The position numbers and the translations under genes are program-made. The notes under the pieces are model-generated. The model did not search any database. It saw only the letters and a program-made list of their open reading frames with translations, and had not been told where the DNA came from. This document shows positions 1 to 64,000 of a DNA stretch of 64,000 bases, one piece after another. Source of the stretch: Bacteroidota bacterium. GTDB lineage: Bacteria > Bacteroidota > Bacteroidia > 2-12-FULL-35-15. The stretch is from the NCBI GenBank assembly GCA_016707685.1, contig JADJHE010000003.1:5934-69933 (forward strand). The letters are read 5' to 3'. Positions within the stretch are counted from its first letter, which is position 1, and every line of letters starts with the position of its first letter.

Positions 1-1
1 C

Positions 2-559
2 TTTTTACTGCCTCTTGCTGTATTGCTTTCCATTTTCCCCGGAATCTTCGGCTCCTTTATGCTTTTAAAGGTGATGGGATTAAGTAATGATGTTTACGCA
101 CAAGTAGGCTTAATTATGCTTACCGGACTGCTCGGTAAAAATGCCGTACTGATTGTTGAATTTGCTGTTCAAAAACACAACAAAGGAGCATCTGTTTACG
201 AATCGGCAATTGAAGGAGCGCGAGCGCGTTTCCGACCAATTCTTATGACCTCCTTTGCGTTTATTGCTGGTTTAATTCCTTTGGTAATAGCAACAGGACC
301 GGGTGCTGTAGGAAATCATACCATTGGCGCATCGGCACTTGGAGGTATGTTGTTCGGGACTGTTTTTGGTGTAATCATCGTTCCCGGCTTGTATTACATT
401 TTCGCAAAAATGTCGGAAGGAAGAAAATTAATAAAAGAAGAAGACGAAAATCCTTTAACAGAAAACATTATGGAAAGCAATTCAGAAGAATCGTTTACAA
501 AAAAGGTAACAGAAATCGTAACTAAAACGCTAAACAAAAATGACAACAAAAATAATTAA
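2..559 (+). CDS. RND multidrug efflux permease (AcrB/HAE1 family), C-terminal part; gene begins upstream of the window
   Basis: Translation shows the C-terminal transmembrane bundle of RND pumps (…GKNAVLIVEFAVQ…RFRPILMTSFAFIAGLIPLV…). The frame is open from the window edge. Confidence 0.85.
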   Translation, partial: FLLPLAVLLSIFPGIFGSFMLLKVMGLSNDVYAQVGLIMLTGLLGKNAVLIVEFAVQKHNKGASVYESAIEGARARFRPILMTSFAFIAGLIPLVIATGPGAVGNHTIGASALGGMLFGTVFGVIIVPGLYYIFAKMSEGRKLIKEEDENPLTENIMESNSEESFTKKVTEIVTKTLNKNDNKNN

Positions 560-1969
560 CAGAGCTATCGTTGTTGCTCTAATAACCGCGTTTTTAGGGG
601 GCTGTGTTCCTGTTTTAAAAAACACAAAAACGCTAAACAAAGAAGTTCCTTCGAGTTATAACAGCTCGAAGGACACTGTTACTATCGCGAAAATAAAGTG
701 GAAAGACTATTTTTCTGATGCCAACTTAATTGCGCTCATTGATACTGCTCTAAAAAATAATCAAGAGCTAAACATCATGCTGCAAGAAATTCAAATCAGC
801 AAAAACGAGGTAAGGGCGCGCAAAGGAGAATACCTTCCTTTTGTTGGCTTACAAGGTGCTGCTGGTCTAGAAAAGCTTAGTAAATACACTTGGAGAGGGG
901 GCGTTGAAGACAATTTAAATGTAACAAACAATCCCGAAGCGATTGAATCACAATCCGATTTTATGCTTGGACTTGGTGCCTCTTGGGAAATCGATGTTTG
1001 GAAAAAATTGCGCAACGCTAAAAATCAGCTGTCTACAAGTATTTATCAAGTATTGAAGGCAAAAATTTTATGGTAACAAACCTGATTGCTGAAATTTCGA
1101 ATAGCTATTATGAGTTGATGGCTTTGGATAATATGCTCGATATTTTGCAAAAGAACATGCAAATTCAAAGCGATGCACTCAAAGTAATAAAGGAACAAAA
1201 AAACGCTGCAAAAGTAACGCAGCTTGCTGTAAACAGGTTTGAAGCACAGCTACTAAACACTCAAAATCTTCAGTACGGTATTAAGCAACAAATTGTAGAA
1301 ACAGAAAACCGTATTAACTTTTTAACCGGTCGCTTTCCAAAGCCTATTGAACGCAATTGGAAATCGTTTTTCGATTTAGCAACCGATTCTATTCAAGCAG
1401 GGATTCCTTCTCAATTGCTAGCAAACAGGCCCGATATCAGACAAACAGAAATGGATTTAGCTGCAGCTAAACTGGATATAAAAGTTGCTCGCGCTAATTT
1501 TTATCCATCCTTCAAAATCACAGCAGGAGCCGGTTTTCAAGCATTTAATCCTTCTGTGCTAATTAATCCTCAATCGATTATTTATACGCTTGCTGGTGAT
1601 TTGGTGGCGCCATTGATAAATAGAAATGCTATTAAAGCAAACTATTATACTGCAAGCGCGAAACAAATTCAAGCGGTTTATAATTATGAAAAAACCATTT
1701 TAAATGCACACATCGATGTGCTCAATCAGCTTTCGAAGATTGATAATTTTGGAAAAAGTTATGATGTAAAATCGAAAGAAGTTGATTTGCTAAATCAATC
1801 AATAGGCATCTCTAATAATTTGTTTCAATCAGCACGAGCAGATTATATGGAAGTGTTGTTAACACAGCGCGAAGCGCTGGAATCAAAACTTGAGTTGATT
1901 GAAATTAAAACAAAACAAATGAATGCAAAAATTGGAATTTACAAAGCTTTAGGTGGCGGCTGGAACTAA
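540..1969 (+). CDS. RND efflux outer membrane factor lipoprotein (NodT/OprM/TolC family), interrupted by a frameshift near 1022-1030
   Basis: Lipoprotein signal (…LGGCVPVL). ORFs 540..1076 and 1070..1969 together give a contiguous OMF-like sequence (…WEIDVWKKLRNAKN | SAVYKYLSSIEGKNFMVTNLIAEISNSYYELMALD…). The frame switches at an A5 run. It lies immediately downstream of the RND permease. Confidence 0.8.
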
Positions 1970-1984
1970 ATTCAATAAACAAAA

Positions 1985-2018
1985 AAGCCCCAAGCAACGT
2001 GTTGCTTGGGGCTTTTTC
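1985..2018 (+). terminator. Rho-independent terminator (GC hairpin followed by T-run)
   Basis: aaaaaaGCCCCAAGCAACgtgTTGCTTGGGGCttttt. Confidence 0.7.
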
Positions 2019-2040
2019 ATTCGTTTTTTTACTCTTATTC

Positions 2041-2090
2041 TACTTCATCCCTTTGCGTTCTCTCCAAATTTGGTTGAATGATTTAGGTGC
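2041..2090 (-). repeat. 50-bp duplicated copy of the lutB 3' end (2 mismatches to 3157-3206), minus-strand orientation
   Basis: tacttcatccctttgcgttctctccaaatttggttgaatgatttaggtgc matches tacttcattcctttacgttctctccaaatttggttgaatgatttaggtgc. Both substitutions are synonymous in the LutB frame (…APKSFNQIWRERKGMK*). Confidence 0.7.
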
Positions 2091-2138
2091 TTTGAGCGCT
2101 TCTTCTTCTTTTTTTTTATAATACTTATTAATTGCTCT

Positions 2139-3017
2139 TTGTCTTCATTGGGACAGACTCCAGATTATTTTGCAAATGACCCAAAGTGGGTTTGTGGACT
2201 ATGGAACTCTAACCAGTGGAGCCCTCCATACATCGCTTCTACATCTACCTATGTGTACTATTTAAATGGCGATACAACAATAAATGGGAAAATTTATCAT
2301 CGTTTATTTTCAAGGGGCGAAACTGTTTTTGCCGGACCCATAACATCTATAAGCTTTGATAGCTTTACCGGTCATTTCTTAAGACAGCAAAATAAAGATA
2401 TTTATTCCCTTGTTGACACAACAGAAAGCTTGTTGGTTAGTTATAACTATGCCTTAGGCGATACGGTTAGGGGTTCTATTTTTCAGGCTTGTGGCTTTAA
2501 TCAAGCTACCATCCAAAAAATTGATTCTGTATTAATAAACACTTCTTTTAGAAAGGTTTTCTATTTAGATTCTGTGGCGGGTCCATTATTTACAGAGGGG
2601 GTCGGCCATCAACTCGAAACCAATAGTTCAATAGGAGAATTTATTTTTCCCTTATGCCAAGGGGTCGGTTTTGATTATACAATTTCTTGTTTTGGCTTTG
2701 GAAACACCGCCTATTGGGACTCGCAAGGTTCGGGGGGTAATTGTTTTTTAAATCTTAGTGTTTCGGAAAAAGAAAGCCCAGAAAAAACAGCTGTTTTTCC
2801 TAACCCTTCTTCCGGTTCTGTTTGGGTTTCTTTTGAAAAAACACATCCGTCTGTTTCTGTTGTTATTTATAATGTTTTAGGACAGGAAATTGATAGAAAA
2901 ACCTATTCAAACACTTCAAAAATTAATCTAGATTTTGATGGTCCACGAGGAATTTATTATCTCGAAACCCTTTTTGACAATAAAGAAAAAAGCACGCTTA
3001 AATTCATTAAACAATAA
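2139..3017 (+). pseudogene. N-terminally truncated T9SS C-terminal-domain cargo protein (gene fragment)
   Basis: The C-terminus has a T9SS sorting-domain pattern (…TAVFPNPSSGSVWVSFEK…YYLETLFDNKEKSTLKFIKQ). The 292-aa frame contains no ATG or Met and no signal peptide, and a stop lies 60 bp upstream. A T9SS cargo protein needs a Sec signal, so this is a remnant. Confidence 0.5.
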
Positions 3018-3156
3018 AACGTTTTACGCGAAGATTATCTGTTAAATGGTAAAATGGAAGACTCCGAATGTTATTCTTTGCTTAAACACGAATGGGAATT
3101 AACAAAATACCCCCCCTCCAACAACTAACAACCAACAACTATCAACAAGCCTTCCC

Positions 3157-4539
3157 CTACTTCATTCCTTTACGTTCTCTCCAAATTTGGTTGAATGATT
3201 TAGGTGCAACTTGTGGTAAATCTCTGCGTTCGCCCCATTGTTTTTTAAAGAATTGTTTTAGCATAAAGTTTTTCAACTTTGCTCCGCCTTTGTCCATTTT
3301 ACTGCGTTTTAGCATAGCGCCTTTCCAGAAAAACCAAACCCAGTTTTCTGTTTTTGTGGTCAATCCTTTTTTAATAAAATCGGCACGGTTCAACAATAAC
3401 AATTTGTGAATGTCAATCTTTACAGGGCAAACATCGGTACATTTTCCGCAAAGCGTTGATGCAAAACTTAAATGCTTGTATTCGTTTGTGTCTTTTAAAT
3501 AAGGCGTTATCACCGAACCAATTGGTCCGCTATACGTGGTTCCATAGCTATGACCGCCCACTGTTTGGTAAACCGGACAAGCGTTTAAACATGCGCCACA
3601 ACGTATGCACGAAAGCGCTCTGCGTTGTTCTGTTTCTGCTAATAAATTGGTGCGTCCATTGTCCAACAAAATCACAATCATTTCATCCGGACCGTCTACC
3701 TCTCCTGCTTGTTTTGGTCCGCTATAAATGGTGTTATACACCGTCATTTGTTGTCCGGTACCATGTGTTGCCAACAAAGGCCAAAACAACTCTAAATCAT
3801 TAATTGAAGGCACTACTTTTTCGATGCCCACAATCACAATTTGTACTTTTGGAAACGACATGGAAAGCACACCATTTCCTTCGTTTTCGGTTACTGCAAT
3901 TGCTCCTGCATCGGCAATAATAAAATTGGCTCCACTTACACCAACCTCTGCTTTGCTATATTTTTCGCGCAACTGAAGACGCACATAGGTTGTTATTTGT
4001 TCGGGTGTCCAATCAAGTGGTGTTTGTTTTTTCTCGTGAAATGTTTTTGCAACATCTTCTTTTGAAAGGTGCATTGCTGGTGTTACAATGTGGTAGGGCG
4101 CTTCATTGCGCATTTGTACAATGTATTCACCCAAATCAGTTTCTATGCTTTCAATTCCCGCTTCTTTTAACTCATCGTTAAAATCAATTTCTTCGGTAGT
4201 CATCGACTTTGCTTTTACCACAGTTTTGGCATTTGCCTTTTTCATGATTTGCAAACTCTCTTTTATCGCTTCTTCTGCATCCTGCGCCCATATTACCCTT
4301 CCTCCTCTTCTAATAAAATTTCCCTCAAACTCGATCAAATATTTTTCAAGATTGTCTACCGCTTTTTGTTTGCGCTCAGCTGCTCTTGTTCGTGCCAATT
4401 CCATATTCGAAAATTGCTCTTTTCCCTCCAACACTTTTTTATCGTATTGAGCAATATTGAAATTAATCGTTTTACGATGATCCGCATCAAACGCCTTTAT
4501 TTCCGATGCTTCTAAAAATGCTTCTAATGCTTTTGACAT
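3157..4539 (-). CDS. lutB: LutB-like iron-sulfur protein (LUD domain plus two 4Fe-4S ferredoxin motifs), lactate utilisation protein B family
   Basis: CIRCGACLNACPVYQ and CGKCTDVCPVKIDIHKLL motifs. Length 460 aa. Architecture typical of LutB/YkgF. Confidence 0.8.
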   Translation of the reverse strand: MSKALEAFLEASEIKAFDADHRKTINFNIAQYDKKVLEGKEQFSNMELARTRAAERKQKAVDNLEKYLIEFEGNFIRRGGRVIWAQDAEEAIKESLQIMKKANAKTVVKAKSMTTEEIDFNDELKEAGIESIETDLGEYIVQMRNEAPYHIVTPAMHLSKEDVAKTFHEKKQTPLDWTPEQITTYVRLQLREKYSKAEVGVSGANFIIADAGAIAVTENEGNGVLSMSFPKVQIVIVGIEKVVPSINDLELFWPLLATHGTGQQMTVYNTIYSGPKQAGEVDGPDEMIVILLDNGRTNLLAETEQRRALSCIRCGACLNACPVYQTVGGHSYGTTYSGPIGSVITPYLKDTNEYKHLSFASTLCGKCTDVCPVKIDIHKLLLLNRADFIKKGLTTKTENWVWFFWKGAMLKRSKMDKGGAKLKNFMLKQFFKKQWGERRDLPQVAPKSFNQIWRERKGMK

Positions 4540-4579
4540 ACCTTTTTGTTTTTACAATCCACCCTTAACAAACAACACT

Positions 4580-6144
4580 TTATTTTTTATTGCTATCTAC
4601 TTTTATTCGCTCTGTTCTATTCGCCAATTCCCACGCGGTGAAAAACACCAAGCGTGTAATTTTTTCCATTTTATTAAAATCGATTTTAGCTACTTCATCT
4701 GTTTCCTTGTGGTAATCGGCATGTACACCATTAAAATAAAAGATTACTGGAATACCATTTTTTGCGAAGTTGTAATGATCCGAACGGTAATAAAAACGGT
4801 TCTTGTCTTTTCATCGTTGAAGGTATAATCCAATTCTAAATTGCTGTATGTTTTATTTGCTTTTTCGCTTATTTGGTGCAGCTCCGAGCTTAATTTATCC
4901 GACCCAATCAAATACACGTAATTGGAGTTGTTGGCGTGTTTTTTGTCTAAGCGATTAATCATATCAATATTTAAATTACAGACCGTGTTCTTCAGCGGAA
5001 ACTCCGGGTTTTCGGTATAATAAGCCGAGCCCAACAATCCTTTTTCTTCACCCGAAACGGTCATGAACAACATACTTCTGCGTGGACCATGTCCTTCTTT
5101 TTTTGCTTTTGTAAATGCTTCTGCAAGTTCTATCACTGCTACCGTTCCCGAACCATCATCATCCGCACCATTAAATACCACATCGCCTTCTTTTCCTAAA
5201 TGATCGTAATGCGCAGTGATTACAATCAACTCCTCTTTTAAATCGCTTCCTTCTACATAGCCCAAAACATTTTCAGCAAGCACTTTTTCGGTAAGGTTTT
5301 TTATGACAATGTTCAGCTCCGTTTTTGCTTTAAAGGCTTGTGGTTGCTCGGTTTTGCTAATGCTTGCTTTTAGTTCTTCCACCTTTTTTTTCTTCAGAAT
5401 TGTATTGGCTACTTCAGTCGAAATATAAATAACCGGCATTTCAATTCCTGAATTATCACGTTTTAATGAGCTTGATTCCAAGCGGTGTTTGTTTTTTTCT
5501 ACATTTTTTGGAACATCGTCAACCACCACCAATAAAAGCGTTGCGCCTTGTTCGCGTGCTTTTTGAATTTTATTTTTATAATACGTTGTCCATAACGATG
5601 CCTCTTTTGTACCACTAATAACAGATGTTCCGTCTTGCTTGTAAGGCTCGCCACTCAATATCATTACAACTTTTCCCTTCACATCATTATTCGCATAATC
5701 GTTGTAGTTTTTTTCTTCAATGCCATAACCTAAAAACAGCACATCTTTAGCGTTAATGGTTTGTTCGCTCAATCCTGGGAAATGGTAAAAATCTTTTTTT
5801 GCTTCCAGAAATTTTCCTTTCAGTTTTATTTCGGCTGCCTTGGGCAATACCATTTGCAAGGAATAGGTTTGGTAATAGGTGTCTTCTTTATAAGGTGGAA
5901 TGCCGAATGATTTGAATTGTCCTTGGATATAATCGGCCGCTAATTTTTGTCCTTGTTTACCTGTTTCTCTTCCTTCAAAAGCATCAGAAGCAATTACGGT
6001 TAAATGAGTTTCAAGCACATCAGCAGTAATCACTTTCGAATAGCGTATCGCGGTCGTGTCTTTCTGGGCAAAAAGGCTTATTGAAACGAATAATAAAGCA
6101 ACAACACTTCGTACTATTTGAATTTTCTTTTTCTGCATTAACAT
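4580..6144 (-). CDS. M28 family aminopeptidase with PA domain; frameshift near 4795-4803
   Basis: Signal peptide plus M28 motifs (…FMTVSGEEKGLLGSAYY…). The conserved C-terminus (…FYYRSDHYNFAKNGIPVIFYFNGVHADYHKETDEVAKIDF…) continues in another frame after …NDEK. True stop is at 4580. Confidence 0.8.
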
Positions 6145-6575
6145 CCTCCGCTTATTTTATTTACTCTATCAGTATGTCTTCCACCCTCAAAAGCTGTTGA
6201 ATAGAAAATATCCACACATTTCTTTGCTTCTTCTTCGGTGATGTATCGTGCAGGTAGGGTTAAAATATTTGCATCGTTGTGTAAACGAGCCAATTCCGCA
6301 ATTTCGGCATTCCAGCATAGTGCCGAACGAATTCCTTTGTGTTTATTAGCGGTCATGTTTATTCCGTTTCCACTACCACACATCAACAAACCAAAATCGA
6401 ATTCTTTGCTTTCTACTGCGTTTGCCACTGGATGAGCAAAATCGGGATAATCAGCACGCTCTTCGGAATAACAACCAAAATCTTTTACTTCAAAACCTTT
6501 TGATTGAAGATAAACCTTTATTTTCTCTTTTAATTGAAAAGCTGCGTGGTCACAACCGATTGCTATTTTGCTCAT
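6138..6575 (-). CDS. rpiB: Ribose-5-phosphate isomerase B
   Basis: MSKIAIGCDHAAF…LMCGSGNGINMTANKH… is typical of RpiB/LacAB. Its stop overlaps the M28 start by 4 bp, so they form an operon. Confidence 0.9.
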   Translation of the reverse strand: MSKIAIGCDHAAFQLKEKIKVYLQSKGFEVKDFGCYSEERADYPDFAHPVANAVESKEFDFGLLMCGSGNGINMTANKHKGIRSALCWNAEIAELARLHNDANILTLPARYITEEEAKKCVDIFYSTAFEGGRHTDRVNKISGGC

Positions 6576-7158
6576 AAATTTGCTTTTATTAATTACCGTT
6601 TTTTATGCGGCTTTGTTAAATTCGTTTACAATTTGTTGATTTCGGGCGTAGCCCGCGAAAATTTTGTTTTTAGCACCTAAATATTTAGGGTTATTAACAG
6701 CTATTAACACGCTTGTAAAGTTCAAAAATAAAGTGCTGATAATTAACACTGTAGTTTTTATTTTATTAACATTAAAAGTGTTGATAATAAAAGGTTCTGT
6801 TATTAATGTGTAGAAGATTTTTCTTGCTTTGTTAATTTATTATCTCGCTTGCATTAATATTTCATACTTCCTACAAAAACTTACAAGTATTTTATACAAT
6901 GAATGAACAATTTTATAAAGGAATTAACAGTACTTTTGCAAAGAAGTTATTAGGTAACAAGTATACTAACACACTGTTAATAAACATTGATTTAGTTATA
7001 CTTCAAACAGTTAGAGTGTAACAACTTCTTAACTACTGTTGATGAACTGTTATAATTGATAAATACAATGTTTTAATAAACATTTTTTACACTAAACTAA
7101 CAGACCAATAACAACAACAAATTTTATTTAAAATTAAATATTAAAATATATTATTGTT

Positions 7159-8178
7159 ATGGGAGATGATTTGCAAACAAAAGGTTTTCTTGATATTCCA
7201 ATTGATTTATCACTAGATTTGTTCGCTGAAATAAACAAACTCAAAAAAGAAAAAAATGCAATCATTCTTGCCCACTATTACCAGGATGCCGATATTCAAG
7301 ACATTGCCGATTACATTGGCGATAGTTTAGGCCTTTCGCAAGAAGCAGCAAAAACCAATGCTGATATTATTGTTTTCGCTGGAGTTCATTTTATGGCTGA
7401 AACCGCGAAAATTTTATCACCAAGTAAAAAAGTGTTGTTGCCCGATTTAAAGGCTGGTTGTTCATTAGCAGATTCTTGTCCAGCAGATAAGTTTGCAGAA
7501 TTTAAAAAGCAATATCCAAATCATTTAGTTATTTCGTACATCAATTGTACTGCCGATTTAAAAACACATACAGATATTGTTTGTACGTCTACTAACGCAT
7601 TACAAATTGTTGAGAGTCTTCCTAAAGAGCAAAAGATCATATTTGCGCCTGATAAAAATTTAGGTGCTTATATCAAGAAAAAAACGGGTCGTGATATGGT
7701 TTTATGGGATGGAGCTTGTATGGTTCACGAGATTTTTTCATTGGAAAAGATTGTGAAGTTGAAAAATCAACATCCTGGAGCTTTGTTATTAGCACACCCT
7801 GAATGTGAGGCAAATTTGTTGGATATAGCGGATTATATTGGAAGTACTACAGGAATACTTAACTATGCTACTAAATCGTCTGCTAAAGAGTTTATTGTAG
7901 CTACAGAAGCAGGAATTATACATCAAATGCAATTAAAAAATCCTGATAAAACATTTATACCTGCTCCACCAAACAATTCATGTGCTTGTAACGATTGTCC
8001 GCACATGAAATTAAATACATTGGAAAAGCTTTATAACTGTTTAAAATATGAGCAACCAGAGATTTTAATGGATAAAGATTTAATTGAAAAGCTCGTAAAC
8101 CGATCGAAAAAATGCTTGAATTATCTGCTAAATTTGGCTTATAATTTATATAATATTTTGATTTACAAGTACTTATAA
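7159..8178 (+). CDS. nadA: Quinolinate synthase A
   Basis: …[24 protein letters not shown]…FMAETAKIL… with the conserved Cys ligands. Length 339 aa. Confidence 0.9.
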
Positions 8179-8231
8179 TTTATTTTTAGGTTATAATTTA
8201 TTATTTTATCTACCTTTGAAAAATTTTTATC

Positions 8232-8396
8232 ATGAGATTAATCTTTCCTTTAATTCTTGTTTTTGCTGCTTTGGTTTGGGCTTCTTATGCTTATTTTATT
8301 AAGAAAGATGCGAAATTAGCTAAGCAAATTGTTAGTTATACCGCATTTTTTGCTGTTATGTGGGTTGGATTATTCTTTTTAATTTTCTATAAATAA
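8232..8396 (+). CDS. Small (54 aa) two-helix membrane protein; its stop overlaps the mnmG start (TAATG)
   Basis: MRLIFPLILVFAALVWASYAYFIKKDAKLAKQIVSYTAFFAVMWVGLFFLIFYK. It falls below the ORF-track length cutoff. Coding status is unproven. Confidence 0.3.
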   Translation: MRLIFPLILVFAALVWASYAYFIKKDAKLAKQIVSYTAFFAVMWVGLFFLIFYK

Positions 8397-10301
8397 TGTT
8401 TAAAGAATACGATGTAATTGTTGTTGGTGCTGGTCATGCGGGCTGTGAAGCTGCAGCTGCAGCTGCTAATATGGGTTCTTCTACCCTTTTGGTTACAATG
8501 AATATGCAAACCATTGCACAAATGAGTTGTAATCCTGCAATGGGTGGAATTGCAAAGGGACAGATAGTTCGAGAGATCGATGCAATTGGTGGTTATTCCG
8601 GTATTGTTACCGATAGAACTGCAGTTCAATTTAGAATGTTAAATCGTTCTAAAGGTCCTGCGATGTGGAGTCCACGAGCACAAAGTGATCGTCATCGTTT
8701 TGCGGAAGAGTGGAGAGTAATGTTGGAGAATACTCCTAACCTTGATTTTTGGCAAGATATGGCAAAAGGATTATTGGTTGAGAATGGAAAAGTGTGTGGT
8801 ATTGTAACAGGAATGGATGTAGAGATAAGAGCCAAAGCTGTTGTTTTAACCAATGGAACTTTTTTAAATGGAGTAATTCATTTAGGTGAAAAGCAATATG
8901 GTGGAGGCCGTGCTGGTGAAAAAGCGAGTACTGGAATTACGGAACAATTAATTCAATTAGGTTTCGAAGCAGGTCGAATGAAAACAGGAACTCCTCCTCG
9001 AGTTGATGGAAGATCTTTAGATTATTCAAAAATGGAAGTGCAGCATGGCGATGAAAATCCCTGCTAAATTTTCATTTATGGATGTAAATCAATTTGAGTT
9101 TAGAAAGAAAAAAACAGATGCTTTTGCTAACGGACCCGAAATGCAAATGCCATGTTATATCACCTATACAAATTCTGAAGTACATGAAATATTAAAAACG
9201 GGGTTTGAAAAGTCACCCATGTTTACTGGTCGTATTCAAGGTTTAGGTCCGAGATATTGTCCAAGTATTGAAGATAAAATTACACGATTTGCTGAGAGAG
9301 ATCGTCATCAAGTTTTTGTTGAACCCGAAGGTTGGAATACGGTTGAGATTTATGTGAACGGTTTTTCTACTTCATTGCCCGAAGATGTTCAATACAAAGC
9401 ATTGAAAAAAATACCAGGATTTGAGAATGTAAAAATGTTCCGTCCTGGTTATGCAATTGAATACGATTATTTTCCGCCTCAACAATTGGCGTTAACATTA
9501 GAAACAAAGTTGGTTGAGAATTTATATTTTGCAGGTCAGATTAATGGTACAACTGGATATGAAGAAGCAGCTTGTCAAGGTCTAATGGCAGGTATAAATG
9601 CACACTTAAAAATTAACGGAAAAGAGCCATTTATTTTAAATAGATCAGAAGCATACATTGGAGTTTTGATTGACGATTTAGTTACGAAGGGAACGGAAGA
9701 ACCATATCGTATGTTTACCTCAAGAGCAGAATATAGAATTTTATTACGTCAAGATAATGCAGATATTCGTTTAACTCCAAAGGCATTTGAGATTGGTTTA
9801 GCATCTCAAGAACGTTTGAACCGAGTGAATGAAAAGATTAAAAATGCGCAAGAAATAATTAAATATTTCAAAACAGAAAGTATAGATCCTGAAGAAATAA
9901 ATCCAGCTTTAGAATTAATTGGCTCCTCTCCTATTGTCCAAAAAGTTAAAATGTTTGGAGTGTTAACCCGTCCTACTATTACACTTTTGGACTTTGCTTT
10001 GAATTCTCCAAAGGTGAAAGAATTTATTTCTAAGTATGATTTAGACAGTATTGAGCAGGCTGAAATTTTGATGAAGTATGAAGGATATATTTCAAAGGAA
10101 CACGAGTTGGTTGACAAACAAACTCGTTTAGAAGATTTAATATTGCACGATGATTTTGATTATAAAAGGTTAACATCATTATCTGCAGAAGCTCGTGAAA
10201 AGCTAACAAAAGTTCGTCCAAGAACAATTGGTCAAGCTTCCCGAATTTCTGGAATTACCCCATCCGATATTTCAATTTTAATGGTGTATCTTGGTAGATA
10301 G
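8396..10301 (+). CDS. mnmG: tRNA uridine 5-carboxymethylaminomethyl modification enzyme MnmG (GidA), split by a frameshift at a C-run near 9059-9062
   Basis: N-terminal FAD-binding motif [20 protein letters not shown]. ORFs 8396..9067 and 9045..10301 join as …QHGDENP|AKFSFMD…, and MnmG is normally one ~620-aa protein. Confidence 0.9.
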
Positions 10302-10314
10302 TTCCACGTGGAAC
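10301..10314. promoter_or_regulatory. Perfect 14-bp palindrome GTTCCACGTGGAAC (copy 1), abutting the mnmG stop codon
   Basis: Exact inverted repeat gttccac/gtggaac. Confidence 0.5.
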
Positions 10315-10345
10315 ACCCCAAGTTTATACCTTAATTATATATTAA

Positions 10346-10359
10346 GTTCCACGTGGAAC
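10346..10359. promoter_or_regulatory. Perfect 14-bp palindrome GTTCCACGTGGAAC (copy 2), 13 bp upstream of the methyltransferase ATG; likely an operator overlapping the promoter
   Basis: Exact copy. An AT-rich -10-like segment (ttataccttaattatatattaa) lies between copies 1 and 2. Confidence 0.5.
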
Positions 10360-10371
10360 AATTTAGGTTAT

Positions 10372-11253
10372 ATGGAAAAATTAGAACAATGTCCAATTTG
10401 TAATTCAATCCGAAGCATGCATTTTATGGCTTGCATCGACCATACTGTTTCACGTGAAACATTCAACATTGTGGAATGTGAATCCTGTGGATTTAAGTAC
10501 ACCAACCCTCGTCCCGAAACACAAGATTTAGGAAGGTATTATAAATCGGAAGATTACGTTTCCCATTCAAATACCAAAAAAGGGTTTATCAATTCCACCT
10601 ACCAATCGGTTCGAAAATATACATTATTGAAGAAGCTTCAGTTGATTTCGAAGTATTATAAGACAGGAAAAATATTGGACATTGGTTGTGGAACAGGTGA
10701 GTTTTTGAATACAATGAAAAGTGCGAAATGGGATTCAACAGGTATTGAACCGGATTCAGATGCTCGCAATATGGCTATCAAAAATTATAGTTTAAATGTT
10801 CTTCCAGAATCTGAATTATCCTCTTTGCTTGATGAATCTTTTGATGTAATTACCATGTGGCATGTGCTCGAACATGTACCTAGATTAAACGAACGTGTTC
10901 AGGAATTAAAGCGACTATTAAAGCCAAATGGATTAATTATTATTGCAGTTCCAAACTGTAATTCCTTAGATGCAAAAATATACAAAGAGCATTGGGCAGC
11001 TTATGATGTTCCTCGTCACCTTTACCACTTTACTCCTAATGATATTGATTCATTATTTAAGAAATATGGGATGAAAGTGTTCCGTATTTTACCAATGATA
11101 TTCGATTCGTTTTATGTATCTATGTTAAGTGAAAAGATTAAAACAGGCAAGACAAATATTATACGTTCCACGTGGAACGGATTAAGATCAAACTTGGCTG
11201 CGCTTAAAACAGGCAAAACGTCCTCTAGTCAGATTTACCTAATTCGTAAGTAA
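10372..11253 (+). CDS. Class I SAM-dependent methyltransferase with an N-terminal Cys4 zinc ribbon
   Basis: CPICNS…CESCGF zinc ribbon, then Rossmann motif ILDIGCGTGEF and …VITMWHVLEHVP… The first ATG of the 10291 ORF is at 10372. Confidence 0.8.
   Translation: MEKLEQCPICNSIRSMHFMACIDHTVSRETFNIVECESCGFKYTNPRPETQDLGRYYKSEDYVSHSNTKKGFINSTYQSVRKYTLLKKLQLISKYYKTGKILDIGCGTGEFLNTMKSAKWDSTGIEPDSDARNMAIKNYSLNVLPESELSSLLDESFDVITMWHVLEHVPRLNERVQELKRLLKPNGLIIIAVPNCNSLDAKIYKEHWAAYDVPRHLYHFTPNDIDSLFKKYGMKVFRILPMIFDSFYVSMLSEKIKTGKTNIIRSTWNGLRSNLAALKTGKTSSSQIYLIRK
11165..11178. promoter_or_regulatory. Perfect 14-bp palindrome GTTCCACGTGGAAC (copy 3), inside the 3' end of the methyltransferase gene
   Basis: Exact copy. 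Confidence 0.45.
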
Positions 11254-11275
11254 AAGGTTCCAATTTTTAAATTAT

Positions 11276-11305
11276 AGCCACTCCATTTGGGGTGGCTTTT
11301 TTTAT
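11276..11305 (+). terminator. Rho-independent terminator
   Basis: AGCCACTCCatttGGGGTGGCTttttttatttt. Confidence 0.65.
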
Positions 11306-11330
11306 TTTAATATAGTCTGTTTTAGGAAAT

Positions 11331-11344
11331 GTTCCACATGGAAC
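11331..11344. promoter_or_regulatory. Variant palindrome GTTCCACATGGAAC (copy 4, one substitution that keeps symmetry imperfect)
   Basis: gttccacatggaac followed by atgttc. Confidence 0.4.
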
Positions 11345-11974
11345 ATGTTCTTTTTTTGACACAAATTAGCATAAAAATAATTCCCGCATTTTAAAGAAAA
11401 CAAAAATACTGTTGGAGGAAAAGGCATATAAAATTGTTTTACTAGATTCAATTTTATACGAGTAAATGACTTCCTTTTTGTAGAAAAATGAATCAGAAAA
11501 AAGTTTATAAATTAAAAATGGGAAATAAAAAACAGATCAATTTTATGGAAATCTTCTTAGCTAAAAAATCAAAAAATTTCGCTGAAGATAATTAGGCGAA
11601 TAATATTTTTGAAAATTGATTCCTCAAAATAAGACCTGGGTTTTATCTTTCTAAAAACAACTAACGTTTTTTGTTTCTGATCAACAGACAAAAAAATCTG
11701 CCAAATAAAAAATCCGAAAGCGAAAAAAAGAATAAGTTTAACATGAATGTGTAAAAAACGCGAGATAATTAGCAAATAAAGACTGCCAATGTGTTAAGTG
11801 GTCTCTGGAGTATTGTGGGTCAAAAAACAGAAAAAAGCGTCTTAAATCGAAGATTTTGGATGTCCTCTAACAGCCAATAAGCACGGTACTTAGAGCGGAT
11901 TTGAAGAAAAATTTGATCCTAAAAGAGGATTTTTTCGAAAGGAAGATTATTTTTGAGGCAAATCTGAAAATTTT

Positions 11975-12343
11975 ATGAGAGGACTTTGGACCATCATTTT
12001 ACTTATCCTATCAAACACATTTATGACACTTGCTTGGTATGGTCATTTGAAATTCAAAGAAATGAAATGGTTCGAAAACTTAGGATTTATTTCCATCGTT
12101 TTGATCAGCTGGGGAATTGCACTTTTTGAATACTTTTTTCAAGTTCCAGCAAACCGTTTGGGCTACAAGGAAAATGGCGGACCCTTCAGTTTGGTTGAGT
12201 TGAAAGTGATTCAAGAAGCCATTACATTGGTCGTTTTTGTTGGATTTACGCTTCTTTTTTTCAAGAATGAAAGCCTCAAATGGAACCATTTCGTTGGTTT
12301 TTTGTTTCTGATTGCAGCAGTGTATTTTATCTTTAAAAAGTAG
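11975..12343 (+). CDS. Small DMT-superfamily membrane protein (4 TM, DUF486-like)
   Basis: 122 aa with four hydrophobic helices: MRGLWTIILLILSNTFMTLAWYGHLKF…. Confidence 0.55.
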   Translation: MRGLWTIILLILSNTFMTLAWYGHLKFKEMKWFENLGFISIVLISWGIALFEYFFQVPANRLGYKENGGPFSLVELKVIQEAITLVVFVGFTLLFFKNESLKWNHFVGFLFLIAAVYFIFKK

Positions 12344-12395
12344 CGAAAAGCAATTTAAAAAAATTAATTTAATAACCTAAATAAGCAATATAAAA

Positions 12396-13553
12396 ATGGA
12401 TATTTCACACATTTTAAATCACCTGGGCGAAGACCGCGAAGAATACTATGGATCAGTAGCTCCACCAATTTTTCAATCATCAAACTTTGCATTCAGAACA
12501 GTAGCTGAGATGCGAGAAAAACTCACAAAAGAGCTTGAAAATCCTTTTTATACCAGAGGCTATAATCCAACAGTAGCAACACTTCGCAAGAAAGTCGCTG
12601 CACTAGAAGGCGCTGAAGATGCGCTTGTTTTTTCGAGTGGAAGCGCAGCAGTAGCGGCAGCTGTAATGAGCATAGTAAAGGCGGGAGACCATGTTGTGTG
12701 TGTTAAAAAACCATACAGCTGGACCAACAACTTAATTACCAAATACCTTTCAAAATATGGCGTTATACACACGTTTGTGGATGGGGGAGATGCCCAAAAT
12801 TTTGAAAAAGCAATTCAAGAGAACACCAAATTGATTTATTTGGAAAGCCCAAATTCATTGACGTTTGAGATGCAAGACATTGAGGCGGTGGCTAAAATTG
12901 CAAAGTCGAAAGGCATAACAACTATTATCGATAACAGTTATAACTCTCCACTGAACCAAAATCCAATAAAAATGGGAATTGACATTGTGGTGCATTCTGG
13001 AACCAAATACATTAGCGGACATAGCGATGTGGTTTGTGGGGTGGTTTGTACCACACACGAGCGAATTATGAAGATGTTTGCTGAGGAATACATGACGGTT
13101 GGGAGTATAATTTCTCCTCAAGACGCAGGGTTAATTTTACGCGGTTTAAGAACACTTGAGCTTAGAGTGAACAAAAGTGCCGAGTCGGCAAAAAAAGTTG
13201 CTGATTTCGCAGAAAACCACCCCAAAATCAAATCTGTTTACTACCCATTCTCCTCCAAAAACCCTCAGTTGGCATTGGCAAAAAAACAAATGAAACAGGG
13301 CGGAGGCTTGCTTTCCATTGTTTTGGATGTGAAGGATGAAAAACAAATGGAAGTGTTTTGTGATAATCTAGAGCGTTTTTTAATGGCTACTTCTTGGGGC
13401 GGTTACGAGTCTTTGGTGTTTCCTTTGTGTGCGCTAGCTGCAAGCAAAAGCTTTGAAAATCCGCTTCCTTGGAATATGGTGCGATTATACATTGGTTTGG
13501 AAGATGCCGATTTGTTAATTGAAGATTTAAAACAAGCATTGGATAAAATCTAA
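12396..13553 (+). CDS. Trans-sulfuration PLP-dependent enzyme (cystathionine gamma-synthase / beta-lyase / methionine gamma-lyase family)
   Basis: Cys/Met-metabolism PLP family hallmarks: …SSGSAAVAAAV…, a PLP-lysine context (HSGTKYISGHSDVVCG), 385 aa. Confidence 0.85.
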   Translation: MDISHILNHLGEDREEYYGSVAPPIFQSSNFAFRTVAEMREKLTKELENPFYTRGYNPTVATLRKKVAALEGAEDALVFSSGSAAVAAAVMSIVKAGDHVVCVKKPYSWTNNLITKYLSKYGVIHTFVDGGDAQNFEKAIQENTKLIYLESPNSLTFEMQDIEAVAKIAKSKGITTIIDNSYNSPLNQNPIKMGIDIVVHSGTKYISGHSDVVCGVVCTTHERIMKMFAEEYMTVGSIISPQDAGLILRGLRTLELRVNKSAESAKKVADFAENHPKIKSVYYPFSSKNPQLALAKKQMKQGGGLLSIVLDVKDEKQMEVFCDNLERFLMATSWGGYESLVFPLCALAASKSFENPLPWNMVRLYIGLEDADLLIEDLKQALDKI

Positions 13554-14273
13554 ATGAACATTCCCAACAGCACAGCAATAAAGGATTTTTGCAAAAAAAG
13601 TTTAAAGAAATTTTTTCTGATAAACGGAATTTTATTTGCCTTGTTGGTGTTTTTGAGTTTTACCGATTTGCCTTATTATGCCTACCACTGGCTAGGTACA
13701 TCAAGCCCGAAGTTAAAAAAACAACCCGAATTAATTGTCTTGTTGGGTGGTAGTGGAATGCCTAGTCCAGATGGATTAATTCGCTGTTATTATACAGCAA
13801 AAGCAGCAACAAAATTTCCTGCTACAGAAATTATTATTGCTCTCCCTTTTAATGAAACAGACAGTTTGCGACAACTGAGTTTAATGGCACACGAGCTTGT
13901 TTTGCGTGGTATTGATACTTCAAGAATTCGTTTCGAACCCATTGGTTTTAATACGCATTCACAAGCAGAAAACATTGCAAAACGTTATGAAAAAAGGAAA
14001 ACAAGCTTATCGGTGTTAATTGTAACCTCTCCCGAACACACATACCGAGCCGTTAAAACCTTTGCTGCTGTTGGGTTTAAACAAGTAGGAGGAGAGCCCA
14101 CATTCGAAAATCCTGTAGACGAAAGCAAGGTGAAAGACAACGAAAAGACGGATGATGCGCGTGTAAAAAGCCTTTCTTTGCGTTACAACATGTGGAGCTA
14201 TTTAAACTATGAGCTGCTCGTCTTGCGCGAATATGCAGCCATTTCCTATTATTGGCTAAAAAGATGGATATAA
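13554..14273 (+). CDS. DUF218 (YdcF/SanA/ElyC family) membrane-anchored protein
   Basis: N-terminal TM helix, then …ELIVLLGGSGMPSPDGLIRCYY… characteristic of DUF218. Confidence 0.65.
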   Translation: MNIPNSTAIKDFCKKSLKKFFLINGILFALLVFLSFTDLPYYAYHWLGTSSPKLKKQPELIVLLGGSGMPSPDGLIRCYYTAKAATKFPATEIIIALPFNETDSLRQLSLMAHELVLRGIDTSRIRFEPIGFNTHSQAENIAKRYEKRKTSLSVLIVTSPEHTYRAVKTFAAVGFKQVGGEPTFENPVDESKVKDNEKTDDARVKSLSLRYNMWSYLNYELLVLREYAAISYYWLKRWI

Positions 14274-14276
14274 AAA

Positions 14277-14303
14277 AAGAGCGCAAAACTGCGCTCTTTT
14301 TCA
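14277..14303. terminator. Bidirectional rho-independent terminator between convergent genes
   Basis: aaaaaAGAGCGCAaaactGCGCTCTtttt. Confidence 0.7.
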
Positions 14304-14320
14304 TTTATTGGGGATGGAGT

Positions 14321-15680
14321 TTATTTTTGAATCACAATTTTTCTTGTTGCAACCCCTTCTGATCCAACTATTTTAACAAAATAAATGCCGCTGTAAAGAG
14401 TTTGAGTATCAAAAAAAGCAATTGTTTTTCCTTGATAAATGTTGCTTTTTTGAACCAACTTTCCGGTGGCATCAAACAATTCCACATTTAAGTTTTCTTT
14501 GTTAATTCCATTGATTTGTACCGCAACAAAATCATTTGCAGGATTTGGATACACATTTACTTCAAACAAATCGTTTTGAACAGTTGAAATGCTTGTTGTT
14601 GGAGCTGTGTATGTTGTTACGCTTTCTGAAATAGAAGTAACTTTTGCTGCTGTTTTTACACCATAAAATGTTGGTCCAACCGCATAAGGATAAGCAGAAT
14701 TCCAGTTTTCGTCAACCGTTGCAAAGTAGCAATAAATACCAGCAGGATATTCTGGTGTAACGCAAAAACGACCGTTATGTTCATCTAAATAATCAGACGC
14801 AATTGGTGCTGTGTATTGGTAATCTTCACGGAAATAACCCAATGGATAGGTTGCGCTTACAGCTGGTCCAGCAGTTACGCTAGCGCCCGTGTAATAAGTT
14901 GTTCTTGTTGTAATATTTCTAAGTGTCCAGCTTGATTTTATACGAACAATTCCACCAGTTCCATCGGCATTTTTAAAACCATATGCGCCATAAATTGGGA
15001 AGCCATCGTATGCAAAACCAATTAGTGGAGAGTGTTGTGTGCTATCGATAACATATAAACCATCCGCATCGTAAAGTGTACAAATGTTTGAAAGAACCGT
15101 TAAATCTAGTTTATAGGCGCTTGGGTTTTGGTGATGATGGTAGTTGCCCATTGCCGGATGTCCTTTTGAGCAATCGAATCCAGCTCTTTCTGCAACTACA
15201 GCATCTCTGTTCCAAACACCATCTCCAGTGCAAGGAGGTGCTATTGGGCCACCGCAAAGACTGCTTGTTGAGTTTTTCCAAGATACCCCATCTCTGTAAT
15301 CGAACAATGCAACACCATTTACAAAAACACCAATGTTTCCTCCTGTTGTTGCTGTTGGCGTTCCTGTGTTTTGAACAGGGTTTAAAGGAAATTTGAATAT
15401 TGCATTTTGGTCGGTTGCCAATGATGGATTGCCATCCAGAAAAGGACCTGTGGTATATGCAGGAATACCGTTTGTTGTAACATATACCGAAGAAGCCGAA
15501 GTATTGAACTGTTTGTATGTTTGCTAAAACATTATCGTTAATTGCAGTTGAGTTGCCGCTAACGTAGTGACTTCCCATTACTGTTGAATTTTGCATCCAT
15601 TCTAAAATGGCAGGGTTTGTTTGAGCGAAGCCTAATGAGCCGCCAATTAAAAATGTAAAAAGGGTGCTTTTTAATTTCAT
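14321..15680 (-). CDS. YHYH-domain protein with T9SS C-terminal sorting domain; frameshift near 15485-15500
   Basis: Signal peptide MKLKSTLFTFLIGGSLGFAQ is in ORF 15111..15680. The body (…SKGHPAMGNYHHHQNP…) and CTD (…VNVYPNPANDFVAVQI…YFVKIVGSEGVATRKIVIQK) are in ORF 14321..15421. Both frames are open across …TVQYFG / YVTTNGIPAYTTG… Its start overlaps the upstream gene's stop (ATGA). Confidence 0.6.
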
Positions 15681-16759
15681 AGTTCGTTTTTTATGATGTT
15701 GGTTAGGGTTATAGACGCTGAACTTTTTTTAATCCTTCGTTGGGTCGAAAAAAGATTTTTTGGATAGGAAAAATTTGGATTAAATAGAAAAGAGCGATCT
15801 GTTAGCGTTAATAAAAAAGCAACAATATCAACACGTTCATTTGCATTAAGGACAATCGGGTTTTGTAACTCTTTTGAAAGCGCTTGGTTGTGCAAAGCCC
15901 CTGTTGTATAGTGTTTAAGCACTTCTGATAGTTTTTTAAATCGCCCATCGTGCATGTAGGGGTAAGAAAATTCAATGTTTCGAAGACTTGGGACCTTAAA
16001 TTTTAATGAGTCTTTTGCATTTTTTGTTATTCCGAATCGTCCATAATCATTAAGTGTTGTGTCGATAGGCAATCCATTGGATTTAAATTCATTGTTTGTG
16101 AATAAGGGTTCGGTGTGACAGGAGGCGCAATTTTTTTTAAACAACAAATACCCGTTGTTTTCCTGTGATGTAAAAACAGCTTCTTTTCGCATTACACTGT
16201 CGTATTTTGAGTTGTGTGAAACAAGCGTTAGCATAAATTGCGAAAGGGCTTTTAAGGTGTGTTCTCCTGTTACTACAGAATCGCCAAAGGCTTGTAAAAA
16301 AGCGTTGGGTAGTGTTTTGAGTGTTGTAATTTTTACAACATTCGAAATGTTTTCGTCCATTTCTACAGGGTTAGCAATAGGAGCAAGGGCTTGCACGTCA
16401 AGGTGGTTTACTGCTCCATCCCACATAAAAAACTGTTGCCAGGCTAAATTTATTAAAGCGGGAGAATTTCGTGTTCCTATTTTATCCTCTATTCCATGGC
16501 TTAAAGCATGATCAACATGTGTGAATGCTGTATATTGAGAGTGGCAGCTGGCGCAGGAAACAATGTTGTTTCTTGAAAGCATAGGTTCATAAAAAAGCGT
16601 CCTTCCAAGTTCTATCGTGTTTTCGTTTAACGGGTTTTTAGAAAAATCATAAGTCGGTTTTGGCCAACCTTTTGGCACAACAAAAGGCTTTTCGGTCGCC
16701 AATTGAAAAGCAAACAAAACAAAACAAAAACAGAAAAAGAGAACTGTTTTTATTTTCAT
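15677..16759 (-). CDS. Di-haem cytochrome c peroxidase (CCP/MauG/MbnH family)
   Basis: Two CxxCH motifs (CASCHSQ, CASCHTE) and the conserved …YMHDGRFKKLSEV… region. Signal peptide present. Length 360 aa. Confidence 0.85.
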   Translation of the reverse strand: MKIKTVLFFCFCFVLFAFQLATEKPFVVPKGWPKPTYDFSKNPLNENTIELGRTLFYEPMLSRNNIVSCASCHSQYTAFTHVDHALSHGIEDKIGTRNSPALINLAWQQFFMWDGAVNHLDVQALAPIANPVEMDENISNVVKITTLKTLPNAFLQAFGDSVVTGEHTLKALSQFMLTLVSHNSKYDSVMRKEAVFTSQENNGYLLFKKNCASCHTEPLFTNNEFKSNGLPIDTTLNDYGRFGITKNAKDSLKFKVPSLRNIEFSYPYMHDGRFKKLSEVLKHYTTGALHNQALSKELQNPIVLNANERVDIVAFLLTLTDRSFLFNPNFSYPKNLFSTQRRIKKSSASITLTNIIKNEL

Positions 16760-17454
16760 GGATCAATAATTTTAAATGATTTAATCGCCTGTTCAGAAAG
16801 CAAAACTGCTGTTTTGCTGGGCGACATGATTTGGTTTAGTGTTGACAAATCAACAACAGAAAGAAATTGATTGATATCAAAAACGACAATTATTATTTTT
16901 TGATTTGTTGTTTTAAGGGTAGCCGTTTTAAGACAATTGAAAGGCGTTTGATAGCCACCCAAATGGAATTCAAAAGCATGATTTCGTGTTGGACAATTAT
17001 TGCTTTTGCCTTCTAGTTTAAAATTTATATAGCCGCTTTGCCAAGTCCAATACATTCCTTTGGTTGGATCAAGGTCGGCACCCATTGCTCCTGAAACGTT
17101 GGTAGTGCTATCTATTCCAAGGCTAAAGGAAAGTTCGTCAAAATTAATTTTGTTTGTGTTTTTAATACTAAGCGTTTGTGAATTTTTGTTGGAGGCGTCA
17201 ATCAGATGAAAGCTGTTTTTTTCTGGAAGAACAACGGTACCATTTTTTAAAAAACAAATATTGGAAACATAGAATCGAAGTGCATCAATTTGTAAATGAT
17301 TGGAATCGTTTGCAACAAAAGAAGAGTCGCTTAAATCAACGTTTTTTCCATTGTAATGAGCAACGAACGAAACCGTAATTGTTGAATCGGATTGAGCAGA
17401 AACAAATTGAATTAAACTGAAAATAAAAAAAACAACGAAGCGAAATTTCTTCAT
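16756..17454 (-). CDS. MbnP-like periplasmic protein, usual partner of MbnH-type di-haem peroxidases (putative copper-binding)
   Basis: Signal peptide, 232 aa, Trp-rich core (…KGMYWTWQSGYINFKLEG…). Translationally coupled (4-bp overlap) to the downstream peroxidase. The family assignment is from memory and needs an HMM check. Confidence 0.45.
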   Translation of the reverse strand: MKKFRFVVFFIFSLIQFVSAQSDSTITVSFVAHYNGKNVDLSDSSFVANDSNHLQIDALRFYVSNICFLKNGTVVLPEKNSFHLIDASNKNSQTLSIKNTNKINFDELSFSLGIDSTTNVSGAMGADLDPTKGMYWTWQSGYINFKLEGKSNNCPTRNHAFEFHLGGYQTPFNCLKTATLKTTNQKIIIVVFDINQFLSVVDLSTLNQIMSPSKTAVLLSEQAIKSFKIIDP

Positions 17455-17918
17455 TATTCTGGTCGTTTTGGCGGATGTGGTGGCGCAAACAGGGCTGCGA
17501 TTTCTTTGCTTAGTTTTTCAAAAGCAACCAGCTGGTCAGGCCTACACAGGTTTTTAATGTCTTGAAAATGTTTATAGTGAATTGTTTCAATGTTTTTTTG
17601 AATAACACTAATTTCATTTATCAGTGAGTCTTTTGTTGCTGCGTTAGAATCAATAAGCGTTGAATACAATTCGTTTTTTAATACAACAATTTGTTCTTGT
17701 GATTTGTCTATTTCGCTGCGATGCCAATGAATTAGCAATTCGTATTGTTTAACTTGGTTTTCATCAAAATCAAGTTTATTAATGATAATGTTTCGCGGTC
17801 CGCCATTTGGTCCCGGCCCACCATGTTTTGGTTTGTTTGATAACAAAAACCATAACAAAGTAATGTTTGCTAATAGCAAACCAACAGATAGAATACTGAG
17901 GAGTTTAACTTTATTCAT
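17454..17918 (-). CDS. Periplasmic Spy/CpxP-like (heavy-metal sensor / LTXXQ family) protein
   Basis: Signal/TM anchor, helical 154-aa protein with a proline-rich tail (…PPHPPKRPE). Coupled between the anti-sigma and MbnP-like genes. Confidence 0.45.
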   Translation of the reverse strand: MNKVKLLSILSVGLLLANITLLWFLLSNKPKHGGPGPNGGPRNIIINKLDFDENQVKQYELLIHWHRSEIDKSQEQIVVLKNELYSTLIDSNAATKDSLINEISVIQKNIETIHYKHFQDIKNLCRPDQLVAFEKLSKEIAALFAPPHPPKRPE

Positions 17919-18174
17919 GTGTATATAAATCGTTGTTTGGCATTAAGTTCATTGACTCGGCAACACTTGCAACACTGTTGTTTTGTTTTGTTTTATATAC
18001 AAGCGCTCCAGCATTAAAAACAACAATAAAAACAAAGGAAAGGCTGAGTGCGAATGCAAATTTCTTTGGCAAAACCGTTGAATAGGTCTTTTCAATTTTT
18101 TGTTGAATGCGCGTAAACAGAAAAGCAGGAGCGTCTACTGCCTGAATTTTTTTATGTAATTGATCGATGTTCAT
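17911..18174 (-). CDS. Putative anti-sigma factor (small single-TM protein)
   Basis: 87 aa, one TM helix, immediately downstream of the ECF sigma gene, overlapping the next gene by 8 bp. Confidence 0.4.
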   Translation of the reverse strand: MNIDQLHKKIQAVDAPAFLFTRIQQKIEKTYSTVLPKKFAFALSLSFVFIVVFNAGALVYKTKQNNSVASVAESMNLMPNNDLYTHE

Positions 18175-18211
18175 TTGTTTGTTATTAATGTGTTTGACGA
18201 GATTCTTTTTT

Positions 18212-18733
18212 TTATCCTTCGTTTGTGTTTAATTTTTTAGAAAGATTTGTTTTTGCTCGTTGTATTAATGATTCAATTGCCTTTGGACTCGTTTGCATTA
18301 TTTCAGCAACCTCTACCTGTGTTTTATTTTCTATTTTATGAAGTATTAGTGCCGTTTTTTGATTGTCGGGTAAGTCATTAATGTGCTTAAAAATTGCGGC
18401 AATCGATTCTTTGTCTTCTAGTAAAATGCCAGGATGATCAAATGTTGGCTGGTCGTGTTTTAAATCACTGCTGTTATCAAAAAACAGAGAGGTTAAAAAA
18501 GCGAATCGTTTTTTTCGCTGTTTAGACTTAATGTAATCGAGCGATTTGTTGATTGTAATGCGGTATATCCACGTTTTAAGGGTTGATTCTCCTTTGAATG
18601 AGGAAAAAGATTGGTGCACAGAAAGAAAAACGTCCTGCGTAATCTCTTCGGCATCCTCTGTATTTTGAACATACTGAAGCGCAAGGTTAAATACCATGCC
18701 AGCATGAATGTTGTATAATTCTTCGAATGTCAA
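18212..18733 (-). CDS. RNA polymerase ECF-type sigma-70 factor
   Basis: Sigma-70 region 2 (…DAEEITQDVFLSVHQSF…WIYRITINKSLDY…) and region 4 (…NQKTALILHKIENKTQVEVAEIM…). Confidence 0.85.
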   Translation of the reverse strand: MTFEELYNIHAGMVFNLALQYVQNTEDAEEITQDVFLSVHQSFSSFKGESTLKTWIYRITINKSLDYIKSKQRKKRFAFLTSLFFDNSSDLKHDQPTFDHPGILLEDKESIAAIFKHINDLPDNQKTALILHKIENKTQVEVAEIMQTSPKAIESLIQRAKTNLSKKLNTNEG

Positions 18734-18962
18734 GTGTTGCTATTGTGCTACGAAAGATAGGCAATTAGTTTGCTATGCAAACAACAGACAAAAGAAAAGC
18801 GAAAAGGTTTAATTTACATTCGTGTTTATAGTCTTTTGGTTTTCAGCAAGATGTGTGTTTACTGGGCCCTCCCAAACCAAATTTCGCTCAAATTTAGTTT
18901 GTTGGCGTTGACTAAATTCAACTATACTTGCGGCCTTAAAAACAAATTATACAACAACAAAA

Positions 18963-21895
18963 TTGAAAAAAACAAATTATATATACGCTTTAATTTTTTG
19001 TTTTTTACAGGTCAATTTTTTTTGTCAAGACGCACATCCATCCTTTGAGCAATATAACGTTGAGGATGGCTTGGCTAGTTCCGAAATTTATCAAGTAAAA
19101 CAAGATTCTAAAGGCTATATCTGGTTTGCAACGGGCAATGGCGTTAGTCGTTTCAATGGATACGAGTTTGAGAATTTTTCGATGAGTAATGGTTTGCCCG
19201 ACAATACCGTTTTTGAGGTAGTTGAAGATTTTGAAGAACGAATTTGGTTTGTTCCTATTTCGTGCAAGCTAAGCTATTATTACAAAGGAAAAATTTATCC
19301 ATTCAAATACAACGATGAATTACAGAAACGAATTAGCGGACGAATAAAAACATCTTTTTGTGTAAATCAGGAGGGAACAATTTTTTTAGGTGTTGGAACG
19401 GATGGCATTTATGAAATTACAAAAGAGGGTAAAATTACCCACCGAATAGAGGAAGGAGCGAGCAAAAACAGCGCAGTAATCACAGAGCCTATTAAAGGAA
19501 GCTATATTTATTCAAACAATCGTTTCAGAGAAAAATATTCGGTATTATTTGATACAGAATTAATAAAAGGAGAAATGCTATTTAGTGAAGACATGAGCTT
19601 GCTTCCTAATAACGCTCGTGTTATAAAAACAAAATCCAATAAAATTTTAATTTCCAGTTTCAATAAACTATTTATTGTATCAGGAAAAGACAATTATCAA
19701 ACAGCACTTTTTCCAAGTCGAATAAATTCAATCTATGAAGACAGTGATGGTGATCTTTGGGTTGGGCTTTATTTAGGTGGTGTGTATTATGTGCCCCATT
19801 ATGATTTTTCTAAGAAAAAGAATTACCTCTTAGACATTTCTGTTAATGGAATTATTCAAGACAAAGAAAAAGGTTTTTGGTTTGCAACAGAAGGTAGTGC
19901 AGCTTATTATAGCCCTTCAAAGCAGTTGTTAAACTATGATCGCGACTCCAAACTAAAAGACAATCGAACCAATTGCTTAGCAACGGATGGCAATTCTGTT
20001 TATGTTGGTTTACAAGGTGGTTTTGTGCATAAAATAGATTTAAATGGTGAAATAAAGACTTATGATTGCAACAAAAAAGGAGAATATCCCAATGGTGTTT
20101 CTGCTTTGTTTTATGATAATGAAACCGATGCGTTATTTGTTTCTGGGAACCTAAAAAACCTTGTATTAAAAAACAATCAGGTTTCTTCTACGGAAGAGGT
20201 AATTCGTTTCCGAGGAGTTCAAAAAGATGAAAAAGGAACGTATTGGTTGGCCTGTTCATATGGTTTGGGTAAAATAGAGAAGGGTGGAAAACTAGAAATT
20301 TTATTTCAAAAGGAAAAAGAGCTAAAGCGCATCAATGCCCTTTTGTGGGACAAAAACAAAAAACTTTTGTTTGCTGCAATTGATGGTTTGTGGCGCTTTG
20401 ATCCAGAAACAAACAATTGTGATTATTTAGGAGAAAAAGACCCACTTTTAAAAGTTCGAATGTTGGATTTAAAATACATGTCGAATGGTTCCCTAGTCAT
20501 TGCAACGAAAGGCGCTGGTCTTTTAATTTATGATGAGAGTAGAGTTTACCAAATAAACGAGCAGAAGGGTTTGTGTGGTGATAATGTTTACAAGGTTTGT
20601 ACAGATGGAAATACCGTTTGGGCGGCTACAAACAAGGGTTTAAATAAAATCGTTTTTTCACAAAACGAACCACAACAATATACGATCACCAGTTTTACAA
20701 CTTTTGACGGATTGGCATCAAACGAGATAAACGATGTGCTTAAGTTTGACAGTAAAATTTGGGTTGCAACCAACAAAGGACTAACGGTTTTTAATCCGAA
20801 TCAATTAACCAAAACAAGCGTTTCGATCCCACTTTACATTAACAAAGTGCTCGTAAATGACGAAGATCAAGTTTTAGAAAAAGTTTATCAACTAAAACAC
20901 AACCAAAATAATCTGAAAATTAGTTTTATTGGTTTGGGCTATAGAAATGCCGGAAAGTTAAAATACCGCTATAAAATGCTTGGTATTGGTTCGGATTGGA
21001 ATTATACCGAATCAAGGGAAATACAGTTTACAACGCTCCCTGCTAATGAATACACTTTTGTTTTGTCGGTGTTAAACCCAGACGGAACCTGGAGCAAAAA
21101 CGAAGAGGTAATTAATTTTATAGTGCTGGCTCCATTTTGGCAGAAATGGTGGTTTTTGGGTTTAATGGTGCTGCTTTTATTTTTTGTTATTGTATTAGTA
21201 ATCCGATATCGTGTTAATAAAGCTCATCGTGAGGAAGAAAAAAACCTCAGCCTATACAAAGTGTTGATGGGTTTAAAACTAAAGGCGCTGCGCGCCCAAA
21301 TGAACCCTCATTTTACATTTAATGTGATGAATTCTATTCAACACTTTATTCTGAATAAAGATGAAGAGTCGGCTATTCGTTACCTTTCAAAATTTTCAAA
21401 ACTAATACGTGCAATTTTAAACAATTCAGAAAAAAACACAATTACCGTATCCGAGGAATTAAATGTATTGGAGCTTTATATGGAATTAGAAGCCATGCGT
21501 TTTGAGCAGCGATTTGAATATGAAATATACGTTGAAGAAACAATTGACAGAGAGGCCGTTGAAATACCATCCATGTTAATTCAACCATATGTGGAGAATG
21601 CTGTTAAGCACGGGATATTGCCATCTGCACAAAAAGGAAAATAAAAATAGAACTGTACAAGGAGGGCAAGCTTATTAAATGTGTTATTGAAGACAACGGA
21701 GTGGGTAGGGTAAAAGCGGGCGAAACAAAAGAAAGCGATGAACACAAGTCGTTTGGAACAAATATTACTCAAGAGCGCCTTGCAGTTATTAACGAGTTGT
21801 ATAACAGTAAATTATCCGAAAAAGTAGTTGATTTATATGATGAAGCAGGCAATGCAATTGGAACAAGAGTAGAAATTTTTATACCCATTGATTAA
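18963..21895 (+). CDS. Sensor histidine kinase with periplasmic Y_Y_Y / two-component-regulator-propeller domain and LytS-type His_kinase plus HATPase; frameshift in an A-run near 21630-21650
   Basis: β-propeller repeats (…GYIWFATGNGVSRFNG…), then TM, then …MNPHFTFNVMNSIQ… (His_kinase PF06580-type). After …SAQKGK the reading continues in another frame as IKIELYKEGKLIKCVIEDNGVGRV… (HATPase). The start codon is uncertain (TTG at 18963). Confidence 0.8.
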
Positions 21896-21898
21896 TTT

Positions 21899-22629
21899 AT
21901 GAAAGCAATTATTGTTGAAGATGAAAAGAAAGGACAAGAGATTCTCTCTTCTTTAATTTTAAAATACTGCACCGATGTAGAAATTATTGGAATGGCCGAC
22001 AATGCGGAGGACGCTTATTTGCTGATAAAAAAAATGAAACCCGATGTTGTGTTTTTAGACATTGAAATGCCCAAAGGGAATGGGTTTTATTTACTAGAAA
22101 AATTCGACAAAATAAATTTTCAAATCATTTTTACAACCGCTTACGATAATTATGCAATAAAAGCGATTAAGTACCATGCATTGGATTATTTACTAAAACC
22201 AATTGATATTGATGAGCTAAAGCAAGCTGTTGAGAATGTTAAAAAGGCATTGTTAAAGCCAGAGAATACAAGGTACATCGATTTTTTAACAACACGTAAA
22301 TTAGATTTTGAAAATCGATTAGGCCTGCCTGTAAAGGATGGAATCATGTACCTTCAGGTGGCAGACATAATTCGCATTGAGTCAGACGGAAGCTATTCAA
22401 CCATTTATTTATCAAAATCACAGAAACATGTAGTGTCCAAAAATTTAAAAAGAGTATGAAGATGTTTTACCGGTAAAGGAGTTTTTTAGGGTACACAAAT
22501 CACATTTAATAAATATTAAAAAAGTAAAAAAATACGTTCGTCAAGATGGTTATTTTGTGGAAATGGAAGACGGAAGCCAAGTAGAAATAGCACGAAGAAA
22601 GAAAGACGAGTTTTTACAGACCATGAACT
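21899..22629 (+). CDS. LytTR-family response regulator (REC plus LytTR DNA-binding domain); frameshift at an A5 run near 22447-22451
   Basis: REC domain (…VVFLDIEMPKGNGF…). The LytTR domain continues out of frame (…KEYEDVLPVKEFFRVHKSHLINIKKVKKYVRQDGYFVEMEDGSQVEI…). Confidence 0.85.
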
Positions 22630-22656
22630 TACAGTAATAAAAAGAAACTTTTTAAT

Positions 22657-22695
22657 TAAAACAACCAGCGGTTTACCGTTGGTTGTTTTTTTTTG
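22657..22695 (+). terminator. Rho-independent terminator after the response regulator gene
   Basis: aaACAACCAGCGGtttaCCGTTGGTTGTttttttttt. Confidence 0.55.
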
Positions 22696-22828
22696 ACCGA
22701 TGGTTGACTCAAACTCTCCGAAGATAAATCCTCGCTTTTTTTCATTTCAAATTGCTACACATTTGTGCCATCAAATAGAAAGAATTAAAAATAAATCAAT
22801 AATTAACAATTAAACCAAAACCAAAAAA

Positions 22829-23809
22829 ATGAAAAAACAAACCATCATTGTTGCTGCAGCAATTGCTGTAGTATCAAGCTTAGGCTTAACATCTTGTAAA
22901 AAAGAAACATTAACACCAGATGCAGCCGTGTCTACACCAAGTGTTGAAAGTGCAGACGAACCAGGTAGAACACCAACGTATTATTCTGGAATTGTATCTA
23001 ACAATGGATACCCAGCTAATGGACAAACAGAAATGGGTTATTATTCAACTAACGCTTATTTTGGTCAAGCAGCACCAATACTTCAAGCTTTTGGAGGGTT
23101 AACAACGTCAACAATTAAAGGCTGTGCAGCAACAAAACAATTAATTGTTTTTGCTTATAAAGCAGCAGACGGTGTTACTTATTTAAATTTTGTTCAAACT
23201 GGAATTGCATACCCAACACCTACTACTGGACAAGAAATTCCAGTGTTATTAAACGGATCAACTTTATTTAATTATCCAATCGAGGAGATTGAGGTAGATC
23301 CTATTTCTAAAGACGTTTATGCTGTAACAAGAGTTGGTAATGCAGTTAAGCTTTACCGTATTGATGGTATCAATAGTGCATCACCAGGAACAGCTGTTCT
23401 TATGACGTATCCTCCAAATAACAATAACATATTTGGTAATCCATTAGGAAATGGTTACAAATGGGGTTCAATCACATTTGTTCCAAATGGCGATGGTACA
23501 AACAGATTAGTGTTTGCTTCTGAATCAAATGTATATGCTGCTTTAGGTATTGTTACATGGCATTTCAATATTTCAGGAACATCTTTAACCGTTTTATCAG
23601 CACAAAACAGAACCTATAGCACTGCTACATCTGGCATTGCTGCTGGAACTGGACTTAACACGGTTTATTTCAACGGAAAATACGCTGTTGCAAGAAACAA
23701 TGGTAATTTGTATGAGTTGAATTTATCGGCAAACAACCTGCCTGCAACACAACTTACAACAACTCCAATGCAAAATTCTAACGATTTTGGTCACTGGACA
23801 AACCAATAG
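22829..23809 (+). CDS. Hypothetical lipoprotein (326 aa)
   Basis: Lipobox …SSLGLTSCKK. Ser/Thr/Asn/Gly-rich, likely β-rich secreted protein. No recognisable family. Confidence 0.6.
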   Translation: MKKQTIIVAAAIAVVSSLGLTSCKKETLTPDAAVSTPSVESADEPGRTPTYYSGIVSNNGYPANGQTEMGYYSTNAYFGQAAPILQAFGGLTTSTIKGCAATKQLIVFAYKAADGVTYLNFVQTGIAYPTPTTGQEIPVLLNGSTLFNYPIEEIEVDPISKDVYAVTRVGNAVKLYRIDGINSASPGTAVLMTYPPNNNNIFGNPLGNGYKWGSITFVPNGDGTNRLVFASESNVYAALGIVTWHFNISGTSLTVLSAQNRTYSTATSGIAAGTGLNTVYFNGKYAVARNNGNLYELNLSANNLPATQLTTTPMQNSNDFGHWTNQ

Positions 23810-23828
23810 TTTAAAGGGTTAGTATAAA

Positions 23829-23862
23829 AAAGCCTCGAGGATTTATTCTCGAGGCTTTTGAT
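23829..23862. terminator. Bidirectional rho-independent terminator between convergent genes
   Basis: aaaaAAGCCTCGAGgatttattCTCGAGGCTTttg. Confidence 0.7.
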
Positions 23863-23869
23863 TTGAATA

Positions 23870-24328
23870 CTATTGAGGTCTGTAAATTTGGTATTTCCCC
23901 TTATTGAGGTAGTTTAAGTTAATATCAGAAAGTAAAACAAAGCGTTTGCCGTTTGAGTTTTGTTCGGCAATGGTGTATTCTCCTTTATTTATTACTTTAT
24001 AAATGATTGCTGTGTGTTTTGGGAAGCTTTTCCAACTCTTGTCGGGGTATGTAAGTTTCACCCCTTCAAATTGTATAATATCGCCAGGAAAAACGTTTTC
24101 TTTTTTGTCGTTTATTTCTTTTCCAAATTCGTATGGACTTTTCCAGTTGGCGCCAGCTTCATTGAGTGCACTAGCGGCTAAATCCCAACACTCACCCTTT
24201 CCCACTTTTTTGCCCATTTGCTTATCGCAGAAAGCAATAATTTTTTTATTAATTTCTGGAGTTTGCTCGTTTGTTTGATTGGTATAAACAAATGCGAAAC
24301 TAGCTGCAATTAAAAGAAATGCCTTCAT
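23870..24328 (-). CDS. Small secreted papain-fold (CHAP-like) cysteine amidase/peptidase candidate
   Basis: Sec signal. A Cys in a GKGECWDLAASA context and a downstream His in KHTAIIYKV, with an intervening PGDIIQF, resemble the CHAP Cys/His arrangement. The family call is tentative. Confidence 0.4.
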   Translation of the reverse strand: MKAFLLIAASFAFVYTNQTNEQTPEINKKIIAFCDKQMGKKVGKGECWDLAASALNEAGANWKSPYEFGKEINDKKENVFPGDIIQFEGVKLTYPDKSWKSFPKHTAIIYKVINKGEYTIAEQNSNGKRFVLLSDINLNYLNKGKYQIYRPQ

Positions 24329-24398
24329 TGTTTATTTTTATTAGGAGTTAATGCAACAGCAAAAAAGCAAGTTCTTATAAACGTAAAAATAAATGTAT

Positions 24399-24803
24399 TT
24401 ATTTTATCAGCACCCCTTTTTTATTAATGTAGGGTACCAGAATAAAATTTTCTTCTTTGATTGTTTCGGGAAGGAAAATGTATTTTTTATCATACATCAC
24501 ATTGTCTTGAAAAAAGCTAACCCAGTATTCGTTGTTTAAGCCAAAAACAGATTCGTCAATAGGTTCTATTTTAGAAAAGCTTTTTGCTTTTACAACATCT
24601 AAAAAATGACGAAGGGTTGATGTTTTTACCTCTTCTCCGTTATGTAGTCCATATCCATGCGAGGTAGACAAAACGCCTTCAATGTCTTGCTTTTTTAGAT
24701 TAATTAAATAGACATTCCAAATTTTTTCTGCAAGCTCATTCTCCTCTTGAACAACAGCAACAGCAATATCTTCAACAATAGGAGGGGCAATATCTTTTTT
24801 CAT
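24399..24803 (-). CDS. Hypothetical cytoplasmic protein (134 aa)
   Basis: No signal peptide and no recognisable motif. Immediately upstream of, and co-oriented with, the CHAP-like gene. Confidence 0.5.
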   Translation of the reverse strand: MKKDIAPPIVEDIAVAVVQEENELAEKIWNVYLINLKKQDIEGVLSTSHGYGLHNGEEVKTSTLRHFLDVVKAKSFSKIEPIDESVFGLNNEYWVSFFQDNVMYDKKYIFLPETIKEENFILVPYINKKGVLIK

Positions 24804-24832
24804 AAGCGAAATTAAAAAATTAAAAACTATTT

Positions 24833-25996
24833 TTAGTTACCGTACATTTCAAGTGCAGCATCTAAATAATACATTACATCTTTTGGTGTTTCGTTGCCAG
24901 TTGGTTTTTCTCTTTTTTTACCCAAGCGTACCACTACCATTTTTTTATCAGGAATACACAAAATGTATTGACCAAGTATACCACGAGCATAAAAAATGTT
25001 TTTCATTTTATAATCAGGAATTAACCACCAAGCATATCCATAGCGCTGATTGCGGCCACCTTCGTCAGCTAAATCAGCAGGAATAATTGAGTTCATTACA
25101 AACTCTTGGTTGATTAATTGGTTGCCATTCCATTTACCAGAATCTAAGTAGAGTTGACCAATACGAGCAAAGTCGGGGGCATTAGCGTTAAAACAACAAT
25201 AAGCTTTTTCCATGCCATCCTTGTGGTCAAGGCTCCATTGTGCTGCATTTTTTGCACCCAAGGGTTTCCATAGTTTTTCTGACATGTATTCACTCAGCGT
25301 TTTGCCCGTTACTTTTTCTATAATCATTCCTAAAAGCTCAGAGTTTCCACTCAAATATTTGAATGTTTTGCCGGGTTCATCTTGTGCTTCATAGCCAAGT
25401 GTTAATTCCTTTATTTCGCTGCCATAATAAGCTTGTGCTGGATAAGCAAGTGGGTTTACATAATCTTCGTCAAAATTGATTCCAGAGCTCATGGTTAACA
25501 AATGTTTGATGGTAATGTTGGCATTCTTTCCTTCTTTAAACTGTGGAAAAAAATCGCCAATGGGCTGGTCTAGACTTTTGATTTTTCCTTCGTCAATAGC
25601 AGCTCCAATTAAAATTCCAACAAAGGTTTTTGCCATAGAAAAAGAGTTGCTGTGCGAATCGGCATCATAACCATCCCAATATTGTTCGTGGATAATAGAA
25701 TCGTTTTTAATAATTACATAAGCAACGGTTCCTAAATCAGTAAAATTTTTTTCGAGTGTTGCAGGTATTTTCGATGAATTGTAACGTGTAGATTTTTTCC
25801 AAGCAAGGTAATTCCCTGCCTTTACTTCTCTGTTTTCGAATATTTGATACTCATCGATACTTGGGCCTGGTCGGCCTTTCAAATAGGTATTTGCGATGCC
25901 TTTGTATAAATAGGTTTTGCCGGAAACAAGGATTGCAATGTTCAATATTACCAAAATGATTAAAAACCATTTTCCGATTTTTTTCAGAATTTTCAT
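24833..25996 (-). CDS. Serine hydrolase of the beta-lactamase / transpeptidase superfamily
   Basis: SxxK motif (SFSMAKTF) and a class-C-like fold. The N-terminal TM anchor starts at MKILKK… The longer ORF start at 26056 would run into the terminator hairpin. Confidence 0.8.
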   Translation of the reverse strand: MKILKKIGKWFLIILVILNIAILVSGKTYLYKGIANTYLKGRPGPSIDEYQIFENREVKAGNYLAWKKSTRYNSSKIPATLEKNFTDLGTVAYVIIKNDSIIHEQYWDGYDADSHSNSFSMAKTFVGILIGAAIDEGKIKSLDQPIGDFFPQFKEGKNANITIKHLLTMSSGINFDEDYVNPLAYPAQAYYGSEIKELTLGYEAQDEPGKTFKYLSGNSELLGMIIEKVTGKTLSEYMSEKLWKPLGAKNAAQWSLDHKDGMEKAYCCFNANAPDFARIGQLYLDSGKWNGNQLINQEFVMNSIIPADLADEGGRNQRYGYAWWLIPDYKMKNIFYARGILGQYILCIPDKKMVVVRLGKKREKPTGNETPKDVMYYLDAALEMYGN

Positions 25997-26043
25997 ACCA
26001 AATAATTTATAATTCAAAAATACACCAATAATTGAAATAAAAA

Positions 26044-26071
26044 ACGCCTCGTCCATTATTGGACGAGGCGT
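26044..26071. terminator. Bidirectional rho-independent terminator
   Basis: aaaaACGCCTCGTCCattattGGACGAGGCGTtttagg. Confidence 0.65.
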
Positions 26072-26089
26072 TTTAGGGTTTAGTTTTTA

Positions 26090-29000
26090 TTATTTAGTAA
26101 TCACTAATTTTTGAACAACATTTTTATTTTCTGTTTTAACGGTTAGGAAATATGTTCCAGCGTTAATGTTTTCAGTATTTAAAGAAACAATTTGTCCTTG
26201 TGCAACATTTTGAATTGTTGATGAAGAAACCGTTCTTCCTGTTACATCTGTAATTGAAATGATAGAACCATTTGCAATTGCAGCATCAAATCTTACGTTT
26301 ACTTGACCATTTGCAGGGTTTGGATATACTGCAATTGTGTTTTCAACTGTTGTGTTATTTATTCCTGTAACATTTCCAACAGTTGCAGTAACCGTGTCAC
26401 GAACGCTTGTACAAGCTATTGATGGTCCTTCAATTTGGATGTCGTAAAAATAGTAATAAACAGTTGTTCCTTGATTTGATCCTGTTAATGTCACATATCC
26501 ATTCAATACATATGGATAAGCCGTTCCTTGGTTGCTTCTAAATAATTTTGGAGCAACAGAACCTAAGTTTGTTTGGTTAACAGTTGTGTTTGTTGTTAAA
26601 CGATAAGCTGTTCCAACATTTAATGACCAGTTAAGCGTTACTACTGTTGTGTCTGCAGGTAAAGCAATTGACAAAGAGTTGATAACTGTTCCAACAGAAT
26701 TTTTCAATTGAATTTCACGTGTTCCAGCAACATCTGTGTATACTTTAACAGTTTTTAATGTACAAGTTCCTAATACATCAAAATCAACAGATCCATTTGT
26801 TGTAGTTGAATAGTTGTTTGTTCCTTGGAAAAATTCTGGACCAACACCATTAACTGCTCCTGGGTAGTTGAATGATTCCTCAACGAAATAATTTGTTGTT
26901 GTACTAATTACCGGTGTTGTGTAATTAGCGCCAGTAGCTAATAATGTTCCACCAACCGCTTGGTTATACCAAGTAATGTTTGAACTATTAGTACCAGTAG
27001 CGGTTAAGTTAAATGATGTTGGAGTTGCACTTGTTTGGTCAACTCCAGCAGGAGCTGGTGATGTGCTAACAGTAACAGCTGTTGGCGCAGCATTAAATGC
27101 AGCACAAGTTCCTTGAATTGTTAAGTTGTAAGTTCCAGATGTTGGAGGGTTAATAGATTGAGTCGTTGCAGTAAATCCGTTTGGACCCGTCCAAGTATAT
27201 CCAGCAGCAGCAGTACTAGAAAGTGTTAGTGTTCCTTGGCAAGTATTTGCTCCAGATTGACTAACGGTTGGTGTTTCGTCTGGGTTTAATACAACTGCTA
27301 CTGTTGGAGAAACGTTTGTACAAGCACCATTAGATACTAATACGTTAAAGTTTCCTGTTGTAGATGTTGTTACGGATTGCGTTGTTGCTCCTGTATTCCA
27401 GTTGTATGATGAAAAACCGTTATTAGCAGTCAATGTTAATGTTTGGCTAGTACACAAGTTGTATGGACCAGGGATTGTGTTGTTTGTAATACTACAAGTT
27501 CCTTCTACAGAAGAAACAAACTGATCAGCATTCAATGAACCAAAGTTTGTTGTTAAACCAGATGGCCAATCGATACGAGCAGAGTCAATTGTTGTGTTTG
27601 TTCCCAAACCAAAGTGCAAGTTAAACGAGTTAACAGTACCATAGCTTTCGCCAGCACGCACTTCACGAATTTGTGTTCCAAATGCTCCGTAGATTGTAAC
27701 ACGTGCACCAATTGCATCGTGATTACTAACTGTTCCTGTTAAAGCAAATGTAATAAAGTGGTTTGCATTTTTATTGTTTAAATACAAAACATCGTTTGTT
27801 GATCCTGGGCTGTTATAGATATCGCCATAAGAAGCGAAAATATCAGCGAATCCATCGTGATTTAAATCACCACAAGCAAATGAAACCATTCCGCCTGTTT
27901 GTGACATACCAGCGTTACCAACCAATGTAAATGTTTTGTTTCCATTGTTTTTGTATAAAACAAAGTTTGATCCAGTAACGAAAATATCTACAAATCCATC
28001 GTTATCAAAATCTTCGAAGAATGATTCGATTGGTTGTGATCCTGCGCCAGTGGTAGAGAAACCAGTTGTTGCTGTAATATCTGTAAAGTTTCCAGAGCCA
28101 TCGTTTTCAAAAATTTGACTTGCTATATCATGGTTAGTAACCATTAAATCAAAATCGCCATCATTGTCAATGTCACCGTAGCTTCCTGTCCAAGTTTGGT
28201 TAAAATCTCCCGCTTCAATTCCATGTGCAGAAGCCATATCGGTGAAGTTTCCGTTTCCATCGTTTACGAACATTCTGTCTTTTCTTCTTAAGTCAGTAAC
28301 GCTAGATGATGCTTGACGGCAATGAGCAACATAAAAATCCAAATCACCATCATTATCAAAATCTAACCAAGCGCTTCCGTAGTTACCAGAATCTGCAGGG
28401 TCGCCACCATAAGTTGCTGTGCTTATTTGGTGATTAAAAACAATGTTTGGATGTACTGACCAAGTTGGGTGTGTTCCTGATCCTACAACCGAAGTAACAT
28501 TTACAACCATAGCACCTGTTCCTGAGTTATAAGAAGTAACAGTACCTGTCATGTATTTTGTTCCATCATAACCAACCTTTACGGTTTGACCATTTGTAAA
28601 ACTTAAGCCCGTTTGTACGGTTAAACTTTTTGAACCAGTTCCAATAGTCATTGAAGTTGTTGAATGTGCTAAAAACTGTAAATTTCCAGCGCCATCATTC
28701 ATATAAACTTTAGCGTAGGCATTATCATCGCACACATATACATCATCCCATCCATCATTATTAAAATCTCCACAAGTTATATTTTGTGTAAAAAAATTAG
28801 AGTTAGATAGCGTAGTTTGTGTTTTTACAACAGCAGAACCGTTCCAAGAAAGTTTTGCTAAATAAACACTTCCATTTGGACCAGTAACAACATCTTTCCA
28901 TCCATTGTGGTCGAAGTCGGCAACAGCCATTCCCCAAACGCCAGAACCAGAAACGTTTCCAACGTTGTAAGAAGTAAAGTTGCCATTTCTAGCTTGTAAA

Positions 29001-29215
29001 TCAACCCATAGCGTTGTTGATTGATCCATACGAACGATATCATCTAATCCATCGTTGTTTACATCCACTACAGTAACACAGTTTCCACTGCGCATGCTTG
29101 TAGGGGTTAATCGAGAGTTTGAATTTGTAAATCCAAACTGTGCGTTTGCGTTTAACGCTCCAATCACAAGACCAGAGCCTAATGCAACCGTACGCATAAA
29201 AGTAAATTTATTCAT
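26090..29215 (-). CDS. FG-GAP/VCBS repeat plus ASPIC/UnbV domain protein (CRTAC1-like) with T9SS C-terminal sorting domain
   Basis: Signal peptide, repeated …DVNNDGLDDIV… / …DFDNDGDLDFYV… FG-GAP repeats and an …ARIDWPSG… ASPIC/UnbV-like segment. The C-terminus is …AVYPNPANGQVNVRF…YFLTVKTENKNVVQKLVITK. Confidence 0.8.
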   Translation of the reverse strand: MNKFTFMRTVALGSGLVIGALNANAQFGFTNSNSRLTPTSMRSGNCVTVVDVNNDGLDDIVRMDQSTTLWVDLQARNGNFTSYNVGNVSGSGVWGMAVADFDHNGWKDVVTGPNGSVYLAKLSWNGSAVVKTQTTLSNSNFFTQNITCGDFNNDGWDDVYVCDDNAYAKVYMNDGAGNLQFLAHSTTSMTIGTGSKSLTVQTGLSFTNGQTVKVGYDGTKYMTGTVTSYNSGTGAMVVNVTSVVGSGTHPTWSVHPNIVFNHQISTATYGGDPADSGNYGSAWLDFDNDGDLDFYVAHCRQASSSVTDLRRKDRMFVNDGNGNFTDMASAHGIEAGDFNQTWTGSYGDIDNDGDFDLMVTNHDIASQIFENDGSGNFTDITATTGFSTTGAGSQPIESFFEDFDNDGFVDIFVTGSNFVLYKNNGNKTFTLVGNAGMSQTGGMVSFACGDLNHDGFADIFASYGDIYNSPGSTNDVLYLNNKNANHFITFALTGTVSNHDAIGARVTIYGAFGTQIREVRAGESYGTVNSFNLHFGLGTNTTIDSARIDWPSGLTTNFGSLNADQFVSSVEGTCSITNNTIPGPYNLCTSQTLTLTANNGFSSYNWNTGATTQSVTTSTTGNFNVLVSNGACTNVSPTVAVVLNPDETPTVSQSGANTCQGTLTLSSTAAAGYTWTGPNGFTATTQSINPPTSGTYNLTIQGTCAAFNAAPTAVTVSTSPAPAGVDQTSATPTSFNLTATGTNSSNITWYNQAVGGTLLATGANYTTPVISTTTNYFVEESFNYPGAVNGVGPEFFQGTNNYSTTTNGSVDFDVLGTCTLKTVKVYTDVAGTREIQLKNSVGTVINSLSIALPADTTVVTLNWSLNVGTAYRLTTNTTVNQTNLGSVAPKLFRSNQGTAYPYVLNGYVTLTGSNQGTTVYYYFYDIQIEGPSIACTSVRDTVTATVGNVTGINNTTVENTIAVYPNPANGQVNVRFDAAIANGSIISITDVTGRTVSSSTIQNVAQGQIVSLNTENINAGTYFLTVKTENKNVVQKLVITK

Positions 29216-29284
29216 GTTGGGGTAAATAAATTGGTTAATAATTAGTTATCAATTGTTTAGAGAATACTAAAGGAAACAAAAAAA

Positions 29285-31228
29285 TTATGATTTAACAACT
29301 TTTTTGGTGATTATTTTATTTCCGGTTCTTATTTTTATGTAATAAACACCTCTTGCGTTCGGAAGGTAAAAGTTGAATTCCGATTGATAATTGGTGTTGT
29401 AAATAGCACTAACTCGCGCACCAGAAGACGAAAACACCTCAATGTTTTTAATTAATTCGCCATATTGAGCACTTATAAATACTTGGCCATCCATTGAAAT
29501 GCTTGGCCAAACGTTTATTGTATTCACAGAATTAGCTGCAATTCCAGTAACAGTGTTGTTTAAGCTATCAACTCCAACTAAAAAAGGAGTTTGGTCAGCA
29601 TTTTGAAACATTGTTTTAAAAGTGTTGATTGGTGTGCTGTTGAAAGCAAACATTTCGTCTGTATATTTTGGAGGAACAGATTGGTAATACACTTTTGCTT
29701 TTGCTTGCATGCTTCCACTAAATCCATTTAGTGGAACTCTATAGTGAACATAGTCCATTCCAGACCCCTCTACAGCATTTGTTTTATTAAAATCATCATC
29801 AGAAATTGCAGCACCAACAATTTTAACAGTATCGTAGGTGCTGTGAGCTGTTGTAAATCCTAATGGTGGAATTCTATTATCTTTTAATTGTGCGGCAGCT
29901 CTTTCTAAAACGGTTGTTACGTTTGAATTTACATCGCCCATTACCATCTCATAAATTTGAGGAACATTGTTTTGATTGATTATGTTATGATGTACTTCAA
30001 ACGGATTCGTTTCGCCAACAACACGGTAGGTGTTTGTAAATGTTCCTGATTTAAAAAGGGTGTCATTGTTTGTCCCCGTTACAATAAACTGAACAACGGC
30101 TCTGCGAGAAGGATAACCAGAAGGGAACTTGTGTCCTGTTTTGTTTTTTAGTTTCACTCTAAAATAAGCGGTATCGTTTATTGTGCTGTCTAAAAACAGG
30201 TTTATGTCAAGCGATTGAAGTTTTAACATGTTAGATGTTGCTACAAGTGTAGAGTCGAATTTGGCATCATCTGCATTTACGCCTAATGCCACCTTGTTGT
30301 TTTTAATCAAGTTGAGCATAAAATAATTTGCTCCAGCAAATGTGTGTTGATTAAAAGGAAACCTTCCCTGTAGTGAAAGAATGCCATTCGAGATAACAAT
30401 TGGTTCGTTTATTTTAGGCATGTGGCATGATTGACAAGTGGTGGTAGTTCCTGAATAGCTGGAGTTTAAATATTCGTGGTAGGTTGCTTGTTCAACAAAT
30501 TCGCCACCGGTTAAATTGCCCGACAAATCAGCCGTTTGGGTAATTAGTGTATGGCAAGAAGAACACATTCTTGCTTTGCTCACATGGTTACTAAATGTTG
30601 GAGTTATTCCTTCATACAAAACCATTGGTCCAGTAAACGGACTTCCAAATGGACCATATTCAACATGGTTTGTATCGTAAGGAATTTCTCCAGAAAAGGT
30701 TGAGCCAACACTCGGATCAATCATATGACAAGATCCACAAGCAACACCATCGAGGCCAAGCGAGTCGGTTTCTAAATCATTCATTCCATAATATTGTTGA
30801 CCATGAAACATGGCTGTATATCTTCCCATTGGCGCATGACAAGAAGTACATTTGTTTTGTAGTTCGGCAGCATGTGCAGGATTAACTAATATTTCATGAC
30901 TAACTTTCGCTCTCCATAAAGGATCTTTTGCACTAAGTGCCATCATCGATGTTTGCCAACGATCAACAAGGTTTACATCACTACCATCTTCTAATATATT
31001 TGCTTGATGAATAGAGTCGTAACCATGACAACCACTACAGTGAGAAGAGTGTAAAAAATATTCCCCAGCTTCAATTGGAGCCCTTTTAAATCGGTCTTTT
31101 AAAGCAGTTAGCTCATCTTCAGAATGAAAAGATTTTTTTGTAGTTTTTGAAGTTGCCGAGTTCAAAAAATAAAAGCCAATTGCAAAAGCAGTTAGCAATG
31201 TTATGGTGGTAATTTTTTTAATCTTCAT
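29285..31228 (-). CDS. Pentahaem c-type cytochrome with T9SS C-terminal sorting domain
   Basis: Sec signal. Five CxxCH motifs (CSGCH, CTSCH, CGSCH, CSSCH, CQSCH) lie within the first ~270 aa, then a ~380-aa haem-free region, ending in a T9SS-type tail (…GVYYIKIRTGNKIITKKVVKS). It lies 70 bp upstream of the FG-GAP/ASPIC gene. Confidence 0.8.
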   Translation of the reverse strand: MKIKKITTITLLTAFAIGFYFLNSATSKTTKKSFHSEDELTALKDRFKRAPIEAGEYFLHSSHCSGCHGYDSIHQANILEDGSDVNLVDRWQTSMMALSAKDPLWRAKVSHEILVNPAHAAELQNKCTSCHAPMGRYTAMFHGQQYYGMNDLETDSLGLDGVACGSCHMIDPSVGSTFSGEIPYDTNHVEYGPFGSPFTGPMVLYEGITPTFSNHVSKARMCSSCHTLITQTADLSGNLTGGEFVEQATYHEYLNSSYSGTTTTCQSCHMPKINEPIVISNGILSLQGRFPFNQHTFAGANYFMLNLIKNNKVALGVNADDAKFDSTLVATSNMLKLQSLDINLFLDSTINDTAYFRVKLKNKTGHKFPSGYPSRRAVVQFIVTGTNNDTLFKSGTFTNTYRVVGETNPFEVHHNIINQNNVPQIYEMVMGDVNSNVTTVLERAAAQLKDNRIPPLGFTTAHSTYDTVKIVGAAISDDDFNKTNAVEGSGMDYVHYRVPLNGFSGSMQAKAKVYYQSVPPKYTDEMFAFNSTPINTFKTMFQNADQTPFLVGVDSLNNTVTGIAANSVNTINVWPSISMDGQVFISAQYGELIKNIEVFSSSGARVSAIYNTNYQSEFNFYLPNARGVYYIKIRTGNKIITKKVVKS

Positions 31229-31317
31229 TTTAATAGGGGTATTGTGCTACTAACAAATGTAATAAAATACAATTGGAAAAGAAATTTGTTGACGAAAATC
31301 AGTTTTGGAGAAAAAAT

Positions 31318-31347
31318 AAAGCCTTCCGAACCCCTTCGGAAGGCTTT
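31318..31347. terminator. Hairpin terminator downstream of the porP/sprF-like gene
   Basis: aaaGCCTTCCGAAccccTTCGGAAGGCttt. Confidence 0.6.
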
Positions 31348-31382
31348 GCAATTAAACTAAACCCCAACCGCACTAAACAGTC

Positions 31383-32435
31383 TTAAATACGAGATTTAAA
31401 ATGTTTGTTTCCAAACATGGATGGATATACCCAACGCAAGGAGATTTCGAATCCACCTCTAGCGGAAGAAGCAACTTTTAATTTGGATAAGTTAACATCA
31501 TAACTAAATCCAATGCAGTAGTTAGAGTATTCAAATTTTGCGATAGCAATGAATGCATCTTGCAAACGGTAATATGCTCTCAACGAAAAAGCAGAAGATT
31601 TTTTTAAGCCAGTGTATTTTGAGCCCTCTTGCAAAACATATTGAAATGTCATTCCTGGATTAACCTCTGTTGTTGCACCTTGTAGAAAAACAATATAAGA
31701 CGGTTTTAGAATTAAATTACTATTTGGCATTCCAATCGAAGCATTACCATTTAAAACAATTTTCATACTTAGTCGCTCTCCTGCTCCATAAAAGGAATAA
31801 GCAGGGCGGTGAGGATGAAAAACAGCAACACCTAAGCTTATTTTTCTTGCATTATTTGCAGAAATGTATGCTTCGTCTGTACCATAATTGTATTGTAATC
31901 CAGCACCCAAATCGAACATGGTGAAGCTTCCTGGCAGACTTGATTCCCCTGTTGCAGCAGCAGCATCATAGTTTGTTCCATTGTATTGATTGCCCCATGT
32001 TAGTTTAGATGCATTCATGCTTCGTTGTCCAAAACCAGCAACAATGCCTCCCGACAAAATACTTTTATCGTTTAGATTAATCAGTCCTGCAATGGATAAG
32101 TTTACTTGGTTTGAACCAAGTGAGGCATCACCTGCTTTGTCGCTGAAAAAATCGAGGCCCAAGCCGAGGTGATGTTTTTTGTTTTTTAATAAACGTGCAT
32201 CAAAGGAAAATGCATAGGTTCGATAAGGAGAACCAATGCTTTGCCATTGATTTTTAAAATTAAGAATTGCCCTTACCTCGTGTTGAACGCCAACTGTTGC
32301 AGGGTTAAGCTGAACAGGTGTTTCATCAAACTGAGAAAAGTGGATGTCCTGAGCCGTTGTTGTATTTGCAAATGCAAAGACAGCAAAAGCCCATGTTGTA
32401 ATTTGTAAAAACGATTTTTTGTTTTTTTTGTACAT
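31383..32435 (-). CDS. PorP/SprF family T9SS outer-membrane β-barrel protein
   Basis: Signal peptide and the family N-terminal motif …AQDIHFSQFDETPVQLNPA… Length 350 aa. Positioned immediately downstream of a type-B CTD adhesin gene, as in sprB-sprF pairs. Confidence 0.8.
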   Translation of the reverse strand: MYKKNKKSFLQITTWAFAVFAFANTTTAQDIHFSQFDETPVQLNPATVGVQHEVRAILNFKNQWQSIGSPYRTYAFSFDARLLKNKKHHLGLGLDFFSDKAGDASLGSNQVNLSIAGLINLNDKSILSGGIVAGFGQRSMNASKLTWGNQYNGTNYDAAAATGESSLPGSFTMFDLGAGLQYNYGTDEAYISANNARKISLGVAVFHPHRPAYSFYGAGERLSMKIVLNGNASIGMPNSNLILKPSYIVFLQGATTEVNPGMTFQYVLQEGSKYTGLKKSSAFSLRAYYRLQDAFIAIAKFEYSNYCIGFSYDVNLSKLKVASSARGGFEISLRWVYPSMFGNKHFKSRI

Positions 32436-32545
32436 CTTAAAAAAGAGTTAGTAGTAGTTTTTTCTTTTTTGTAGTGATTTAAAAAATAACAACGCAAATT
32501 AGTTGTGTAGTTTTCATGTTGAGTGTAAGTTTATTGGTTTATAAT

Positions 32546-35500
32546 TTATTTAATTAGTGTAATGTTTCCTTGTTTTGTTACTTCTTGTCCGTTTACCATT
32601 GCTGTTAGGTAATAAACAAAAACAGCAGCATCTAATTTTTTTCCCCTGAATGTTCCATCCCAACCATATGCAGCGTCTTTTGTTTCAAATACTTTTTCTC
32701 CCCATCTATCATAGACAAAAAACTCTAAATTGGTAATACAGTTACCCATTACATAAACAAAATCGTTTTGTCCATCTTCGTTGGGCGAGAATGCGGTTGG
32801 AACAAATAGTTCCCCGCAAACAACATCTACATAAACAATAACCGTATCGCTTCCAGTGCAACCATTTTGACTAGCAGTAAGAATATAAATTGTAGTTTGT
32901 GTTGGCGATGCCAATGGGTCTTCACATGTTGTGCAGCTTAATCCTGTAGAAGGAGTCCATAAAACAGTTGCTCCAGAAGGAACAGTGCCGTTTAGTTGAG
33001 TGCTTGTTCCAGAAATAATAGTAACATCTGTTCCTGCATTAACACCAGAAAGATTTCCTGTTACACCTACCGTTCCAGAGCTTGTAGCAGTACAACCATC
33101 AACATCTGTAATGGTAACAGTATAAGTTCCTGCAGCCAATGCAGTAATTGTACTTGTAGTAGCACTAGTGCTCCACGTTGGGCTTAACACACCATTTCCG
33201 CCAGTAGCATTTACTGTTGCGGTTCCATCGCTGTTTCCGCATGTTGCAGGTGTTGTTGATACGTTTGCTGAAATAGCTGCTGGCTGTGTGATTGTAACCG
33301 TTGTAGCATTTGAACAGCCTGTTCCATCTGTAGCCGTAACAGTATATGTTCCTGCGGCAAGGTTGCTTATAGAAGCACCACTAACGCTACCCGGCATCCA
33401 GTTATAGGTAATGGTTCCTGTTCCACCAGTTGCACTTGCTGTTGCGCCCCCATTGTTTCCTCCGTTACATAAAACGTTGGTTTGTGAGGATATTGAAATA
33501 GTTGGACCGCCACTACTTGCAACAATTCCTGTTGCTGTTGCAGTACAGCCGTTTGCATCGGTAGCGGTTACTGTGTATGTTCCTGCTGATAAATTGCTAG
33601 CAGCAGCTCCACTAATGCTACCTGGCATCCAGTTGTAGGTTATTGTGCCTGTTCCGCCCGTTGCGCTTGCTGTTGCTGTTCCTGTGCTGCTTCCGCATGT
33701 GGTGGGTGTTGTTCCTGTTACTGAAACAGAAACGGCACTTGCTGGTTGGGTAATTGTAACAGTTGTTGTTCCTGCACAACTACCTCCATCGGTAGCGGTT
33801 ACTGTGTATGTTCCTGCGGCTAATCCTGTTTGCGATGCACCAGTTAAGCTACCCGGCATCCAATTGTAATTTATAGTTCCCGTTCCTCCTGTTGCCGTAG
33901 CAGTTGCTGCACCTGTATTTTGACCGAAACAAAGAATATTTGTTTGTGAACTAATGCTAGCCGTTGGACCTCCAGTATTAGAAATAGAGACTGTTGTTGT
34001 TGCAGTACACCCGTTTCCATCTGTGCTAGTTACAGTGTAAGTTCCTGAAGCTAATGCAGATTGTGATGCTCCTGTTAAGCTACCTGGCATCCAGTTGTAA
34101 GCAATGGTTCCTGTTCCGCCAGTTCCGTTGGCAGTAGCAGCACCATTGTTACTTCCGCAACTTGCTGGTGTGCTGCTTGAAATAGAAACTGCAACAGCAG
34201 ATGCAGGTTGAGTAATTGTTATGGTTGTGGTTCCTGTACAACTGTTTGCGTCTGTTGCAGTAACGGTGTATGTTCCAGCGGCTAAACCTGTTTGAGAAGC
34301 CCCTGTTAAACTTCCTGGCATCCAATTGTACGTATATGCTGTTGTACTACCAGATGCACTTGCCGTTGCCGTTCCTGTACTTTGTCCGAAACACAAAACA
34401 TTTGTTTTAGCGGGGTTGGTAACGGTGATTGTAGGACAAACAGTAGCGTTACAAGCAGGAATACCAGTAAGGGTTGTAATTGTAAGAATACTTCCTGCGT
34501 TGTCTGTTACTTGAATTGGTTGAGCAGGAAAAGATGCTGGTAGGGTTCCTGAGTTTGTTGTTGATGAAAATGTTGTCCAGAATGCAGGTGTATTACATGT
34601 AGTAGCTGGTAAGCTGTTTACTAAACAAATGTTTACAAAAGGAGTCCAAGACCCGCCACAAGCAGTACATTGAGCCGAATTGGTTATTGGCGAGCTAGAT
34701 GCCGGGGTGAAAAATTGCCAGTTGTATGGGTTTACACCATTTGAAACCGTTAATGATCCATTTGTTTCTTGACAAACAGAAAGAGCAACACAGGGTGAAA
34801 CAACAATTGTAATCGATTCGTTTCCACAAGCAAGTGTGTAGCTAATAGTATGTGTTCCAACACCAGCAGTAGCTGGATTGAAAAGTCCCGTTGTTGGATT
34901 TACTCCAGGTCCACTAAAAGTTCCGCCAGGTGTTGCTACAACAAGCGTAACAGGTGTTGCATTTTGACATAATACACCTGGATTACAAATGGTAGCATCA
35001 CAACAAATTAATGATAATGGAGCAGCAGCAGTCATGTTCACAACCTGAACCGTTCCAGTTCTTGCTCCAGTAGTTGTAGAGGTGCCTGTTGATCCACAAG
35101 CAACAACATCACCACCAGAAATAACATGAACATCATAAACTCTGTAAGTTGTAGCTACGGATGAAATAACATTTAAGTTGCCATCGTATTTTACAATTGC
35201 GTTCCCAGAACCAACGTAAACGTTTCCAGAAGCGTCAATATCTAAACCGCTATTTTGAACTTGGCTTCCACCAAACCCGCCACCAGCGATAGCAGCAGTA
35301 GCAATTATTGCCCCTGTTGCAAAGTCGCGCTTGTGTACTTGATTTCCTTTGTGAGTGTATAAAAAGCCATTAAAATACCTTATGGCCATAATTCCGGAGT
35401 TATCTTTTCTCCAGTTTTCACATTTGTATCCTAATCCATAGGAGTTTGTAGTGTGGAATGCTGCAGAAGATCCAGAAGGGCAAAGACTAAAGTTTTGAGA

Positions 35501-36862
35501 AATATACCCAATTGAATCGTGTGTTAAATAAGCAAACTTACCATTGCCACATGCTGCTATAGATCTAACTTCCTGTGTTGGGAAAAGCTGTCCACCTGTA
35601 ACCTGAACACTAGCGGTAATATTTCCACTATTTACGTCCACATCGTAGATATAAGGCAATGGCGGCAAAAATCCACCTGTTCCACCAATAACCAATTTAG
35701 ATTGGTCGCAGTTAAAAGAGATGTTCCAAAACTCGGTCGATGTAAAAATACCGCCAGGACTTCCATTGTTCCAAACTACTGCACCAGCATTGTTTACTTT
35801 TACAATTGCAGCAGCCGAGCCTTGTGTAACATAAGAGTTTCCAAGATTGTCAGTAGCAAATGTTCCTAACCATGCAGAGGTGTCGTATGGGGTATTGTAG
35901 GTCCACTGAAGTGCACCAGTTGAATTATATTTTATCAGCTGCATTGGTGTAACACCTCCAATGATATAAATGTTCCCTGCTCCATCTTTTTCACACTCCC
36001 AAACACAATCCCAAGCAGTTGCAAAGTTTGGTGTTTGTGTCCACGGATCAATAATTACCGTTTGTGTATTATCGTATTTACCCAATGTAAAAGAAACGAT
36101 ATTCCCCTTTTTTGTAAAACGAGAAGAAATAATTGACTTTTTATTGTTTCCGTAAAATGTTAATGGTGCATGATCAACAATATCTCCATATTTTGTTGGG
36201 ATATGGATTGCTTTTTCTATTATCGAAGGATTTTTAGAATAAGCCATTTTAATTTTTGACGCATCAGCTCCAGGGTGAAGAATAAAGGCATACTTAATAC
36301 CCGATTCAGAGTGAAAGGTGTATTCTACATCTATATTTGGATACAGATTTTTATAAGTTATTTTTTTATATGCTTTTACATGATCAACACTTTTGTTTAC
36401 TCCGTTTTCTTTGAATGAATAAGAGTGATAGTCGGGCGTTTCTTCTTCTGCTACAATCTGAACAGCAGGATTTGCATCCACCCAGTTCATTGGAATTACA
36501 TCCGTAGAGTATTCAACTTTTCTTCCCTCGTCTTCAAATTCTTTAAACTCCTCAGCACTTGTAAAACCCTTTATTTTTCTTTCTTGACGCTCTTCTTTGT
36601 TCGTCTCTTTTTGCCAAACATTTAAAAAGCTGTATACTAAACCTTTTTTAGTAAAGTAAATTTTTGTAGATCCATGATCCATTGCAAACGCAACTGTTTC
36701 TTGGCTTCCATCGATTTGAAACTGTCCTTTGTTTTCAATAAAAGCTTTTGTTTTATCGTATTTAGCAGTCCATTTTGCTAAGGCGCTGTTTTGTGCTTTT
36801 GCGCTGATTGCGAATGTAAAAACAAAAAGAAGTTTGAATATAAAATTAGGTCTTAGTCCCAT
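32546..36862 (-). CDS. SprB-like cell-surface repeat adhesin with gliding-motility-associated (type B) T9SS C-terminal domain
   Basis: Signal peptide MGLRPNFIFKLLFVFTFAISAKAQ. At least five tandem ~77-aa SprB-type repeats (…GTGTITYNWMPGSLTGASQ…GTYTVTATD…). C-terminal …FSPNEDGQNDFVYVMG…YDRWGEKVFE… is the type-B CTD hallmark. Confidence 0.8.
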   Translation of the reverse strand: MGLRPNFIFKLLFVFTFAISAKAQNSALAKWTAKYDKTKAFIENKGQFQIDGSQETVAFAMDHGSTKIYFTKKGLVYSFLNVWQKETNKEERQERKIKGFTSAEEFKEFEDEGRKVEYSTDVIPMNWVDANPAVQIVAEEETPDYHSYSFKENGVNKSVDHVKAYKKITYKNLYPNIDVEYTFHSESGIKYAFILHPGADASKIKMAYSKNPSIIEKAIHIPTKYGDIVDHAPLTFYGNNKKSIISSRFTKKGNIVSFTLGKYDNTQTVIIDPWTQTPNFATAWDCVWECEKDGAGNIYIIGGVTPMQLIKYNSTGALQWTYNTPYDTSAWLGTFATDNLGNSYVTQGSAAAIVKVNNAGAVVWNNGSPGGIFTSTEFWNISFNCDQSKLVIGGTGGFLPPLPYIYDVDVNSGNITASVQVTGGQLFPTQEVRSIAACGNGKFAYLTHDSIGYISQNFSLCPSGSSAAFHTTNSYGLGYKCENWRKDNSGIMAIRYFNGFLYTHKGNQVHKRDFATGAIIATAAIAGGGFGGSQVQNSGLDIDASGNVYVGSGNAIVKYDGNLNVISSVATTYRVYDVHVISGGDVVACGSTGTSTTTGARTGTVQVVNMTAAAPLSLICCDATICNPGVLCQNATPVTLVVATPGGTFSGPGVNPTTGLFNPATAGVGTHTISYTLACGNESITIVVSPCVALSVCQETNGSLTVSNGVNPYNWQFFTPASSSPITNSAQCTACGGSWTPFVNICLVNSLPATTCNTPAFWTTFSSTTNSGTLPASFPAQPIQVTDNAGSILTITTLTGIPACNATVCPTITVTNPAKTNVLCFGQSTGTATASASGSTTAYTYNWMPGSLTGASQTGLAAGTYTVTATDANSCTGTTTITITQPASAVAVSISSSTPASCGSNNGAATANGTGGTGTIAYNWMPGSLTGASQSALASGTYTVTSTDGNGCTATTTVSISNTGGPTASISSQTNILCFGQNTGAATATATGGTGTINYNWMPGSLTGASQTGLAAGTYTVTATDGGSCAGTTTVTITQPASAVSVSVTGTTPTTCGSSTGTATASATGGTGTITYNWMPGSISGAAASNLSAGTYTVTATDANGCTATATGIVASSGGPTISISSQTNVLCNGGNNGGATASATGGTGTITYNWMPGSVSGASISNLAAGTYTVTATDGTGCSNATTVTITQPAAISANVSTTPATCGNSDGTATVNATGGNGVLSPTWSTSATTSTITALAAGTYTVTITDVDGCTATSSGTVGVTGNLSGVNAGTDVTIISGTSTQLNGTVPSGATVLWTPSTGLSCTTCEDPLASPTQTTIYILTASQNGCTGSDTVIVYVDVVCGELFVPTAFSPNEDGQNDFVYVMGNCITNLEFFVYDRWGEKVFETKDAAYGWDGTFRGKKLDAAVFVYYLTAMVNGQEVTKQGNITLIK
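33160..34545. repeat. Intragenic tandem DNA repeats, period 231 bp, at least five or six units (SprB-type protein repeats)
   Basis: cctggcatccaRttgta recurs at 33389, 33620, 33851, 34082 and 34313 at exactly 231-bp spacing. Plus-strand shadow ORFs 33168/33411/33645 repeat the same peptide (…PGIQL). Confidence 0.75.
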
Positions 36863-37037
36863 GCGTTTTTTGTTGAGTGTAAATATTATCCAACTCAAAA
36901 ATAAATTAGAAAAACAGTATCCAATAAAAAAATCCAAACATTATTGGAAGTCTGATATGTACCATTTAAAAATAAATCCTATATTTATCAGTATGTTTAT
37001 TATACAAAAACGATTTTATTATTATAAATGAGTAGCC

Positions 37038-38524
37038 ATGAAACCATCTGAAGATTTACATCAATTGATTCAAAATTTGAGCATGTCTGAAAAGCGGTAT
37101 TTTAAAATACATTCTACACGACATGTAATTGGATTCAATAACAACTACATTCATTTGTTTGATGAGATAGAAAAACAAAAAGAGTACGATGAATCTAAAA
37201 TAAAAAAGACGTTTAGTAAGGAGACTTTTGTAAAACACCTTCCCTCCGAAAAAAATTATTTATACAATCATATTTTAGACAGCTTAAACGCCTTTCATAA
37301 AGACCGAACGTTTCTAACACGTTATTCCAATGTTTTAATGAATATTGAAATATTATACAATAAAGGGTTATTTGAGCAGTGTAGAAAAGTAATTCAAAAG
37401 GCAAAAAAGAAGCTTACTTATTAGAAAAATTTTCCATCCTTTTTTTAGTTATTCGCTGGGAAACGCTTGTTTTTGTAAAAGATGAAGACACAAAGGGTTT
37501 ACACAAAAGTTTTGCAGAAGAATTACGAATATTAGAAGTAATTCGAATTCAAACAGCATTGATGCAAATTGCTTTTAATATTCAAATTGAAATTTATAGC
37601 GGAAAAGTAACAACAAGTTTTTTAGAAAAGCAGACTTTAGAGATTAAAAAGCTCTACCCACCTCATAAAGACGTAAATAGTTTTTGGGCCCGTTATTATT
37701 ATCATTCTGCAATGGGTTTAATATATTCGGTTCAACAAAAATACTTGCAATGTTTTAATTGTTACAAGGATATTAATTTGCTAATGCAAACAGAAAAACA
37801 GTTTATAGTTGATTTGCCAAATATTTATCACACAAACAATAACAACATGGTAAACATGATGTTTTTATTAGAAAACTATGATAAAATTTTACCCTTAATT
37901 CAACATCAAAAAACGTTTACCACTATTTATAAAATAAAAAATCCAGCATTAACGGCTAAAGTATTCTTAAATACAACTGAAAGTGAATTGTATTTGTATT
38001 ATCGCACCGAGCAGTATGAACAAGGGGCTTTTTTAATAAAAAGAATTGAACCCGAATTGAAAAAGATAGACATCAAATTTAGTCCAGCCCTATTTGATTT
38101 GTTTTTTATTATGGCTGTTGTTTTTTTAGGGAACGAGGATTTTAAGTCGTCCATTAAATGGCTAAATAAAATTTTAAACCATGAAAAAGATGTGAATATT
38201 CGAAGGGAGTTGCAAATAAACACCCGCTTGCTTTATTTAATTGTTTTATTGGAAAAAGACGATTTATTTTTTGAAAATCAATACCTATCTGTGAAGCGTT
38301 TTTTAGCGAATGAAAAGGAATTTAAAAAACACTTGCTTGTTTTCGAAGCAATTAAAATTTTATCGGATCAACGAAGAAGTGCGGTAAAACTGAAGCGACT
38401 AAATCAATTATATGTTAGTATTAAACAATTAAATAGTAAAATGAGTGTTGATTCGCTTAATCCACAGTTTGATTTTCAACAGTGGATTGAAGGCCAAATG
38501 ATTCATAAAAAGCTAATGAAATAA
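37038..38524 (+). CDS. Hypothetical cytoplasmic α-helical protein (~495 aa); frameshift at an A6 run near 37404-37410
   Basis: ORFs 37038..37424 and 37559..38524 are bridged by an open third frame (…QKAKK|EAYLLEKFSILFLVIRWETLVFVKDEDTKGLHKSFAEELRILEVIRIQTAL-MQIAF…). No signal peptide and no recognised family. Confidence 0.45.
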
Positions 38525-38527
38525 TAC

Positions 38528-39052
38528 ATGGAATCTTTTTCAACAATAATACATCGTTTCGATAAGAAAGGAGAGAAAACTGGCTGGACGTATATTGAAA
38601 TTCCAGCAGACATTGCAAATAGTCTTAAGCCAAAAAATAAAATGGCATTTAGAGTCAAAGGGTTATTAGATGATTTTCCTATTGCTCAAGTAGCTCTAAT
38701 TCCCATGGGCGAAGGAGTTTTCATACTTCCTTTAAATGCCTCTATACGCAAGGGTATTCGAAAAAAAGAAGGGGCAATGCTTTTGGTTAAGTTGGAAGAA
38801 GACAAATCGCCTCTTCTTTTGGATTCCGATTTTACAATGTTTTGGAGGATGATGAACTGGCGAAGCCTTTTTAAAACGTTGACAAAATCACATCAGCAGT
38901 ATTTTCGAAATGGATTGCAAGTGCAAAAACCGAAGAAACAAAAGCAAAACGAATTGCTAATGACTATAAATGCTTTGTCGAAACAAATGGGTTATCCCGA
39001 AATGATAAGGGCAAACAAAGCAAAAAAACTAACTAGTTGGTGCCTACTTTAA
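38528..39052 (+). CDS. DUF1905 / YdeI-OmpD-associated family protein
   Basis: …TGWTYIEIPADIA…AFRVKGLLDDFPIAQVALIPMGEGVFILPLNASIRKG… matches the DUF1905 fold, with a C-terminal YdeI-like helix region. Confidence 0.55.
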   Translation: MESFSTIIHRFDKKGEKTGWTYIEIPADIANSLKPKNKMAFRVKGLLDDFPIAQVALIPMGEGVFILPLNASIRKGIRKKEGAMLLVKLEEDKSPLLLDSDFTMFWRMMNWRSLFKTLTKSHQQYFRNGLQVQKPKKQKQNELLMTINALSKQMGYPEMIRANKAKKLTSWCLL

Positions 39053-40508
39053 TTTTTTGGCCAGGCATCAGCGTGTATTTGCTTCCAAACTTATTTAATC
39101 GCTTTAGTTCATCAACAGTTGTTTTGTTTTGTTGAGCAATTTTAAAGAGCGTGTCTCCCTTTTTAACAGTATATAGTTTAAAACCGCCTTGTGATTTAGT
39201 TGTGTTGGTTGGTGTTGCGGTGCTGCCGCCAGTTGTAGAAGCAGGCTTTTTACCATATACATAAATGGTTAGTTTTTTACCAGGCTTTACTGTGCTTCCC
39301 GATATACTGTTCCACTGTTTAATATCAGCAACTGTGCAGCCATATCGTTTGGCAATAGTACTCAAGTGCTCTCCACTTTTAACCGTATGAATTTTCATTG
39401 TTTCTTGTGATGCAAGAACAAGTTGACTATTCAAACTATCGTTGTTTAGGAAGTTGTAAATTTTATTTTCATTTGTAATAAATGCACCCATCTTGTTTGC
39501 TGGAAGGGTTAAGATGCTTATTTCATCAGGCATAACAGGAATAATACGTTTTTTATAAGTAGGGTTTAAGTACATTAATTCATCAGCAGGAATATCCAAA
39601 ACAGCCGAAATTTGTTCGAACGAAATTTGTTTTTTTACGATGACAGTATCAACTTCTAAAAAAGTTTTTTTAGGGATAGCAGAGTACAAGTTGTGCTCAG
39701 ATGTATAGCTCATTACATAATTAACTGCAATGAAGGCGGGGACATAGCCTTGTGTTTCTTTTGGTAAAAATGGACGAATTTCCCAATAGGTTCTTTTTCC
39801 GCCACTTTTTCTGATAGCACGGTTTACGGTTCCCGGACCGCCATTGTATGCCGCTAAAACCATTTGCCAATCGCCAAACAATCCATATAAATATTTGAAA
39901 TACTCACATGCTGCGATTGTTGATTTATATGGGTCGCAACGTTCGTCAACATAGGACGACACATTTAAACCATAAATTTTACCAGTTGGATACATAAACT
40001 GCCACAAGCCTGTTGCCCCTGCTTTACTTTTAGCTAATGGATTCAAAGCCGATTCGCATATAGCCAAGTATTTTAATTCTAAGGGAAGGTTGTATTTATC
40101 TAGTTGTTCTTCAAACATAGGGAAATAGAACTGTGATAATGCCATCATTCTCGCAACAAGCTCTCTTCTGCGTAATGTATACATTTGAATGTATCCTTTT
40201 ACAACAGGATTGTATTGCAAATCAAAAGGAGATGCTGCATCAAGCTTTGCTAAACGAGCTTCGTATACGCCATCATCGTACTTTGGAACTGAATCAGCAG
40301 GGAATTGATATTTAGAGTTTTTAGGATAAACAATTTTGGCATATCCCTTTTCGAATAAATTCAAATTGTGAAGGCTATCTAAAGCAGCGGCAATTGGATC
40401 GTCCTGAAATTGGTCTACCGCATAAGCCGATTGTGGTTGTGCCCACAATCCGTTTGTGCTGATAAGGCTAAAAATTATGTAAATAAGTGTGATGAAAAGC
40501 TTTTTCAA
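39033..40508 (-). CDS. Membrane-bound lytic murein transglycosylase (SLT domain) with two C-terminal LysM domains, MltD-like
   Basis: SLT catalytic motif …AICESALNPLAKSKAGATGLWQFM… Two LysM repeats (…HTVKSGEHLSTIAKRYG…, …YTVKKGDTLFKIAQQN…). Likely TTG start giving the signal peptide MKKLFITLIYIIFSLISTNGLWA. Confidence 0.85.
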   Translation of the reverse strand: MKKLFITLIYIIFSLISTNGLWAQPQSAYAVDQFQDDPIAAALDSLHNLNLFEKGYAKIVYPKNSKYQFPADSVPKYDDGVYEARLAKLDAASPFDLQYNPVVKGYIQMYTLRRRELVARMMALSQFYFPMFEEQLDKYNLPLELKYLAICESALNPLAKSKAGATGLWQFMYPTGKIYGLNVSSYVDERCDPYKSTIAACEYFKYLYGLFGDWQMVLAAYNGGPGTVNRAIRKSGGKRTYWEIRPFLPKETQGYVPAFIAVNYVMSYTSEHNLYSAIPKKTFLEVDTVIVKKQISFEQISAVLDIPADELMYLNPTYKKRIIPVMPDEISILTLPANKMGAFITNENKIYNFLNNDSLNSQLVLASQETMKIHTVKSGEHLSTIAKRYGCTVADIKQWNSISGSTVKPGKKLTIYVYGKKPASTTGGSTATPTNTTKSQGGFKLYTVKKGDTLFKIAQQNKTTVDELKRLNKFGSKYTLMPGQKIKVGTN

Positions 40509-40621
40509 AGTCGTATGGTTACTAAAATTCAATTGCTCGATAAACAAATATCACAATGATACTTTAAAATAGCTAGAACGATTAGACGAGCAGCTTATTT
40601 TTATACACGAAAGATTGTTGA

Positions 40622-42046
40622 TTAAACAGTTTCCGACAATTGTTTTGAAAAAGCAAGCAATTCGCCATCAGAGAACATATTTCCCATTAGCTGAACTCCA
40701 AAAGGTAAACCTTTGCTGTGTGTGCCCAATGGAAGCGAAATGGCAGGAATGCCGGTAATGTTTGCTTGGACTGTAAAAATATCTTCTAAATACATGGCAA
40801 TAGGATCGGCTCCTTTTTGGCCAAATTCAAAAGCTGTTCCTGGCGTTGAGGGTAATATAATAAAGTCGTAGTTTGATAATATTTCGTTCGTTTTGTTTTG
40901 AATCAACTTGCGAACTTTTTGTCCTTTTGAATAATAAGCATCATAATATCCTGCGCTTAATACAAAAGTGCCAAGCATGATTCTACGTTGTACTTCTTTT
41001 CCAAAACCTTCGCTACGCGATTTTTTGTAGGTTGATTCTAAATCGGTAGCATTTGGACTGCGGTAGCCGTAATTGATTCCATCAAAACGAGCTAAATTAG
41101 AAGACGCTTCAGCTGTTGTTAATACGTAATAAGTTGGAACCAAATATTCTAAGTAAGGAAAATTAACAGCTTCAACAGTGTGTCCAGCAGCTTTTAGCTT
41201 TTCAATAATGTCATAAATGCGATTTTTGATTTCAGCATCCAATCCATCGGCTTCTAAACATTCTTTTAGATAGGCAATTTTATATTTTTTTGTAGTAGTT
41301 AATTCTTTGCTATAAGCAGGAACTGGTTGTGAGGATGCTGTGCTGTCATATTCATCCGTGCCAGCCATCACTTCCATGATTAATGCAGCATCTTCAACCG
41401 TTTTGGTTAATGGACCAATTTGATCAAAAGAGGAAGCATAAGCAATTGCACCATAGCGAGATACACGTCCATACGTTGGTTTTAAGCCAACAACACCGCA
41501 AAAAGAAGCAGGTTGACGAATAGATCCGCCTGTGTCTGTTCCCAAAGCAGCAATACATAAATCGGCAGCAACAGCAGCAGCAGATCCACCAGAAGATCCA
41601 CCAGGAACACATTTAGTGTTGAGTGGATTTAATACATTTCCGAAAGCGGAGTTTTCATTGGAACTACCCATTGCAAACTCATCGCAATTACAACGACCAA
41701 TAATGATTGCATCTTCGGCAAGTAATCGTTCAACAACAGTTGCGCTGAATAATGATTCAAAATTTTCTAAAATCTTTGAAGAAGCAGAAACTTTATGGCC
41801 TTTGTAAACGATATTGTCTTTAAGGGCAATTACCATTCCAGCAAGCTTTCCAGCAGTTTTGTTTTTTAACTTTTCATCTACTTCTTTTGCTTTTGCCAAG
41901 GCCGATTGTTCAAATACTTCTAAAAAAATATTCAACGATTTTTTATCGTGAATATTTTTAATGTAGGATTGAGTAAGCTCAACACAGCTAATTGTGTTGT
42001 TTGATAAGTCGGAATGAATCTCAGCAAAAGAGTTGTAAGTCTTCAC
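40622..42046 (-). CDS. gatA: Glutamyl-tRNA(Gln)/aspartyl-tRNA(Asn) amidotransferase subunit A
   Basis: Amidase signature …GGSSGGSAAAVAADLCIAALGTDTGGSIRQPASFCGVVGLKPTYGRVSRYG… Length 474 aa. Confidence 0.9.
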   Translation of the reverse strand: MKTYNSFAEIHSDLSNNTISCVELTQSYIKNIHDKKSLNIFLEVFEQSALAKAKEVDEKLKNKTAGKLAGMVIALKDNIVYKGHKVSASSKILENFESLFSATVVERLLAEDAIIIGRCNCDEFAMGSSNENSAFGNVLNPLNTKCVPGGSSGGSAAAVAADLCIAALGTDTGGSIRQPASFCGVVGLKPTYGRVSRYGAIAYASSFDQIGPLTKTVEDAALIMEVMAGTDEYDSTASSQPVPAYSKELTTTKKYKIAYLKECLEADGLDAEIKNRIYDIIEKLKAAGHTVEAVNFPYLEYLVPTYYVLTTAEASSNLARFDGINYGYRSPNATDLESTYKKSRSEGFGKEVQRRIMLGTFVLSAGYYDAYYSKGQKVRKLIQNKTNEILSNYDFIILPSTPGTAFEFGQKGADPIAMYLEDIFTVQANITGIPAISLPLGTHSKGLPFGVQLMGNMFSDGELLAFSKQLSETV

Positions 42047-42117
42047 AAAAAGAAGGGTTGTATGGGATTATAAAACACAAAACCCCCAGCAAAGGGGATT
42101 TTGATGATATGAATTAA

Positions 42118-42315
42118 CTAGTCTTTTTTCTCTGGAGTAGAAGCGTTTTCGCCTTCACCTTTAGATGCGTCTTTAAATTCTTTAACACCTTTTCCTAGGC
42201 CTTTCATTAGTTCAGGGATTTTTTTACCACCAAAAAGTAATAAAACAATGATTAAAATGATAATCATTTCTGAACCACCTAGACCAAAAATGCCCAATAA
42301 AATATTATTTAACAT
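42118..42315 (-). CDS. tatA: Twin-arginine translocase subunit TatA/E
   Basis: 65 aa: N-terminal TM helix, amphipathic helix (…[24 protein letters not shown]…) and an acidic tail. Confidence 0.8.
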
Positions 42316-42359
42316 GATTTATGTTTTTAAAATGCGCTACAAAGATAAGAAAATATCTA

Positions 42360-43613
42360 TTAATTGTTCCTGAATAACCAATCTTCGGGGTTTAATTTTG
42401 TTTGGCCCTTCCATATTTCAAAGTGCAACAGCGTTTTGGCGTCATCGTCATCGTAAAGAATAGAGCCAATGTTCTGCTTTGTTGTTACTTTATCCTCCAC
42501 TTTTACATATACTTCTTTAAGATTCGAATAAACGGTTATAAAATCGCCATGTCGTATTAGGATAAACTGTCCAGCACCAGGCATGTTTACCACGCCTTTA
42601 ACAACACCTTCAAATACAGCCCGAGCAATAGCACCATTATTGGTTGTAATGTCAACACCGTTGTTATTGATATCAATATTTGGCATTAAAGGATGCGGAT
42701 GCACACCAAATTTTTCGCTAATAATACCTTTTGCAACAGGCCATGGCAGTTTAGCTTTGTTGCTTGAGAATGAATTTGAAAGAAGTTGAGCTTCTGGTGT
42801 TAAGATTAATTTTGTTGGTTTAGGTTTTCCTTTTGGAGCTTCACTTACTTGTTTTTCAAGTTCTTTTTCAATAATTCTTTGAATCGCTAGTTGTAATTTT
42901 TGAGCATCTTTTTTCTTTTTCTCCAAATCCTTTTTCAACTTGTTTTCTTGTTGTTGTAGCTCAGAAAACACTTGTTCTTTTTCGGATTTTTCGGATGTAA
43001 GACTTTTTTTCTCCTCAACTTCATTCGTTAATAAATCTCTTTTATCCGTTTTTTTCGACTCAAGCTCTTGTACTTTTATATTCAAGTTCTTTTGTGTTCC
43101 AACAATCATTTCGGCTTGTTTATGCCTATAATCGCTGTACTGCTGAAGGTATTTTAATCGCATGTAAGCTTGTTGAAAATCTTTTGCTGCAAAAACAAAC
43201 ATTAAGCGGCTGTATGCATCTTGATTTTTATAGGCATAATAAATCATTTTTGCATATTCTGCTTTCAGCTTATCTAAATCAGTTTGAAGCTTATGAATAC
43301 TTTTATTATTCTCTTCAATGTTTTTGTTTAAGATGTAAATTTCGTTGTTGATGGTTGCAATTAACTCTTCGCGAGCACTTATTTTTTTATTCAAAATCAC
43401 CAATTGGTTCAATGAAAGTTTTTTATTTTTTTTAGTTTCTGCAAGCAATTGATTGGTGTTTTCAATCTCTTTTTGTAATTGCTTTTTTTTATTTTCTAAG
43501 TCTTTTTTTGTTTGTTTTTGGGCATAAGCCGTTGAGGTGCTTAGAGTTACTAAGCACATTACGATGAAAACGAATAAGGTGTTTTTATTGTTCTTTGTAA
43601 ACAACTTGCTCAT
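42360..43613 (-). CDS. M23 family metallopeptidase with N-terminal coiled coil (EnvC-like murein hydrolase activator)
   Basis: Long coiled-coil region, then the M23 domain (…GVDITTNNGAIARAVFEGVV…FILIRHGDFITVYSNL…). The signal peptide begins at MSKLF…. Confidence 0.8.
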   Translation of the reverse strand: MSKLFTKNNKNTLFVFIVMCLVTLSTSTAYAQKQTKKDLENKKKQLQKEIENTNQLLAETKKNKKLSLNQLVILNKKISAREELIATINNEIYILNKNIEENNKSIHKLQTDLDKLKAEYAKMIYYAYKNQDAYSRLMFVFAAKDFQQAYMRLKYLQQYSDYRHKQAEMIVGTQKNLNIKVQELESKKTDKRDLLTNEVEEKKSLTSEKSEKEQVFSELQQQENKLKKDLEKKKKDAQKLQLAIQRIIEKELEKQVSEAPKGKPKPTKLILTPEAQLLSNSFSSNKAKLPWPVAKGIISEKFGVHPHPLMPNIDINNNGVDITTNNGAIARAVFEGVVKGVVNMPGAGQFILIRHGDFITVYSNLKEVYVKVEDKVTTKQNIGSILYDDDDAKTLLHFEIWKGQTKLNPEDWLFRNN

Positions 43614-44433
43614 AATTATCTGGAATTTTAAATGGGAACGACTGTTCTTCGTTAAGTACAATTTTTGTATAGTTGATATCGATTAGAACGTTTTTCTTTG
43701 CCACAATCGTATATTTTATTTTTTGAGGAAACTGTTGTGTTGAATCCACTTTTGTAAAGTCAGAAAATTGTGCATCAAAACTTCTATCTGGATTAAATTC
43801 ATAAAAAAGAATCCGAACAATTTTAAAGTTGTCTGGTTGCATATAAATACTTTGTGCAGGCTCTCTTAACTCTTTGCCTTTTTCCATAACCTTTTTAAGT
43901 TTGTGTTTTCGAATAGTTCCCAATGTGTATTGGCAATTATCGACACCCGATTTTATTTTTTCATCTTCATCATAAAACTCAACGCTGTTGCCCACCAAAA
44001 GCGATTGCAGCATTTCAAAATCTAAGTCCGTATTCAGCAACTTACTAATGAATGCATAGTCGCCAACAAAAAATTGATTTTTAATTCGGTTCAAAAATTT
44101 TACCGAATCTTTTGTAATTAAAACTCTTGCACCTTCAATTCCAATCTTTGAGATTGACATCCAAAGCACACTATCTTTTTTTAAACGAAGTGTGATGCTA
44201 AATGAGTTGGAGGAACTATCAATCAAGGCTTCTGCATTAATTTTTGCATTCAGTCGATCAAATTTAAATTCATTTTCTTTTAATTGTTTCGTTAAAACCT
44301 TTGTTGACTTCGGATCAATAAAGCACTTGCCGTTGTTTAAAGCAATTGGTTGTTGATTTTTGCATGAACTCATAAATAAAGAGAACAAAACAATGCCAAT
44401 CAACAACATAATGGTATGTGTTGAAAACAGCAT
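43585..44433 (-). CDS. DUF4292 family lipoprotein
   Basis: Lipobox …LFMSSCKN. Conserved Bacteroidota gene between the TPR lipoprotein and M23 peptidase genes. Confidence 0.55.
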   Translation of the reverse strand: MLFSTHTIMLLIGIVLFSLFMSSCKNQQPIALNNGKCFIDPKSTKVLTKQLKENEFKFDRLNAKINAEALIDSSSNSFSITLRLKKDSVLWMSISKIGIEGARVLITKDSVKFLNRIKNQFFVGDYAFISKLLNTDLDFEMLQSLLVGNSVEFYDEDEKIKSGVDNCQYTLGTIRKHKLKKVMEKGKELREPAQSIYMQPDNFKIVRILFYEFNPDRSFDAQFSDFTKVDSTQQFPQKIKYTIVAKKNVLIDINYTKIVLNEEQSFPFKIPDNYEQVVYKEQ

Positions 44434-44455
44434 TTTTTTGTTTTTTATAAAAGAG

Positions 44456-46215
44456 CTATTCATACAGTTTTTTATCAGCAATTTTTTTATCAATCAAATT
44501 ACTTGCGCCACCTATTTTTTGAGCATTTATCCAGTAATTTAAAGCCTCATCTGTATTGCCAAGTTTGTACATTACATCACCATAGTGCTCTAGTAAGGTT
44601 GCGTTTCCTTTGCCACCATTATCAATTGCTTTGCCAATCCAAATCTTGGCATCTTCCAATTTATTCATTTGATAAAGAATCCAGCCATACGTGTCTTGGT
44701 ATGAACTATTATTTGGTTCTACTTGATTACATTTTTTAGAAAGTGCTTCTGCCCGCTCAAGGTTTGTTTTTCTTAATGACAAATAATAGGAATAGTTGTT
44801 TAATACGTAAGCGCTATTGGGATCAATTTCTAATGCCTTTTCATAGGCCTCATCGGATGCAGAATGATTTTTTAATTGGTTTTGAGCATCACCAATATTT
44901 GCATAAAATTGTGCTAATAGCAGGTCGTTACCAAAAACAAATTCTTTTCCTGTAGTAAATGCCTCTACTGCATCTTCGTATTTTTTAAGTTGAATATTTG
45001 CGGCACCATTAAAAAAGTAGGGGACGGGCTGATTTGGAAAAAGCTCCATGGCTTCCTTGCTATCTTTTTGTAATGCTTCAAAGTCGTTTAGGTCCGAATC
45101 CAGCACTAACAATTGATTCCAAATTGCATACTTTTCTTTATCAAGCGCAATTGCTTTTCTGAACTGTGTTCGCGCTTCTTCGTTTTTTTTGTCGCGGTAT
45201 AAAAAATCGCCATAAATAGAAAATGCTTTTGCGTCATCAGGATGTACAGCCACGATTATTTTGCAAAGTTCGTCTGCATCGCCTTTAAGTTCAGCATAAA
45301 CTTCGGTGATTGAATAATACGACAATAAAATTTTAACCTTTGTGTCAATGTCTAAATCTTTACTTTTAAAAGCTAATTTTATTTCCTCAAACGCTTTTTC
45401 ATTTTCCTTTTTAGAACGATAATAATCGGCAATAGAAAGGTGAACATATGCATTGTTGGGATCTATTTTCAACAAATCGTTGTAAGCATCAAACGCTTTG
45501 TCGGGTTGGCCTTTATCTTGATACAGCTCGCCAAGCATTCCAAAATATTTTGCTTCTTTAGGATAAGCTTTAATTAGTTTATTTGTTTCTTCAATTGCTT
45601 TGTCAAAACTTTTAAGGGAGCGGTAGATTTTTAATTTTTGTACAGACACCTCTTCACTAACACCAGTTCTTTCTTCAACTTTATCGTATGTTTTTATAGC
45701 TTCATTTGTTTTGCCAAGGAACAAATAGGCATTTGCAAGCTCATAATAAAACTCAACTTTGTTGGGATTCTTTTTTACAAGTGTTTCATATACCTTTGCG
45801 TATTCTGCAATGTTTTTGTTTTCTTTTAAGACAATCAGCATACAGCATTTGATACCAACTATTATTGGGATCAATAGTTGCAGCTTTTTTGCTATAAAAA
45901 GTGCTTGATTTTATTGTTTTGAAACAAATAGATGTTTGCTAACTCATACATAGTAGCAGCGCTATTCGGGTTAATTCGAAGCGCTTGACTATAATAGGTT
46001 TCAGCTAATTCATAATTGCCCAAAACCTTTTCTTTGTTTGCATTAAAAAAAAGGTATTCAAAATTTACCCTGTCTTTGTCAGCTAATTCGGCACCATTTG
46101 TTTTTTCTGGATTCGAATTTTTTGCACTTGCACTTGATTTACAGGAGCACAATGAAAGCACAAGCGCAAAAGCGATTGAAGGAAAGATTAGATATGTAGT
46201 TGTTTTAACTTTCAA
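44456..46215 (-). CDS. Tetratricopeptide-repeat lipoprotein; frameshift at a T/A4 run near 45905-45915
   Basis: Lipoprotein signal …LSLCSCKS. TPR repeats run throughout. ORFs 45892..46215 and 44456..45874 are bridged by an open frame (…LFQNNK|NQALFIAKKAATIDPNNSWYQMLYADCLK…). Confidence 0.7.
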
Positions 46216-46218
46216 TTT

Positions 46219-47223
46219 TTATCGAATCGTACTGTAATCACTTATGCTCGCGTCATTAGATTTGCCAGTATATTCAGCATAATTTCCAACCATTGAGTTA
46301 CTCAACTCTGCATTCATAATTTTTGAATTGGTTTGAATGATACAATTTTTTACAATGGATTTTTGAATAATTGTGTTTGCTCCAATGGAAGCATGTGGTC
46401 CAACAACAGCATCAATTAACTGAACGCCCTCGCCAATAAAGCAAGGCTCAATGATTTTAGAATTTTGATTTTTTACTGAAGGGTGAATCAAAGTTTCTTT
46501 TTCTTTTATAAACTCCAATATTCTTGAATTTGTATAAACGGTAGCATCTTTGTTCCCACAGTCCAACCATTCTGTTACTTTCCCTGGAGTAAATTTGGTT
46601 CCCTTTGCTTTCATGTTTTCTAAAGCATTGGTTAATTGAAATTCTCCTTTTTCTTTGATGTTGTTATCCAACAAATATTGTAGTTCGTTACGTAAATAGT
46701 CGCCATCTTTGAAATAATAGATACCTATGATTGCAAGGTCAGACACAAACTCTTGCGGTTTCTCCACAAAATCAGTGATTACATTATTAGCATCCATTTT
46801 TACAACACCAAAAGGTTTTGGATCCTCTACTTTCTGAACCCAAATAATTCCTTCTTGTGATGAGTCCATTTTAAAATCGGCCTTAAATAGGGTATCAGCA
46901 AATGCAACAACCACTTTACCGGTAACACATTCTTTTGCGCACATGATTGCATGCGCTGTTCCTAGCGGTTCATCTTGATAGAAAATGCTGCCTTTTGCAC
47001 CAAGGCTTTCGGCAACTTTAACCAAATTGTTTTCTGCTTCTTTTCCAAAACGCCCAACAACAAATGCAATTTCATCAACTTTTTCGTCACATACCTTGGT
47101 GATGTCTTCAACAATGCGTTGTACCATTGGTTTTCCTGCAATTGGAATTAATGGTTTTGGTGTTGTTAGTGTGTGTGGGCGCATACGCTTGCCCATTCCA
47201 GCCATTGGGATAATTATTTTCAT
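46219..47223 (-). CDS. Sugar-phosphate nucleotidyltransferase with C-terminal left-handed β-helix
   Basis: NTP-transferase motif MKIIIPMAGMGKRMRP…KPLIPIAGKPM… and hexapeptide repeats at the C-terminus. Confidence 0.7.
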   Translation of the reverse strand: MKIIIPMAGMGKRMRPHTLTTPKPLIPIAGKPMVQRIVEDITKVCDEKVDEIAFVVGRFGKEAENNLVKVAESLGAKGSIFYQDEPLGTAHAIMCAKECVTGKVVVAFADTLFKADFKMDSSQEGIIWVQKVEDPKPFGVVKMDANNVITDFVEKPQEFVSDLAIIGIYYFKDGDYLRNELQYLLDNNIKEKGEFQLTNALENMKAKGTKFTPGKVTEWLDCGNKDATVYTNSRILEFIKEKETLIHPSVKNQNSKIIEPCFIGEGVQLIDAVVGPHASIGANTIIQKSIVKNCIIQTNSKIMNAELSNSMVGNYAEYTGKSNDASISDYSTIR

Positions 47224-47235
47224 AAATACGATTTT

Positions 47236-47670
47236 TTATTTTTTTCCAGTGCTTCCAAACCCACCATCGCCTCGAGCGGTTTCTTCTAGCTGTTCAACTT
47301 CAATCCATTCGGCTTGTTCGTGTTTTGCGATTACCAGTTGAGCAACACGTTCGCCATCGTTTATTGTAAATGCTTCGTTTGATAAATTCACTAAAATAAC
47401 TTTTACTTCCCCTCTGTAGTCGGCATCAATTGTGCCAGGTGAGTTTAGTACGGTTAATCCGTTTTTAAATGCTAAACCGCTTCTTGGTCGAACTTGTGCT
47501 TCAAAACCAACTGGTAATTCCATAAATAAACCCGTAGGAACCAATGTTCGCTCCAAGGATTTTAATACTATGGGCGCATCTAAATTGGCACGCAAATCCA
47601 TTCCAGCTGCTGCTTGTGTTGCATAGCTTGGCAATTCGTGTTTTGATTTATTAATAATTTTAATTTTCAT
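47236..47670 (-). CDS. dut: dUTP diphosphatase
   Basis: …AAGMDLRA…[28 protein letters not shown]…GERVAQLVI… are the dUTPase motifs. Confidence 0.9.
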
Positions 47671-49144
47671 TTGATGCCATTTTAATAAAATGTTTTTTCT
47701 CGATTTTCCAGATGAATGCTATAAAAGCAAGAAGTAACACATTGCCAATTAATAGATTTATTACAACCATTTCTGATTTGAATAAAACATAGATAACATA
47801 CAAAGTTAATGATAAACCTAGGTAGCCAAGGATGCGTTTTAAATCATAATTAACAGGGTAATGTTTATTACCGATGAAGTAGGAGGCAATCATCATGCTG
47901 GCGTAGCATATTAAGGTTGCCCATGCTGAGCCCATGTAGCCAATTCGAGGAATCCAATAGAGGTTTAATGAAACGGTTATAATTGCACCAAAAATGGTTA
48001 GTAAGGCTCCGTAGTGCGTTTGTCCGGTTAGTTTATACCAGATGGATTGGTTGATAAAAATGCCCAAGAACAAATTCGCTAACAACAAAATAGGGACTAC
48101 ACCCAATCCTGCGCGATAATCTTCTCCAACAAAAAATTTAATCCAGTCGATATTCGCCATCGTGCCTAAAAAGATGATAGAGCAGATGATTACGAAGTAT
48201 TTCATAATGATTGCATAGGTCTTTTTTGCATCTTTCTCCTTCGATTGACTAAAAAAGAAGGGTTCGGCAGCAAAACGGAAGGTTTGAATAAAAATGGTCA
48301 TGATAATGGAAACTTTGTAACAGGCACCATAAATACCTGTTTGGGATAAGGCTTCGTTTTCTGGTAGCAAATGAATTAACAAAACACGATCAAGTGTTTC
48401 GTTAATCATGCCCGCCATGCCTGCAACCAAAAGAGGCAGTGCATATTGCATCATTTTTTTCCACAGTACAGAATCAAAAACATAGGTTGATTTATAAATT
48501 TCAGGGAAAAGAAGTAGAAGTGTTACAATACTGGCAATTAGGTTTGAAATAAAGATGTATCCAATTCCAATTTCTGGTTTGTAAAAAAGGTTAATAAAGC
48601 CTTTGAAAATGGATTCATCTGCATCGTATACCGATTTACAAAAAACAATAAAGAACAGATTTAACCCAATGTTGATTGCAATATTAATTGTTTTGATGAT
48701 TGCAAATCGTTTTGCTTTTGCTTGTTCACGCAATTTTGCAAAAGGTATTGCTGCTAATGCATCCGTTGCTATGATAATTGCAAACCAGGTTACATATTCG
48801 GGATGACCAGTAAATTTAATGCTTTCGGAAATTGAATTTGAAAAGGCGCTAGCCAAAACAATAAACGATGCACTCGAAATAAATACAGAAATAAAGGCGG
48901 TTGTATAAACACGTTGTTTATCATTTTCGGATTGTGAAAATTTGAACAAGGTTGTTTCCATACCATAGGTTAAAAACACCAATAAAAAAGATACATAAGC
49001 ATATGCTGACGTTACAACACCAAAATCCTCTGTAGAATAGTTATAGGTATAGAGCGGAGTAAGAAAATAGTTTAAAAGCCTGCCCACAATGGTAGGTAAA
49101 CCGTAAATAGCGGTTTGTGAAGCAAGTTTTTTAAGTGGATTCAA
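47660..49144 (-). CDS. Polysaccharide biosynthesis protein / oligosaccharide flippase (MOP/Wzx superfamily)
   Basis: 494 aa and ~14 predicted TM helices. Its stop overlaps the dut start. Confidence 0.7.
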
Positions 49145-49240
49145 TTCAGTTTAAGTTAAGTTAAAATTTAATTTGTGCCTGAAGGCTTATGGTATTTGAT
49201 TTATTTAAAACTTCAAACGCCTTTAACTATTGTAACCGAA

Positions 49241-50024
49241 TTATTTTCCTGGAAAATTTGCTTTGCGTTTTTCCAAAAAGGCAGTTGTTCCTTCTTTGAA
49301 ATCGGCCGTGCCAAAACATTTTCCAAATTCATTGATTTCAGTATCAAAACCATTTACACCATCCACATAATTTGCATTTACAGAACGAATAGCACTTGCA
49401 ATTGCAACAGACGATTTGCTGATAATTTTGCCAGCAATTTCATTGCATTTTGTAAGTAATTCTTCTTGTACTACAACATGGTTCACAAGTCCCCAGGAAA
49501 GGGCATCACTTAGCAGATACCATGTCTGCTGTCATAATCATTTCTAAAGCTTTTCCTTTTCCAACCAATTGTGCCAAACGTTGTGTTCCACCGTATCCAG
49601 GAATTACACCCAAGGAAACTTCTGGCAAGCCCATTTTTGCATTGTCCGAAGCAACACGAATATGGCAACTCATAGCAAGCTCTAAGCCACCTCCCAAAGC
49701 AAATCCGTTAACTGCTGCAATTACAGGTGTTGTTAAATTTTGAACGAAATCAAATAATTTTTTATGTCCTTCAGCACTTAATGCTTTTCCTTGTTCTACT
49801 GTAAAGCTTGCAAATTCAGAAATATCAGCACCTGCAACAAATGCTTTTTGTCCTGAACCGGTGATGATTATAACTTTAATAGCGGTATCTTTTTCTGCAG
49901 CATCAAATGCTTGATGAAGCTCATCTATTGTTTTTTTATTAAGTGCATTTAATTTATCGGGACGATTAATAGTAATCGTTTGTATGTTATTTTCTGTTGC
50001 TGTTACTATGTTTTCGAAGTGCAT
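49241..50024 (-). CDS. Enoyl-CoA hydratase/isomerase (crotonase) family protein; frameshift near 49505-49515
   Basis: Crotonase motifs …VIIITGSGQKAFVAGADI… and …AAVNGFALGGGLELAMSCHIRVA… The C-terminal part continues out of frame (…MTADM…|DALSWGLVNHVVVQEELL…). Confidence 0.8.
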
Positions 50025-50048
50025 ACGCGTTGTGTTTTTAAATTTAAT

Positions 50049-50456
50049 CTAGAAATTTCTATGTTCTTTTACATAGTTGGTGATGTATTCAACAATTTCT
50101 TTTGTGTCTGTACCAGGAGGAAAAAGTTTTCCAACACCAAGATCATTTAGCTTTTTGATATCAGGATCAGGAATAATTCCTCCGCCAGTTAATAACACAT
50201 CGTTCAAGCCTTTTTCTTTCATGAGTGTCATTATTTTTGGAAAAACAGTATTGTGTGCGCCAGATAAAATGCTAATTCCAATGGCATCCACATCTTCTTG
50301 AAGTGCTGCATTTACAACCATTTCTGGTGTTTGACGTAAACCTGTGTAAATAACTTCCATTCCTGCATCTCGCAAAAAGGAAGCAATAACTTTAGCACCA
50401 CGGTCGTGTCCATCAAGTCCAACTTTAGCTACTAAAACTCTTATGGGTCTGTTCAT
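50049..50456 (-). CDS. Cobalamin (B12)-binding domain protein, methylmalonyl-CoA mutase small-subunit-like
   Basis: …[35 protein letters not shown]… is the B12-binding DxHxxG-type motif. Length 135 aa. Confidence 0.75.
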
Positions 50457-50579
50457 ATATTCGGTTCAAATTATTGGTTACGAATATACAAAAATCCCTG
50501 GCTTGTATTGAGATTTTTAGCCAGAATTCGTATTTTGAATTGTAATAATAAAAAGATGAAATGGAAGGGCAAAAAACAC

Positions 50580-53500
50580 TTAATCCTTACTTTTATAACA
50601 AGGCAAGGAAATATAAAAAGTAGTGCCTTTATTCAACTCTGTTTTAAACCAAATTTTCCCTTCACACGACTCAAGAATGTTTTTAACCATTGCAAGCCCT
50701 AGGCCCATTCCACCTGTTTTTGTGGTAAAGTTTGGTGCAAAAATCTTATCCACTACTTCGTCTGAAATACCATCGCCATTATCTGCAATACTCACCAAAT
50801 AGGTTTCGTTTTCTTTTTCAATCGAAATTTTTATTAAGCCTTTTTTGTTTTCTGGAATCGCCTGTGTTGCATTTTTAATGAGGTTGTTGAACACACGAAT
50901 TAGTTGCTCTTTATCGGCCATTACACATGCATTTTCATTAGCATTGTTTTGAAATAGTATTTCTGTCTCATCCGCTGTTTTAAACAGGTTTACAGTGTTT
51001 AAAATGGTTTCCTGCAAATTGATGCACACCAAATTAGCCTTTGGCATTTTAGCAAAATTGGAAAATTCAGTTGCAATAGAAGACAATGTATCGATTTGTT
51101 CAATAATGTTTTGTGTTAAGCGCTCCATCTTTTGATCCATATCTGGTGCATCGTCTTTGTAGGCTCGTTGTAAGTGCTGAACACTTAATTTCATTGGGGT
51201 TAATGGGTTTTTAATTTCATGTGCAACTTGTTTCGCCATTTCTCTCCAAGCGCTTTCTCGTTCACTTTTTGCGAGTAATTCAGCACTTTTCGATAGCTCA
51301 GCAATCATTCGATTGTATTCACTTACCAAATTTCCAATCTCATCTTTTTCGTGCCAAGCAATTGGTTCATTTGTTTTTCCAAGTTTGATATTACTTAATT
51401 TATCTTGAATTAACTTAAGGGGCTTGGTAACATAATTAGAAATTAGAATGGCTGTGATAATAGACAGCGCAAATAATAATACATAAATGTTGATGAGTGC
51501 AACAAGGAACCCAGAAATTTCTTTTTCTAATTCACTTTGTTTTGCAAAATAGGGAATGTTGACATAAGCCAAAGCAACACCATCTTTATTTTTGAATGGA
51601 ATGTAAGACGAAAGATATTTTAATTTTCCGATGCGCTCATCATGTATAAATTCTGTTTTTTTGGAAATAGCAATTTCTGTAAATGCCTCTGGATTCATTT
51701 TTTTAGAAGTAAGTCCTTCATCAAAAACCTTTGAACGAGAGGATGCATATAAATTTCCTTGAGGATCATAAATGTTAATATCGGTAAAGAATACGGTCGA
51801 TATTTTTTTCAAGACAAAGGTTGTATACTCAACAAAATCAGGCGAAAGAACTTTTTCGTTTTCAAATTTTGATTCTAACTCCATTAAAACAGAATGTGTT
51901 TTTTCACTTATGTTTTCTCTGTTTTTGGTTTCAAATTGTTGTTGGATATAATAAATAGTTCCGCCACCAAATAGGGCTAATGAGATTAATACAATTAATA
52001 CCAATAATGCTTGTATTCGATTTTTGAAACTAATGTTTTCAATTATTTTTCGCAGAACAAGCTGTCGTATAAACAGAATGAATAGTAACAGCAAACTAAA
52101 GAATGTAAACAAGTATGAAAATGTTGTGGCTTTTTCGATGATTCCTGTATATCGTTTGCTTAGAATAATTTTTGTTTTGTCATCAGGGGTATAAATAAGG
52201 TGCTTGTAATCGTCTTTAATAATAAAAGAAAACAATTCTGTCGTGTTTTCAAAATCAACAGGAGTGTATTCGTAACTTAGCTTTCCATATTGACTAATCA
52301 AGATACCATTCTTGTATTTTGCATAAGCATAATTGTTAATGTCTTTTGAAAGGCCAATGTTTTTGTCGAGCAACAATTCAGGAAAACCAATTTCATCTGA
52401 GATAAACTTAGCGCTCAATTCGATGTAAAGCGTTCCAAATTTAGCACTATTTTTAAGCGATTTAAAAGCACTTAATTTTGCTATGTAGTTAATTTTTCCA
52501 GATGGATTTCGAATAAAAAATAAATTGTCGCTAAGTGTCTTTTCTCCTTTTGTGGCAATTAACTCATCAAAATAAAAGTTGTTATCAAAATGCGCATTTG
52601 GTGTTTTTATGCAAGGAACACACATGCTGTCGAACAATGCAATGTGCACTTCGTATTTGTCCCAAAAGCCACTAAAATATTGTTGTTTAATACGTTTTTC
52701 ATAGTCTGATAACTGCTTTTCCGAAGCACTTAAATACGACATGAGCATTGTATCGTTTGTGATTTTTTTCTCTACATCTGAGAATAATAATTCTGCAACA
52801 GGATCTTGTTCAGCTGATAATTTTTCTGCTAAAATTTTTAACGATTCCGTTTCCTTAATTTCAGTGTGCTTGATAAAAACATGAACAGTAAAAATAGAAA
52901 ATAAGAATACCAAAAATACCACCATTGAAAACGAAAACTGTTTTTGTTTGAATGCATACAAAAGAACAATCAATACAAGTGGCCAAAGAATGACAATTAA
53001 ATCAAGTATTCCTAAAAAATGAGAAACAACAACATGAATGGTGGCTGCTGATAGAAAAAGAATAGCTGATTTTTTTGGTTTGAAATTCGTTTCTTTTATC
53101 ATTAAAACGAACTTGTGTGTAAATAAAAAATAAACAAATAGTAATAATGAAACAATGATAATGGCAATTAGTGAATACCAATTTAAAGTAAACAGATTGT
53201 TGACGCTAAAAGGAATGTTTGAATTTTTTATCAATCCAACAAGCAGTTCGTTGATGATCCATGAAAACCAAAAAAAGGCAAGTATCAAAAGAAAGGCAAT
53301 TATCGTTTTTCTTTTGATTGTAGAAATGAGTGAGTGAGCATCAAAATTATCATAGATAAAAAAGGATAGATGGAACAATAAAATTACGTTTATAAGTAAG
53401 TCGCCCAAGGAGCTAAGCCATATAGATGCAGCATCGGCAAATATGGTTGGGCCGAAAATTTCAAGTGAGTAAAAGCTGCTTGGGAAAGAAAATTTAATGG

Positions 53501-54359
53501 ACACATAGCGCAATGCAACAATTAAAACAACATATAAAACAGTAGCATACTTTTTTCCAATACTTTTTTCCAATGAACGAAACACTTGTCGAATGCTTAT
53601 GATTAAAAATAAAAATCCAATCAGGTTTAATAAAACAGAGATGTAGGTGTAAATTGAAACGTTATTGTTTGCTGGATTTAATACGAGCGAAAACAAATAA
53701 TTATCAGTTAGATTTCGAATGTCAATAGCACCTGTGGCGGGTGTGGTTATTAATTTTGTTTCAGCAGGTACGGTGAACGATTTCTGAAATTCATTAGATA
53801 GATAATTGTTTTGGTAAGGATATTCGTTTTTAATTAATATAAGACCAACAATAGTTTTGGTCGTATTTGCATTGGTATAAGGGTGCATCACCTCAAACCA
53901 GCCATTTTTTAGCTTTGCAATTTTAGTATCTAAACAAACTTCACGTATCCAGTTTTCAACAGCAATTGAATTGTCGCTCCAAAATTTAAGCGTGTCGTTT
54001 TCATAGATGAGGAGGGCTATGCCGTCTTCCGTTAAAAGATTCTTGTAGCGAGTGTTGTAATTTGAAAAGAGTTCTTGGTAGTTTTGTTTTTCTGTAGCTT
54101 TTGCAAGCAAAAGCATTTCTTCGTTTAATTTTTGTTCCTTTTCATGTAATGTCTTTTCAAAATCACTAATGGTAATGGTTTTTACATTACTGTTCGAATT
54201 ATATAAAAGGTGAGCTGCACTGAATAGAACAGCTGCAATAAGTGGAAAAAAAAGTTTATTTTTAAAAATGTTTTTCAAGAAGGTGTTTTTCTTTATTTTT
54301 ACTACAAAAGCAAAAGTACGTTTTTTATTATCTTGGGGCTTAAAAGCCTCATAAATCAT
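50580..54359 (-). CDS. Large multi-pass membrane sensor histidine kinase (7TM-DISM-like sensor plus HAMP, HisKA, HATPase)
   Basis: 1259 aa. Extracytoplasmic N-terminal domain, then a ~7-helix TM block, then HisKA (…VAHEIKNPLTPMKLSVQHLQ…) and HATPase (…GGMGLGLAMVKNILE…). Confidence 0.8.
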   Translation of the reverse strand: MIYEAFKPQDNKKRTFAFVVKIKKNTFLKNIFKNKLFFPLIAAVLFSAAHLLYNSNSNVKTITISDFEKTLHEKEQKLNEEMLLLAKATEKQNYQELFSNYNTRYKNLLTEDGIALLIYENDTLKFWSDNSIAVENWIREVCLDTKIAKLKNGWFEVMHPYTNANTTKTIVGLILIKNEYPYQNNYLSNEFQKSFTVPAETKLITTPATGAIDIRNLTDNYLFSLVLNPANNNVSIYTYISVLLNLIGFLFLIISIRQVFRSLEKSIGKKYATVLYVVLIVALRYVSIKFSFPSSFYSLEIFGPTIFADAASIWLSSLGDLLINVILLFHLSFFIYDNFDAHSLISTIKRKTIIAFLLILAFFWFSWIINELLVGLIKNSNIPFSVNNLFTLNWYSLIAIIIVSLLLFVYFLFTHKFVLMIKETNFKPKKSAILFLSAATIHVVVSHFLGILDLIVILWPLVLIVLLYAFKQKQFSFSMVVFLVFLFSIFTVHVFIKHTEIKETESLKILAEKLSAEQDPVAELLFSDVEKKITNDTMLMSYLSASEKQLSDYEKRIKQQYFSGFWDKYEVHIALFDSMCVPCIKTPNAHFDNNFYFDELIATKGEKTLSDNLFFIRNPSGKINYIAKLSAFKSLKNSAKFGTLYIELSAKFISDEIGFPELLLDKNIGLSKDINNYAYAKYKNGILISQYGKLSYEYTPVDFENTTELFSFIIKDDYKHLIYTPDDKTKIILSKRYTGIIEKATTFSYLFTFFSLLLLFILFIRQLVLRKIIENISFKNRIQALLVLIVLISLALFGGGTIYYIQQQFETKNRENISEKTHSVLMELESKFENEKVLSPDFVEYTTFVLKKISTVFFTDINIYDPQGNLYASSRSKVFDEGLTSKKMNPEAFTEIAISKKTEFIHDERIGKLKYLSSYIPFKNKDGVALAYVNIPYFAKQSELEKEISGFLVALINIYVLLFALSIITAILISNYVTKPLKLIQDKLSNIKLGKTNEPIAWHEKDEIGNLVSEYNRMIAELSKSAELLAKSERESAWREMAKQVAHEIKNPLTPMKLSVQHLQRAYKDDAPDMDQKMERLTQNIIEQIDTLSSIATEFSNFAKMPKANLVCINLQETILNTVNLFKTADETEILFQNNANENACVMADKEQLIRVFNNLIKNATQAIPENKKGLIKISIEKENETYLVSIADNGDGISDEVVDKIFAPNFTTKTGGMGLGLAMVKNILESCEGKIWFKTELNKGTTFYISLPCYKSKD

Positions 54360-54370
54360 ACCATTAAATT

Positions 54371-56248
54371 ATGAAAACAAAAGCCGAAAAGAAAAGTAAT
54401 TCTTCAATAACAGCGAATACTTTTTCATTTAGCTCCTTTAGGGTTCAATCGTTTCTGTTGATTATTGTTGGCTTAATTTTTTATGCGAATTCATTTAAAA
54501 ATGAATATGCATTGGATGATGGGATTGTAATTATTAAAAATGAATATGTACAACAAGGCTTGCGTGGTGTTCCTAAAATTTTAAAAACAGATTCATACGA
54601 TAGTTTTTACAAACAAATGAATGCAAAGCAACAATTGTCCGGTGGTCGTTATCGTCCGCTTTCGGTTGTAACATTTGCTTTGGAAGAGCAATTTTTTGGA
54701 AATGGAGATAAGGAAAAGCCCTCTGATACTGTTACTTACGTTAGGCATGTTGTTAATGTTTTGCTATACATATTTTCAATTATTGTTTTGCTCTATTTCT
54801 TGAGAAATTCAATTTTCAAACAAAATGTGTATATTCCTTTTTTAACATGCCTCATTTTTTTAATACACCCCCTACATACTGAAGTTGTTGCGAATGTTAA
54901 AAGCAGAGACGAAATTCTATCTTTTCTTTTTATCATTCTTACACTTATAACTGCACTTCGTTATCGTGAAGAAAAAAGCACAAAAATGCTTTTTTGGACA
55001 TTGACCTTTTATTTTTTGGCATTATTGTCGAAGGAATATGCCATTACGCTTTTAATAATTTTACCATTATTGTTTTATGTTTTATTGAACAAGACAATTA
55101 AAGAAAGTCTTCAACATACAATACCCTACTTTATTGTTGCTGCTGTTTATTTATTAATCCGTTTTTCGGTTGTGGGTGTTGGCAGCACTCAGGAGAATAC
55201 GGATGTTTTGAATAATCCTTATATGTTTGCTACATCAGTCGAAAAAAAGGCGACTCAACTAGAAGTTTTAAATCATTACTTAAAACTGCTTTTTTACCCG
55301 CATCCTTTATCAAGCGACTATTCATACAGCACAATTCCATATACCAATTTTTCTAATCCAATGGTTTGGTTTTCGATTGTATTTACGCTCTCCTTGATTG
55401 TATTAACGTTTTACTTTTTCAATAAAAGAAACATTATCTCTTTTGCTTTAGCATTTTACCTGCTTCATTTGTTTATGGTCTCCAATCTTGTAATGGATAT
55501 TGGTGCAACAATGGGTGAACGATTGGTATATCATTCGTCTTTTGGTTTTGCGTTAGTAATGGCGATACTTATTGATTTTGCATTGAAAAAAATCACAAAC
55601 CAAAAGTCAAAAGAGAGTATTGTAATTGTGCTAAGTCTATTAATTAGCATTCCTTGTGCATCTATTGTTATTGAACGCAACGGGGATTGGGTAAATGATA
55701 AAAAACTGTTTACTACAGATGCACTAACTGTTCCTAACAGTGCTTTGGTAAATGGGAATGCAGGGAAAGCATATGTTGATTTATCGGAGATGGAAGATAA
55801 CAAACCGATGGAGGCTGAATTATTAAAAAAGGCAGAGTACCATTTAAAAAAATCTGTTGAAATTCATCCCAAATATGTAAATGGCTATTTGAATTTAGGC
55901 GTGGTTTATTTTAAGCTAAAGGACTATAAAAAAACGGAAGAGTATTGGAATGTTGCAAAAAAAATATTTCCTAATAATCCCTTATTAAAAAGAAATTTTC
56001 AGGTTTTAGCAACCACTTATTTTAATGAAGCGATGACAACAGGAGAGAAAGATATAAAAAATGCAATTGTTGGTTTGGAAAAAGCATGTGAGCTTGATCC
56101 AAGTAATGCAGAATATTGGTACAATCTGGGTGGTGCAAGTTTTACAGCAAAAGAATACGAAAAAGCAAAAAATGCTTGGACCAAAACACTTCAGCTAAAG
56201 CCGGGCTATGTTCAGGCACAACAAGGACTTTTGGCTATTCCTAAATAA
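54371..56248 (+). CDS. TMTC-like membrane protein: DUF1736/PMT_2-like multi-TM N-terminus with C-terminal TPR repeats
   Basis: …GRYRPLSVVTFALEEQFFG… (DUF1736-type motif), about 10 TM helices, then TPR repeats (…AEYWYNLGGASFTAKEYEKAKNAW…). Confidence 0.6.
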   Translation: MKTKAEKKSNSSITANTFSFSSFRVQSFLLIIVGLIFYANSFKNEYALDDGIVIIKNEYVQQGLRGVPKILKTDSYDSFYKQMNAKQQLSGGRYRPLSVVTFALEEQFFGNGDKEKPSDTVTYVRHVVNVLLYIFSIIVLLYFLRNSIFKQNVYIPFLTCLIFLIHPLHTEVVANVKSRDEILSFLFIILTLITALRYREEKSTKMLFWTLTFYFLALLSKEYAITLLIILPLLFYVLLNKTIKESLQHTIPYFIVAAVYLLIRFSVVGVGSTQENTDVLNNPYMFATSVEKKATQLEVLNHYLKLLFYPHPLSSDYSYSTIPYTNFSNPMVWFSIVFTLSLIVLTFYFFNKRNIISFALAFYLLHLFMVSNLVMDIGATMGERLVYHSSFGFALVMAILIDFALKKITNQKSKESIVIVLSLLISIPCASIVIERNGDWVNDKKLFTTDALTVPNSALVNGNAGKAYVDLSEMEDNKPMEAELLKKAEYHLKKSVEIHPKYVNGYLNLGVVYFKLKDYKKTEEYWNVAKKIFPNNPLLKRNFQVLATTYFNEAMTTGEKDIKNAIVGLEKACELDPSNAEYWYNLGGASFTAKEYEKAKNAWTKTLQLKPGYVQAQQGLLAIPK

Positions 56249-56342
56249 AAAAAAAGGGAGTTAAGTAAGTTTTTTCAATTTTCGGTTTTTGTGTGTATTT
56301 AAAAAAACTCACATTTGTACCGTAACCACATACAAAACATTT

Positions 56343-56984
56343 ATGAAAAAATTAATTACAGTAATTGCAGTAACGTTAATTTCGTTTACTGGATTTTCGC
56401 AAGCATTTAAGTTTGGAACAATCACAGCCGATTTAGGAACCGGTTTTGGTATTTATGGAATCCGTGCGTATTCACCAATAAATCAATCTGAACATTCTGG
56501 AATTGGCTTTGTTGGCTCTTTACCAATTGTGAATGCGGAATTTGGATTAACCAAATTTTTAGGAATTGGCGGTCGTTTTCGCAGAGGAACATACGGCAAA
56601 AGTGGAATAAACAAGTTGAGAGGCAATGATATGATGCTTCGTCTGAATTTTCATGTTGCTAACAAAAACGACAAATTCGACTTAGCTATTGGTGCTGGCT
56701 ATGGGTTAAGCTCTTTTGGAGGAGATATTAGCGACACGGAATATTTAAGAACAAAGGGCAGTGTTTTAAACATTCATGTTACTCCGCATTTGTATTTTGG
56801 AAAATATGTTGGAATGTTTTTGAGTGTTGGATACAACAAGCATATGTTGAATAGAAACATTGAGATGAAAGACAGTGCTGGTAAAGTATGGACCAATGCA
56901 GATGGCGCTACTTGGAATATGGGTGGTGTTTATTTTGAATTTGGTGTTGCCGGACGATTTGATTTGTTTAATAAAGGAGAATAG
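56343..56984 (+). CDS. Outer-membrane β-barrel (porin-like) protein
   Basis: Signal peptide MKKLITVIAVTLISFTGFSQA. Alternating hydrophobic β-strands. The C-terminal aromatic terminus (…GRFDLFNKGE) is weak. Confidence 0.5.
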   Translation: MKKLITVIAVTLISFTGFSQAFKFGTITADLGTGFGIYGIRAYSPINQSEHSGIGFVGSLPIVNAEFGLTKFLGIGGRFRRGTYGKSGINKLRGNDMMLRLNFHVANKNDKFDLAIGAGYGLSSFGGDISDTEYLRTKGSVLNIHVTPHLYFGKYVGMFLSVGYNKHMLNRNIEMKDSAGKVWTNADGATWNMGGVYFEFGVAGRFDLFNKGE

Positions 56985-56988
56985 TATT

Positions 56989-58683
56989 ATGAAAAACTAC
57001 ATTAAAAAAATAGGAATTAGCGTAGCTATAATTTTAAGTACAGCTAGTGTTTATGCTCAATCATTTCAATTAGTAAATAATATAAATCAATCGCCTGATG
57101 ATGCGGGATTATTTTTGAACTGTTCATTTAGAGAAATGAACGGAAAGTTATACTATTTGTTTACAGACCAATCGATAGGAAAAACAGGATTATTTACCTC
57201 CGATGGAACAAATGCAGGGACGTACAGGGTTTCTCCAAGTAATTTGGACATTTCAGGAAACATAATTCAGGGTGGAAATAAACTTTATTTTTTTGCTTCG
57301 GATGGCATAAACGGGAAAGAGCCTTGGGTTTCGGATGGAACATTAGCGGGAACGCAAATGCTAAAAAATATTCACAGTACAACAGATCCTTTTAATTTTG
57401 AAACAAATAGCGCAGTATTTCTTTCTGCTGATTCTACAAAAGCATTTTTTGCTGCAAATGATGGGACAACAGGAAATGAACTTTGGGTTACTGACGGCAC
57501 AACTGCAGGAACCGTTTTTGTAATGGATATTTTTGATGGAACAAATGATAGTCAAATTAAGGTAGCACCTTCTGCAATGGGCAGCAATATGAAAGATGGC
57601 AAACTTTATTTTTTTGCAGTTAATGGAACAGGTGGCTTTACGGTTAACGGGATGGAACCTTGGGTTAGCGATGGAACATCTGCAGGTACATTTATGTTGA
57701 AGGATATTCAGGCAGGTTACAATCCGTCTTCTCAATCATCTAACACAAAGCACTTTGTTGAGTTCAATAATAAGATGTATTTTTTTGCAGCAGGGAGCGC
57801 TGGAAACGGTTTGTGGGAAACGGATGGAACGACCACGGGAACACAGCTGGTTTATGGTACAACAATTTATCGTATTGATGAATTTTTGGTGCATAATAAC
57901 CTTTTGTATTTTACTCATTCAAATGGTCCTACTTTATATACATCAGATGGAACAACAGCAGGAACGAATTTATTAACAACTATACCTAACGCTCAACTCA
58001 ACAATATTGGTACTTGCCAAATGGTTGTAGCAAATAATACATTGTATTTTAGAGTGGTAAGTAATTCCTTGGGTTCAGAATTGTTTATGTTGGATGGGAG
58101 CAATCAAATAGTGAATGTAAAAGACATTCAAACAGGGATTACAAACGGTATAGTCGGAAACATTTATCAAGAAAGAAAAGTGTTGCAAGTATATGATAAT
58201 AAAGTTTGGTTTTTAGGTTCTGATGGTTCTTTTAGTGGAGCATTGCAGGTATGGCAATCAGATGGAACAAATATGGGTACGATTGCTTTATCACCATTAA
58301 ACAACGATGGTGGATGGGCCGGTGGAAATGGAAACGGGTATAATATTTTTGCTACAACATTTGGAGTGTTTATGATTTATAACAATCCTACTACTGGTGC
58401 AGAATTGTATTTTTATAATGGTTTGCCAACATCATTACAAGACGGAGCAGAGGTATTATCAAATGTTGTTTTGTATCCCAATCCAGCAACAGATTTAGTA
58501 AATATCACATCAGATGATGTAATTATTTCCAAGAGAATCTATAATGCATTTGGACAGATGATTCAAGAAATTCAAGGAGAATCAACAAAAATTGATGTTT
58601 CAGAATATAAAGTAGGATTATATTTTGTAGTAATTACAACCAAAAACGAAAAGAGCAAAAAATCAAAATTTATTAAAAAATAG
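56989..58683 (+). CDS. ELWxxDGT-repeat protein with T9SS C-terminal sorting domain
   Basis: Signal peptide. Repeats ELWVTDGTTAGT / EPWVSDGTLAGT / GLWETDGTTTGT / QVWQSDGTNMGT… CTD …VLYPNPATDLVNITS…GLYFVVITTKNEKSKKSKFIKK. Confidence 0.75.
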   Translation: MKNYIKKIGISVAIILSTASVYAQSFQLVNNINQSPDDAGLFLNCSFREMNGKLYYLFTDQSIGKTGLFTSDGTNAGTYRVSPSNLDISGNIIQGGNKLYFFASDGINGKEPWVSDGTLAGTQMLKNIHSTTDPFNFETNSAVFLSADSTKAFFAANDGTTGNELWVTDGTTAGTVFVMDIFDGTNDSQIKVAPSAMGSNMKDGKLYFFAVNGTGGFTVNGMEPWVSDGTSAGTFMLKDIQAGYNPSSQSSNTKHFVEFNNKMYFFAAGSAGNGLWETDGTTTGTQLVYGTTIYRIDEFLVHNNLLYFTHSNGPTLYTSDGTTAGTNLLTTIPNAQLNNIGTCQMVVANNTLYFRVVSNSLGSELFMLDGSNQIVNVKDIQTGITNGIVGNIYQERKVLQVYDNKVWFLGSDGSFSGALQVWQSDGTNMGTIALSPLNNDGGWAGGNGNGYNIFATTFGVFMIYNNPTTGAELYFYNGLPTSLQDGAEVLSNVVLYPNPATDLVNITSDDVIISKRIYNAFGQMIQEIQGESTKIDVSEYKVGLYFVVITTKNEKSKKSKFIKK

Positions 58684-58686
58684 AAA

Positions 58687-58899
58687 ATGAAAAAGGGAAT
58701 TATTTTATTATCATTGTTAGCATGGTTGAGTTCTTGCAAGAAGGAATACACGTGTGTGTGCACCGTCATAAGCACGGGTGAGCGTTCAGAAGGGGATAAA
58801 ATAAAAACGGGTAACCTTGAAAAGGAAGGATACGAAGAAGCATGTAAATCGAATGAATCGGTTTATAGTGACTTAAAAGATTGTCATTTAGAGGAATAG
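58687..58899 (+). CDS. Small Cys-rich lipoprotein (70 aa), hypothetical
   Basis: Lipobox …LAWLSSCKK. Six Cys residues. Followed directly by a strong terminator. Confidence 0.35.
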   Translation: MKKGIILLSLLAWLSSCKKEYTCVCTVISTGERSEGDKIKTGNLEKEGYEEACKSNESVYSDLKDCHLEE

Positions 58900-58917
58900 A
58901 ATCTATGATCAAAAAAT

Positions 58918-58945
58918 AAAGGCTTCTTAATTTAAGAAGCCTTTA
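58918..58945. terminator. Bidirectional rho-independent terminator
   Basis: aaaaaataAAGGCTTCTTAAtttAAGAAGCCTTTatttttt. Confidence 0.7.
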
Positions 58946-59471
58946 TTTTTTGTTCTATAAGTGTGGTCGAAAAGCCTTCCAGGAATTCGATTGTATTTAC
59001 TTCTCCACCAGCAGCCTTTACTATATCGGAACCAACAATGTATTTTTTGCTTGCTTTGTCGGTTTCATTTGCATCGTAATCAGCACCTTTTACGAGTACA
59101 TTTGGTTGAATAAAGTTGATTAAATCGTAAGGTGTATCCTCATCAAAAATAATAACGCCCGAAACAAAATGTAGGGATGCAATAATCATTGCACGCGTTT
59201 GTTCGTCTTGTAGCGGACGAGTAGCCGATTTCCCTAAGCGTTTTACCGAAGCATCGCTATTGATGCCAACAAAAAGTGTTGCTCCTAAATCGCTTGCCTT
59301 CGCCAAATAATCAATGTGTCCGCGGTGAACAATGTCGAAACAACCGTTTGTAAAAACAACTTTTCCTCCTTTAAATTTTGAAATAGCAACTGCCTTACGA
59401 AGCACTTCTATTGAAAGTATTTTCGATTGGATAACATCTAAAGCAGATTGTTTATGCGTAAAAGGAACCAT
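58932..59471 (-). CDS. D-glycero-β-D-manno-heptose-1-phosphate adenylyltransferase-like cytidylyltransferase (RfaE domain II family)
   Basis: …VVFTNGCFDIVHRGHIDYL… is the (H/T)xGH nucleotidyltransferase motif. Length 179 aa. Confidence 0.7.
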   Translation of the reverse strand: MVPFTHKQSALDVIQSKILSIEVLRKAVAISKFKGGKVVFTNGCFDIVHRGHIDYLAKASDLGATLFVGINSDASVKRLGKSATRPLQDEQTRAMIIASLHFVSGVIIFDEDTPYDLINFIQPNVLVKGADYDANETDKASKKYIVGSDIVKAAGGEVNTIEFLEGFSTTLIEQKIKAS

Positions 59472-59473
59472 TG

Positions 59474-60487
59474 TTAAATTATTTTTTTAGTCTTGTTAAA
59501 TAGTGGTAATAATATTAATGATACTAATCCTAGGCCAAGGATTAATAGTATTTGTGATGACCAAACCGACCATGCAAATGCAAAAGAACTTGTTTCGGAA
59601 GCAAAATAAACGGTTGTTAAAATTTGAATAACAATGGCTTGATAAACACCTGTTCCGCCAGGAACAACAGCAATTGCCAAGCTTCCAAATATTGTAATTA
59701 CCATTGCAACCACAAATGATAAATGCGCTAAATCGCTGAAAGCTAAGAATACCACATACACTTGTAACACATATAAAAACCAGATTAAAATAGTTTGAGC
59801 AATGTATAACCAAGGCTTTTTAACATTTTTAATACTTACCAGACCTTCTTTTAAACCAATGATAAATCCTTTTACTTTCTCAGAAAAAAGGTTTTTTATT
59901 TTTTTACGGAAGTAATAAAATGTTGCTACAATAAGTAATAATGCGATTCCGATGATTAGCAAGAAAACTTTTTTTTGCATCAATGCATTGAACTTTTCAT
60001 TGAGTGCATTAAGAAATAAATCATTCGCTAATCCAGCAATTTTTTCAAACTCCAATGCAAGTGTAAGGAAGAATAAAACGATTAAACAAATGACATCCAA
60101 TGCACGTTCGGCTACAACAGTACCAAAGCCTTGTACAAACGGAACATTTGAATAACGTGTTAACACACCACAGCGTGTTGCTTCACCTATGCGTGGAATT
60201 CCAAGATTAGCTATGTAACCAATCATTACAGCAAAAAAAGCATTGGCAGTGCTAGGTTTATGTCCAAGAGGCTCTAAAGCCATTTTCCATCGAGTAGCTC
60301 TAAAAAAATGACTGAAACCGCTTACAATAAGCGACATGAAAATCCAGAAATAATTGGATTGTTGAATTGCAACTTTAATGCTGTTCAACTCTTCAGACGT
60401 TTTGTCTTTGATAGCTAACCATACTAAAAAGATACCCAATGCTAAAAAGAAAAGGACTTTTAATATGTTGCTTAGCTTTTTATTCAA
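59474..60487 (-). CDS. Lysylphosphatidylglycerol-synthase-TM-like / flippase-like domain (UPF0104) membrane protein
   Basis: 337 aa, eight TM helices, conserved …RATRWKM… loop. The family call is from general architecture. Confidence 0.5.
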   Translation of the reverse strand: MNKKLSNILKVLFFLALGIFLVWLAIKDKTSEELNSIKVAIQQSNYFWIFMSLIVSGFSHFFRATRWKMALEPLGHKPSTANAFFAVMIGYIANLGIPRIGEATRCGVLTRYSNVPFVQGFGTVVAERALDVICLIVLFFLTLALEFEKIAGLANDLFLNALNEKFNALMQKKVFLLIIGIALLLIVATFYYFRKKIKNLFSEKVKGFIIGLKEGLVSIKNVKKPWLYIAQTILIWFLYVLQVYVVFLAFSDLAHLSFVVAMVITIFGSLAIAVVPGGTGVYQAIVIQILTTVYFASETSSFAFAWSVWSSQILLILGLGLVSLILLPLFNKTKKII

Positions 60488-60489
60488 AA

Positions 60490-60840
60490 TTATTTGAGGG
60501 TATTTGTTTTTGTATCAGGAAAAACAACGGTTGGTTGGTGTTTTTTAGCCAATTCAAAATCCATTGTTGCATAGGATACAATAATGATTTCATGTCCTAC
60601 TTTTACTTTTAATGAAGCAGGTCCATTCAAGCATATAACTCTTGAACCACGTTCTCCTTTAATAACGTATGTTGTAAAACGTTCACCGTTGTTATAGTTA
60701 AAAATATCCACCTTTTCGTTTTCGATTAGGTTGGCAGCATCCATTAAATTTTCATCAATGGTTACAGAACCAATATAATCTAAATCGGCTTGTGTTACAG
60801 TAACACGGTGTATTTTTGATTTTAGTACTTCTATTTGCAT
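60490..60840 (-). CDS. panD: Aspartate 1-decarboxylase
   Basis: …[22 protein letters not shown]… includes the Gly-Ser self-cleavage site. Length 116 aa. Confidence 0.9.
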
Positions 60841-60928
60841 AACGGCTGCAAAACTAATTAAATAAATTTAATTAAAAGGTAGTTTTTTAGACGAATGGAT
60901 TGCAAAAGGGAATTAAAAGGATAGAATA

Positions 60929-62859
60929 TTATCCAACCATAGTGCTTTTTTTTGCACCAACCATTTCAATAGCTGTTTGGATGATACTTTCAGTATCAAA
61001 ACCACATTCTACATACAATTCTTGTTGCTCACCATGTTCAATGTATTTATCTGGAATACCAAGACGTTTTACCTGTGCCTGATAGTTATGGTCGGCCATA
61101 AACTCAATTACTGCGCTTCCCATTCCACCCATAATGCATCCATCTTCAATGGTAATCACTTTGCTATGTTTGGCAAATACTTCGTGCAATAAATCCTCGT
61201 CAATTGGTTTCACAAAGCGCATATCGTAATGTGCTGCCTTGATGCCTTGTTCTTCCAGTTTTTTGCAAGCCGCTACTGCAAAGTTTCCTACAGGGCCAAT
61301 GGTTAAAAAGGCAACATCGTCACCATTTTGAATTCTACGCCCTTTACCAATCGTAATTTTTTGGAAAGGTTTTTTCCAGTCTACCATCACTCCATTTCCA
61401 CGTGGGTAACGGATAGAGAAAGGAACTGCATTTTCGGGCAATTGAGCCGAATACATTAAATTTCTTAATTCTTCTTCGTTCATAGGTGAACTTACCACCA
61501 TGTTTGGAATGCAACGGAAATACGCTAAATCGTAAGCTCCGTGGTGTGTTGGGCCATCGGCACCAGCCAAACCACCTCTATCTAAACAAAACACTACGTG
61601 TAGTTTTTGCAAAGCCACATCATGCACCACTTGATCGAATGCACGTTGCATAAAGGAAGAATAAATATTACAAAAAGGAACAAGTCCTTGTGTTGCTAAT
61701 CCAGCCGAAAAGGTTACTGCATGTTGCTCGGCAATACCTACGTCAAAAGCACGGTCGGGCATTGCTTTCATCATGATGTTCAACGAACAACCAGAAGGCA
61801 TTGCAGGTGTAATTCCCATAATTTTTGGGTTTTTCTCTGCTAATTCTACAATGGTATAGCCAAAAACATCCTGATATTTAGGTGGTTGTGGTTCTTTCGG
61901 AACTATTTTAATGATTTCTCCGGTATCTTTATTGAACAAACCTGGTGCATGCCAAACGGTTTGGTTTCCTTCTTCCGAAAACTTGTATCCTTTTCCTTTT
62001 TGGGTTAAGCAATGTAAAATTTTCGGTCCGGGAATATCTTTTAAATCTTGTAATACTTTGGTTAAACGTTCCACATCATGTCCATCAACAGGACCAAAAT
62101 AACGGAACTTTAAGGATTCAAACATATTGCTTTGTTTCAGCAAGGATGTTTTTACGCCATTTTCAATTTTTGATGCAATTTCTTGTGCATTTGGACCAAA
62201 TTTGCTGATTTTGCCTAGCAAATTCCAAATTTCATCTTTGAACTTATTGTACGTATGAGAAGTGGTAATATCAGTTAAATACTCTTTTAATGCACCTACG
62301 TTTGGATCGATGCTCATGCAATTATCGTTTAATACAACCAATAAGTTTGCATTGCAGGTTCCTGCATGGTTTAGGGCTTCAAATGCTTGTCCGGCAGTCA
62401 TGGCACCATCACCAATAACAGCAATGTGTTGACGCTCTTTTTCACCTTTGTAAGCCGAAGCCACAGCCATTCCTAATGCTCCACCAATGGAAGTAGAGGA
62501 GTGGCCAACTCCAAATGTATCGTATTCACTTTCAGAACGTTTTGGAAAACCACTGATGCCTTTGTAAATACGGTTGGTATGAAAACGCTTCTGCGACCAG
62601 TTAAAATTTTATGTCCGTAAGCCTGATGTCCAACATCCCAAACCAATTGATCATAAGGCGTATTGAAAACATAATGCAAAGCAACGGTAAGTTCTACTAC
62701 ACCTAAACTAGCACCAAAGTGACCACCTTTTTTTGAAACTACATCAATTATAAATTGGCGCAATTCCTTACTAACTTGAGGTAATTGTTCTAATTGAAGC
62801 TTGCGTAAATCACCAGGATATTCAATTTTTTCGAGAAGGGAGCCGGCTTTAAATTCCAT
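60929..62859 (-). CDS. dxs: 1-deoxy-D-xylulose-5-phosphate synthase; frameshift near 62588-62595
   Basis: N-terminus …[46 protein letters not shown], then out-of-frame …[77 protein letters not shown]…, which is Dxs throughout. Confidence 0.9.
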
Positions 62860-63075
62860 TTAAAATGTGCGGAGTATTAATATTTAAACAAAGGTAAAAT
62901 AATTTCGATAATAATCACTAACAAGCGAGCCAACGAAATTGTTTTGAGGATGTTGTGAGATTAACAGAATTTAAGGAAAATTTCTGTTTCAGCTCTATGG
63001 GGTTGAGTGGAATGTGAGTGATTGTTAACGTTCTAGAGAAGCAAAATTACAAGGGATATTCAATCTATTTATTTG

Positions 63076-63603
63076 TTAACTCAGCTCCCAGCTATCACAA
63101 TATTCGTAAGTCTGAATCCAGAATAAAAAACACCATCTATAATTTGTTTCTCTCTGTATAATAATATCGTGTTTGCCTTTTTTTATGCGAAAGAATTCAT
63201 CCAGTTTACAATCATAGAGTCCAAATAATGATTGCCAATTTCCGCTTAATGCGTTTGCTTCATAAACTAATGGATATTTTGCTGGTGTAGGGTCTTCACA
63301 ATTTGAAATCTTTCTATCTGCGAAATAAATGTATTTTACTCCAAGTTTTTCTTTTAATACTTCAGCCTGATTCTTCAAGTTTAATGAGTGGCTAAAGACA
63401 TAAAAGTCTCCAGTTATACAATCTGTGGTGTAATAGTCTCTAACAAAAGCACTATCAGAATCAAATAGGTTATGAATTAAAGATTCTGGTAGCAATTTAT
63501 TTTTTAATTGTTTAGGTCCTATCGTTAGAAAAGTAATTGTTTGAATAAGAAAAAAAATTAGAATAATCCCCACCAATTTTAATGCTTTTTTAAATATAAT
63601 CAT
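63076..63603 (-). CDS. Hypothetical membrane-anchored protein
   Basis: N-terminal TM helix (…LVGIILIFFLIQTITFLTIG…). No recognisable family. Confidence 0.4.
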   Translation of the reverse strand: MIIFKKALKLVGIILIFFLIQTITFLTIGPKQLKNKLLPESLIHNLFDSDSAFVRDYYTTDCITGDFYVFSHSLNLKNQAEVLKEKLGVKYIYFADRKISNCEDPTPAKYPLVYEANALSGNWQSLFGLYDCKLDEFFRIKKGKHDIIIQRETNYRWCFLFWIQTYEYCDSWELS

Positions 63604-63681
63604 TATGCTGTCGATTGGTCTATTATTAAAACTAAGACTGTTAAGTCGGTTGTTAAACACTATCAAATATACAAAATAAAA

Positions 63682-63708
63682 AAACCCATCGTTTCGGATG
63701 GGTTTTTA
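63682..63708. terminator. Rho-independent terminator
   Basis: aaaAACCCATCGtttcGGATGGGTTTttaaaatt. Confidence 0.6.
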
Positions 63709-63726
63709 AAATTGCGATTCGTTTAT

Positions 63727-64000
63727 TTATTGTTTTACAATTCGTTTTGTAATGCTGTTGTTTTCTGTTTGAATGTTTATGAAATACACTCCAACAGGTA
63801 ATTCTGCAATAGTGAATGATTTTTCATTTTCAGTTTTTACTACAGCTCCTAATGTGTTGTAAATAACAATTGCTTTTATAACATCATTACTTTGAATGTT
63901 TAAAATACCAGTAGTTGGATTTGGATATACCATCGTATTTGTAACAGCATAACTAGCAATGTTTGTTACAGTAATGTTCACACATGCAGAGGTGTCGGAA
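63727..64000 (-). CDS. C-terminal part of a T9SS C-terminal-domain cargo protein (gene continues beyond the window end)
   Basis: …TMVYPNPTTGILNIQSNDVIKAIVIYNTLGAVVKTENEKSFTIAELPVGVYFINIQTENNSITKRIVKQ is a T9SS sorting-domain pattern. The frame is open to position 64000. Confidence 0.7.
   Translation of the reverse strand, partial: SDTSACVNITVTNIASYAVTNTMVYPNPTTGILNIQSNDVIKAIVIYNTLGAVVKTENEKSFTIAELPVGVYFINIQTENNSITKRIVKQ

Follow-up and report, generated by a model that had tools for sequence, protein, structure and literature searches.

A conserved MbnP–MbnH–YHYH gene cluster of Bacteroidota, here preceded by a putative CnrYXH-like sigma-factor module

Six genes of the minus strand and the state of their assembly

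The window analysed here (the whole stretch of 64,000 nt) contains six consecutive minus-strand genes, which code for an ECF sigma factor, an anti-sigma-like protein, a protein of the Spy/CnrX superfamily, MbnP, a di-haem enzyme of the MauG/MbnH type and a YHYH-domain protein with a T9SS sorting domain (Table 1). An earlier, sequence-only reading had described six genes running from 18733 down to 14321; five of them are present as open reading frames in the ORF table and the family assignments hold, but the open reading frame of the sixth, the YHYH gene, is not intact. The first four junctions described in that reading were borne out by the ORF table: a 37-nt gap separates the sigma and anti-sigma genes, and overlaps of 8, 1 and 4 nt follow. 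The terminator-like hairpin is situated between the operon end and a convergent gene (13554–14273) and closes the unit.

Table 1. Coordinates of the genes and other features of the locus
Feature	Position	Strand	Basis or remark
Terminator-like hairpin, bidirectional	14274–14301		Stem of 12 bp between A and T runs
YHYH-domain protein with T9SS type A C-terminal sorting domain, split	14321–15680	-	PF14240, PF18962, TIGR04183
MauG/MbnH-type di-haem enzyme, 360 aa as assembled	15677–16759	-	PF03150, TIGR04039
MbnP-family periplasmic protein, 232 aa, signal peptide	16756–17454	-	PF20243
Membrane-anchored periplasmic protein of the Spy/CpxP/CnrX superfamily, 154 aa, proposed sensor	17454–17918	-	Profile matches
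Small single-pass membrane protein, putative anti-sigma factor, 87 aa	17911–18174	-	Position and topology
ECF-type sigma factor, 173 aa, TTG start	18212–18733	-	Sigma70_r2, Sigma70_r4_2, TIGR02937
Upstream region with promoter candidates, putative	18734–18830	-	Two motifs conserved with closest relative

The span of the YHYH gene, 15680–14321, amounts to 1360 nt, i.e. 453 codons plus 1 nt, and is divided between an ORF with the start and signal peptide (15111–15680) and an ORF with the YHYH and sorting domains (14321–15421). Alignment with the closest relative (locus L001) placed an extra base at ∼15501; this 1-nt insertion breaks, in the present assembly, a gene earlier taken as intact. Without the extra base the product has 452 aa and is 97% identical to the L001 protein. 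The same alignment revealed a second defect, in the T-run at ∼15746, where six T's in the window correspond to seven in L001; the 1-nt deletion extends MbnH and puts an aberrant end in place of its usual C-terminus. With the missing base restored, the tail becomes ‘...NLFSxPTKD*’ and a 48-nt spacer follows, as in L001, so that the true stop of MbnH is probably at 15729–15731 (∼344 aa). The ‘ATGA overlap’ of MbnH and YHYH, from which translational coupling had been proposed, exists because of this deletion, and relatives have a spacer of 42–48 nt at this junction; the ATGA coupling is an artefact.

Comparison with L001 showed two more single-base coding indels, one at 21637 and one at 22447, each within or next to a T-run. 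There are, then, four such indels within 11.4 kb of otherwise well-conserved genes, three of the four in T-runs, and the mnmG gene in the same assembly is likewise split. The closeness of these indels and the location of several of them in homopolymer runs point to assembly error as the likely cause, and we characterize the frameshifts of the window as most likely assembly errors, with two of the six operon genes (MbnH and YHYH) damaged by apparent sequencing errors; the organism itself would then probably have an intact operon. If the frameshifts were real, YHYH, like the kinase and regulator genes close by, would be a recent pseudogene, and the operon would be decaying in this organism. The split YHYH gene and aberrant MbnH tail of the assembly agree with such decay, as does the position of the 15501 insertion outside any long homopolymer. 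Given the number and T-run preference of the indels, the split mnmG, the absence of further damage in the corrected YHYH gene and the return of the family consensus upon correction of the MbnH tail, we find genuine decay improbable.

Conservation of the cluster across genomes

Conservation was counted in 58 non-redundant loci of related genomes whose flanks were long enough. MbnH adjoins MbnP in all 58. YHYH is present in 47 loci (directly downstream of the pair in 35, directly upstream in eight, elsewhere in four) and absent from 11. The sigma module (sigma, anti-sigma and Spy-like genes) is found in about half of the loci; among the 31 that have either the sigma or the Spy-like gene, 29 have both. 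In reverse tests, four of four YHYH homologues adjoin MbnP, and three of four homologues of the Spy-like protein occupy the sensor place in a sigma/anti-sigma/sensor/MbnP/MbnH series. The gene order recurs in dozens of genomes amid differing flanking genes and is far beyond chance. The MbnP–MbnH–YHYH cluster is a real gene cluster, conserved in Bacteroidota.

Co-conservation of all six genes, a check named in the earlier reading, holds in part: it is strong, and seen from both directions, for MbnP, MbnH and YHYH, while the other three genes are accessory. We consider MbnP, MbnH and the T9SS-secreted YHYH protein to be the conserved core, with the sigma, anti-sigma and Spy-like genes as an accessory regulatory module ahead of it, and the locus to be one instance of an operon widespread in the FCB group (Bacteroidota, also Ignavibacteria and Kapabacteria). 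A T9SS-tagged multicopper oxidase is encoded in 12 of 82 loci; fewer loci carry genes for AhpC/TSA thioredoxin-like proteins or a TonB receptor, and the accessory genes of relatives also include those of the sulfatase family, an arylsulfotransferase and a CotH-like protein.

The MbnP/MbnH pair and the secreted YHYH protein

Assignment of the 232-aa protein to MbnP was upheld. It scores 143.5 bits against Pfam model PF20243 (cutoff 27), and its AF2 model (pLDDT 85.5) has MbnP of Methylosinus trichosporium OB3b (7L6G) as the sole significant Foldseek match in the PDB (E = 4e-9, TM 0.60). Still, identity to 7L6G is 14%, the score against the NCBIfam equivalog model is 44 versus a cutoff of 140, and a sequence profile gave no match to 7L6G, which makes equivalence of ligands to those of 7L6G putative. 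The protein had been called Trp-rich; in fact it has just two tryptophans, W136 and W138, which form a WxW motif (W136-T-W138) and are invariant in 33 sequences together with H83, M134, H164 and M210. A WxW also holds the Trp converted to kynurenine in the Methylosinus protein, an experimentally demonstrated kynurenine-dependent copper protein (PMC11951088), which at ∼290 aa is longer than the window protein.

The di-haem enzyme scores 168.8 bits against PF03150; its top NCBIfam model is TIGR04039 MbnH (204 bits, with an equivalog cutoff of 363). It is co-linear with MbnH of Methylosinus (6E1C) over residues 26–334 and shares with it a C-terminal extension and a tyrosine at the second-haem ligand position: Tyr284 occupies the place of the Met ligand of classical enzymes. 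Y284 and the two CxxCH motifs are kept without exception in 78 of 78 homologues, in agreement with the prior view of an MbnH-type enzyme rather than a classical CCP. One could suppose a conventional cytochrome c peroxidase of the periplasm, clearing H2O2 amid unrelated neighbours, as single-sequence phmmer scores classical peroxidases slightly above 6E1C (139 versus 124 bits). The invariant tyrosine, co-linearity that reaches the C-terminus, the top rank of TIGR04039 and the adjacency of MbnP in every locus counted leave this with very little probability.

As in the methanobactin operon of Methylosinus, the two genes are adjacent. Mbn operons differ from the operon type described here, which lacks methanobactin genes and, as a rule, a TonB transporter; their regulators are MbnI/MbnR beside a TonB-dependent transporter, while the module here is CnrYXH-like, with a small anti-sigma factor and a separate periplasmic sensor. 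Association of isolated MbnPH pairs with an ECF sigma/anti-sigma pair has been described (PMC3621798). A further difference from the Methylosinus pair is the conserved third partner, the T9SS-secreted YHYH protein. In the MopE/CorA systems of methanotrophs, with di-haem partners MCA2590/CorB, a MauG-like di-haem gene likewise adjoins the gene of a kynurenine-ligand copper protein and one member is surface-associated or secreted (PMC11951088, PMC3621798); however, their folds are unrelated to MbnP (PMC11951088), and the secreted member here is a separate T9SS-exported YHYH protein without kynurenine evidence.

The YHYH and sorting-domain assignments were confirmed, with 194.9 bits for PF14240, 58.4 bits for PF18962 and 62.4 bits for TIGR04183, the sorting domain being of type A. 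A PorP/SprF gene (31383–32435) marks the T9SS as present in this genome. Intact orthologues adjoining MbnPH have 448–459 aa and 62–97% identity. Across 40 diverse YHYH domains, Asp139 never varies, and at least 90% keep His88, His95, His97 and His130 (residue numbers of the 366-aa ORF), a set that fits a metal site; the predicted structure, at pLDDT 40, is unreliable. Phage tail and large bacterial surface proteins share the domain with its conserved His triad and Asp, for which a Zn2+ site and hydrolase activity, not a copper protein, were predicted (PMC7824862). Unlike those proteins, the ones described here are compact (∼450 aa), carry a T9SS sorting domain and are fixed beside MbnP/MbnH. 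We found neither this context nor any paper linking YHYH to MbnPH in the searchable literature, in line with the claim that YHYH lies outside the described MbnPH systems.

The putative sensor module and the role of the operon

The ECF assignment of the sigma factor stands, with 97.5 bits against NCBIfam TIGR02937 sigma70-ECF (cutoff 42.9) and 58 and 43 bits against Pfam Sigma70_r2 and Sigma70_r4_2; orthologues in relatives have the same position and 42–93% identity. Upstream of it, candidate promoters ‘GCAAAC-N15-CGTAG’ (∼18771–18749) and ‘TTAAACC-N16-GTCTG’ are both conserved with L001; a common ECF promoter motif was not found across 35 sigma-upstream regions. The 87-aa protein matched no model in Pfam or NCBIfam. 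It has a single hydrophobic segment (residues 41–59), a cytoplasmic N-terminus (‘APPFLxTRIQQKIE’) and periplasmic tail (‘SMNLxpxNxLY’) both conserved in 22 sequences, and its gene is always between the sigma and Spy-like genes; from position and topology we infer an anti-sigma factor.

For the Spy-like protein the proposed Spy/CpxP-type superfamily holds at the profile level, though the window protein itself matched no Pfam model. Metal_resist and LTXXQ, the domains anticipated for it, were found instead in family members (PF13801 Metal_resist in 17 and LTXXQ in eight of 40 orthologues). A profile of the 40 orthologues matched Spy (E = 1.4e-4), NccX (0.016), CnrX (0.14) and also ZraP, so that similarity to CnrX/NccX is marginal; the alignment with NccX is nevertheless full-length and includes the N-terminal hydrophobic anchor. 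H66, H117, F118 and C125 are conserved in at least 90% of the family, Q55 and Q129 are invariant, and H117 is aligned to H119, a metal ligand in CnrX/NccX. The other CnrX ligands, H42, H46 and E63, are not conserved in the profile alignment; a conserved Cys is present instead. One orthologue is named ‘periplasmic heavy metal sensor’ at NCBI, and several sources label orthologues CpxP/Spy.

The earlier reading had placed this protein beside the cargo; its gene goes with sigma/anti-sigma instead. Since sigma and Spy-like genes occur together in nearly all loci with either, its sequence and genetic context make a membrane-anchored, CnrX-like sensor within a CnrYXH-like switch the better reading of this protein, ahead of a chaperone or cargo. 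Like CnrYXH/NccYXH, the Ni/Co switch of Cupriavidus metallidurans, the module consists of three similarly sized parts: an ECF sigma factor, a single-pass anti-sigma (∼90 aa) whose cytoplasmic domain is short and whose periplasmic tail is conserved, and an anchored periplasmic protein of ∼150 aa in the Spy/CnrX fold family. The order differs (sigma, anti-sigma, sensor here, cnrYXH there), as does the cargo, which is MbnP/MbnH/YHYH rather than an RND efflux pump.

A Spy/CpxP-type periplasmic chaperone, folding or protecting MbnP or YHYH under envelope stress while sigma and anti-sigma answer general envelope damage, is an unlikely reading. Spy is the nearest solved relative, both LTXXQ-like motifs are retained, three of four CnrX zinc ligands are missing, and the CpxP/Spy labels conform to it. 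The genetics speak otherwise: MbnP–MbnH–YHYH lacks the Spy-like gene in 27 of 58 loci, and in one locus (L093) the sigma/anti-sigma/Spy-like trio stands ahead of unrelated cargo. In comparison with Spy/CpxP/ZraP, which share the helical LTXXQ-type superfamily, the protein keeps its N-terminal anchor, from which the NccX alignment runs onward, and the conserved His/His/Cys set (H66, H117, C125) is absent from Spy.

In the sensor reading, modelled on the CnrYXH mechanism (PMC6851896), the Spy/CnrX-like protein would use its His/His/Cys set to detect a signal in the periplasm (most likely a metal, with copper the probable one) and relay it via the periplasmic tail of the anti-sigma factor, as in CnrX–CnrY–CnrH; the freed sigma factor would transcribe the operon. 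By homology to the Methylosinus pair, MbnH, as a MauG-like di-haem enzyme with His/Tyr ligation, would oxidize one Trp of the MbnP WxW to kynurenine, creating a copper site, and MbnP would handle periplasmic copper. The YHYH protein would cross the periplasm and be exported by T9SS to the cell surface, where, judging by its tight linkage, it may serve as an extracellular arm, either a metal-dependent enzyme or a metal-binding partner.

A role in copper or oxidative stress is plausible, and the T9SS multicopper oxidases of about a dozen loci support copper; role and mechanism alike are inferred. The purpose may be copper uptake, cuproprotein maturation or detoxification. The system might not be copper-related: YHYH would be a Zn-dependent hydrolase, secreted to act on a polymer outside the cell, and the modified MbnP-like protein would have another role, such as serving as a redox cofactor, binding a different metal, or acting with YHYH as its partner or inhibitor. 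The published YHYH prediction, the distance of this MbnP clade from the characterized protein, the sub-cutoff equivalog scores of MbnP and MbnH and the mixed accessory genes favour this version. We regard it as quite unlikely, because WxW and the invariant His and Met residues of MbnP are retained, multicopper oxidases recur within the same clusters, and copper binding is the only function that experiments have shown for the MbnP fold (PMC11951088).

Taken as a whole, a CnrYXH-like switch controlling an MbnH-matured MbnP and a secreted YHYH protein, copper-related and assembly-damaged in the window, is a reading to which we give slightly better than even credence. The known copper pair MbnP/MbnH is here joined to a secreted YHYH protein, under what would be a dedicated envelope sensor.

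Conservation of the triad and of the regulatory module

We scanned one genome per species with an alignment of MbnP and found at least 509 relatives; 80 loci were retained, most of them in Bacteroidota and a few in Ignavibacteria and Kapabacteria. Gene order was counted in 58 non-redundant loci with sufficient flank. MbnH adjoins MbnP in 58 of 58. The YHYH gene is directly downstream in 35 loci; 8 have it directly upstream of MbnP, 4 have it at another place in the locus and 11 lack it. An orthologous sigma gene is adjacent in 22 of these loci and found at another place in the locus in 8. Of the 31 loci with sigma or the Spy-like gene (the proposed sensor), 29 have both. The genes on either side vary between loci. 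In the reciprocal test four of four YHYH homologues adjoined MbnP, and three of four Spy-like homologues were preceded by sigma and anti-sigma and followed by MbnP and MbnH, each pair in that order, the fourth being ahead of unrelated cargo. Because of these locus counts and reciprocal tests, we characterized the MbnP–MbnH–YHYH triad as the conserved unit and the sigma/anti-sigma/Spy-like trio as a separate regulatory module. Thus, of the six-gene order expected in the sequence-only reading, the triad is co-conserved, while the regulatory trio is joined to it in only about half of the genomes. Among relatives, YHYH proteins share 62-73% identity, more than MbnP (43-54%).

The locus L087 (6274-8365) has MbnP followed directly by YHYH, with MbnH neither between them nor nearby, an exception to an adjacency that is otherwise universal. 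At the locus L093 (5161-9252) the trio precedes genes for a PqqD-like protein, an ATP-grasp enzyme and an Orn/DAP decarboxylase, with no MbnP or MbnH; its upstream neighbours are the same as in L090. The regulatory module can therefore couple to other cargo (L093). L090, from the cultured Flavobacterium sp. AS60 (GCA_021608185.1), has the full six-gene arrangement as well as a second YHYH gene and a sorting-domain arylsulfotransferase; in another cultured carrier, Parasediminibacterium sp. JCM 36343 (L039), the triad is present but the sigma module is not. Two YHYH paralogues were seen in some loci (L023, L049, L029, L078 and L090).

Gene arrangement and frame damage in the window

The ORF table gives five intact minus-strand ORFs with the gaps and overlaps that had been read from the sequence. 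The sixth gene, previously taken as intact, is not: its span of 1360 nt (15680-14321) is broken into ORFs of 189 and 366 aa.

Features of the operon and of its surroundings in the window
Feature	Coordinates	Strand	Remark
mnmG, split	8396-9067 + 9045-10301		
Strong bidirectional hairpin	14274-14301		end of unit
YHYH domain-bearing part, 366 aa	14321-15421	-	ORF table
YHYH front half, 189 aa	15111-15680	-	start and signal peptide; ORF table
Di-haem ORF as assembled, 360 aa	15677-16759	-	4-nt overlap with 232-aa ORF
232-aa ORF	16756-17454	-	1-nt overlap with 154-aa ORF
154-aa ORF	17454-17918	-	8-nt overlap with 87-aa ORF
87-aa ORF	17911-18174	-	37-nt gap after sigma
Sigma ORF	18212-18733	-	ORF table
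Y_Y_Y/His_kinase gene, split	18963-21644 + 21701-21895	+	
LytTR regulator	21899-22459	+	186 aa vs 245 in L001
FG-GAP/ASPIC protein with sorting domain	26090-29215	-	
Multihaem cytochrome-like protein	29285-31228	-	
PorP/SprF	31383-32435	-	
SprB-repeat protein, 1463 aa, with CHU_C signal	32546-36937	-	

We aligned the window with L001, the locus of the closest relative found, to which it is colinear over 11.4 kb at 85% DNA identity. Relative to L001, the window has one surplus base at ∼15501, and with this base removed the YHYH gene encodes a protein of 452 aa, 97% identical to that of L001. At ∼15746 there is a 1-nt deletion (T6 in the window, T7 in L001), by which the usual end of the di-haem protein, '...KD*', is swapped for a 23-residue tail reaching the YHYH start. 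Since it is this deletion in the T-run that carries the di-haem ORF on as far as the start of YHYH, the 'ATGA overlap' noted earlier between the two genes is an artefact; the corrected stop is at 15729-15731, followed by a 48-nt spacer to YHYH, the same as in L001. In most relatives the di-haem protein has 344 aa. MbnH forms of ∼359 aa, indicated by tblastn in some relatives, were rejected because the matches read through stop codons, and the long tail is unique to the window.

Programmed frameshifting at 15501 was considered as well and rejected: a slippery site is absent, the relatives are in frame and three further single-base coding indels are close by. Compared with L001, the histidine kinase gene is broken by a single-base indel at 21637 and the LytTR regulator by another at 22447, both in or beside T-runs. 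The mnmG gene is in two pieces, too. Taken together, the indels have the pattern of residual assembly error of the homopolymer type; the IPH89 locus tag presumably belongs to a set of long-read activated-sludge MAGs. Overlapping same-strand ORF pairs at 43585-44493/44456-45874 and 56289-56984/56875-58683 may be more frame breaks. Because of these probable assembly errors the window copy alone adds little, and the value of the finding is in the family-level association.

The Y_Y_Y sensor kinase and LytTR response regulator genes (18963-22459, plus strand) are divergent from the sigma gene. As this pair is next to the operon in L001 but missing there in more distant relatives, it is probably unrelated to the operon.

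Family and fold assignments of the triad proteins

The 232-aa protein, proposed earlier as MbnP, matched PF20243 with 143.5 bits (gathering score 27) over profile positions 2-188 of 189. With its AF2 model (pLDDT 85.5) the sole significant match in the PDB fold search was 7L6G, MbnP of Methylosinus trichosporium OB3b (E = 4e-9, probability 1.0, TM 0.60, 14% identity), the runner-up having E = 0.18; family model and fold agree on the assignment. The score against the NCBIfam model MbnP_like_WxW (TIGR04052) was 44.2 bits, under the equivalog cutoff of 140; the window MbnP belongs to a distant subfamily and is no equivalog of MbnP_like_WxW. Searches of the PDB with phmmer and with a 33-sequence profile of this clade did not reach 7L6G or anything else even at E ≤ 10; the link came from the fold search alone.

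The window MbnP has two Trp residues only, W136 and W138, and W136-T-W138 lies inside a 'GMYWxWQSGY' motif invariant in 33 of 33 sequences; H83, M134, H164 and M210, candidate copper ligands, are invariant among the 33 homologues, too. In the characterised MbnP the Trp converted to kynurenine sits in a WxW motif, with His, Met and water as the remaining ligands (PMC11951088). Directly ahead of the invariant WxW is a conserved 'GGDLDPTKGMY' loop (residues ∼120-135) that coincides with the lowest-confidence stretch of the model (pLDDT 53-63); it may be flexible and form a metal or MbnH-docking site. Identity between the window and L001 is 79% for MbnP, 88% for MbnH, 93% for sigma and 97% for the corrected YHYH protein; in this pair of loci, MbnP evolves much faster than its partner proteins.

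The di-haem protein scored 168.8 bits against the CCP_MauG domain (PF03150), and its two CxxCH haem motifs (C69-H73 and C211-H215) are invariant in 78 of 78 homologues. Its best NCBIfam model is MbnH (TIGR04039) with 204.3 bits, under the cutoff of 362.85, compared with 168 for MauG. In a single-sequence search, classical peroxidases (139 bits) came slightly above MbnH 6E1C of M. trichosporium (124 bits), to which the alignment is full length. A mark of MbnH is Y284, at a position that we take to be that of the distal ligand of the second haem, as in MauG and bacterial peroxidase structures: it aligns with the Tyr ('IY') of 6E1C, while classical peroxidases have 'TM' or 'IM' there. With Tyr in place of Met in 78 of 78 homologues the classical peroxidase reading is rejected, and the MbnH assignment made from the sequence stands.

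The YHYH and T9SS assignments of the last gene were borne out by 194.9 bits against PF14240 (cutoff 25) and by a type A sorting domain (TIGR04183, 62.4 bits, cutoff 23; PF18962, 58.4 bits). The YHYH family is large: at 50% identity it forms 2054 clusters, and it includes phage tails as well as giant surface proteins. Among 40 diverse members D139 never varies, and H88, H95, H97 and H130 are each conserved in at least 90%, a set that fits a predicted metal site; such a site, with a His triad and Asp, was predicted earlier and proposed as that of a Zn hydrolase (PMC7824862). AF2 modelling of YHYH from 34 aligned sequences, which share at least 67% identity, failed with a pLDDT of 40, and the sequence profile matched only the sorting domain in the PDB. 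The genome has T9SS: PorP/SprF and further CTD proteins are encoded inside the window, where a T9SS-related block spans 26090-36937 on the minus strand.

Regulatory trio, possible copper connection and proposed mechanism

The sigma factor has r2 and r4_2 domains and scores above the TIGR02937 cutoff. The 87-aa protein, for which we found no family match, crosses the membrane with a single segment, and both its cytoplasmic N-terminus and its periplasmic tail are conserved. A sigma factor, a short single-pass putative anti-sigma and a membrane-anchored periplasmic protein, the proposed sensor, are encoded together, as in the CnrYXH-type architecture. The 154-aa Spy-like protein alone gave no Pfam match, PF13801 Metal_resist included, whereas 17 of its 40 orthologues match Metal_resist and 8 match LTXXQ, so that the assignment suggested earlier is seen in the family and not in the window protein. 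The profile of the 40 orthologues reached Spy (E = 1.4e-4), more marginally NccX (E = 0.016) and CnrX (E = 0.14), and also ZraP, with full-length alignments to NccX, including the N-terminal anchor, and to CnrX. Among the CnrX ligands H42, H46, E63 and H119 (M123), the sole conserved counterpart in the NccX alignment is H117 for H119; the positions of H42, H46 and E63 are aligned with non-ligand residues. The conserved set is a different one, made up of H66, one helical turn past the E63 position, H117 and C125. Because H42, H46 and E63 are lost and C125 is conserved, the metal site of the Spy-like protein, if it exists, differs from that of CnrX.

In 35 regions upstream of sigma, set in register by the conserved start and with all AAC-type -35 candidates listed, we observed no shared bipartite motif; the ECF-type promoter sought upstream of 18733 did not emerge. 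A scan for the sigma-70 consensus came out lower than expected from shuffling. The loci with sigma elsewhere are single co-directional operons and so offered no second promoter for comparison.

Clustering of all neighbouring ORFs identified accessory genes in same-strand clusters with the triad: multicopper oxidases with a T9SS sorting domain (12 of 82 loci), T9SS-tagged sulfatase-family proteins (∼10 loci) and AhpC/TSA thioredoxin-like proteins (∼8 loci), with occasional genes for a TonB receptor, a P-type ATPase, a CotH-like CTD protein and an arylsulfotransferase. The larger clusters are found at loci L019, L036, L023, L047, L049, L046, L066, L010, L013 and L029. Independent support for a link to copper comes best from the multicopper oxidases. 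The usual sulfatase motif is C-x-P-x-R; the L023 representative has 'CSSTR' in its place. AhpC_TSA genes beside MbnPH-like genes are known from copper-related operons elsewhere (PMC9426467).

What the analysis shows is how the locus is built, which families and folds its proteins have and that the genes are co-conserved; going beyond this, we infer a mechanism as follows. In the Cnr system an anchored periplasmic sensor binds metal and frees sigma by way of a short, single-pass anti-sigma and its periplasmic tail (PMC6851896); by analogy with CnrH/CnrY/CnrX, the membrane-anchored periplasmic sensor would bind metal and act on the periplasmic tail of the anti-sigma, setting sigma free. As in Methylosinus, MbnH would convert a Trp of the WxW motif of MbnP to kynurenine, creating a copper site. 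YHYH, as T9SS cargo, would cross the periplasm, the home of MbnP and MbnH, on its way to the surface. The purpose of the system may be to take up copper, to load secreted cuproproteins or to detoxify.

MbnPH pairs have already been described in the vicinity of an ECF sigma/anti-sigma pair and a TonB transporter (PMC3621798). In comparison with these, the window MbnP and MbnH belong to distant subfamilies under the NCBIfam equivalog cutoffs, the switch is CnrYXH-like rather than FecIR-like, and YHYH, secreted by the T9SS, is a fixed partner. The relevant papers on YHYH that came up in full-text searches, with the principal MbnP paper outside their reach, do not mention MbnP. MbnP/MbnH pairs are widespread, also beyond methanobactin operons, and the fixed three-gene unit of Bacteroidota ties them to YHYH, at times along with an ECF switch resembling a metal sensor and with multicopper oxidases that are secreted; this raises the question of metal acquisition by T9SS cargo proteins, and the cultured carriers make concrete experiments feasible. 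One could speculate, though we consider it rather unlikely, that YHYH, whether as an enzyme or as a copper scavenger, is a secreted cuproprotein whose metal centre MbnP/MbnH load or mature in the periplasm before T9SS export. If so, MbnP would be a dedicated metallochaperone for T9SS cargo, or MbnH would have a second substrate, and this would give the first function of a YHYH domain as well as a physiological role of MbnPH outside methanotrophs.

Follow-up and report, generated by a model that had tools for sequence, protein, structure and literature searches.

The minus-strand segment 26090–31228 of the window (the whole 64,000-nucleotide stretch of Bacteroidota DNA analyzed here) on balance appears to be an operon of two genes that carries a promoter-like element and a terminator of its own and encodes two T9SS cargoes that would cooperate outside the cell. 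The first gene encodes a pentahaem c-type cytochrome and the second one a FG-GAP/UnbV-ASPIC (CRTAC1-like) protein. The sequence evidence suggests an extracellular redox pair that has not been described before: literature searches found no description of the cytochrome-ASPIC pair and nothing relevant on ASPIC/UnbV proteins in connection with a cytochrome or on T9SS in connection with multihaem cytochromes.

Gene organization and probable transcription units

An ORF check confirms four consecutive minus-strand genes, 32546–36937 (SprB-like adhesin), 31383–32435 (PorP/SprF), 29285–31228 (cytochrome) and 26090–29215 (ASPIC protein), separated, in this order, by 110, 154 and 69 bp. Thus, the co-oriented, closely spaced block described in the initial annotation is real, and the domain assignments made there for all four genes are borne out by the scores of Pfam/NCBIfam-type profiles. 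The interpretation of the block as a single T9SS cargo array does not hold because a strong terminator followed by a promoter-like motif separates the PorP gene from the cytochrome gene. This terminator, at which the SprB/PorP unit ends, is a hairpin with a 13-bp stem followed by a T-run (31318–31347, minus strand; -20.8 kcal/mol, z = -4.3, a stability reached by 0 of 200 shuffled sequences); a second intrinsic terminator, with a 15-bp stem and a T-run (26041–26074, minus strand; -25.6 kcal/mol, z = -9.2), ends the cytochrome-ASPIC unit. The remaining matches of the terminator scan in this region have stems of only 5–6 bp, so that the scan and the folding agree with the previous claim that strong hairpins are found only after porP/sprF and at the end of the block. 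The listed ATG of the gene downstream of the block (26056) is located inside the second hairpin, and the true start of this gene is probably Met21, at about 25996.

The promoter-like motif TACATTTG (31254–31261, minus strand), 33 nt upstream of the cytochrome ATG, fits TAnnTTTG, the Bacteroidetes -7 promoter consensus. A match to this consensus is present within 150 nt upstream of the cytochrome gene in 27 of the 78 homologous loci, with a peak (14) at 30–39 nt. The 69-nt spacer between the cytochrome and ASPIC genes (29216–29284, minus strand) contains neither a hairpin nor TAnnTTTG and is unstructured (-2.8 kcal/mol, z = -0.33); across relatives, the median length of this spacer is 59 bp (59 pairs), and TAnnTTTG is found in 5 of the 59. 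Judging from the flanking terminators, the lack of structure in the spacer and the places where the promoter motif occurs, the cytochrome and ASPIC genes are most likely co-transcribed.

The SprB-like adhesin (32546–36937, minus strand) contains a DUF7948 domain, six SprB repeats and a CHU_C/TIGR04131 type-B CTD (TIGR04131 score of 49.4 against the cutoff of 35) with the FSPNEDGQNDF motif at residue ~1383, in full agreement with the original identification. The TTG at 36937 is probably not the true start given that a signal-peptide-like N-terminus is predicted from Met26, at about 36862. The adjacent gene (31383–32435, minus strand), already proposed to be the partner of the adhesin, indeed encodes an outer-membrane protein of the PorP/SprF family (TIGR03519, 162.5 bits against the cutoff of 90.55). 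In the window, as in six of its close relatives, these two genes are co-oriented with, and closely spaced to, the cytochrome and ASPIC genes, which would fit a single functional T9SS array where the SprB-like and PorP proteins serve the other two, for instance by moving them or docking them at the surface. This possibility appears very improbable in view of the terminator and promoter-like motif described above, and also of the limited phyletic spread of the arrangement: among the homologous loci compared, the SprB-like gene is found upstream of the cytochrome gene only in L001, L002, L005 and L011–L013, all at a cytochrome identity of 86% or higher, and the SprB/PorP pair is absent at L004 (82%), L003 (72%) and all more distant loci. 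An apparent linkage at the distant loci L028 and L057 was rejected because the matches were between CTDs only. Furthermore, the cytochrome and the ASPIC protein carry type-A CTDs and, to our knowledge, no PorP/SprF-like partner is required for cargo of this type. The four genes are two units, an ordinary SprB-like and PorP/SprF pair and a conserved cytochrome-ASPIC pair, the former being a neighbour and not a part of the latter.

The pentahaem cytochrome

The cytochrome (647 aa; 29285–31228, minus strand) consists of a signal peptide, a five-haem domain, an enlarged Ig-like domain and a type-A CTD. It contains exactly five CxxCH motifs (C64–H68, C127–H131, C164–H168, C222–H226 and C265–H269; 30422–31039, minus strand), all in one N-terminal helical domain and all invariant in the alignment of 110 family members (110/110). 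The pentahaem assignment therefore stands; the accompanying label “multihaem cytochrome” is correct as to the multiple haems but too loose for a protein that can be assigned to the c552/MccSep pentahaem family. The CTD (29291–29476, minus strand) is recognized by TIGR04183 (33.6 bits against the cutoff of 23) and matches the solved T9SS CTDs 8glk_D and 8gl8_D; the Pfam Por_Secre_tail match is under the cutoff (20 versus 27).

A PDB search started with the single cytochrome sequence yields no match. By contrast, a search with the family profile identifies 5ZE8, the Thermochromatium tepidum c552, as the best match (E = 6.6e-6, three colinear stretches); the match to MccSep is weak (E = 1.4), and the score for the MccSep equivalog NF040886 is 19.7 bits against the cutoff of 250. 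The AlphaFold2 model built from the 110-sequence alignment (pLDDT 94.8, pTM 0.92; haem-free), which superseded a poor model from a 31-sequence alignment (pLDDT 57), displays the overall PHC fold, with a haem “cap” and a C-terminal Ig-like beta-sandwich “stem”. A Foldseek search with this model retrieves 5ZE8 as the sole significant PDB match (E = 2.6e-17, target-normalised TM of 0.70). By the profile and the predicted fold, the cytochrome belongs, as a remote and enlarged member, to the T. tepidum c552/Geobacter MccSep/ExtKL pentahaem family. The characterised member of this family is an enzyme, so the cytochrome might do more at the surface than passively carry electrons.

The Ig-like domain includes the motif GHKFPSGYPSRR (residues 365–376; 30101–30136, minus strand), which aligns with GHSIPDG-U325-PTPNR of MccSep and thus places Tyr372 at the selenocysteine position, where the cytochrome lacks the catalytic Sec/Cys. 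Within this loop, H366, P369, P373 and R375 are invariant in all 110 family members, and position 372 is occupied by Tyr in 64, Phe in 29, Ile in 14, His in 2 and Leu in 1. A family-wide catalytic role of Tyr372 was rejected given this alternation of Tyr, Phe and Ile; in the close clade of cytochrome homologs, Tyr372 is invariant. The segment TGGEFVEQATYHEY between haems 4 and 5, which aligns weakly with MccSep, contains no Cys but includes the invariant E246 and Q247. Conserved residues H215, H295, H366, H413, M96 and M202 in the 110-sequence alignment could provide sixth ligands to every haem, in which case the protein would be a pure electron carrier without an open catalytic site.

T. tepidum c552 and the PHC family are structurally linked to the archaeal cytochrome nanowire AvECN (PMC11976967). 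Together with the predicted extracellular location of both proteins, this link could suggest that the cytochrome polymerises into a conductive filament that is anchored or nucleated by the ASPIC protein. Such a scenario is extremely unlikely, considering that the subunits of the nanowire are much smaller than the cytochrome and that the CTD of the latter implies monomers that are either attached to the surface or released.

In three 50%-identity clusters, one of which is found in several Phycisphaerae MAGs (Planctomycetota), the cytochrome module has a PQQ glucose/sorbosone-dehydrogenase propeller fused to its N-terminus. Further fusions involve extracellular domains, namely Calx-beta, PKD, He_PIG, and DUF642 with dockerin. 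No fusion to FG-GAP was detected among the 19 long family representatives scanned, and no ASPIC neighbour was found for family members outside the CTD clade in the loci examined.

The FG-GAP/UnbV-ASPIC protein

The product of the second gene (1041 aa; 26090–29215, minus strand) contains, from the N-terminus, a signal peptide; a propeller of six FG-GAP_3 repeats with DxDxDG calcium-binding motifs (~27731–29098, 142.8 bits); the UnbV_ASPIC domain (27515–27715, 67.9 bits against the cutoff of 23.4); two to three Ig-like domains, including Ig_7 (~26873–27508); a conserved, unannotated domain of about 150 aa (residues ~785–940; ~26396–26863); and a type-A CTD (26099–26329; TIGR04183/Por_Secre_tail, 45 bits against the cutoff of 23), all on the minus strand. 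These profile scores substantiate the FG-GAP, ASPIC-UnbV and type-A CTD assignments of the initial annotation. The unannotated domain has no match in Pfam or PDB, and a homolog search started with it retrieves five fragments only. A literature search, like the initial annotation, finds no established function for ASPIC/UnbV proteins in bacteria, and we know of no cofactor or catalytic activity for FG-GAP/ASPIC proteins. The ASPIC protein and the cytochrome share the combination of an N-terminal signal peptide with a type-A CTD.

Conservation of the cytochrome-ASPIC gene pair

One test set by the initial annotation was conservation of the cytochrome-ASPIC adjacency in relatives, and this was observed. 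An ASPIC homolog is encoded directly downstream of the cytochrome, on the same strand, in 65 of the 90 cytochrome loci and is convergent in two; of the rest, 11 leave no room to tell and about 11, mostly at 44–52% identity, have no ASPIC neighbour. The adjacency thus holds in 67 of the 79 informative loci (~85%), at cytochrome identities of 44–94%, where the loci counted are phylogenetically non-independent and include some near-duplicates. A scan of genome contigs with peptides of the window protein, which for this reason reached almost only close relatives, detected six loci, five at 72–94% identity and one at 44%.

The view from the ASPIC side is similar. The top 120 homologs all have the identical architecture, and for about 39 of the 81 on contigs of at least 10 kb, the contig size equals that of the contig of a top cytochrome match. 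One cytochrome/ASPIC pair bears the consecutive locus tags K0Q95_2941 and K0Q95_2942. A look-up of the ASPIC homolog P0411 shows the cytochrome directly upstream; for another homolog, P0401, the cytochrome was not found alongside. A Reg_prop/Y_Y_Y kinase is encoded near the pair both in the window and at the P0411 locus; a linked two-component sensor was rejected given that the window kinase has no homolog in the other loci.

The genes around the pair vary, with at least 22 families upstream (38 loci) and at least 23 downstream (34 loci). A linkage to MbnH/MbnP, which is present only at L002 and L005, was rejected as general; a di-haem peroxidase gene is located near four other cytochrome loci.

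The two proteins might also be functionally independent T9SS cargoes whose genes stay together only because of joint regulation or because the block happened to be inherited as a whole. T9SS cargo genes are commonly clustered, some cytochromes and one ASPIC gene occur without the other partner, and the strong correlation between the pairwise identities of the cytochrome and the ASPIC protein (r = 0.92, 43 complete pairs), although it fits linkage of the pair, would equally be seen with any two genes that are vertically inherited. Nevertheless, we consider independence quite improbable: down to 44% identity, the two genes keep their adjacency, order and orientation in changing surroundings, the spacers are short and nearly devoid of promoter motifs, and the partner is one specific ASPIC architecture rather than an arbitrary FG-GAP protein. 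The kept adjacency, the changing neighbours and the short spacers lend support to the previously suggested two-component surface module.

Predicted function

We infer the export, interaction, direction of electron flow and substrate of the cooperating pair along the following lines. Both proteins would cross the inner membrane via Sec, the cytochrome would acquire five covalent haems in the periplasm, and T9SS would carry both across the outer membrane via their type-A CTDs, after which they would be surface-attached or released. The cytochrome would be the electron-carrying, and possibly catalytic, component, and the calcium-binding propeller of the FG-GAP/UnbV-ASPIC protein, carried by an Ig-like stalk, the partner that binds or converts the substrate, so that the two might form a self-contained extracellular oxidoreductase module. 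This module is apparently not a respiratory outlet because neither the window nor any of the flanks examined encodes an outer-membrane electron conduit, be it a porin-cytochrome or another type.

The same observation bears on the possibility that the pair is a respiratory terminal reductase of sulfur/polysulfide, Fe(III) or humics, with the cytochrome as an extracellular reductase and the ASPIC propeller holding the cell or the enzyme onto the insoluble acceptor. The sole characterised enzyme of the family, MccSep/ExtKL, is a polysulfide reductase, the cytochrome has the MccSep fold and the GH-x-x-P-x-G-x-P motif, and both proteins are predicted to be located at the surface. Yet the catalytic pair of MccSep is absent, with Sec325 replaced by Tyr, Phe or Ile and an invariant Glu-Gln, but no Cys, at the weakly aligned position of Cys239, and the carriers of the cytochrome, mostly Bacteroidia MAGs from lakes, soil and wastewater, are presumably aerobic. 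A respiratory role is therefore unlikely, all the more so without a conduit.

A bolder version of the cooperating pair, which we regard as speculative and rather doubtful, is that the ASPIC propeller is an unrecognised redox-active or substrate-presenting enzyme subunit, with the secreted pentahaem cytochrome as its dedicated electron partner. If this is the case, aerobic Bacteroidota would deploy a two-protein surface oxidoreductase analogous to quinohaemoprotein dehydrogenases, and the CRTAC1/ASPIC family, animal members included, would gain a first functional handle. More generally, the bacterial ASPIC/CRTAC1 family is large and of unknown function, and a deeply conserved partner gene provides a testable hypothesis of a surface redox partnership. 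The cytochrome family has thousands of members in Bacteroidota of lakes, soil and wastewater. The pentahaem c552/MccSep family, earlier discussed for sulfur respiration and cable-bacteria conduction, now extends to another phylum, Bacteroidota, where the proteins are predicted to be extracellular and their active site is differently composed. Should the pair oxidise or reduce an external substrate, abundant heterotrophs of oxic waters would have a new route to iron, humic matter, peroxide or polymers.

Comparison with known systems

The SprB-like and PorP/SprF genes (32546–36937 and 31383–32435) exactly match the pattern of SprB/SprF-type pairs, a cargo with a type-B CTD followed by a PorP/SprF gene, on the same strand with a 110-bp gap, and no unusual feature was found in this pair.

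T. tepidum c552 (5ZE8) likewise contains five CxxCH motifs in matching order, with a helical haem domain at the N-terminus and an Ig-like domain at the C-terminus. However, the sequence identity is about 14%, the core is ~385–435 aa compared to ~540 aa in the window cytochrome, where the C-terminal half is much elaborated, and a His is found in place of M96. The c552 is periplasmic, whereas the window cytochrome, with its T9SS CTD, is predicted to be extracellular, and only the latter comes with an ASPIC gene as its dedicated partner. For c552 itself, no function is known (PMC11976967).

MccSep/ExtKL (GSU2937-2936; PDB 9WT8), a multihaem selenoprotein polysulfide reductase that is needed for sulfur respiration (bioRxiv 10.1101/2025.11.18.688581), shares with the window cytochrome the pentahaem-plus-Ig-like family and the loop GH-x-x-P-x-G-[U/Y]-P-x-x-R. 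Instead of Sec325, the window cytochrome has neither Sec nor Cys but Tyr372, and the weakly aligned stretch corresponding to Cys239, the distal haem-2 ligand of MccSep, contains no Cys. MccSep is periplasmic and found in Desulfobacterota and Nitrospirota, in contrast to the predicted extracellular cytochrome of Bacteroidota. The “large” pentahaem cytochrome, lPHC (GSU2801 and lPHCtX of cable bacteria), is described as a larger version of the pentahaem domain (PMC11976967), and its size class fits the window cytochrome, a likeness drawn by description only. The lPHC proteins are periplasmic, some are fused to truncated haemoglobins, and there is no report of an lPHC that has a T9SS CTD or an ASPIC partner.

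The CRTAC1/ASPIC-UnbV family has the same FG-GAP_3 repeats with DxDxDG followed by UnbV_ASPIC, to which the window protein adds the Ig-like domains, the ~150-aa domain, the type-A CTD and the cytochrome neighbour. As an independent precedent for the pairing, FG-GAP genes of the CRTAC1 family are also embedded among genes for extracytoplasmic c-haem proteins in clusters of hydrazine-synthase homologs (PMC12758564). In that case, the haem proteins (HZS alpha and beta-gamma) are unrelated, the phyla are different (Planctomycetota and others), there is no T9SS and the function is unknown. The quinohaemoprotein-type fusions (Phycisphaerae and two other clusters) carry the pentahaem module C-terminal to a propeller of the GSDH family, whereas the propeller of the window is FG-GAP/ASPIC, a separate polypeptide and without a known cofactor. 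These fusions nonetheless support the view that the pentahaem module serves a propeller protein as its electron partner.

Gene organization and transcription signals

The region 26090-36937 contains four co-oriented minus-strand ORFs, as the initial annotation had it; the gaps between them measure 110, 154 and 69 bp. Every domain named in that annotation is found again with Pfam and NCBIfam. The first ORF (32546-36937) encodes an SprB-like adhesin with DUF7948, SprB repeats and a T9SS C-terminal sorting domain (CTD) of type B containing FSPNEDGQNDF; its listed TTG start (36862-36937) is probably too far upstream, Met26 being the better signal-peptide start. It is followed by a PorP/SprF gene (31383-32435; TIGR03519, 162.5 bits against a cutoff of 90.55), by the gene of a 647-aa cytochrome (29285-31228) whose CxxCH motifs number exactly five, and by the gene of a 1041-aa protein (26090-29215; hereafter, ASPIC) combining six FG-GAP_3 repeats with UnbV_ASPIC and Ig_7. 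Both of the latter proteins end in a type-A CTD. The adhesin/PorP unit is ordinary, and the cytochrome and ASPIC each belong to known families.

A hairpin scan with folding recovers both terminators proposed originally, 31347-31318 (minus strand, -20.8 kcal/mol, z = -4.3) and 26074-26041 (minus strand, -25.6 kcal/mol, z = -9.2), and these are the only strong terminator-like hairpins within 23.5-38 kb. The listed ATG of the beta-lactamase-family ORF (25996-26056), which sits within the latter hairpin, is probably too far upstream. The 69-nt spacer between the cytochrome and ASPIC genes is unstructured (z = -0.33). The Bacteroidetes -7 promoter consensus is TAnnTTTG, and TACATTTG, located past the first hairpin and 33 nt 5' of the cytochrome ATG, matches it. 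Among homologous loci, this spacer measures 0-172 bp, with a median of 59 bp (n = 59). TAnnTTTG is present in 5 of these 59 spacers; for 27 of 78 cytochrome genes, it occurs in the 150 nt preceding the gene, most often at a distance of 30-39 nt. The cytochrome and ASPIC genes would thus form a co-transcribed operon encoding two T9SS type-A cargoes.

Conservation of the gene pair

Relatives of the cytochrome with 44-94% identity were collected in 90 loci, both from genome and metagenome contigs and through exact look-ups, and partners were counted by tblastn, the loci being non-independent samples. An ASPIC homologue is encoded immediately downstream on the same strand in 65 of the 90 loci; in two others (L071, confirmed by Pfam, and L078), a full-length ASPIC gene is convergent, about 0.4-0.5 kb downstream. 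A further locus (L062), with a weak partial ASPIC match upstream only, was scored as non-adjacent. In about 11 more, almost all of them with 44-52% identity, the partner is missing although the contig is long enough to hold it. Given that 11 loci end too early to judge, the adjacency suggested by the initial annotation is retained in 67 of the 79 informative, non-independent loci across the whole identity range. The adhesin and PorP genes, by contrast, accompany the cytochrome in six loci only, all with at least 86% identity, and neither is found beside it at 82% (L004), 72% (L003) or any more distant locus. Thus, 26090-36937 comprises two units, and the proposal that all four genes form a single T9SS cargo array, which matches their common orientation, is highly improbable as a description of one functional unit.

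The genes flanking the pair are diverse: upstream, 38 loci give at least 22 families, and downstream, 34 loci give at least 23, the largest upstream group being inflated by proteins that share merely a CTD. Pairwise identities of the cytochrome and ASPIC co-vary (r = 0.92, 43 complete pairs), which is compatible with inheritance as a unit and is no proof of interaction. The best 120 ASPIC homologues have one common architecture (FG-GAP/UnbV/Ig_7/CTD, 950-1060 aa), and comparison with the top cytochrome matches shows that about 39 of the 81 ASPIC homologues on contigs of at least 10 kb lie on a contig equal in size to that of one of these matches; one pair has consecutive locus tags (K0Q95_2941, K0Q95_2942). 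Of two look-ups that started from an ASPIC homologue, one revealed a cytochrome gene immediately upstream and the other none. Together with the locus census, these indicate that the pair is strongly, not absolutely, linked, orphans of either kind being present. A functional link between the two genes is quite likely. That the proteins are independent cargoes held together by regulation is decidedly unlikely, since adjacency, gene order and short spacers are deeply conserved.

The cytochrome

A PDB search with the single cytochrome sequence gave no match. The family profile identifies the pentahaem cytochrome c552 of T. tepidum (5ZE8) with E = 6.6e-6 over three colinear stretches and, weakly, the Geobacter selenoprotein MccSep/ExtKL, in agreement with a weak NCBIfam match to ExtKL. 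5ZE8 was already the top structural match of a first model (pLDDT 57); for a better one (pLDDT 94.8, pTM 0.92), built from a 110-sequence alignment reaching down to 30% identity, it is the only PDB entry to match significantly (E = 2.6e-17; TM 0.70, relative to the target). This group is known in the literature as the pentahaem cytochrome (PHC) family and is divided into 'small' forms resembling ExtKL and 'large' ones resembling GSU2801; a structural link between c552 and an archaeal cytochrome nanowire has also been described (PMC11976967); that the present protein builds a cytochrome filament is scarcely credible.

MccSep is a polysulfide reductase in which Cys239 ligates haem 2 and Sec325 is used (bioRxiv 10.1101/2025.11.18.688581). 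Its segment GHSIPDG-U-PTPNR aligns with the invariant loop GHKFPSGYPSRR of the cytochrome, but Tyr372 falls at the Sec position, where the wider family has Tyr, Phe or Ile. The stretch weakly aligned to Cys239 likewise has no Cys in the cytochrome, Glu246-Gln247 being invariant instead, and Met replaces the His that c552 has at the position aligned to M96. The conserved candidate sixth haem ligands (H215, H295, H366, H413, M96 and M202) would, judging from the alignment, suffice for five six-coordinate haems. With the fold and haem pattern shared and the Sec/Cys pair missing, the cytochrome is a family member and not an MccSep-type enzyme. An MccSep-like function in respiration, compatible with the shared fold, is accordingly rather unlikely, all the more so as no outer-membrane electron conduit is encoded within the window or any flank examined; given this absence, an extracellular oxidoreductase that is self-contained seems more plausible than a respiratory outlet.

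Among representatives of 50%-identity clusters, a CTD-free profile retrieves 3494 with E <= 1e-3, of which 760 reach E <= 1e-30. The nearest relative (94% identity) comes from a Lake Mendota MAG, and the names of carriers of the CTD-bearing clade include Saprospiraceae, Flavobacteriales and Bacteroidia MAGs. The distant members examined have neither a CTD nor an ASPIC neighbour; the pairing characterizes the Bacteroidota clade. In three clusters (P0183, P0239, P0240), the same pentahaem module is fused to an N-terminal PQQ glucose/sorbosone-dehydrogenase propeller, and one of these fusions, annotated merely as 'PQQ-dependent sugar dehydrogenase', is present in several Phycisphaerae MAGs. Other fusion partners are Calx-beta, PKD, He_PIG, DUF642 plus dockerin, and a monohaem cytochrome. 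These fusions show the module at work in two settings: as a cytochrome built into a propeller dehydrogenase, and within extracellular proteins.

The ASPIC protein

ASPIC begins with a signal peptide and a propeller in which seven calcium-binding motifs of the DxDxDG type occur. UnbV_ASPIC comes next, then Ig-like domains that contain Cys, a conserved region of about 150 aa and the CTD. Its homologues fall into two length classes, 941-973 aa and 1020-1046 aa, only the longer having a Gly/Thr/Val-rich propeller insertion of about 75 aa (residues ~190-265; window ~28420-28650). The ~150-aa region just before the CTD (residues ~785-940; window 26396-26863) includes two conserved Cys and a Tyr-Pro-Tyr motif. 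Neither Pfam nor PDB contains a match to it, and a database search started with it yields five fragments only. A literature search found no paper giving ASPIC/UnbV proteins a bacterial function.

Neighbouring genes

A second cluster of extracytoplasmic haem and copper proteins lies at 14321-18733 (minus strand) and directly follows the cytochrome-ASPIC region in L002 and L005. Its products are an ECF sigma factor, an unknown protein of 154 aa, an MbnP-like protein, a di-haem peroxidase of the MbnH/MauG type and a YHYH protein that carries a type-A CTD. Between the CHAP-domain and ECF sigma genes of the window lie genes for a histidine kinase of the Reg_prop/Y_Y_Y type, a response regulator and an unknown protein of 326 aa (18963-23809, plus strand). 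The CHAP-domain and ECF sigma genes are adjacent in L002 and L005, which indicates that about 5 kb were inserted or deleted. In other loci, the neighbourhood of the pair contains no homologue of the kinase. A 134-aa protein (24399-24803, minus strand; sub-threshold DUF4909 match only) is 100% identical in L012 and 73% in L003, where its gene precedes that of the cytochrome by ~4 kb and has the opposite orientation. Genes for a di-haem cytochrome c peroxidase (CCP/MauG family) lie ~0.3-5 kb from the cytochrome in several lineages (L025, L028, L042 and L059), and AhpC-TSA/Redoxin genes adjoin it in L098 and the P0411 locus. Such neighbours may reflect peroxide chemistry or simply thiol reductants for cytochrome maturation.

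Functional prediction and comparison with known systems

Sec export followed by haem attachment in the periplasm is established biology. After these steps, both proteins would be delivered to the cell surface or the medium and work there as a single redox module, in which the cytochrome would carry electrons or act as the catalyst and the ASPIC propeller would bind or convert the substrate. Such a co-transcribed, exported, extracellular cytochrome-ASPIC module is the interpretation we favour, with moderate confidence. New are the conservation of the pair, the presence of a T9SS tag on a PHC cytochrome and the composition of its active site; no paper linking T9SS with multihaem cytochromes was found in the literature searched, which excludes most subscription journals. 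FG-GAP and c-haem proteins are associated in a similar way, independently, in the hydrazine-synthase-homologue clusters of Planctomycetota and others, in which CRTAC1-family FG-GAP genes are embedded between genes of c-haem proteins (PMC12758564).

What the first reader, a model, noticed from the sequence alone, without database searches (positions are those of the whole stretch)
29285..31228. Pentahaem c-type cytochrome fitted with a type IX secretion (T9SS) sorting domain
The 647-aa product has a Sec signal peptide and five canonical CxxCH haem-attachment motifs (CSGCH, CTSCH, CGSCH, CSSCH, CQSCH) packed into the first ~270 residues. A ~380-aa haem-free region follows. The C-terminus has the same β-sandwich tail pattern as the other T9SS cargo proteins in this window (…GVYYIKIRTGNKIITKKVVKS). 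T9SS cargo are exported across the outer membrane and usually anchored to the cell surface. That predicts a surface-displayed multihaem cytochrome in a Bacteroidota, which would be a candidate outer-surface redox or extracellular electron-transfer component. Multihaem cytochromes are normally periplasmic or use other export routes, so this combination is unusual.
Basis: partly seen in the sequence, partly recalled or inferred. Interest (0 to 1): 0.75.

Follow-up and report, generated by a model that had tools for sequence, protein, structure and literature searches.

The report
T9SS-exported pentahaem cytochrome with partner
A Bacteroidota gene encodes a five-haem cytochrome carrying a genuine type IX secretion tail, so it is probably delivered to the cell surface, an export route not described for multihaem cytochromes in the literature searched; it belongs to a large uncharacterised branch of a known cytochrome fold, and what it does outside the cell is unknown.

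Summary

The region without haem motifs is not independent of the haems. It supplies invariant His366 and His413 and a conserved loop.

The family is very large, with at least 595 species genomes. Different phyla fit the same core with different surface anchors: T9SS CTDs in Bacteroidota, Ignavibacteria and Calditrichota, and lipoprotein signals, dockerin or MYXO-CTERM-like tails elsewhere.

In this sub-clade the gene forms a terminator-bounded operon with an FG-GAP/UnbV β-propeller that is also T9SS cargo (63 of 69 loci).

Surface display is well supported. A role in respiratory extracellular electron transfer is not shown.

The parts
29285..31228 (-). Gene for the 647-aa pentahaem c-type cytochrome with a T9SS CTD (stop codon 29285-29287)
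   Evidence: ORF list and translation; more than 3000 homologues
31151..31228 (-). Sec-type signal peptide (residues 1 to about 26), no lipobox
   Evidence: Sequence inspection; modelled as a single helix 3-26; 0 of 40 close homologues have a lipobox Cys
30215..31081 (-). α-helical pentahaem domain (residues about 50-338)
31025..31039 (-). Haem 1 motif CSGCH (residues 64-68)
   Evidence: Invariant in 149 of 149 sequences
30941..30943 (-). Met96, in S-M-M-A; it aligns with the distal His of S-[MI]-H-A in MccSep (His74) and T. tepidum c552, so it is a predicted His/Met haem ligand
   Evidence: Met in 148 of 149 sequences; alignments to 5ze8_A and 9wt8_A
30836..30850 (-). Haem 2 motif CTSCH (residues 127-131); counterpart of the MccSep active-site haem (proximal His122)
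30725..30739 (-). Haem 3 motif CGSCH (residues 164-168)
30551..30565 (-). Haem 4 motif CSSCH (residues 222-226)
30488..30493 (-). Invariant Glu246-Gln247 in the segment that carries the haem-2 ligand Cys239 in MccSep; this family has no Cys, His or Met conserved here
   Evidence: MccSep numbering
30422..30436 (-). Haem 5 motif CQSCH (residues 265-269)
29543..30214 (-). Ig-like β-sandwich domain (residues about 339-562), containing invariant His366 and His413
30101..30136 (-). Loop G365-H-K-F-P-S-G-Y372-P-S-R-R376; homologous to the MccSep loop A-G-H-S-I-P-D-G-U325-P. Tyr372 occupies the Sec position
   Evidence: Profile alignment to 9wt8_A and 5ze8_A; His366, Lys367, Pro369, Pro373, Arg375 and Arg376 are invariant in 149 sequences
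29288..29518 (-). T9SS type A C-terminal sorting domain (residues about 571-647)
31254..31261 (-). TACATTTG, a match to the Bacteroidetes -7 promoter element TAnnTTTG, 25 nt upstream of the ATG (inferred promoter)
   Evidence: Sequence; the consensus is recalled from established knowledge and was not tested
31318..31347 (-). Intrinsic terminator (13-bp stem plus T run) that ends the upstream PorP/SprF transcript
26090..29215 (-). Co-transcribed partner of 1041 aa: FG-GAP repeats, UnbV_ASPIC, Ig_7 and a T9SS type A CTD
   Evidence: Pfam; TIGR04183 45 bits; directly downstream of the cytochrome gene in 63 of 69 loci with enough flank and in L001-L004
26041..26074 (-). Intrinsic terminator (15-bp stem) that closes the two-gene operon
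   Evidence: no terminator-like site in the 69-bp gap 29216-29284

Best explanation
The gene encodes a holo-pentahaem c-type cytochrome that is made as a Sec precursor and loaded with five haems in the periplasm. Its C-terminal domain is then recognised by the type IX secretion system, which moves the protein across the outer membrane to be attached to the cell surface or released. The core has the 'pentahaem cap plus Ig-like stem' fold of T. tepidum cytochrome c552 and MccSep/ExtKL. By homology the five haems form a close-packed branched chain. Four distal ligands are predicted: Met96, His295, His366 and His413, the last two coming from the Ig-like domain. The fifth haem (haem 2, CTSCH) sits at the interface of the two domains, beside the invariant loop GHKFPSGYPSRR and the Glu246-Gln247 pair. 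The protein does not use MccSep's Cys/Sec chemistry. It is co-transcribed with a second T9SS cargo, a Ca-binding-type FG-GAP/UnbV β-propeller. Most likely the two act together outside the cell as an extracellular redox module: the propeller binds or positions a substrate or surface, and the cytochrome passes electrons to or from it, with haem 2 as the probable reactive site.

Shown here: the gene, the motifs, their conservation, the CTD identity, the fold, the operon and the distribution. Inferred: haem loading, actual secretion, the ligand assignments, the partnership and the direction and substrate of electron flow.
For: Haem sites: five CxxCH use all 10 Cys, with 0.005 expected by chance, and they are invariant in 149 homologues.

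T9SS context: a PorP/SprF gene, a type B cargo and two further type A cargoes lie in the window.

Surface theme across phyla: the same core carries a T9SS CTD in at least 56 of 133 representatives. 51 have no tail, and the remaining tailed ones include single cases of Soli_cterm, a MYXO-CTERM-type tail, dockerin and a choice-of-anchor domain. 74 of 106 tail-less relatives have a lipobox, against 0 of 40 CTD-bearing proteins.

Redox-module theme: the core is fused to PQQ-dependent sugar dehydrogenase propellers in Phycisphaerae.

Operon: strong terminators lie before and after the pair and none between them. The partner is directly downstream in 63 of 69 loci.
Against: No experiment shows secretion, haem content or activity for any CTD-bearing member.

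No source of electrons at the surface is identified. No other cytochrome, porin-cytochrome or quinol dehydrogenase gene is linked to the gene in any of the contexts read, apart from an unlinked cytochrome about 6 kb away in L090.

The partner has no haem motif and no recognisable cofactor site; its conserved residues are mainly Asp/Asn/Gly Ca-type loops. A redox partnership is therefore guilt by association. More divergent CTD-bearing members are solitary genes.

The ligand assignments and the special status of haem 2 rest on alignment and conservation, not on geometry. His215 (124 of 149) or Met202 (148 of 149) could be the fifth distal ligand, which would make all five haems six-coordinate.

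The Pfam CTD model is below its threshold.
Confidence: 0.55

Rival explanations
1. It is the outer-surface terminal reductase or oxidase of a respiratory extracellular electron transfer pathway, working like MtrC/OmcA. Electrons from the quinone pool reach it through periplasmic carriers and an outer-membrane conduit and are passed to Fe(III), Mn(IV), humics or electrodes (or the reverse).
For: It is a predicted surface multihaem cytochrome. It gives weak sub-threshold similarity to MtrC/MtrF pentahaem domains (PF22113 29.4 bits vs 30; TIGR03507 matched by 19 of 41 members at E no better than 4.6e-7). CTD-bearing relatives occur in Ignavibacteria, Calditrichota and Prolixibacteraceae. Ignavibacteria were reported to increase in Fe(III)-dosed wastewater plants (PMC11495043). 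The PHC family has been linked to archaeal cytochrome nanowires (PMC11976967).
Against: No porin-cytochrome, periplasmic multihaem or quinol-oxidase gene is linked to it in nine contexts. The close clade comes mostly from lake-water, reservoir, glacier-stream and activated-sludge MAGs. Met96 replaces a His ligand, which by general cytochrome knowledge raises the potential, unlike the low-potential bis-His haems of metal reducers. Five haems on a covalently tethered T9SS cargo do not span the outer membrane.
Confidence: 0.2
2. It is an exported enzyme of the MccSep type, a polysulfide or selenite reductase working at the cell surface.
For: The fold is homologous to MccSep/ExtKL, with the same five haems and the same Ig-domain loop next to haem 2.
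Against: Both residues shown to be essential in MccSep are absent. There is no Cys outside the CxxCH motifs, so no Cys239 ligand. Tyr372 (Phe, Tyr or Ile in relatives) occupies the Sec325 position. The NF040886 score is 19.7 bits against a cutoff of 250.
Confidence: 0.04
3. It stays in the periplasm as an ordinary soluble cytochrome, and the C-terminal β-sandwich is a vestigial or non-sorting Ig-like domain.
For: The Pfam Por_Secre_tail score is below its gathering threshold (20 vs 27 bits). The characterised members of the fold (T. tepidum c552, MccSep) are soluble periplasmic proteins.
Against: TIGR04183 scores above its cutoff in the query and matches 41 of 41 homologues. The structural matches to translocon-bound CTDs are tight, at 1.6-2.0 Å. 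The tail sits at the extreme C-terminus and keeps the PxP...GxY...K pattern. Relatives outside T9SS phyla replace it with lipoprotein or other surface anchors rather than simply losing it.
Confidence: 0.06
4. It has a non-catalytic role: a surface haem or iron store, a haemophore-like device or an electron 'capacitor', or a redox sensor, with the FG-GAP protein acting as an adhesin.
For: The partner looks like a Ca-binding adhesin-type propeller with no cofactor site. T9SS cargoes include the haem-binding protein HBP35, which appears among the Foldseek hits, probably through its CTD (5y1a).
Against: Covalent c-type haem cannot be donated. The Glu246-Gln247, Lys367 and Arg375-Arg376 positions around the predicted haem-2 region are invariant in all 149 aligned sequences, which come from several phyla, and this argues for a specific chemical function. 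The fusions to PQQ dehydrogenases argue for electron transfer.
Confidence: 0.1

Closest known systems
Thermochromatium tepidum low-potential pentahaem cytochrome c552 (PDB 5ZE8)
   Different: c552 is a 385-residue soluble periplasmic protein with no CTD. The window protein's core is about 190 residues larger. c552 has S-M-H-A where this protein has S-M-M-A (His to Met). It has Ala at the position of Tyr372. No function has been assigned to c552 (PMC11976967).
MccSep / ExtKL of Geobacter sulfurreducens (PDB 9WT8; NCBIfam NF040886)
   Same: It has the same pentahaem cap plus Ig-like stem. The loop from the Ig domain (A-G-H-S-I-P-D-G-U-P) is homologous to G-H-K-F-P-S-G-Y-P, and the S-I-H-A motif is homologous to S-M-M-A.
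   Different: MccSep is a periplasmic homotetrameric polysulfide/selenite reductase whose haem 2 is His/Cys239-ligated, with Sec325 as the nucleophile. The window protein has neither residue, scores 19.7 vs 250 bits, is about 150 residues longer in the core, and carries a T9SS CTD.
'Large pentahaem cytochrome' (lPHC) group of the PHC family, e.g. GSU2801 and the cable-bacteria lPHCs (PMC11976967)
   Same: It is a pentahaem PHC fold with an enlarged cytochrome domain, which is the closest published description of the window protein's core size class.
   Different: I could not obtain GSU2801 for a direct comparison. The published lPHCs are periplasmic, and some are fused to truncated haemoglobins. 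None is reported with a T9SS CTD.
MtrC/OmcA/MtrF outer-surface decahaem cytochromes of Shewanella
   Same: They are a functional analogue: multihaem cytochromes displayed on the outer face of the outer membrane, combining pentahaem domains with β-barrel domains. The sequence similarity is weak and sub-threshold.
Canonical T9SS type A cargoes (RemA, NucA, RgpB, mirolase)
   Same: The C-terminal roughly 75-residue β-sandwich is at the extreme C-terminus and superposes at 1.6-2.0 Å, and the protein has a Sec leader.
   Different: Known cargoes are proteases, glycosidases, nucleases and adhesins. In the searchable literature, no covalently haem-loaded c-type cytochrome has been described as cargo.

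Membership tests
T9SS type A CTD cargo | A C-terminal sorting domain at the extreme C-terminus, recognised by the curated model TIGR04183 | tested here: met
   33.6 bits vs cutoff 23, residues 585-646 of 647. 41 of 41 homologues match. The Pfam PF18962 model of the same domain is sub-threshold at 20 vs 27 bits.
T9SS type A CTD cargo | The CTD adopts the β-sandwich fold of solved CTDs | tested here: met
T9SS type A CTD cargo | An N-terminal Sec signal peptide for export to the periplasm | tested here: met
   A basic n-region plus a roughly 17-residue hydrophobic h-region with no lipobox, judged by inspection. No dedicated predictor was available.
T9SS type A CTD cargo | The host encodes the T9SS machinery | tested here: inconclusive
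   The window holds a PorP/SprF family gene (TIGR03519, 162 bits), a type B cargo and two more type A cargoes. GldH lies on the contig of an 82%-identical relative. The core genes sprA, porV and gldKLMN are not in the 64-kb window.
T9SS type A CTD cargo | T9SS-dependent secretion with CTD removal | not testable with these tools
   Needs fractionation or proteomics in wild type compared with a T9SS mutant.
PHC fold (pentahaem cytochrome plus Ig-like domain: T. tepidum c552, MccSep/ExtKL, GSU2801) | Five CxxCH motifs in an N-terminal helical domain | tested here: met
PHC fold (pentahaem cytochrome plus Ig-like domain: T. tepidum c552, MccSep/ExtKL, GSU2801) | A C-terminal Ig-like β-sandwich packed on the haem domain, with overall fold similarity to a solved member | tested here: met
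PHC fold (pentahaem cytochrome plus Ig-like domain: T. tepidum c552, MccSep/ExtKL, GSU2801) | The conserved G/P-H-x-x-P-x-G-x-P loop from the Ig domain and the W-x-x-S-x-[HM]-A motif after haem 1 | tested here: met
   Profile-to-sequence alignments with 5ze8_A and 9wt8_A; conservation.
MccSep (multihaem cytochrome c selenoprotein; NF040886 equivalog) | Score at or above the curated equivalog cutoff | tested here: not met
   19.7 bits vs 250.
MccSep (multihaem cytochrome c selenoprotein; NF040886 equivalog) | A Cys (C239) as distal ligand of haem 2, strictly conserved in the family | tested here: not met
   The protein has no Cys outside its five CxxCH motifs. The same holds at aligned positions in 149 homologues.
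MccSep (multihaem cytochrome c selenoprotein; NF040886 equivalog) | Sec or Cys at position 325 in the D-G-U-P loop | tested here: not met
   The aligned residue is Tyr372 (Tyr in 41 of 41 close homologues; Phe 75, Tyr 19, Ile 14 in relatives without a CTD). There is no in-frame TGA; the ORF is continuous.
MtrC/OmcA family outer-surface decahaem cytochromes (TIGR03507) | Ten haems, a lipoprotein signal, a score above the cutoff, and adjacent mtrAB-type porin-cytochrome genes | tested here: not met
   Five haems, no lipobox, 11.2 bits vs 209.3. The neighbours are PorP/SprF and FG-GAP/UnbV.
NrfA pentahaem nitrite reductase (PF02335) | A CxxCK active-site haem motif and a match to the family model | tested here: not met
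   There is no CxxCK. PF02335 is not among the hits for the query. PDB NrfA chains match the profile only at E 0.03-0.8, on the haem-5 motif.

The most novel reading that the evidence does not exclude
The type IX secretion system is a previously unrecognised export route for folded, haem-loaded multihaem cytochromes. It gives many uncultured lake, soil and sludge Bacteroidota (and Ignavibacteria and Calditrichota) a surface redox catalyst. In this reading the large-PHC core has one His/Met haem and a reactive haem-2 pocket lined by Glu-Gln, Lys, Tyr and Arg-Arg. Together with a dedicated FG-GAP/UnbV propeller it carries out extracellular redox chemistry, for example on iron, manganese, humic matter or reactive oxygen species, without any Mtr-type porin-cytochrome conduit.
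Probability: 0.3. Interest if true: 0.8.

Novelty: new variant of a known kind. Interest (0 to 1): 0.6.

Why it matters
Multihaem cytochromes at the cell surface underlie microbial metal respiration, electrode interaction and interspecies electron transfer. The known display routes are type II secretion of lipoproteins onto porin-cytochrome complexes, filament assembly, and cell-wall anchoring in Gram-positives.

A T9SS-delivered cytochrome would add a new route in a phylum that is abundant in lakes, soils and wastewater and is not usually considered electroactive. It would also extend the known cargo range of the T9SS to a protein carrying five covalently attached cofactors.

The family is large, with at least 595 species genomes, and is strongly conserved. 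Unrelated phyla fit the same core with different surface anchors, which argues that an external location is central to its function.

The finding also places thousands of 'hypothetical' or generically named proteins in the fold family of the recently solved MccSep enzyme. It shows that they must use different chemistry, and it gives a concrete, testable target: the haem 2 pocket, Met96 and the partner propeller.

Tried and rejected
- A single-sequence phmmer search of the PDB found nothing significant. Only the 149-sequence profile reached 5ZE8 and MccSep.
- The first AlphaFold run, with 41 close homologues, gave an unusable haem domain (pLDDT 59.9). It was replaced by a run with a deeper alignment.
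- An exact-sequence lookup of the window protein in the contig collection failed, so homologues were used instead.
- The AFDB Foldseek library was unavailable. Model coordinates are not exposed, so haem-haem distances and distal-ligand geometry could not be measured. Whether the five haems form a wire rests on homology to MccSep, where Fe-Fe distances are 9.5-11.8 Å.
- The 5ZE8 paper (PMID 29691716) is not held.
- MccSep-type chemistry was considered and rejected because both catalytic residues are absent.
- Membership of the MtrC/OmcA and NrfA families was considered and rejected on the membership tests.
- I looked for a conserved redox partner or conduit in nine genomic contexts. Only the FG-GAP/UnbV gene recurs, and only in the window's sub-clade. 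Relatives without a CTD sit in unrelated contexts, one of them beside a multicopper oxidase and CopB. Divergent CTD-bearing relatives are solitary.
- I looked for cofactor motifs in 58 partner proteins and found none.
- I looked for cultured carriers. All named hits are MAGs, and the cluster look-ups returned no organism names.
- Four literature searches for T9SS plus cytochrome found no precedent. This covers open-access papers and bioRxiv only.
Full report
**1. The observation**

The ORF at 29285..31228 is real but lies on the minus strand; the plus-strand reading is full of stops. It encodes 647 aa. Five CxxCH motifs begin at residues 64, 127, 164, 222 and 265. The protein has exactly ten cysteines and all ten are in these motifs. 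From composition, 0.005 such motifs would be expected by chance. The N-terminus (MKIKKITTITLLTAFAIGFYFLNSAT) has the basic and hydrophobic layout of a Sec signal and has no lipobox. This was judged by inspection because no predictor was available.

The last 62 residues score 33.6 bits against NCBIfam TIGR04183 (T9SS type A sorting domain, curated cutoff 23). The Pfam model of the same domain is sub-threshold at 20 vs 27 bits. Cytochrome_C7 passes its Pfam cutoff (33.4 vs 24.8), and the MtrC/MtrF pentahaem-domain model just misses its cutoff (29.4 vs 30).

**2. Conservation and distribution**

A word-indexed search found 3251 homologues. The best 120 are all about 650 aa, at least 55% identical, and come from Bacteroidota metagenome-assembled genomes. 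NCBI already names some of them 'T9SS type A sorting domain-containing protein'. In a 41-sequence alignment all five motifs are invariant, and all 41 members match TIGR04183.

The 80 loci kept are nearly all labelled Bacteroidota: Bacteroidia, Chitinophagales, Flavobacteriales and Saprospiraceae. They come from lakes, reservoirs, glacier streams, soil and activated sludge. Seventy-nine of the 80 loci keep five CxxCH; the one with four has a gene cut by the contig end.

An exhaustive HMMER search with the CTD removed found 2458 clusters at 50% identity with E of 1e-3 or better, and 522 with E of 1e-30 or better.

**3. The fold**

A single-sequence search of PDB sequences found nothing, and a shallow-alignment AlphaFold model was poor. 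I then built a 149-sequence alignment that adds distant relatives from Chloroflexota, Aquificota and Deferrisomatales. With it the model reached mean pLDDT 88.9 and pTM 0.78.

The model has four parts:
- a signal helix;
- a helical haem domain (about residues 50-338);
- an Ig-like β-sandwich (about 339-562);
- a short low-confidence linker followed by a separate β-sandwich (about 571-647).

The 149-sequence profile hits 5ze8_A at E 2.8e-8 through collinear haem motifs and a β-sandwich motif. It hits the Geobacter selenoprotein MccSep (9WT8) at E 0.0024. Independently, 35 of 41 close and 22 of 25 distant members give sub-threshold hits to the NCBIfam ExtKL model.

MccSep/ExtKL has just been characterised (bioRxiv 10.1101/2025.11.18.688581). 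It is a periplasmic homotetramer with a five-haem helical 'cap' and an Ig-like 'stem'. The haems are branched, with Fe-Fe distances of 9.5-11.8 Å. Haems 1, 3, 4 and 5 are bis-His. Haem 2 is ligated by His122 and Cys239 and lies next to Sec325, and the enzyme reduces polysulfide and selenite.

A cable-bacteria study (PMC11976967) groups ExtKL, T. tepidum c552 and the larger GSU2801 into a 'PHC' family, and relates it to an archaeal cytochrome nanowire. The window protein's core is therefore a large member of a known fold family. No experimental characterisation of any member of its own branch turned up in the papers I read.

**4. What is and is not conserved relative to MccSep**

The MccSep peptide T-N-H-A-G-H-S-I-P-D-G-U325-P-T-P-N-R aligns with K-N-K-T-G-H366-K-F-P-S-G-Y372-P-S-R-R. 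The Sec position is Tyr in 41 of 41 close homologues, and Phe, Tyr or Ile in relatives without a CTD. There is no cysteine anywhere outside the haem motifs, so the Cys239 ligand has no counterpart. With 19.7 bits against a 250-bit cutoff, the protein fails every defining test for MccSep membership.

The motif after haem 1 is S-I-H74-A in MccSep and S-M-H-A in T. tepidum c552. It is S-M-M96-A here, and Met is present in 148 of 149 family members. This predicts a His-to-Met ligand switch on one haem. By general cytochrome knowledge such a switch raises the reduction potential.

Only three non-motif histidines are invariant across all 149 sequences: His295, His366 and His413. The last two lie in the Ig-like domain. 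With Met96 these make four predicted distal ligands for five haems.

The segment that holds Cys239 in MccSep has no conserved Cys, His or Met here. Instead it has invariant Glu246-Gln247 and a conserved Tyr250. The facing loop has invariant Lys367, Arg375 and Arg376.

I infer that haem 2 keeps a special, possibly reactive, environment. This is inference from alignment only.

**5. The tail**

The window also encodes a PorP/SprF family protein (TIGR03519, 162 bits), a SprB-like type B cargo, and two further type A cargoes. The core translocon genes are not in the window.

**6. Surface anchoring is a family-wide theme**

I examined the 133 representatives whose core is complete. Of these:
- 37 match a CTD model built from this family;
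- 19 of a further 37 tailed ones that I scanned match TIGR04183;
- 51 have no tail;
- the others end in a Solibacter C-terminal domain, a MYXO-CTERM-type MtsC-like region, a dockerin or a choice-of-anchor domain.

A lipobox cysteine precedes the first haem motif in 74 of 106 tail-less relatives, and in 0 of 40 CTD-bearing ones. The divergent CTD-bearing branch includes Ignavibacteria, Calditrichota and Prolixibacteraceae, and one member carries a type B (CHU_C) CTD.

Fusions exist with PQQ-dependent sugar dehydrogenase propellers (Phycisphaerae), with F5/8-type C domains and with DUF642. The core therefore behaves as an extracytoplasmic redox module that lineages attach to the cell surface by whatever device they possess.

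**7. The operon**

A 13-bp-stem terminator at 31347-31318 follows the upstream PorP/SprF gene. A TACATTTG match to the Bacteroidetes -7 element lies 25 nt before the ATG. No terminator-like site lies in the 69-bp gap after the cytochrome gene. A 15-bp-stem terminator at 26074-26041 follows the next gene.

That next gene (26090-29215, minus strand) encodes a 1041-aa protein with FG-GAP repeats, UnbV_ASPIC, Ig_7 and a T9SS type A CTD. A homologue lies directly downstream on the same strand in 63 of 69 species loci that have at least 2 kb of flank. The same is true in three independently fetched contexts whose other neighbours differ.

The 58 full-length partners share a median of 47% identity. 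Their conserved residues are mainly Asp/Asn/Gly loops of the Ca-binding FG-GAP type, and they have no CxxCH and no evident cofactor site.

The pairing is specific to this sub-clade. Relatives without a CTD and divergent CTD-bearing relatives are solitary or sit in unrelated contexts. One published observation is loosely parallel: CRTAC1-type FG-GAP genes sit between genes for haem-protein homologues of hydrazine synthase in Planctomycetota (PMC12758564).

**8. Interpretation**

The best-supported account is a Sec-exported, periplasmically haem-loaded, T9SS-secreted pentahaem cytochrome that acts outside the cell together with a co-secreted β-propeller. I put about 0.85 on 'haem-loaded T9SS cargo' and about 0.55 on the fuller statement that includes the extracellular redox-module role.

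A respiratory, Mtr-like role in extracellular electron transfer gets about 0.2. It is not excluded, but it lacks any linked conduit, and the close clade comes largely from lake, stream and activated-sludge MAGs, whose oxygen regimes I did not check. MccSep-type chemistry is essentially excluded. Periplasmic retention and non-catalytic roles are minor rivals.

**9. Novelty**

Searches of open-access papers and bioRxiv found no paper containing both 'multiheme cytochrome' and 'type IX secretion'. Searches combining T9SS with c-type cytochrome terms also returned nothing relevant. A wastewater secretome survey noted predicted extracellular multihaem proteins in Bacteroidota in general terms, without mentioning the T9SS or this family (PMC11495043).

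The fold is known, so this is a new variant of a known kind. It has a large Sec/Cys-less PHC core with a His/Met switch, a T9SS sorting domain and, in this clade, a dedicated FG-GAP/UnbV partner.

Noticed in passing
window 31383-32435 (-) and 32546-36937 (-): A PorP/SprF family gene (TIGR03519, 162 bits) lies directly downstream of a 1463-aa SprB-repeat protein that has DUF7948 and a type B (CHU_C/TIGR04131) CTD. This is the usual pairing of a type B cargo with its own PorP/SprF-like protein. It is not conserved next to the cytochrome in relatives.
   Followed up: partly
window 56875-58683 (+): A 602-aa ELWxxDGT-repeat protein (TIGR04534, 220 bits) with a T9SS type A CTD, which is another cargo in the window.
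   Followed up: no
window 60929-62470 (-) and 62473-62859 (-): The DXP synthase ORF matches its N-terminal Pfam model only from profile position 123, starting at residue 1. A 128-aa ORF sits immediately upstream in another frame. The dxs gene may be split by a frameshift or a sequencing error.
   Followed up: no
window 24833-26056 (-) and 24399-24803 (-): A β-lactamase-family gene and a 134-aa ORF with no family match follow the cytochrome/FG-GAP pair here, and also in the 82%-identical relative (L001/L002). The operon terminator (26074-26041) overlaps the listed start of the β-lactamase ORF, so its true start is probably further downstream.
   Followed up: no
L087 5488-9671: A homologue of the cytochrome without a CTD lies directly after a three-domain multicopper oxidase gene and a CopB gene on the same strand. 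This hints at a link to copper or metal redox handling in that lineage.
   Followed up: no
P0191 and P0224 (Phycisphaerae and unnamed): The pentahaem core is fused C-terminally to PQQ-dependent glucose/sorbosone dehydrogenase propellers, in one case with an F5/8 type C domain between them. This looks like a built-in electron-acceptor module for an extracytoplasmic dehydrogenase.
   Followed up: partly
L003 7765-9077 and L089 3478-4709: A MamF_MmsF-family gene followed by a Peptidase_M48 gene lies a few kb upstream of the cytochrome gene in two otherwise different genomes (58% and about 33% identical homologues). This may be lineage synteny or a weak functional link.
   Followed up: no
P0413: One homologue carries a type B (CHU_C, PF13585) CTD in place of the type A CTD, which suggests that sorting domains have been swapped on the same cytochrome core.
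   Followed up: no
window 18963-21644 (+) and 21899-22459 (+): A Reg_prop/Y_Y_Y hybrid histidine kinase and a response regulator lie upstream of the region. A similar Reg_prop/Y_Y_Y protein (with SpoIIE) lies near the cytochrome in L001/L002. No link was tested.
   Followed up: no
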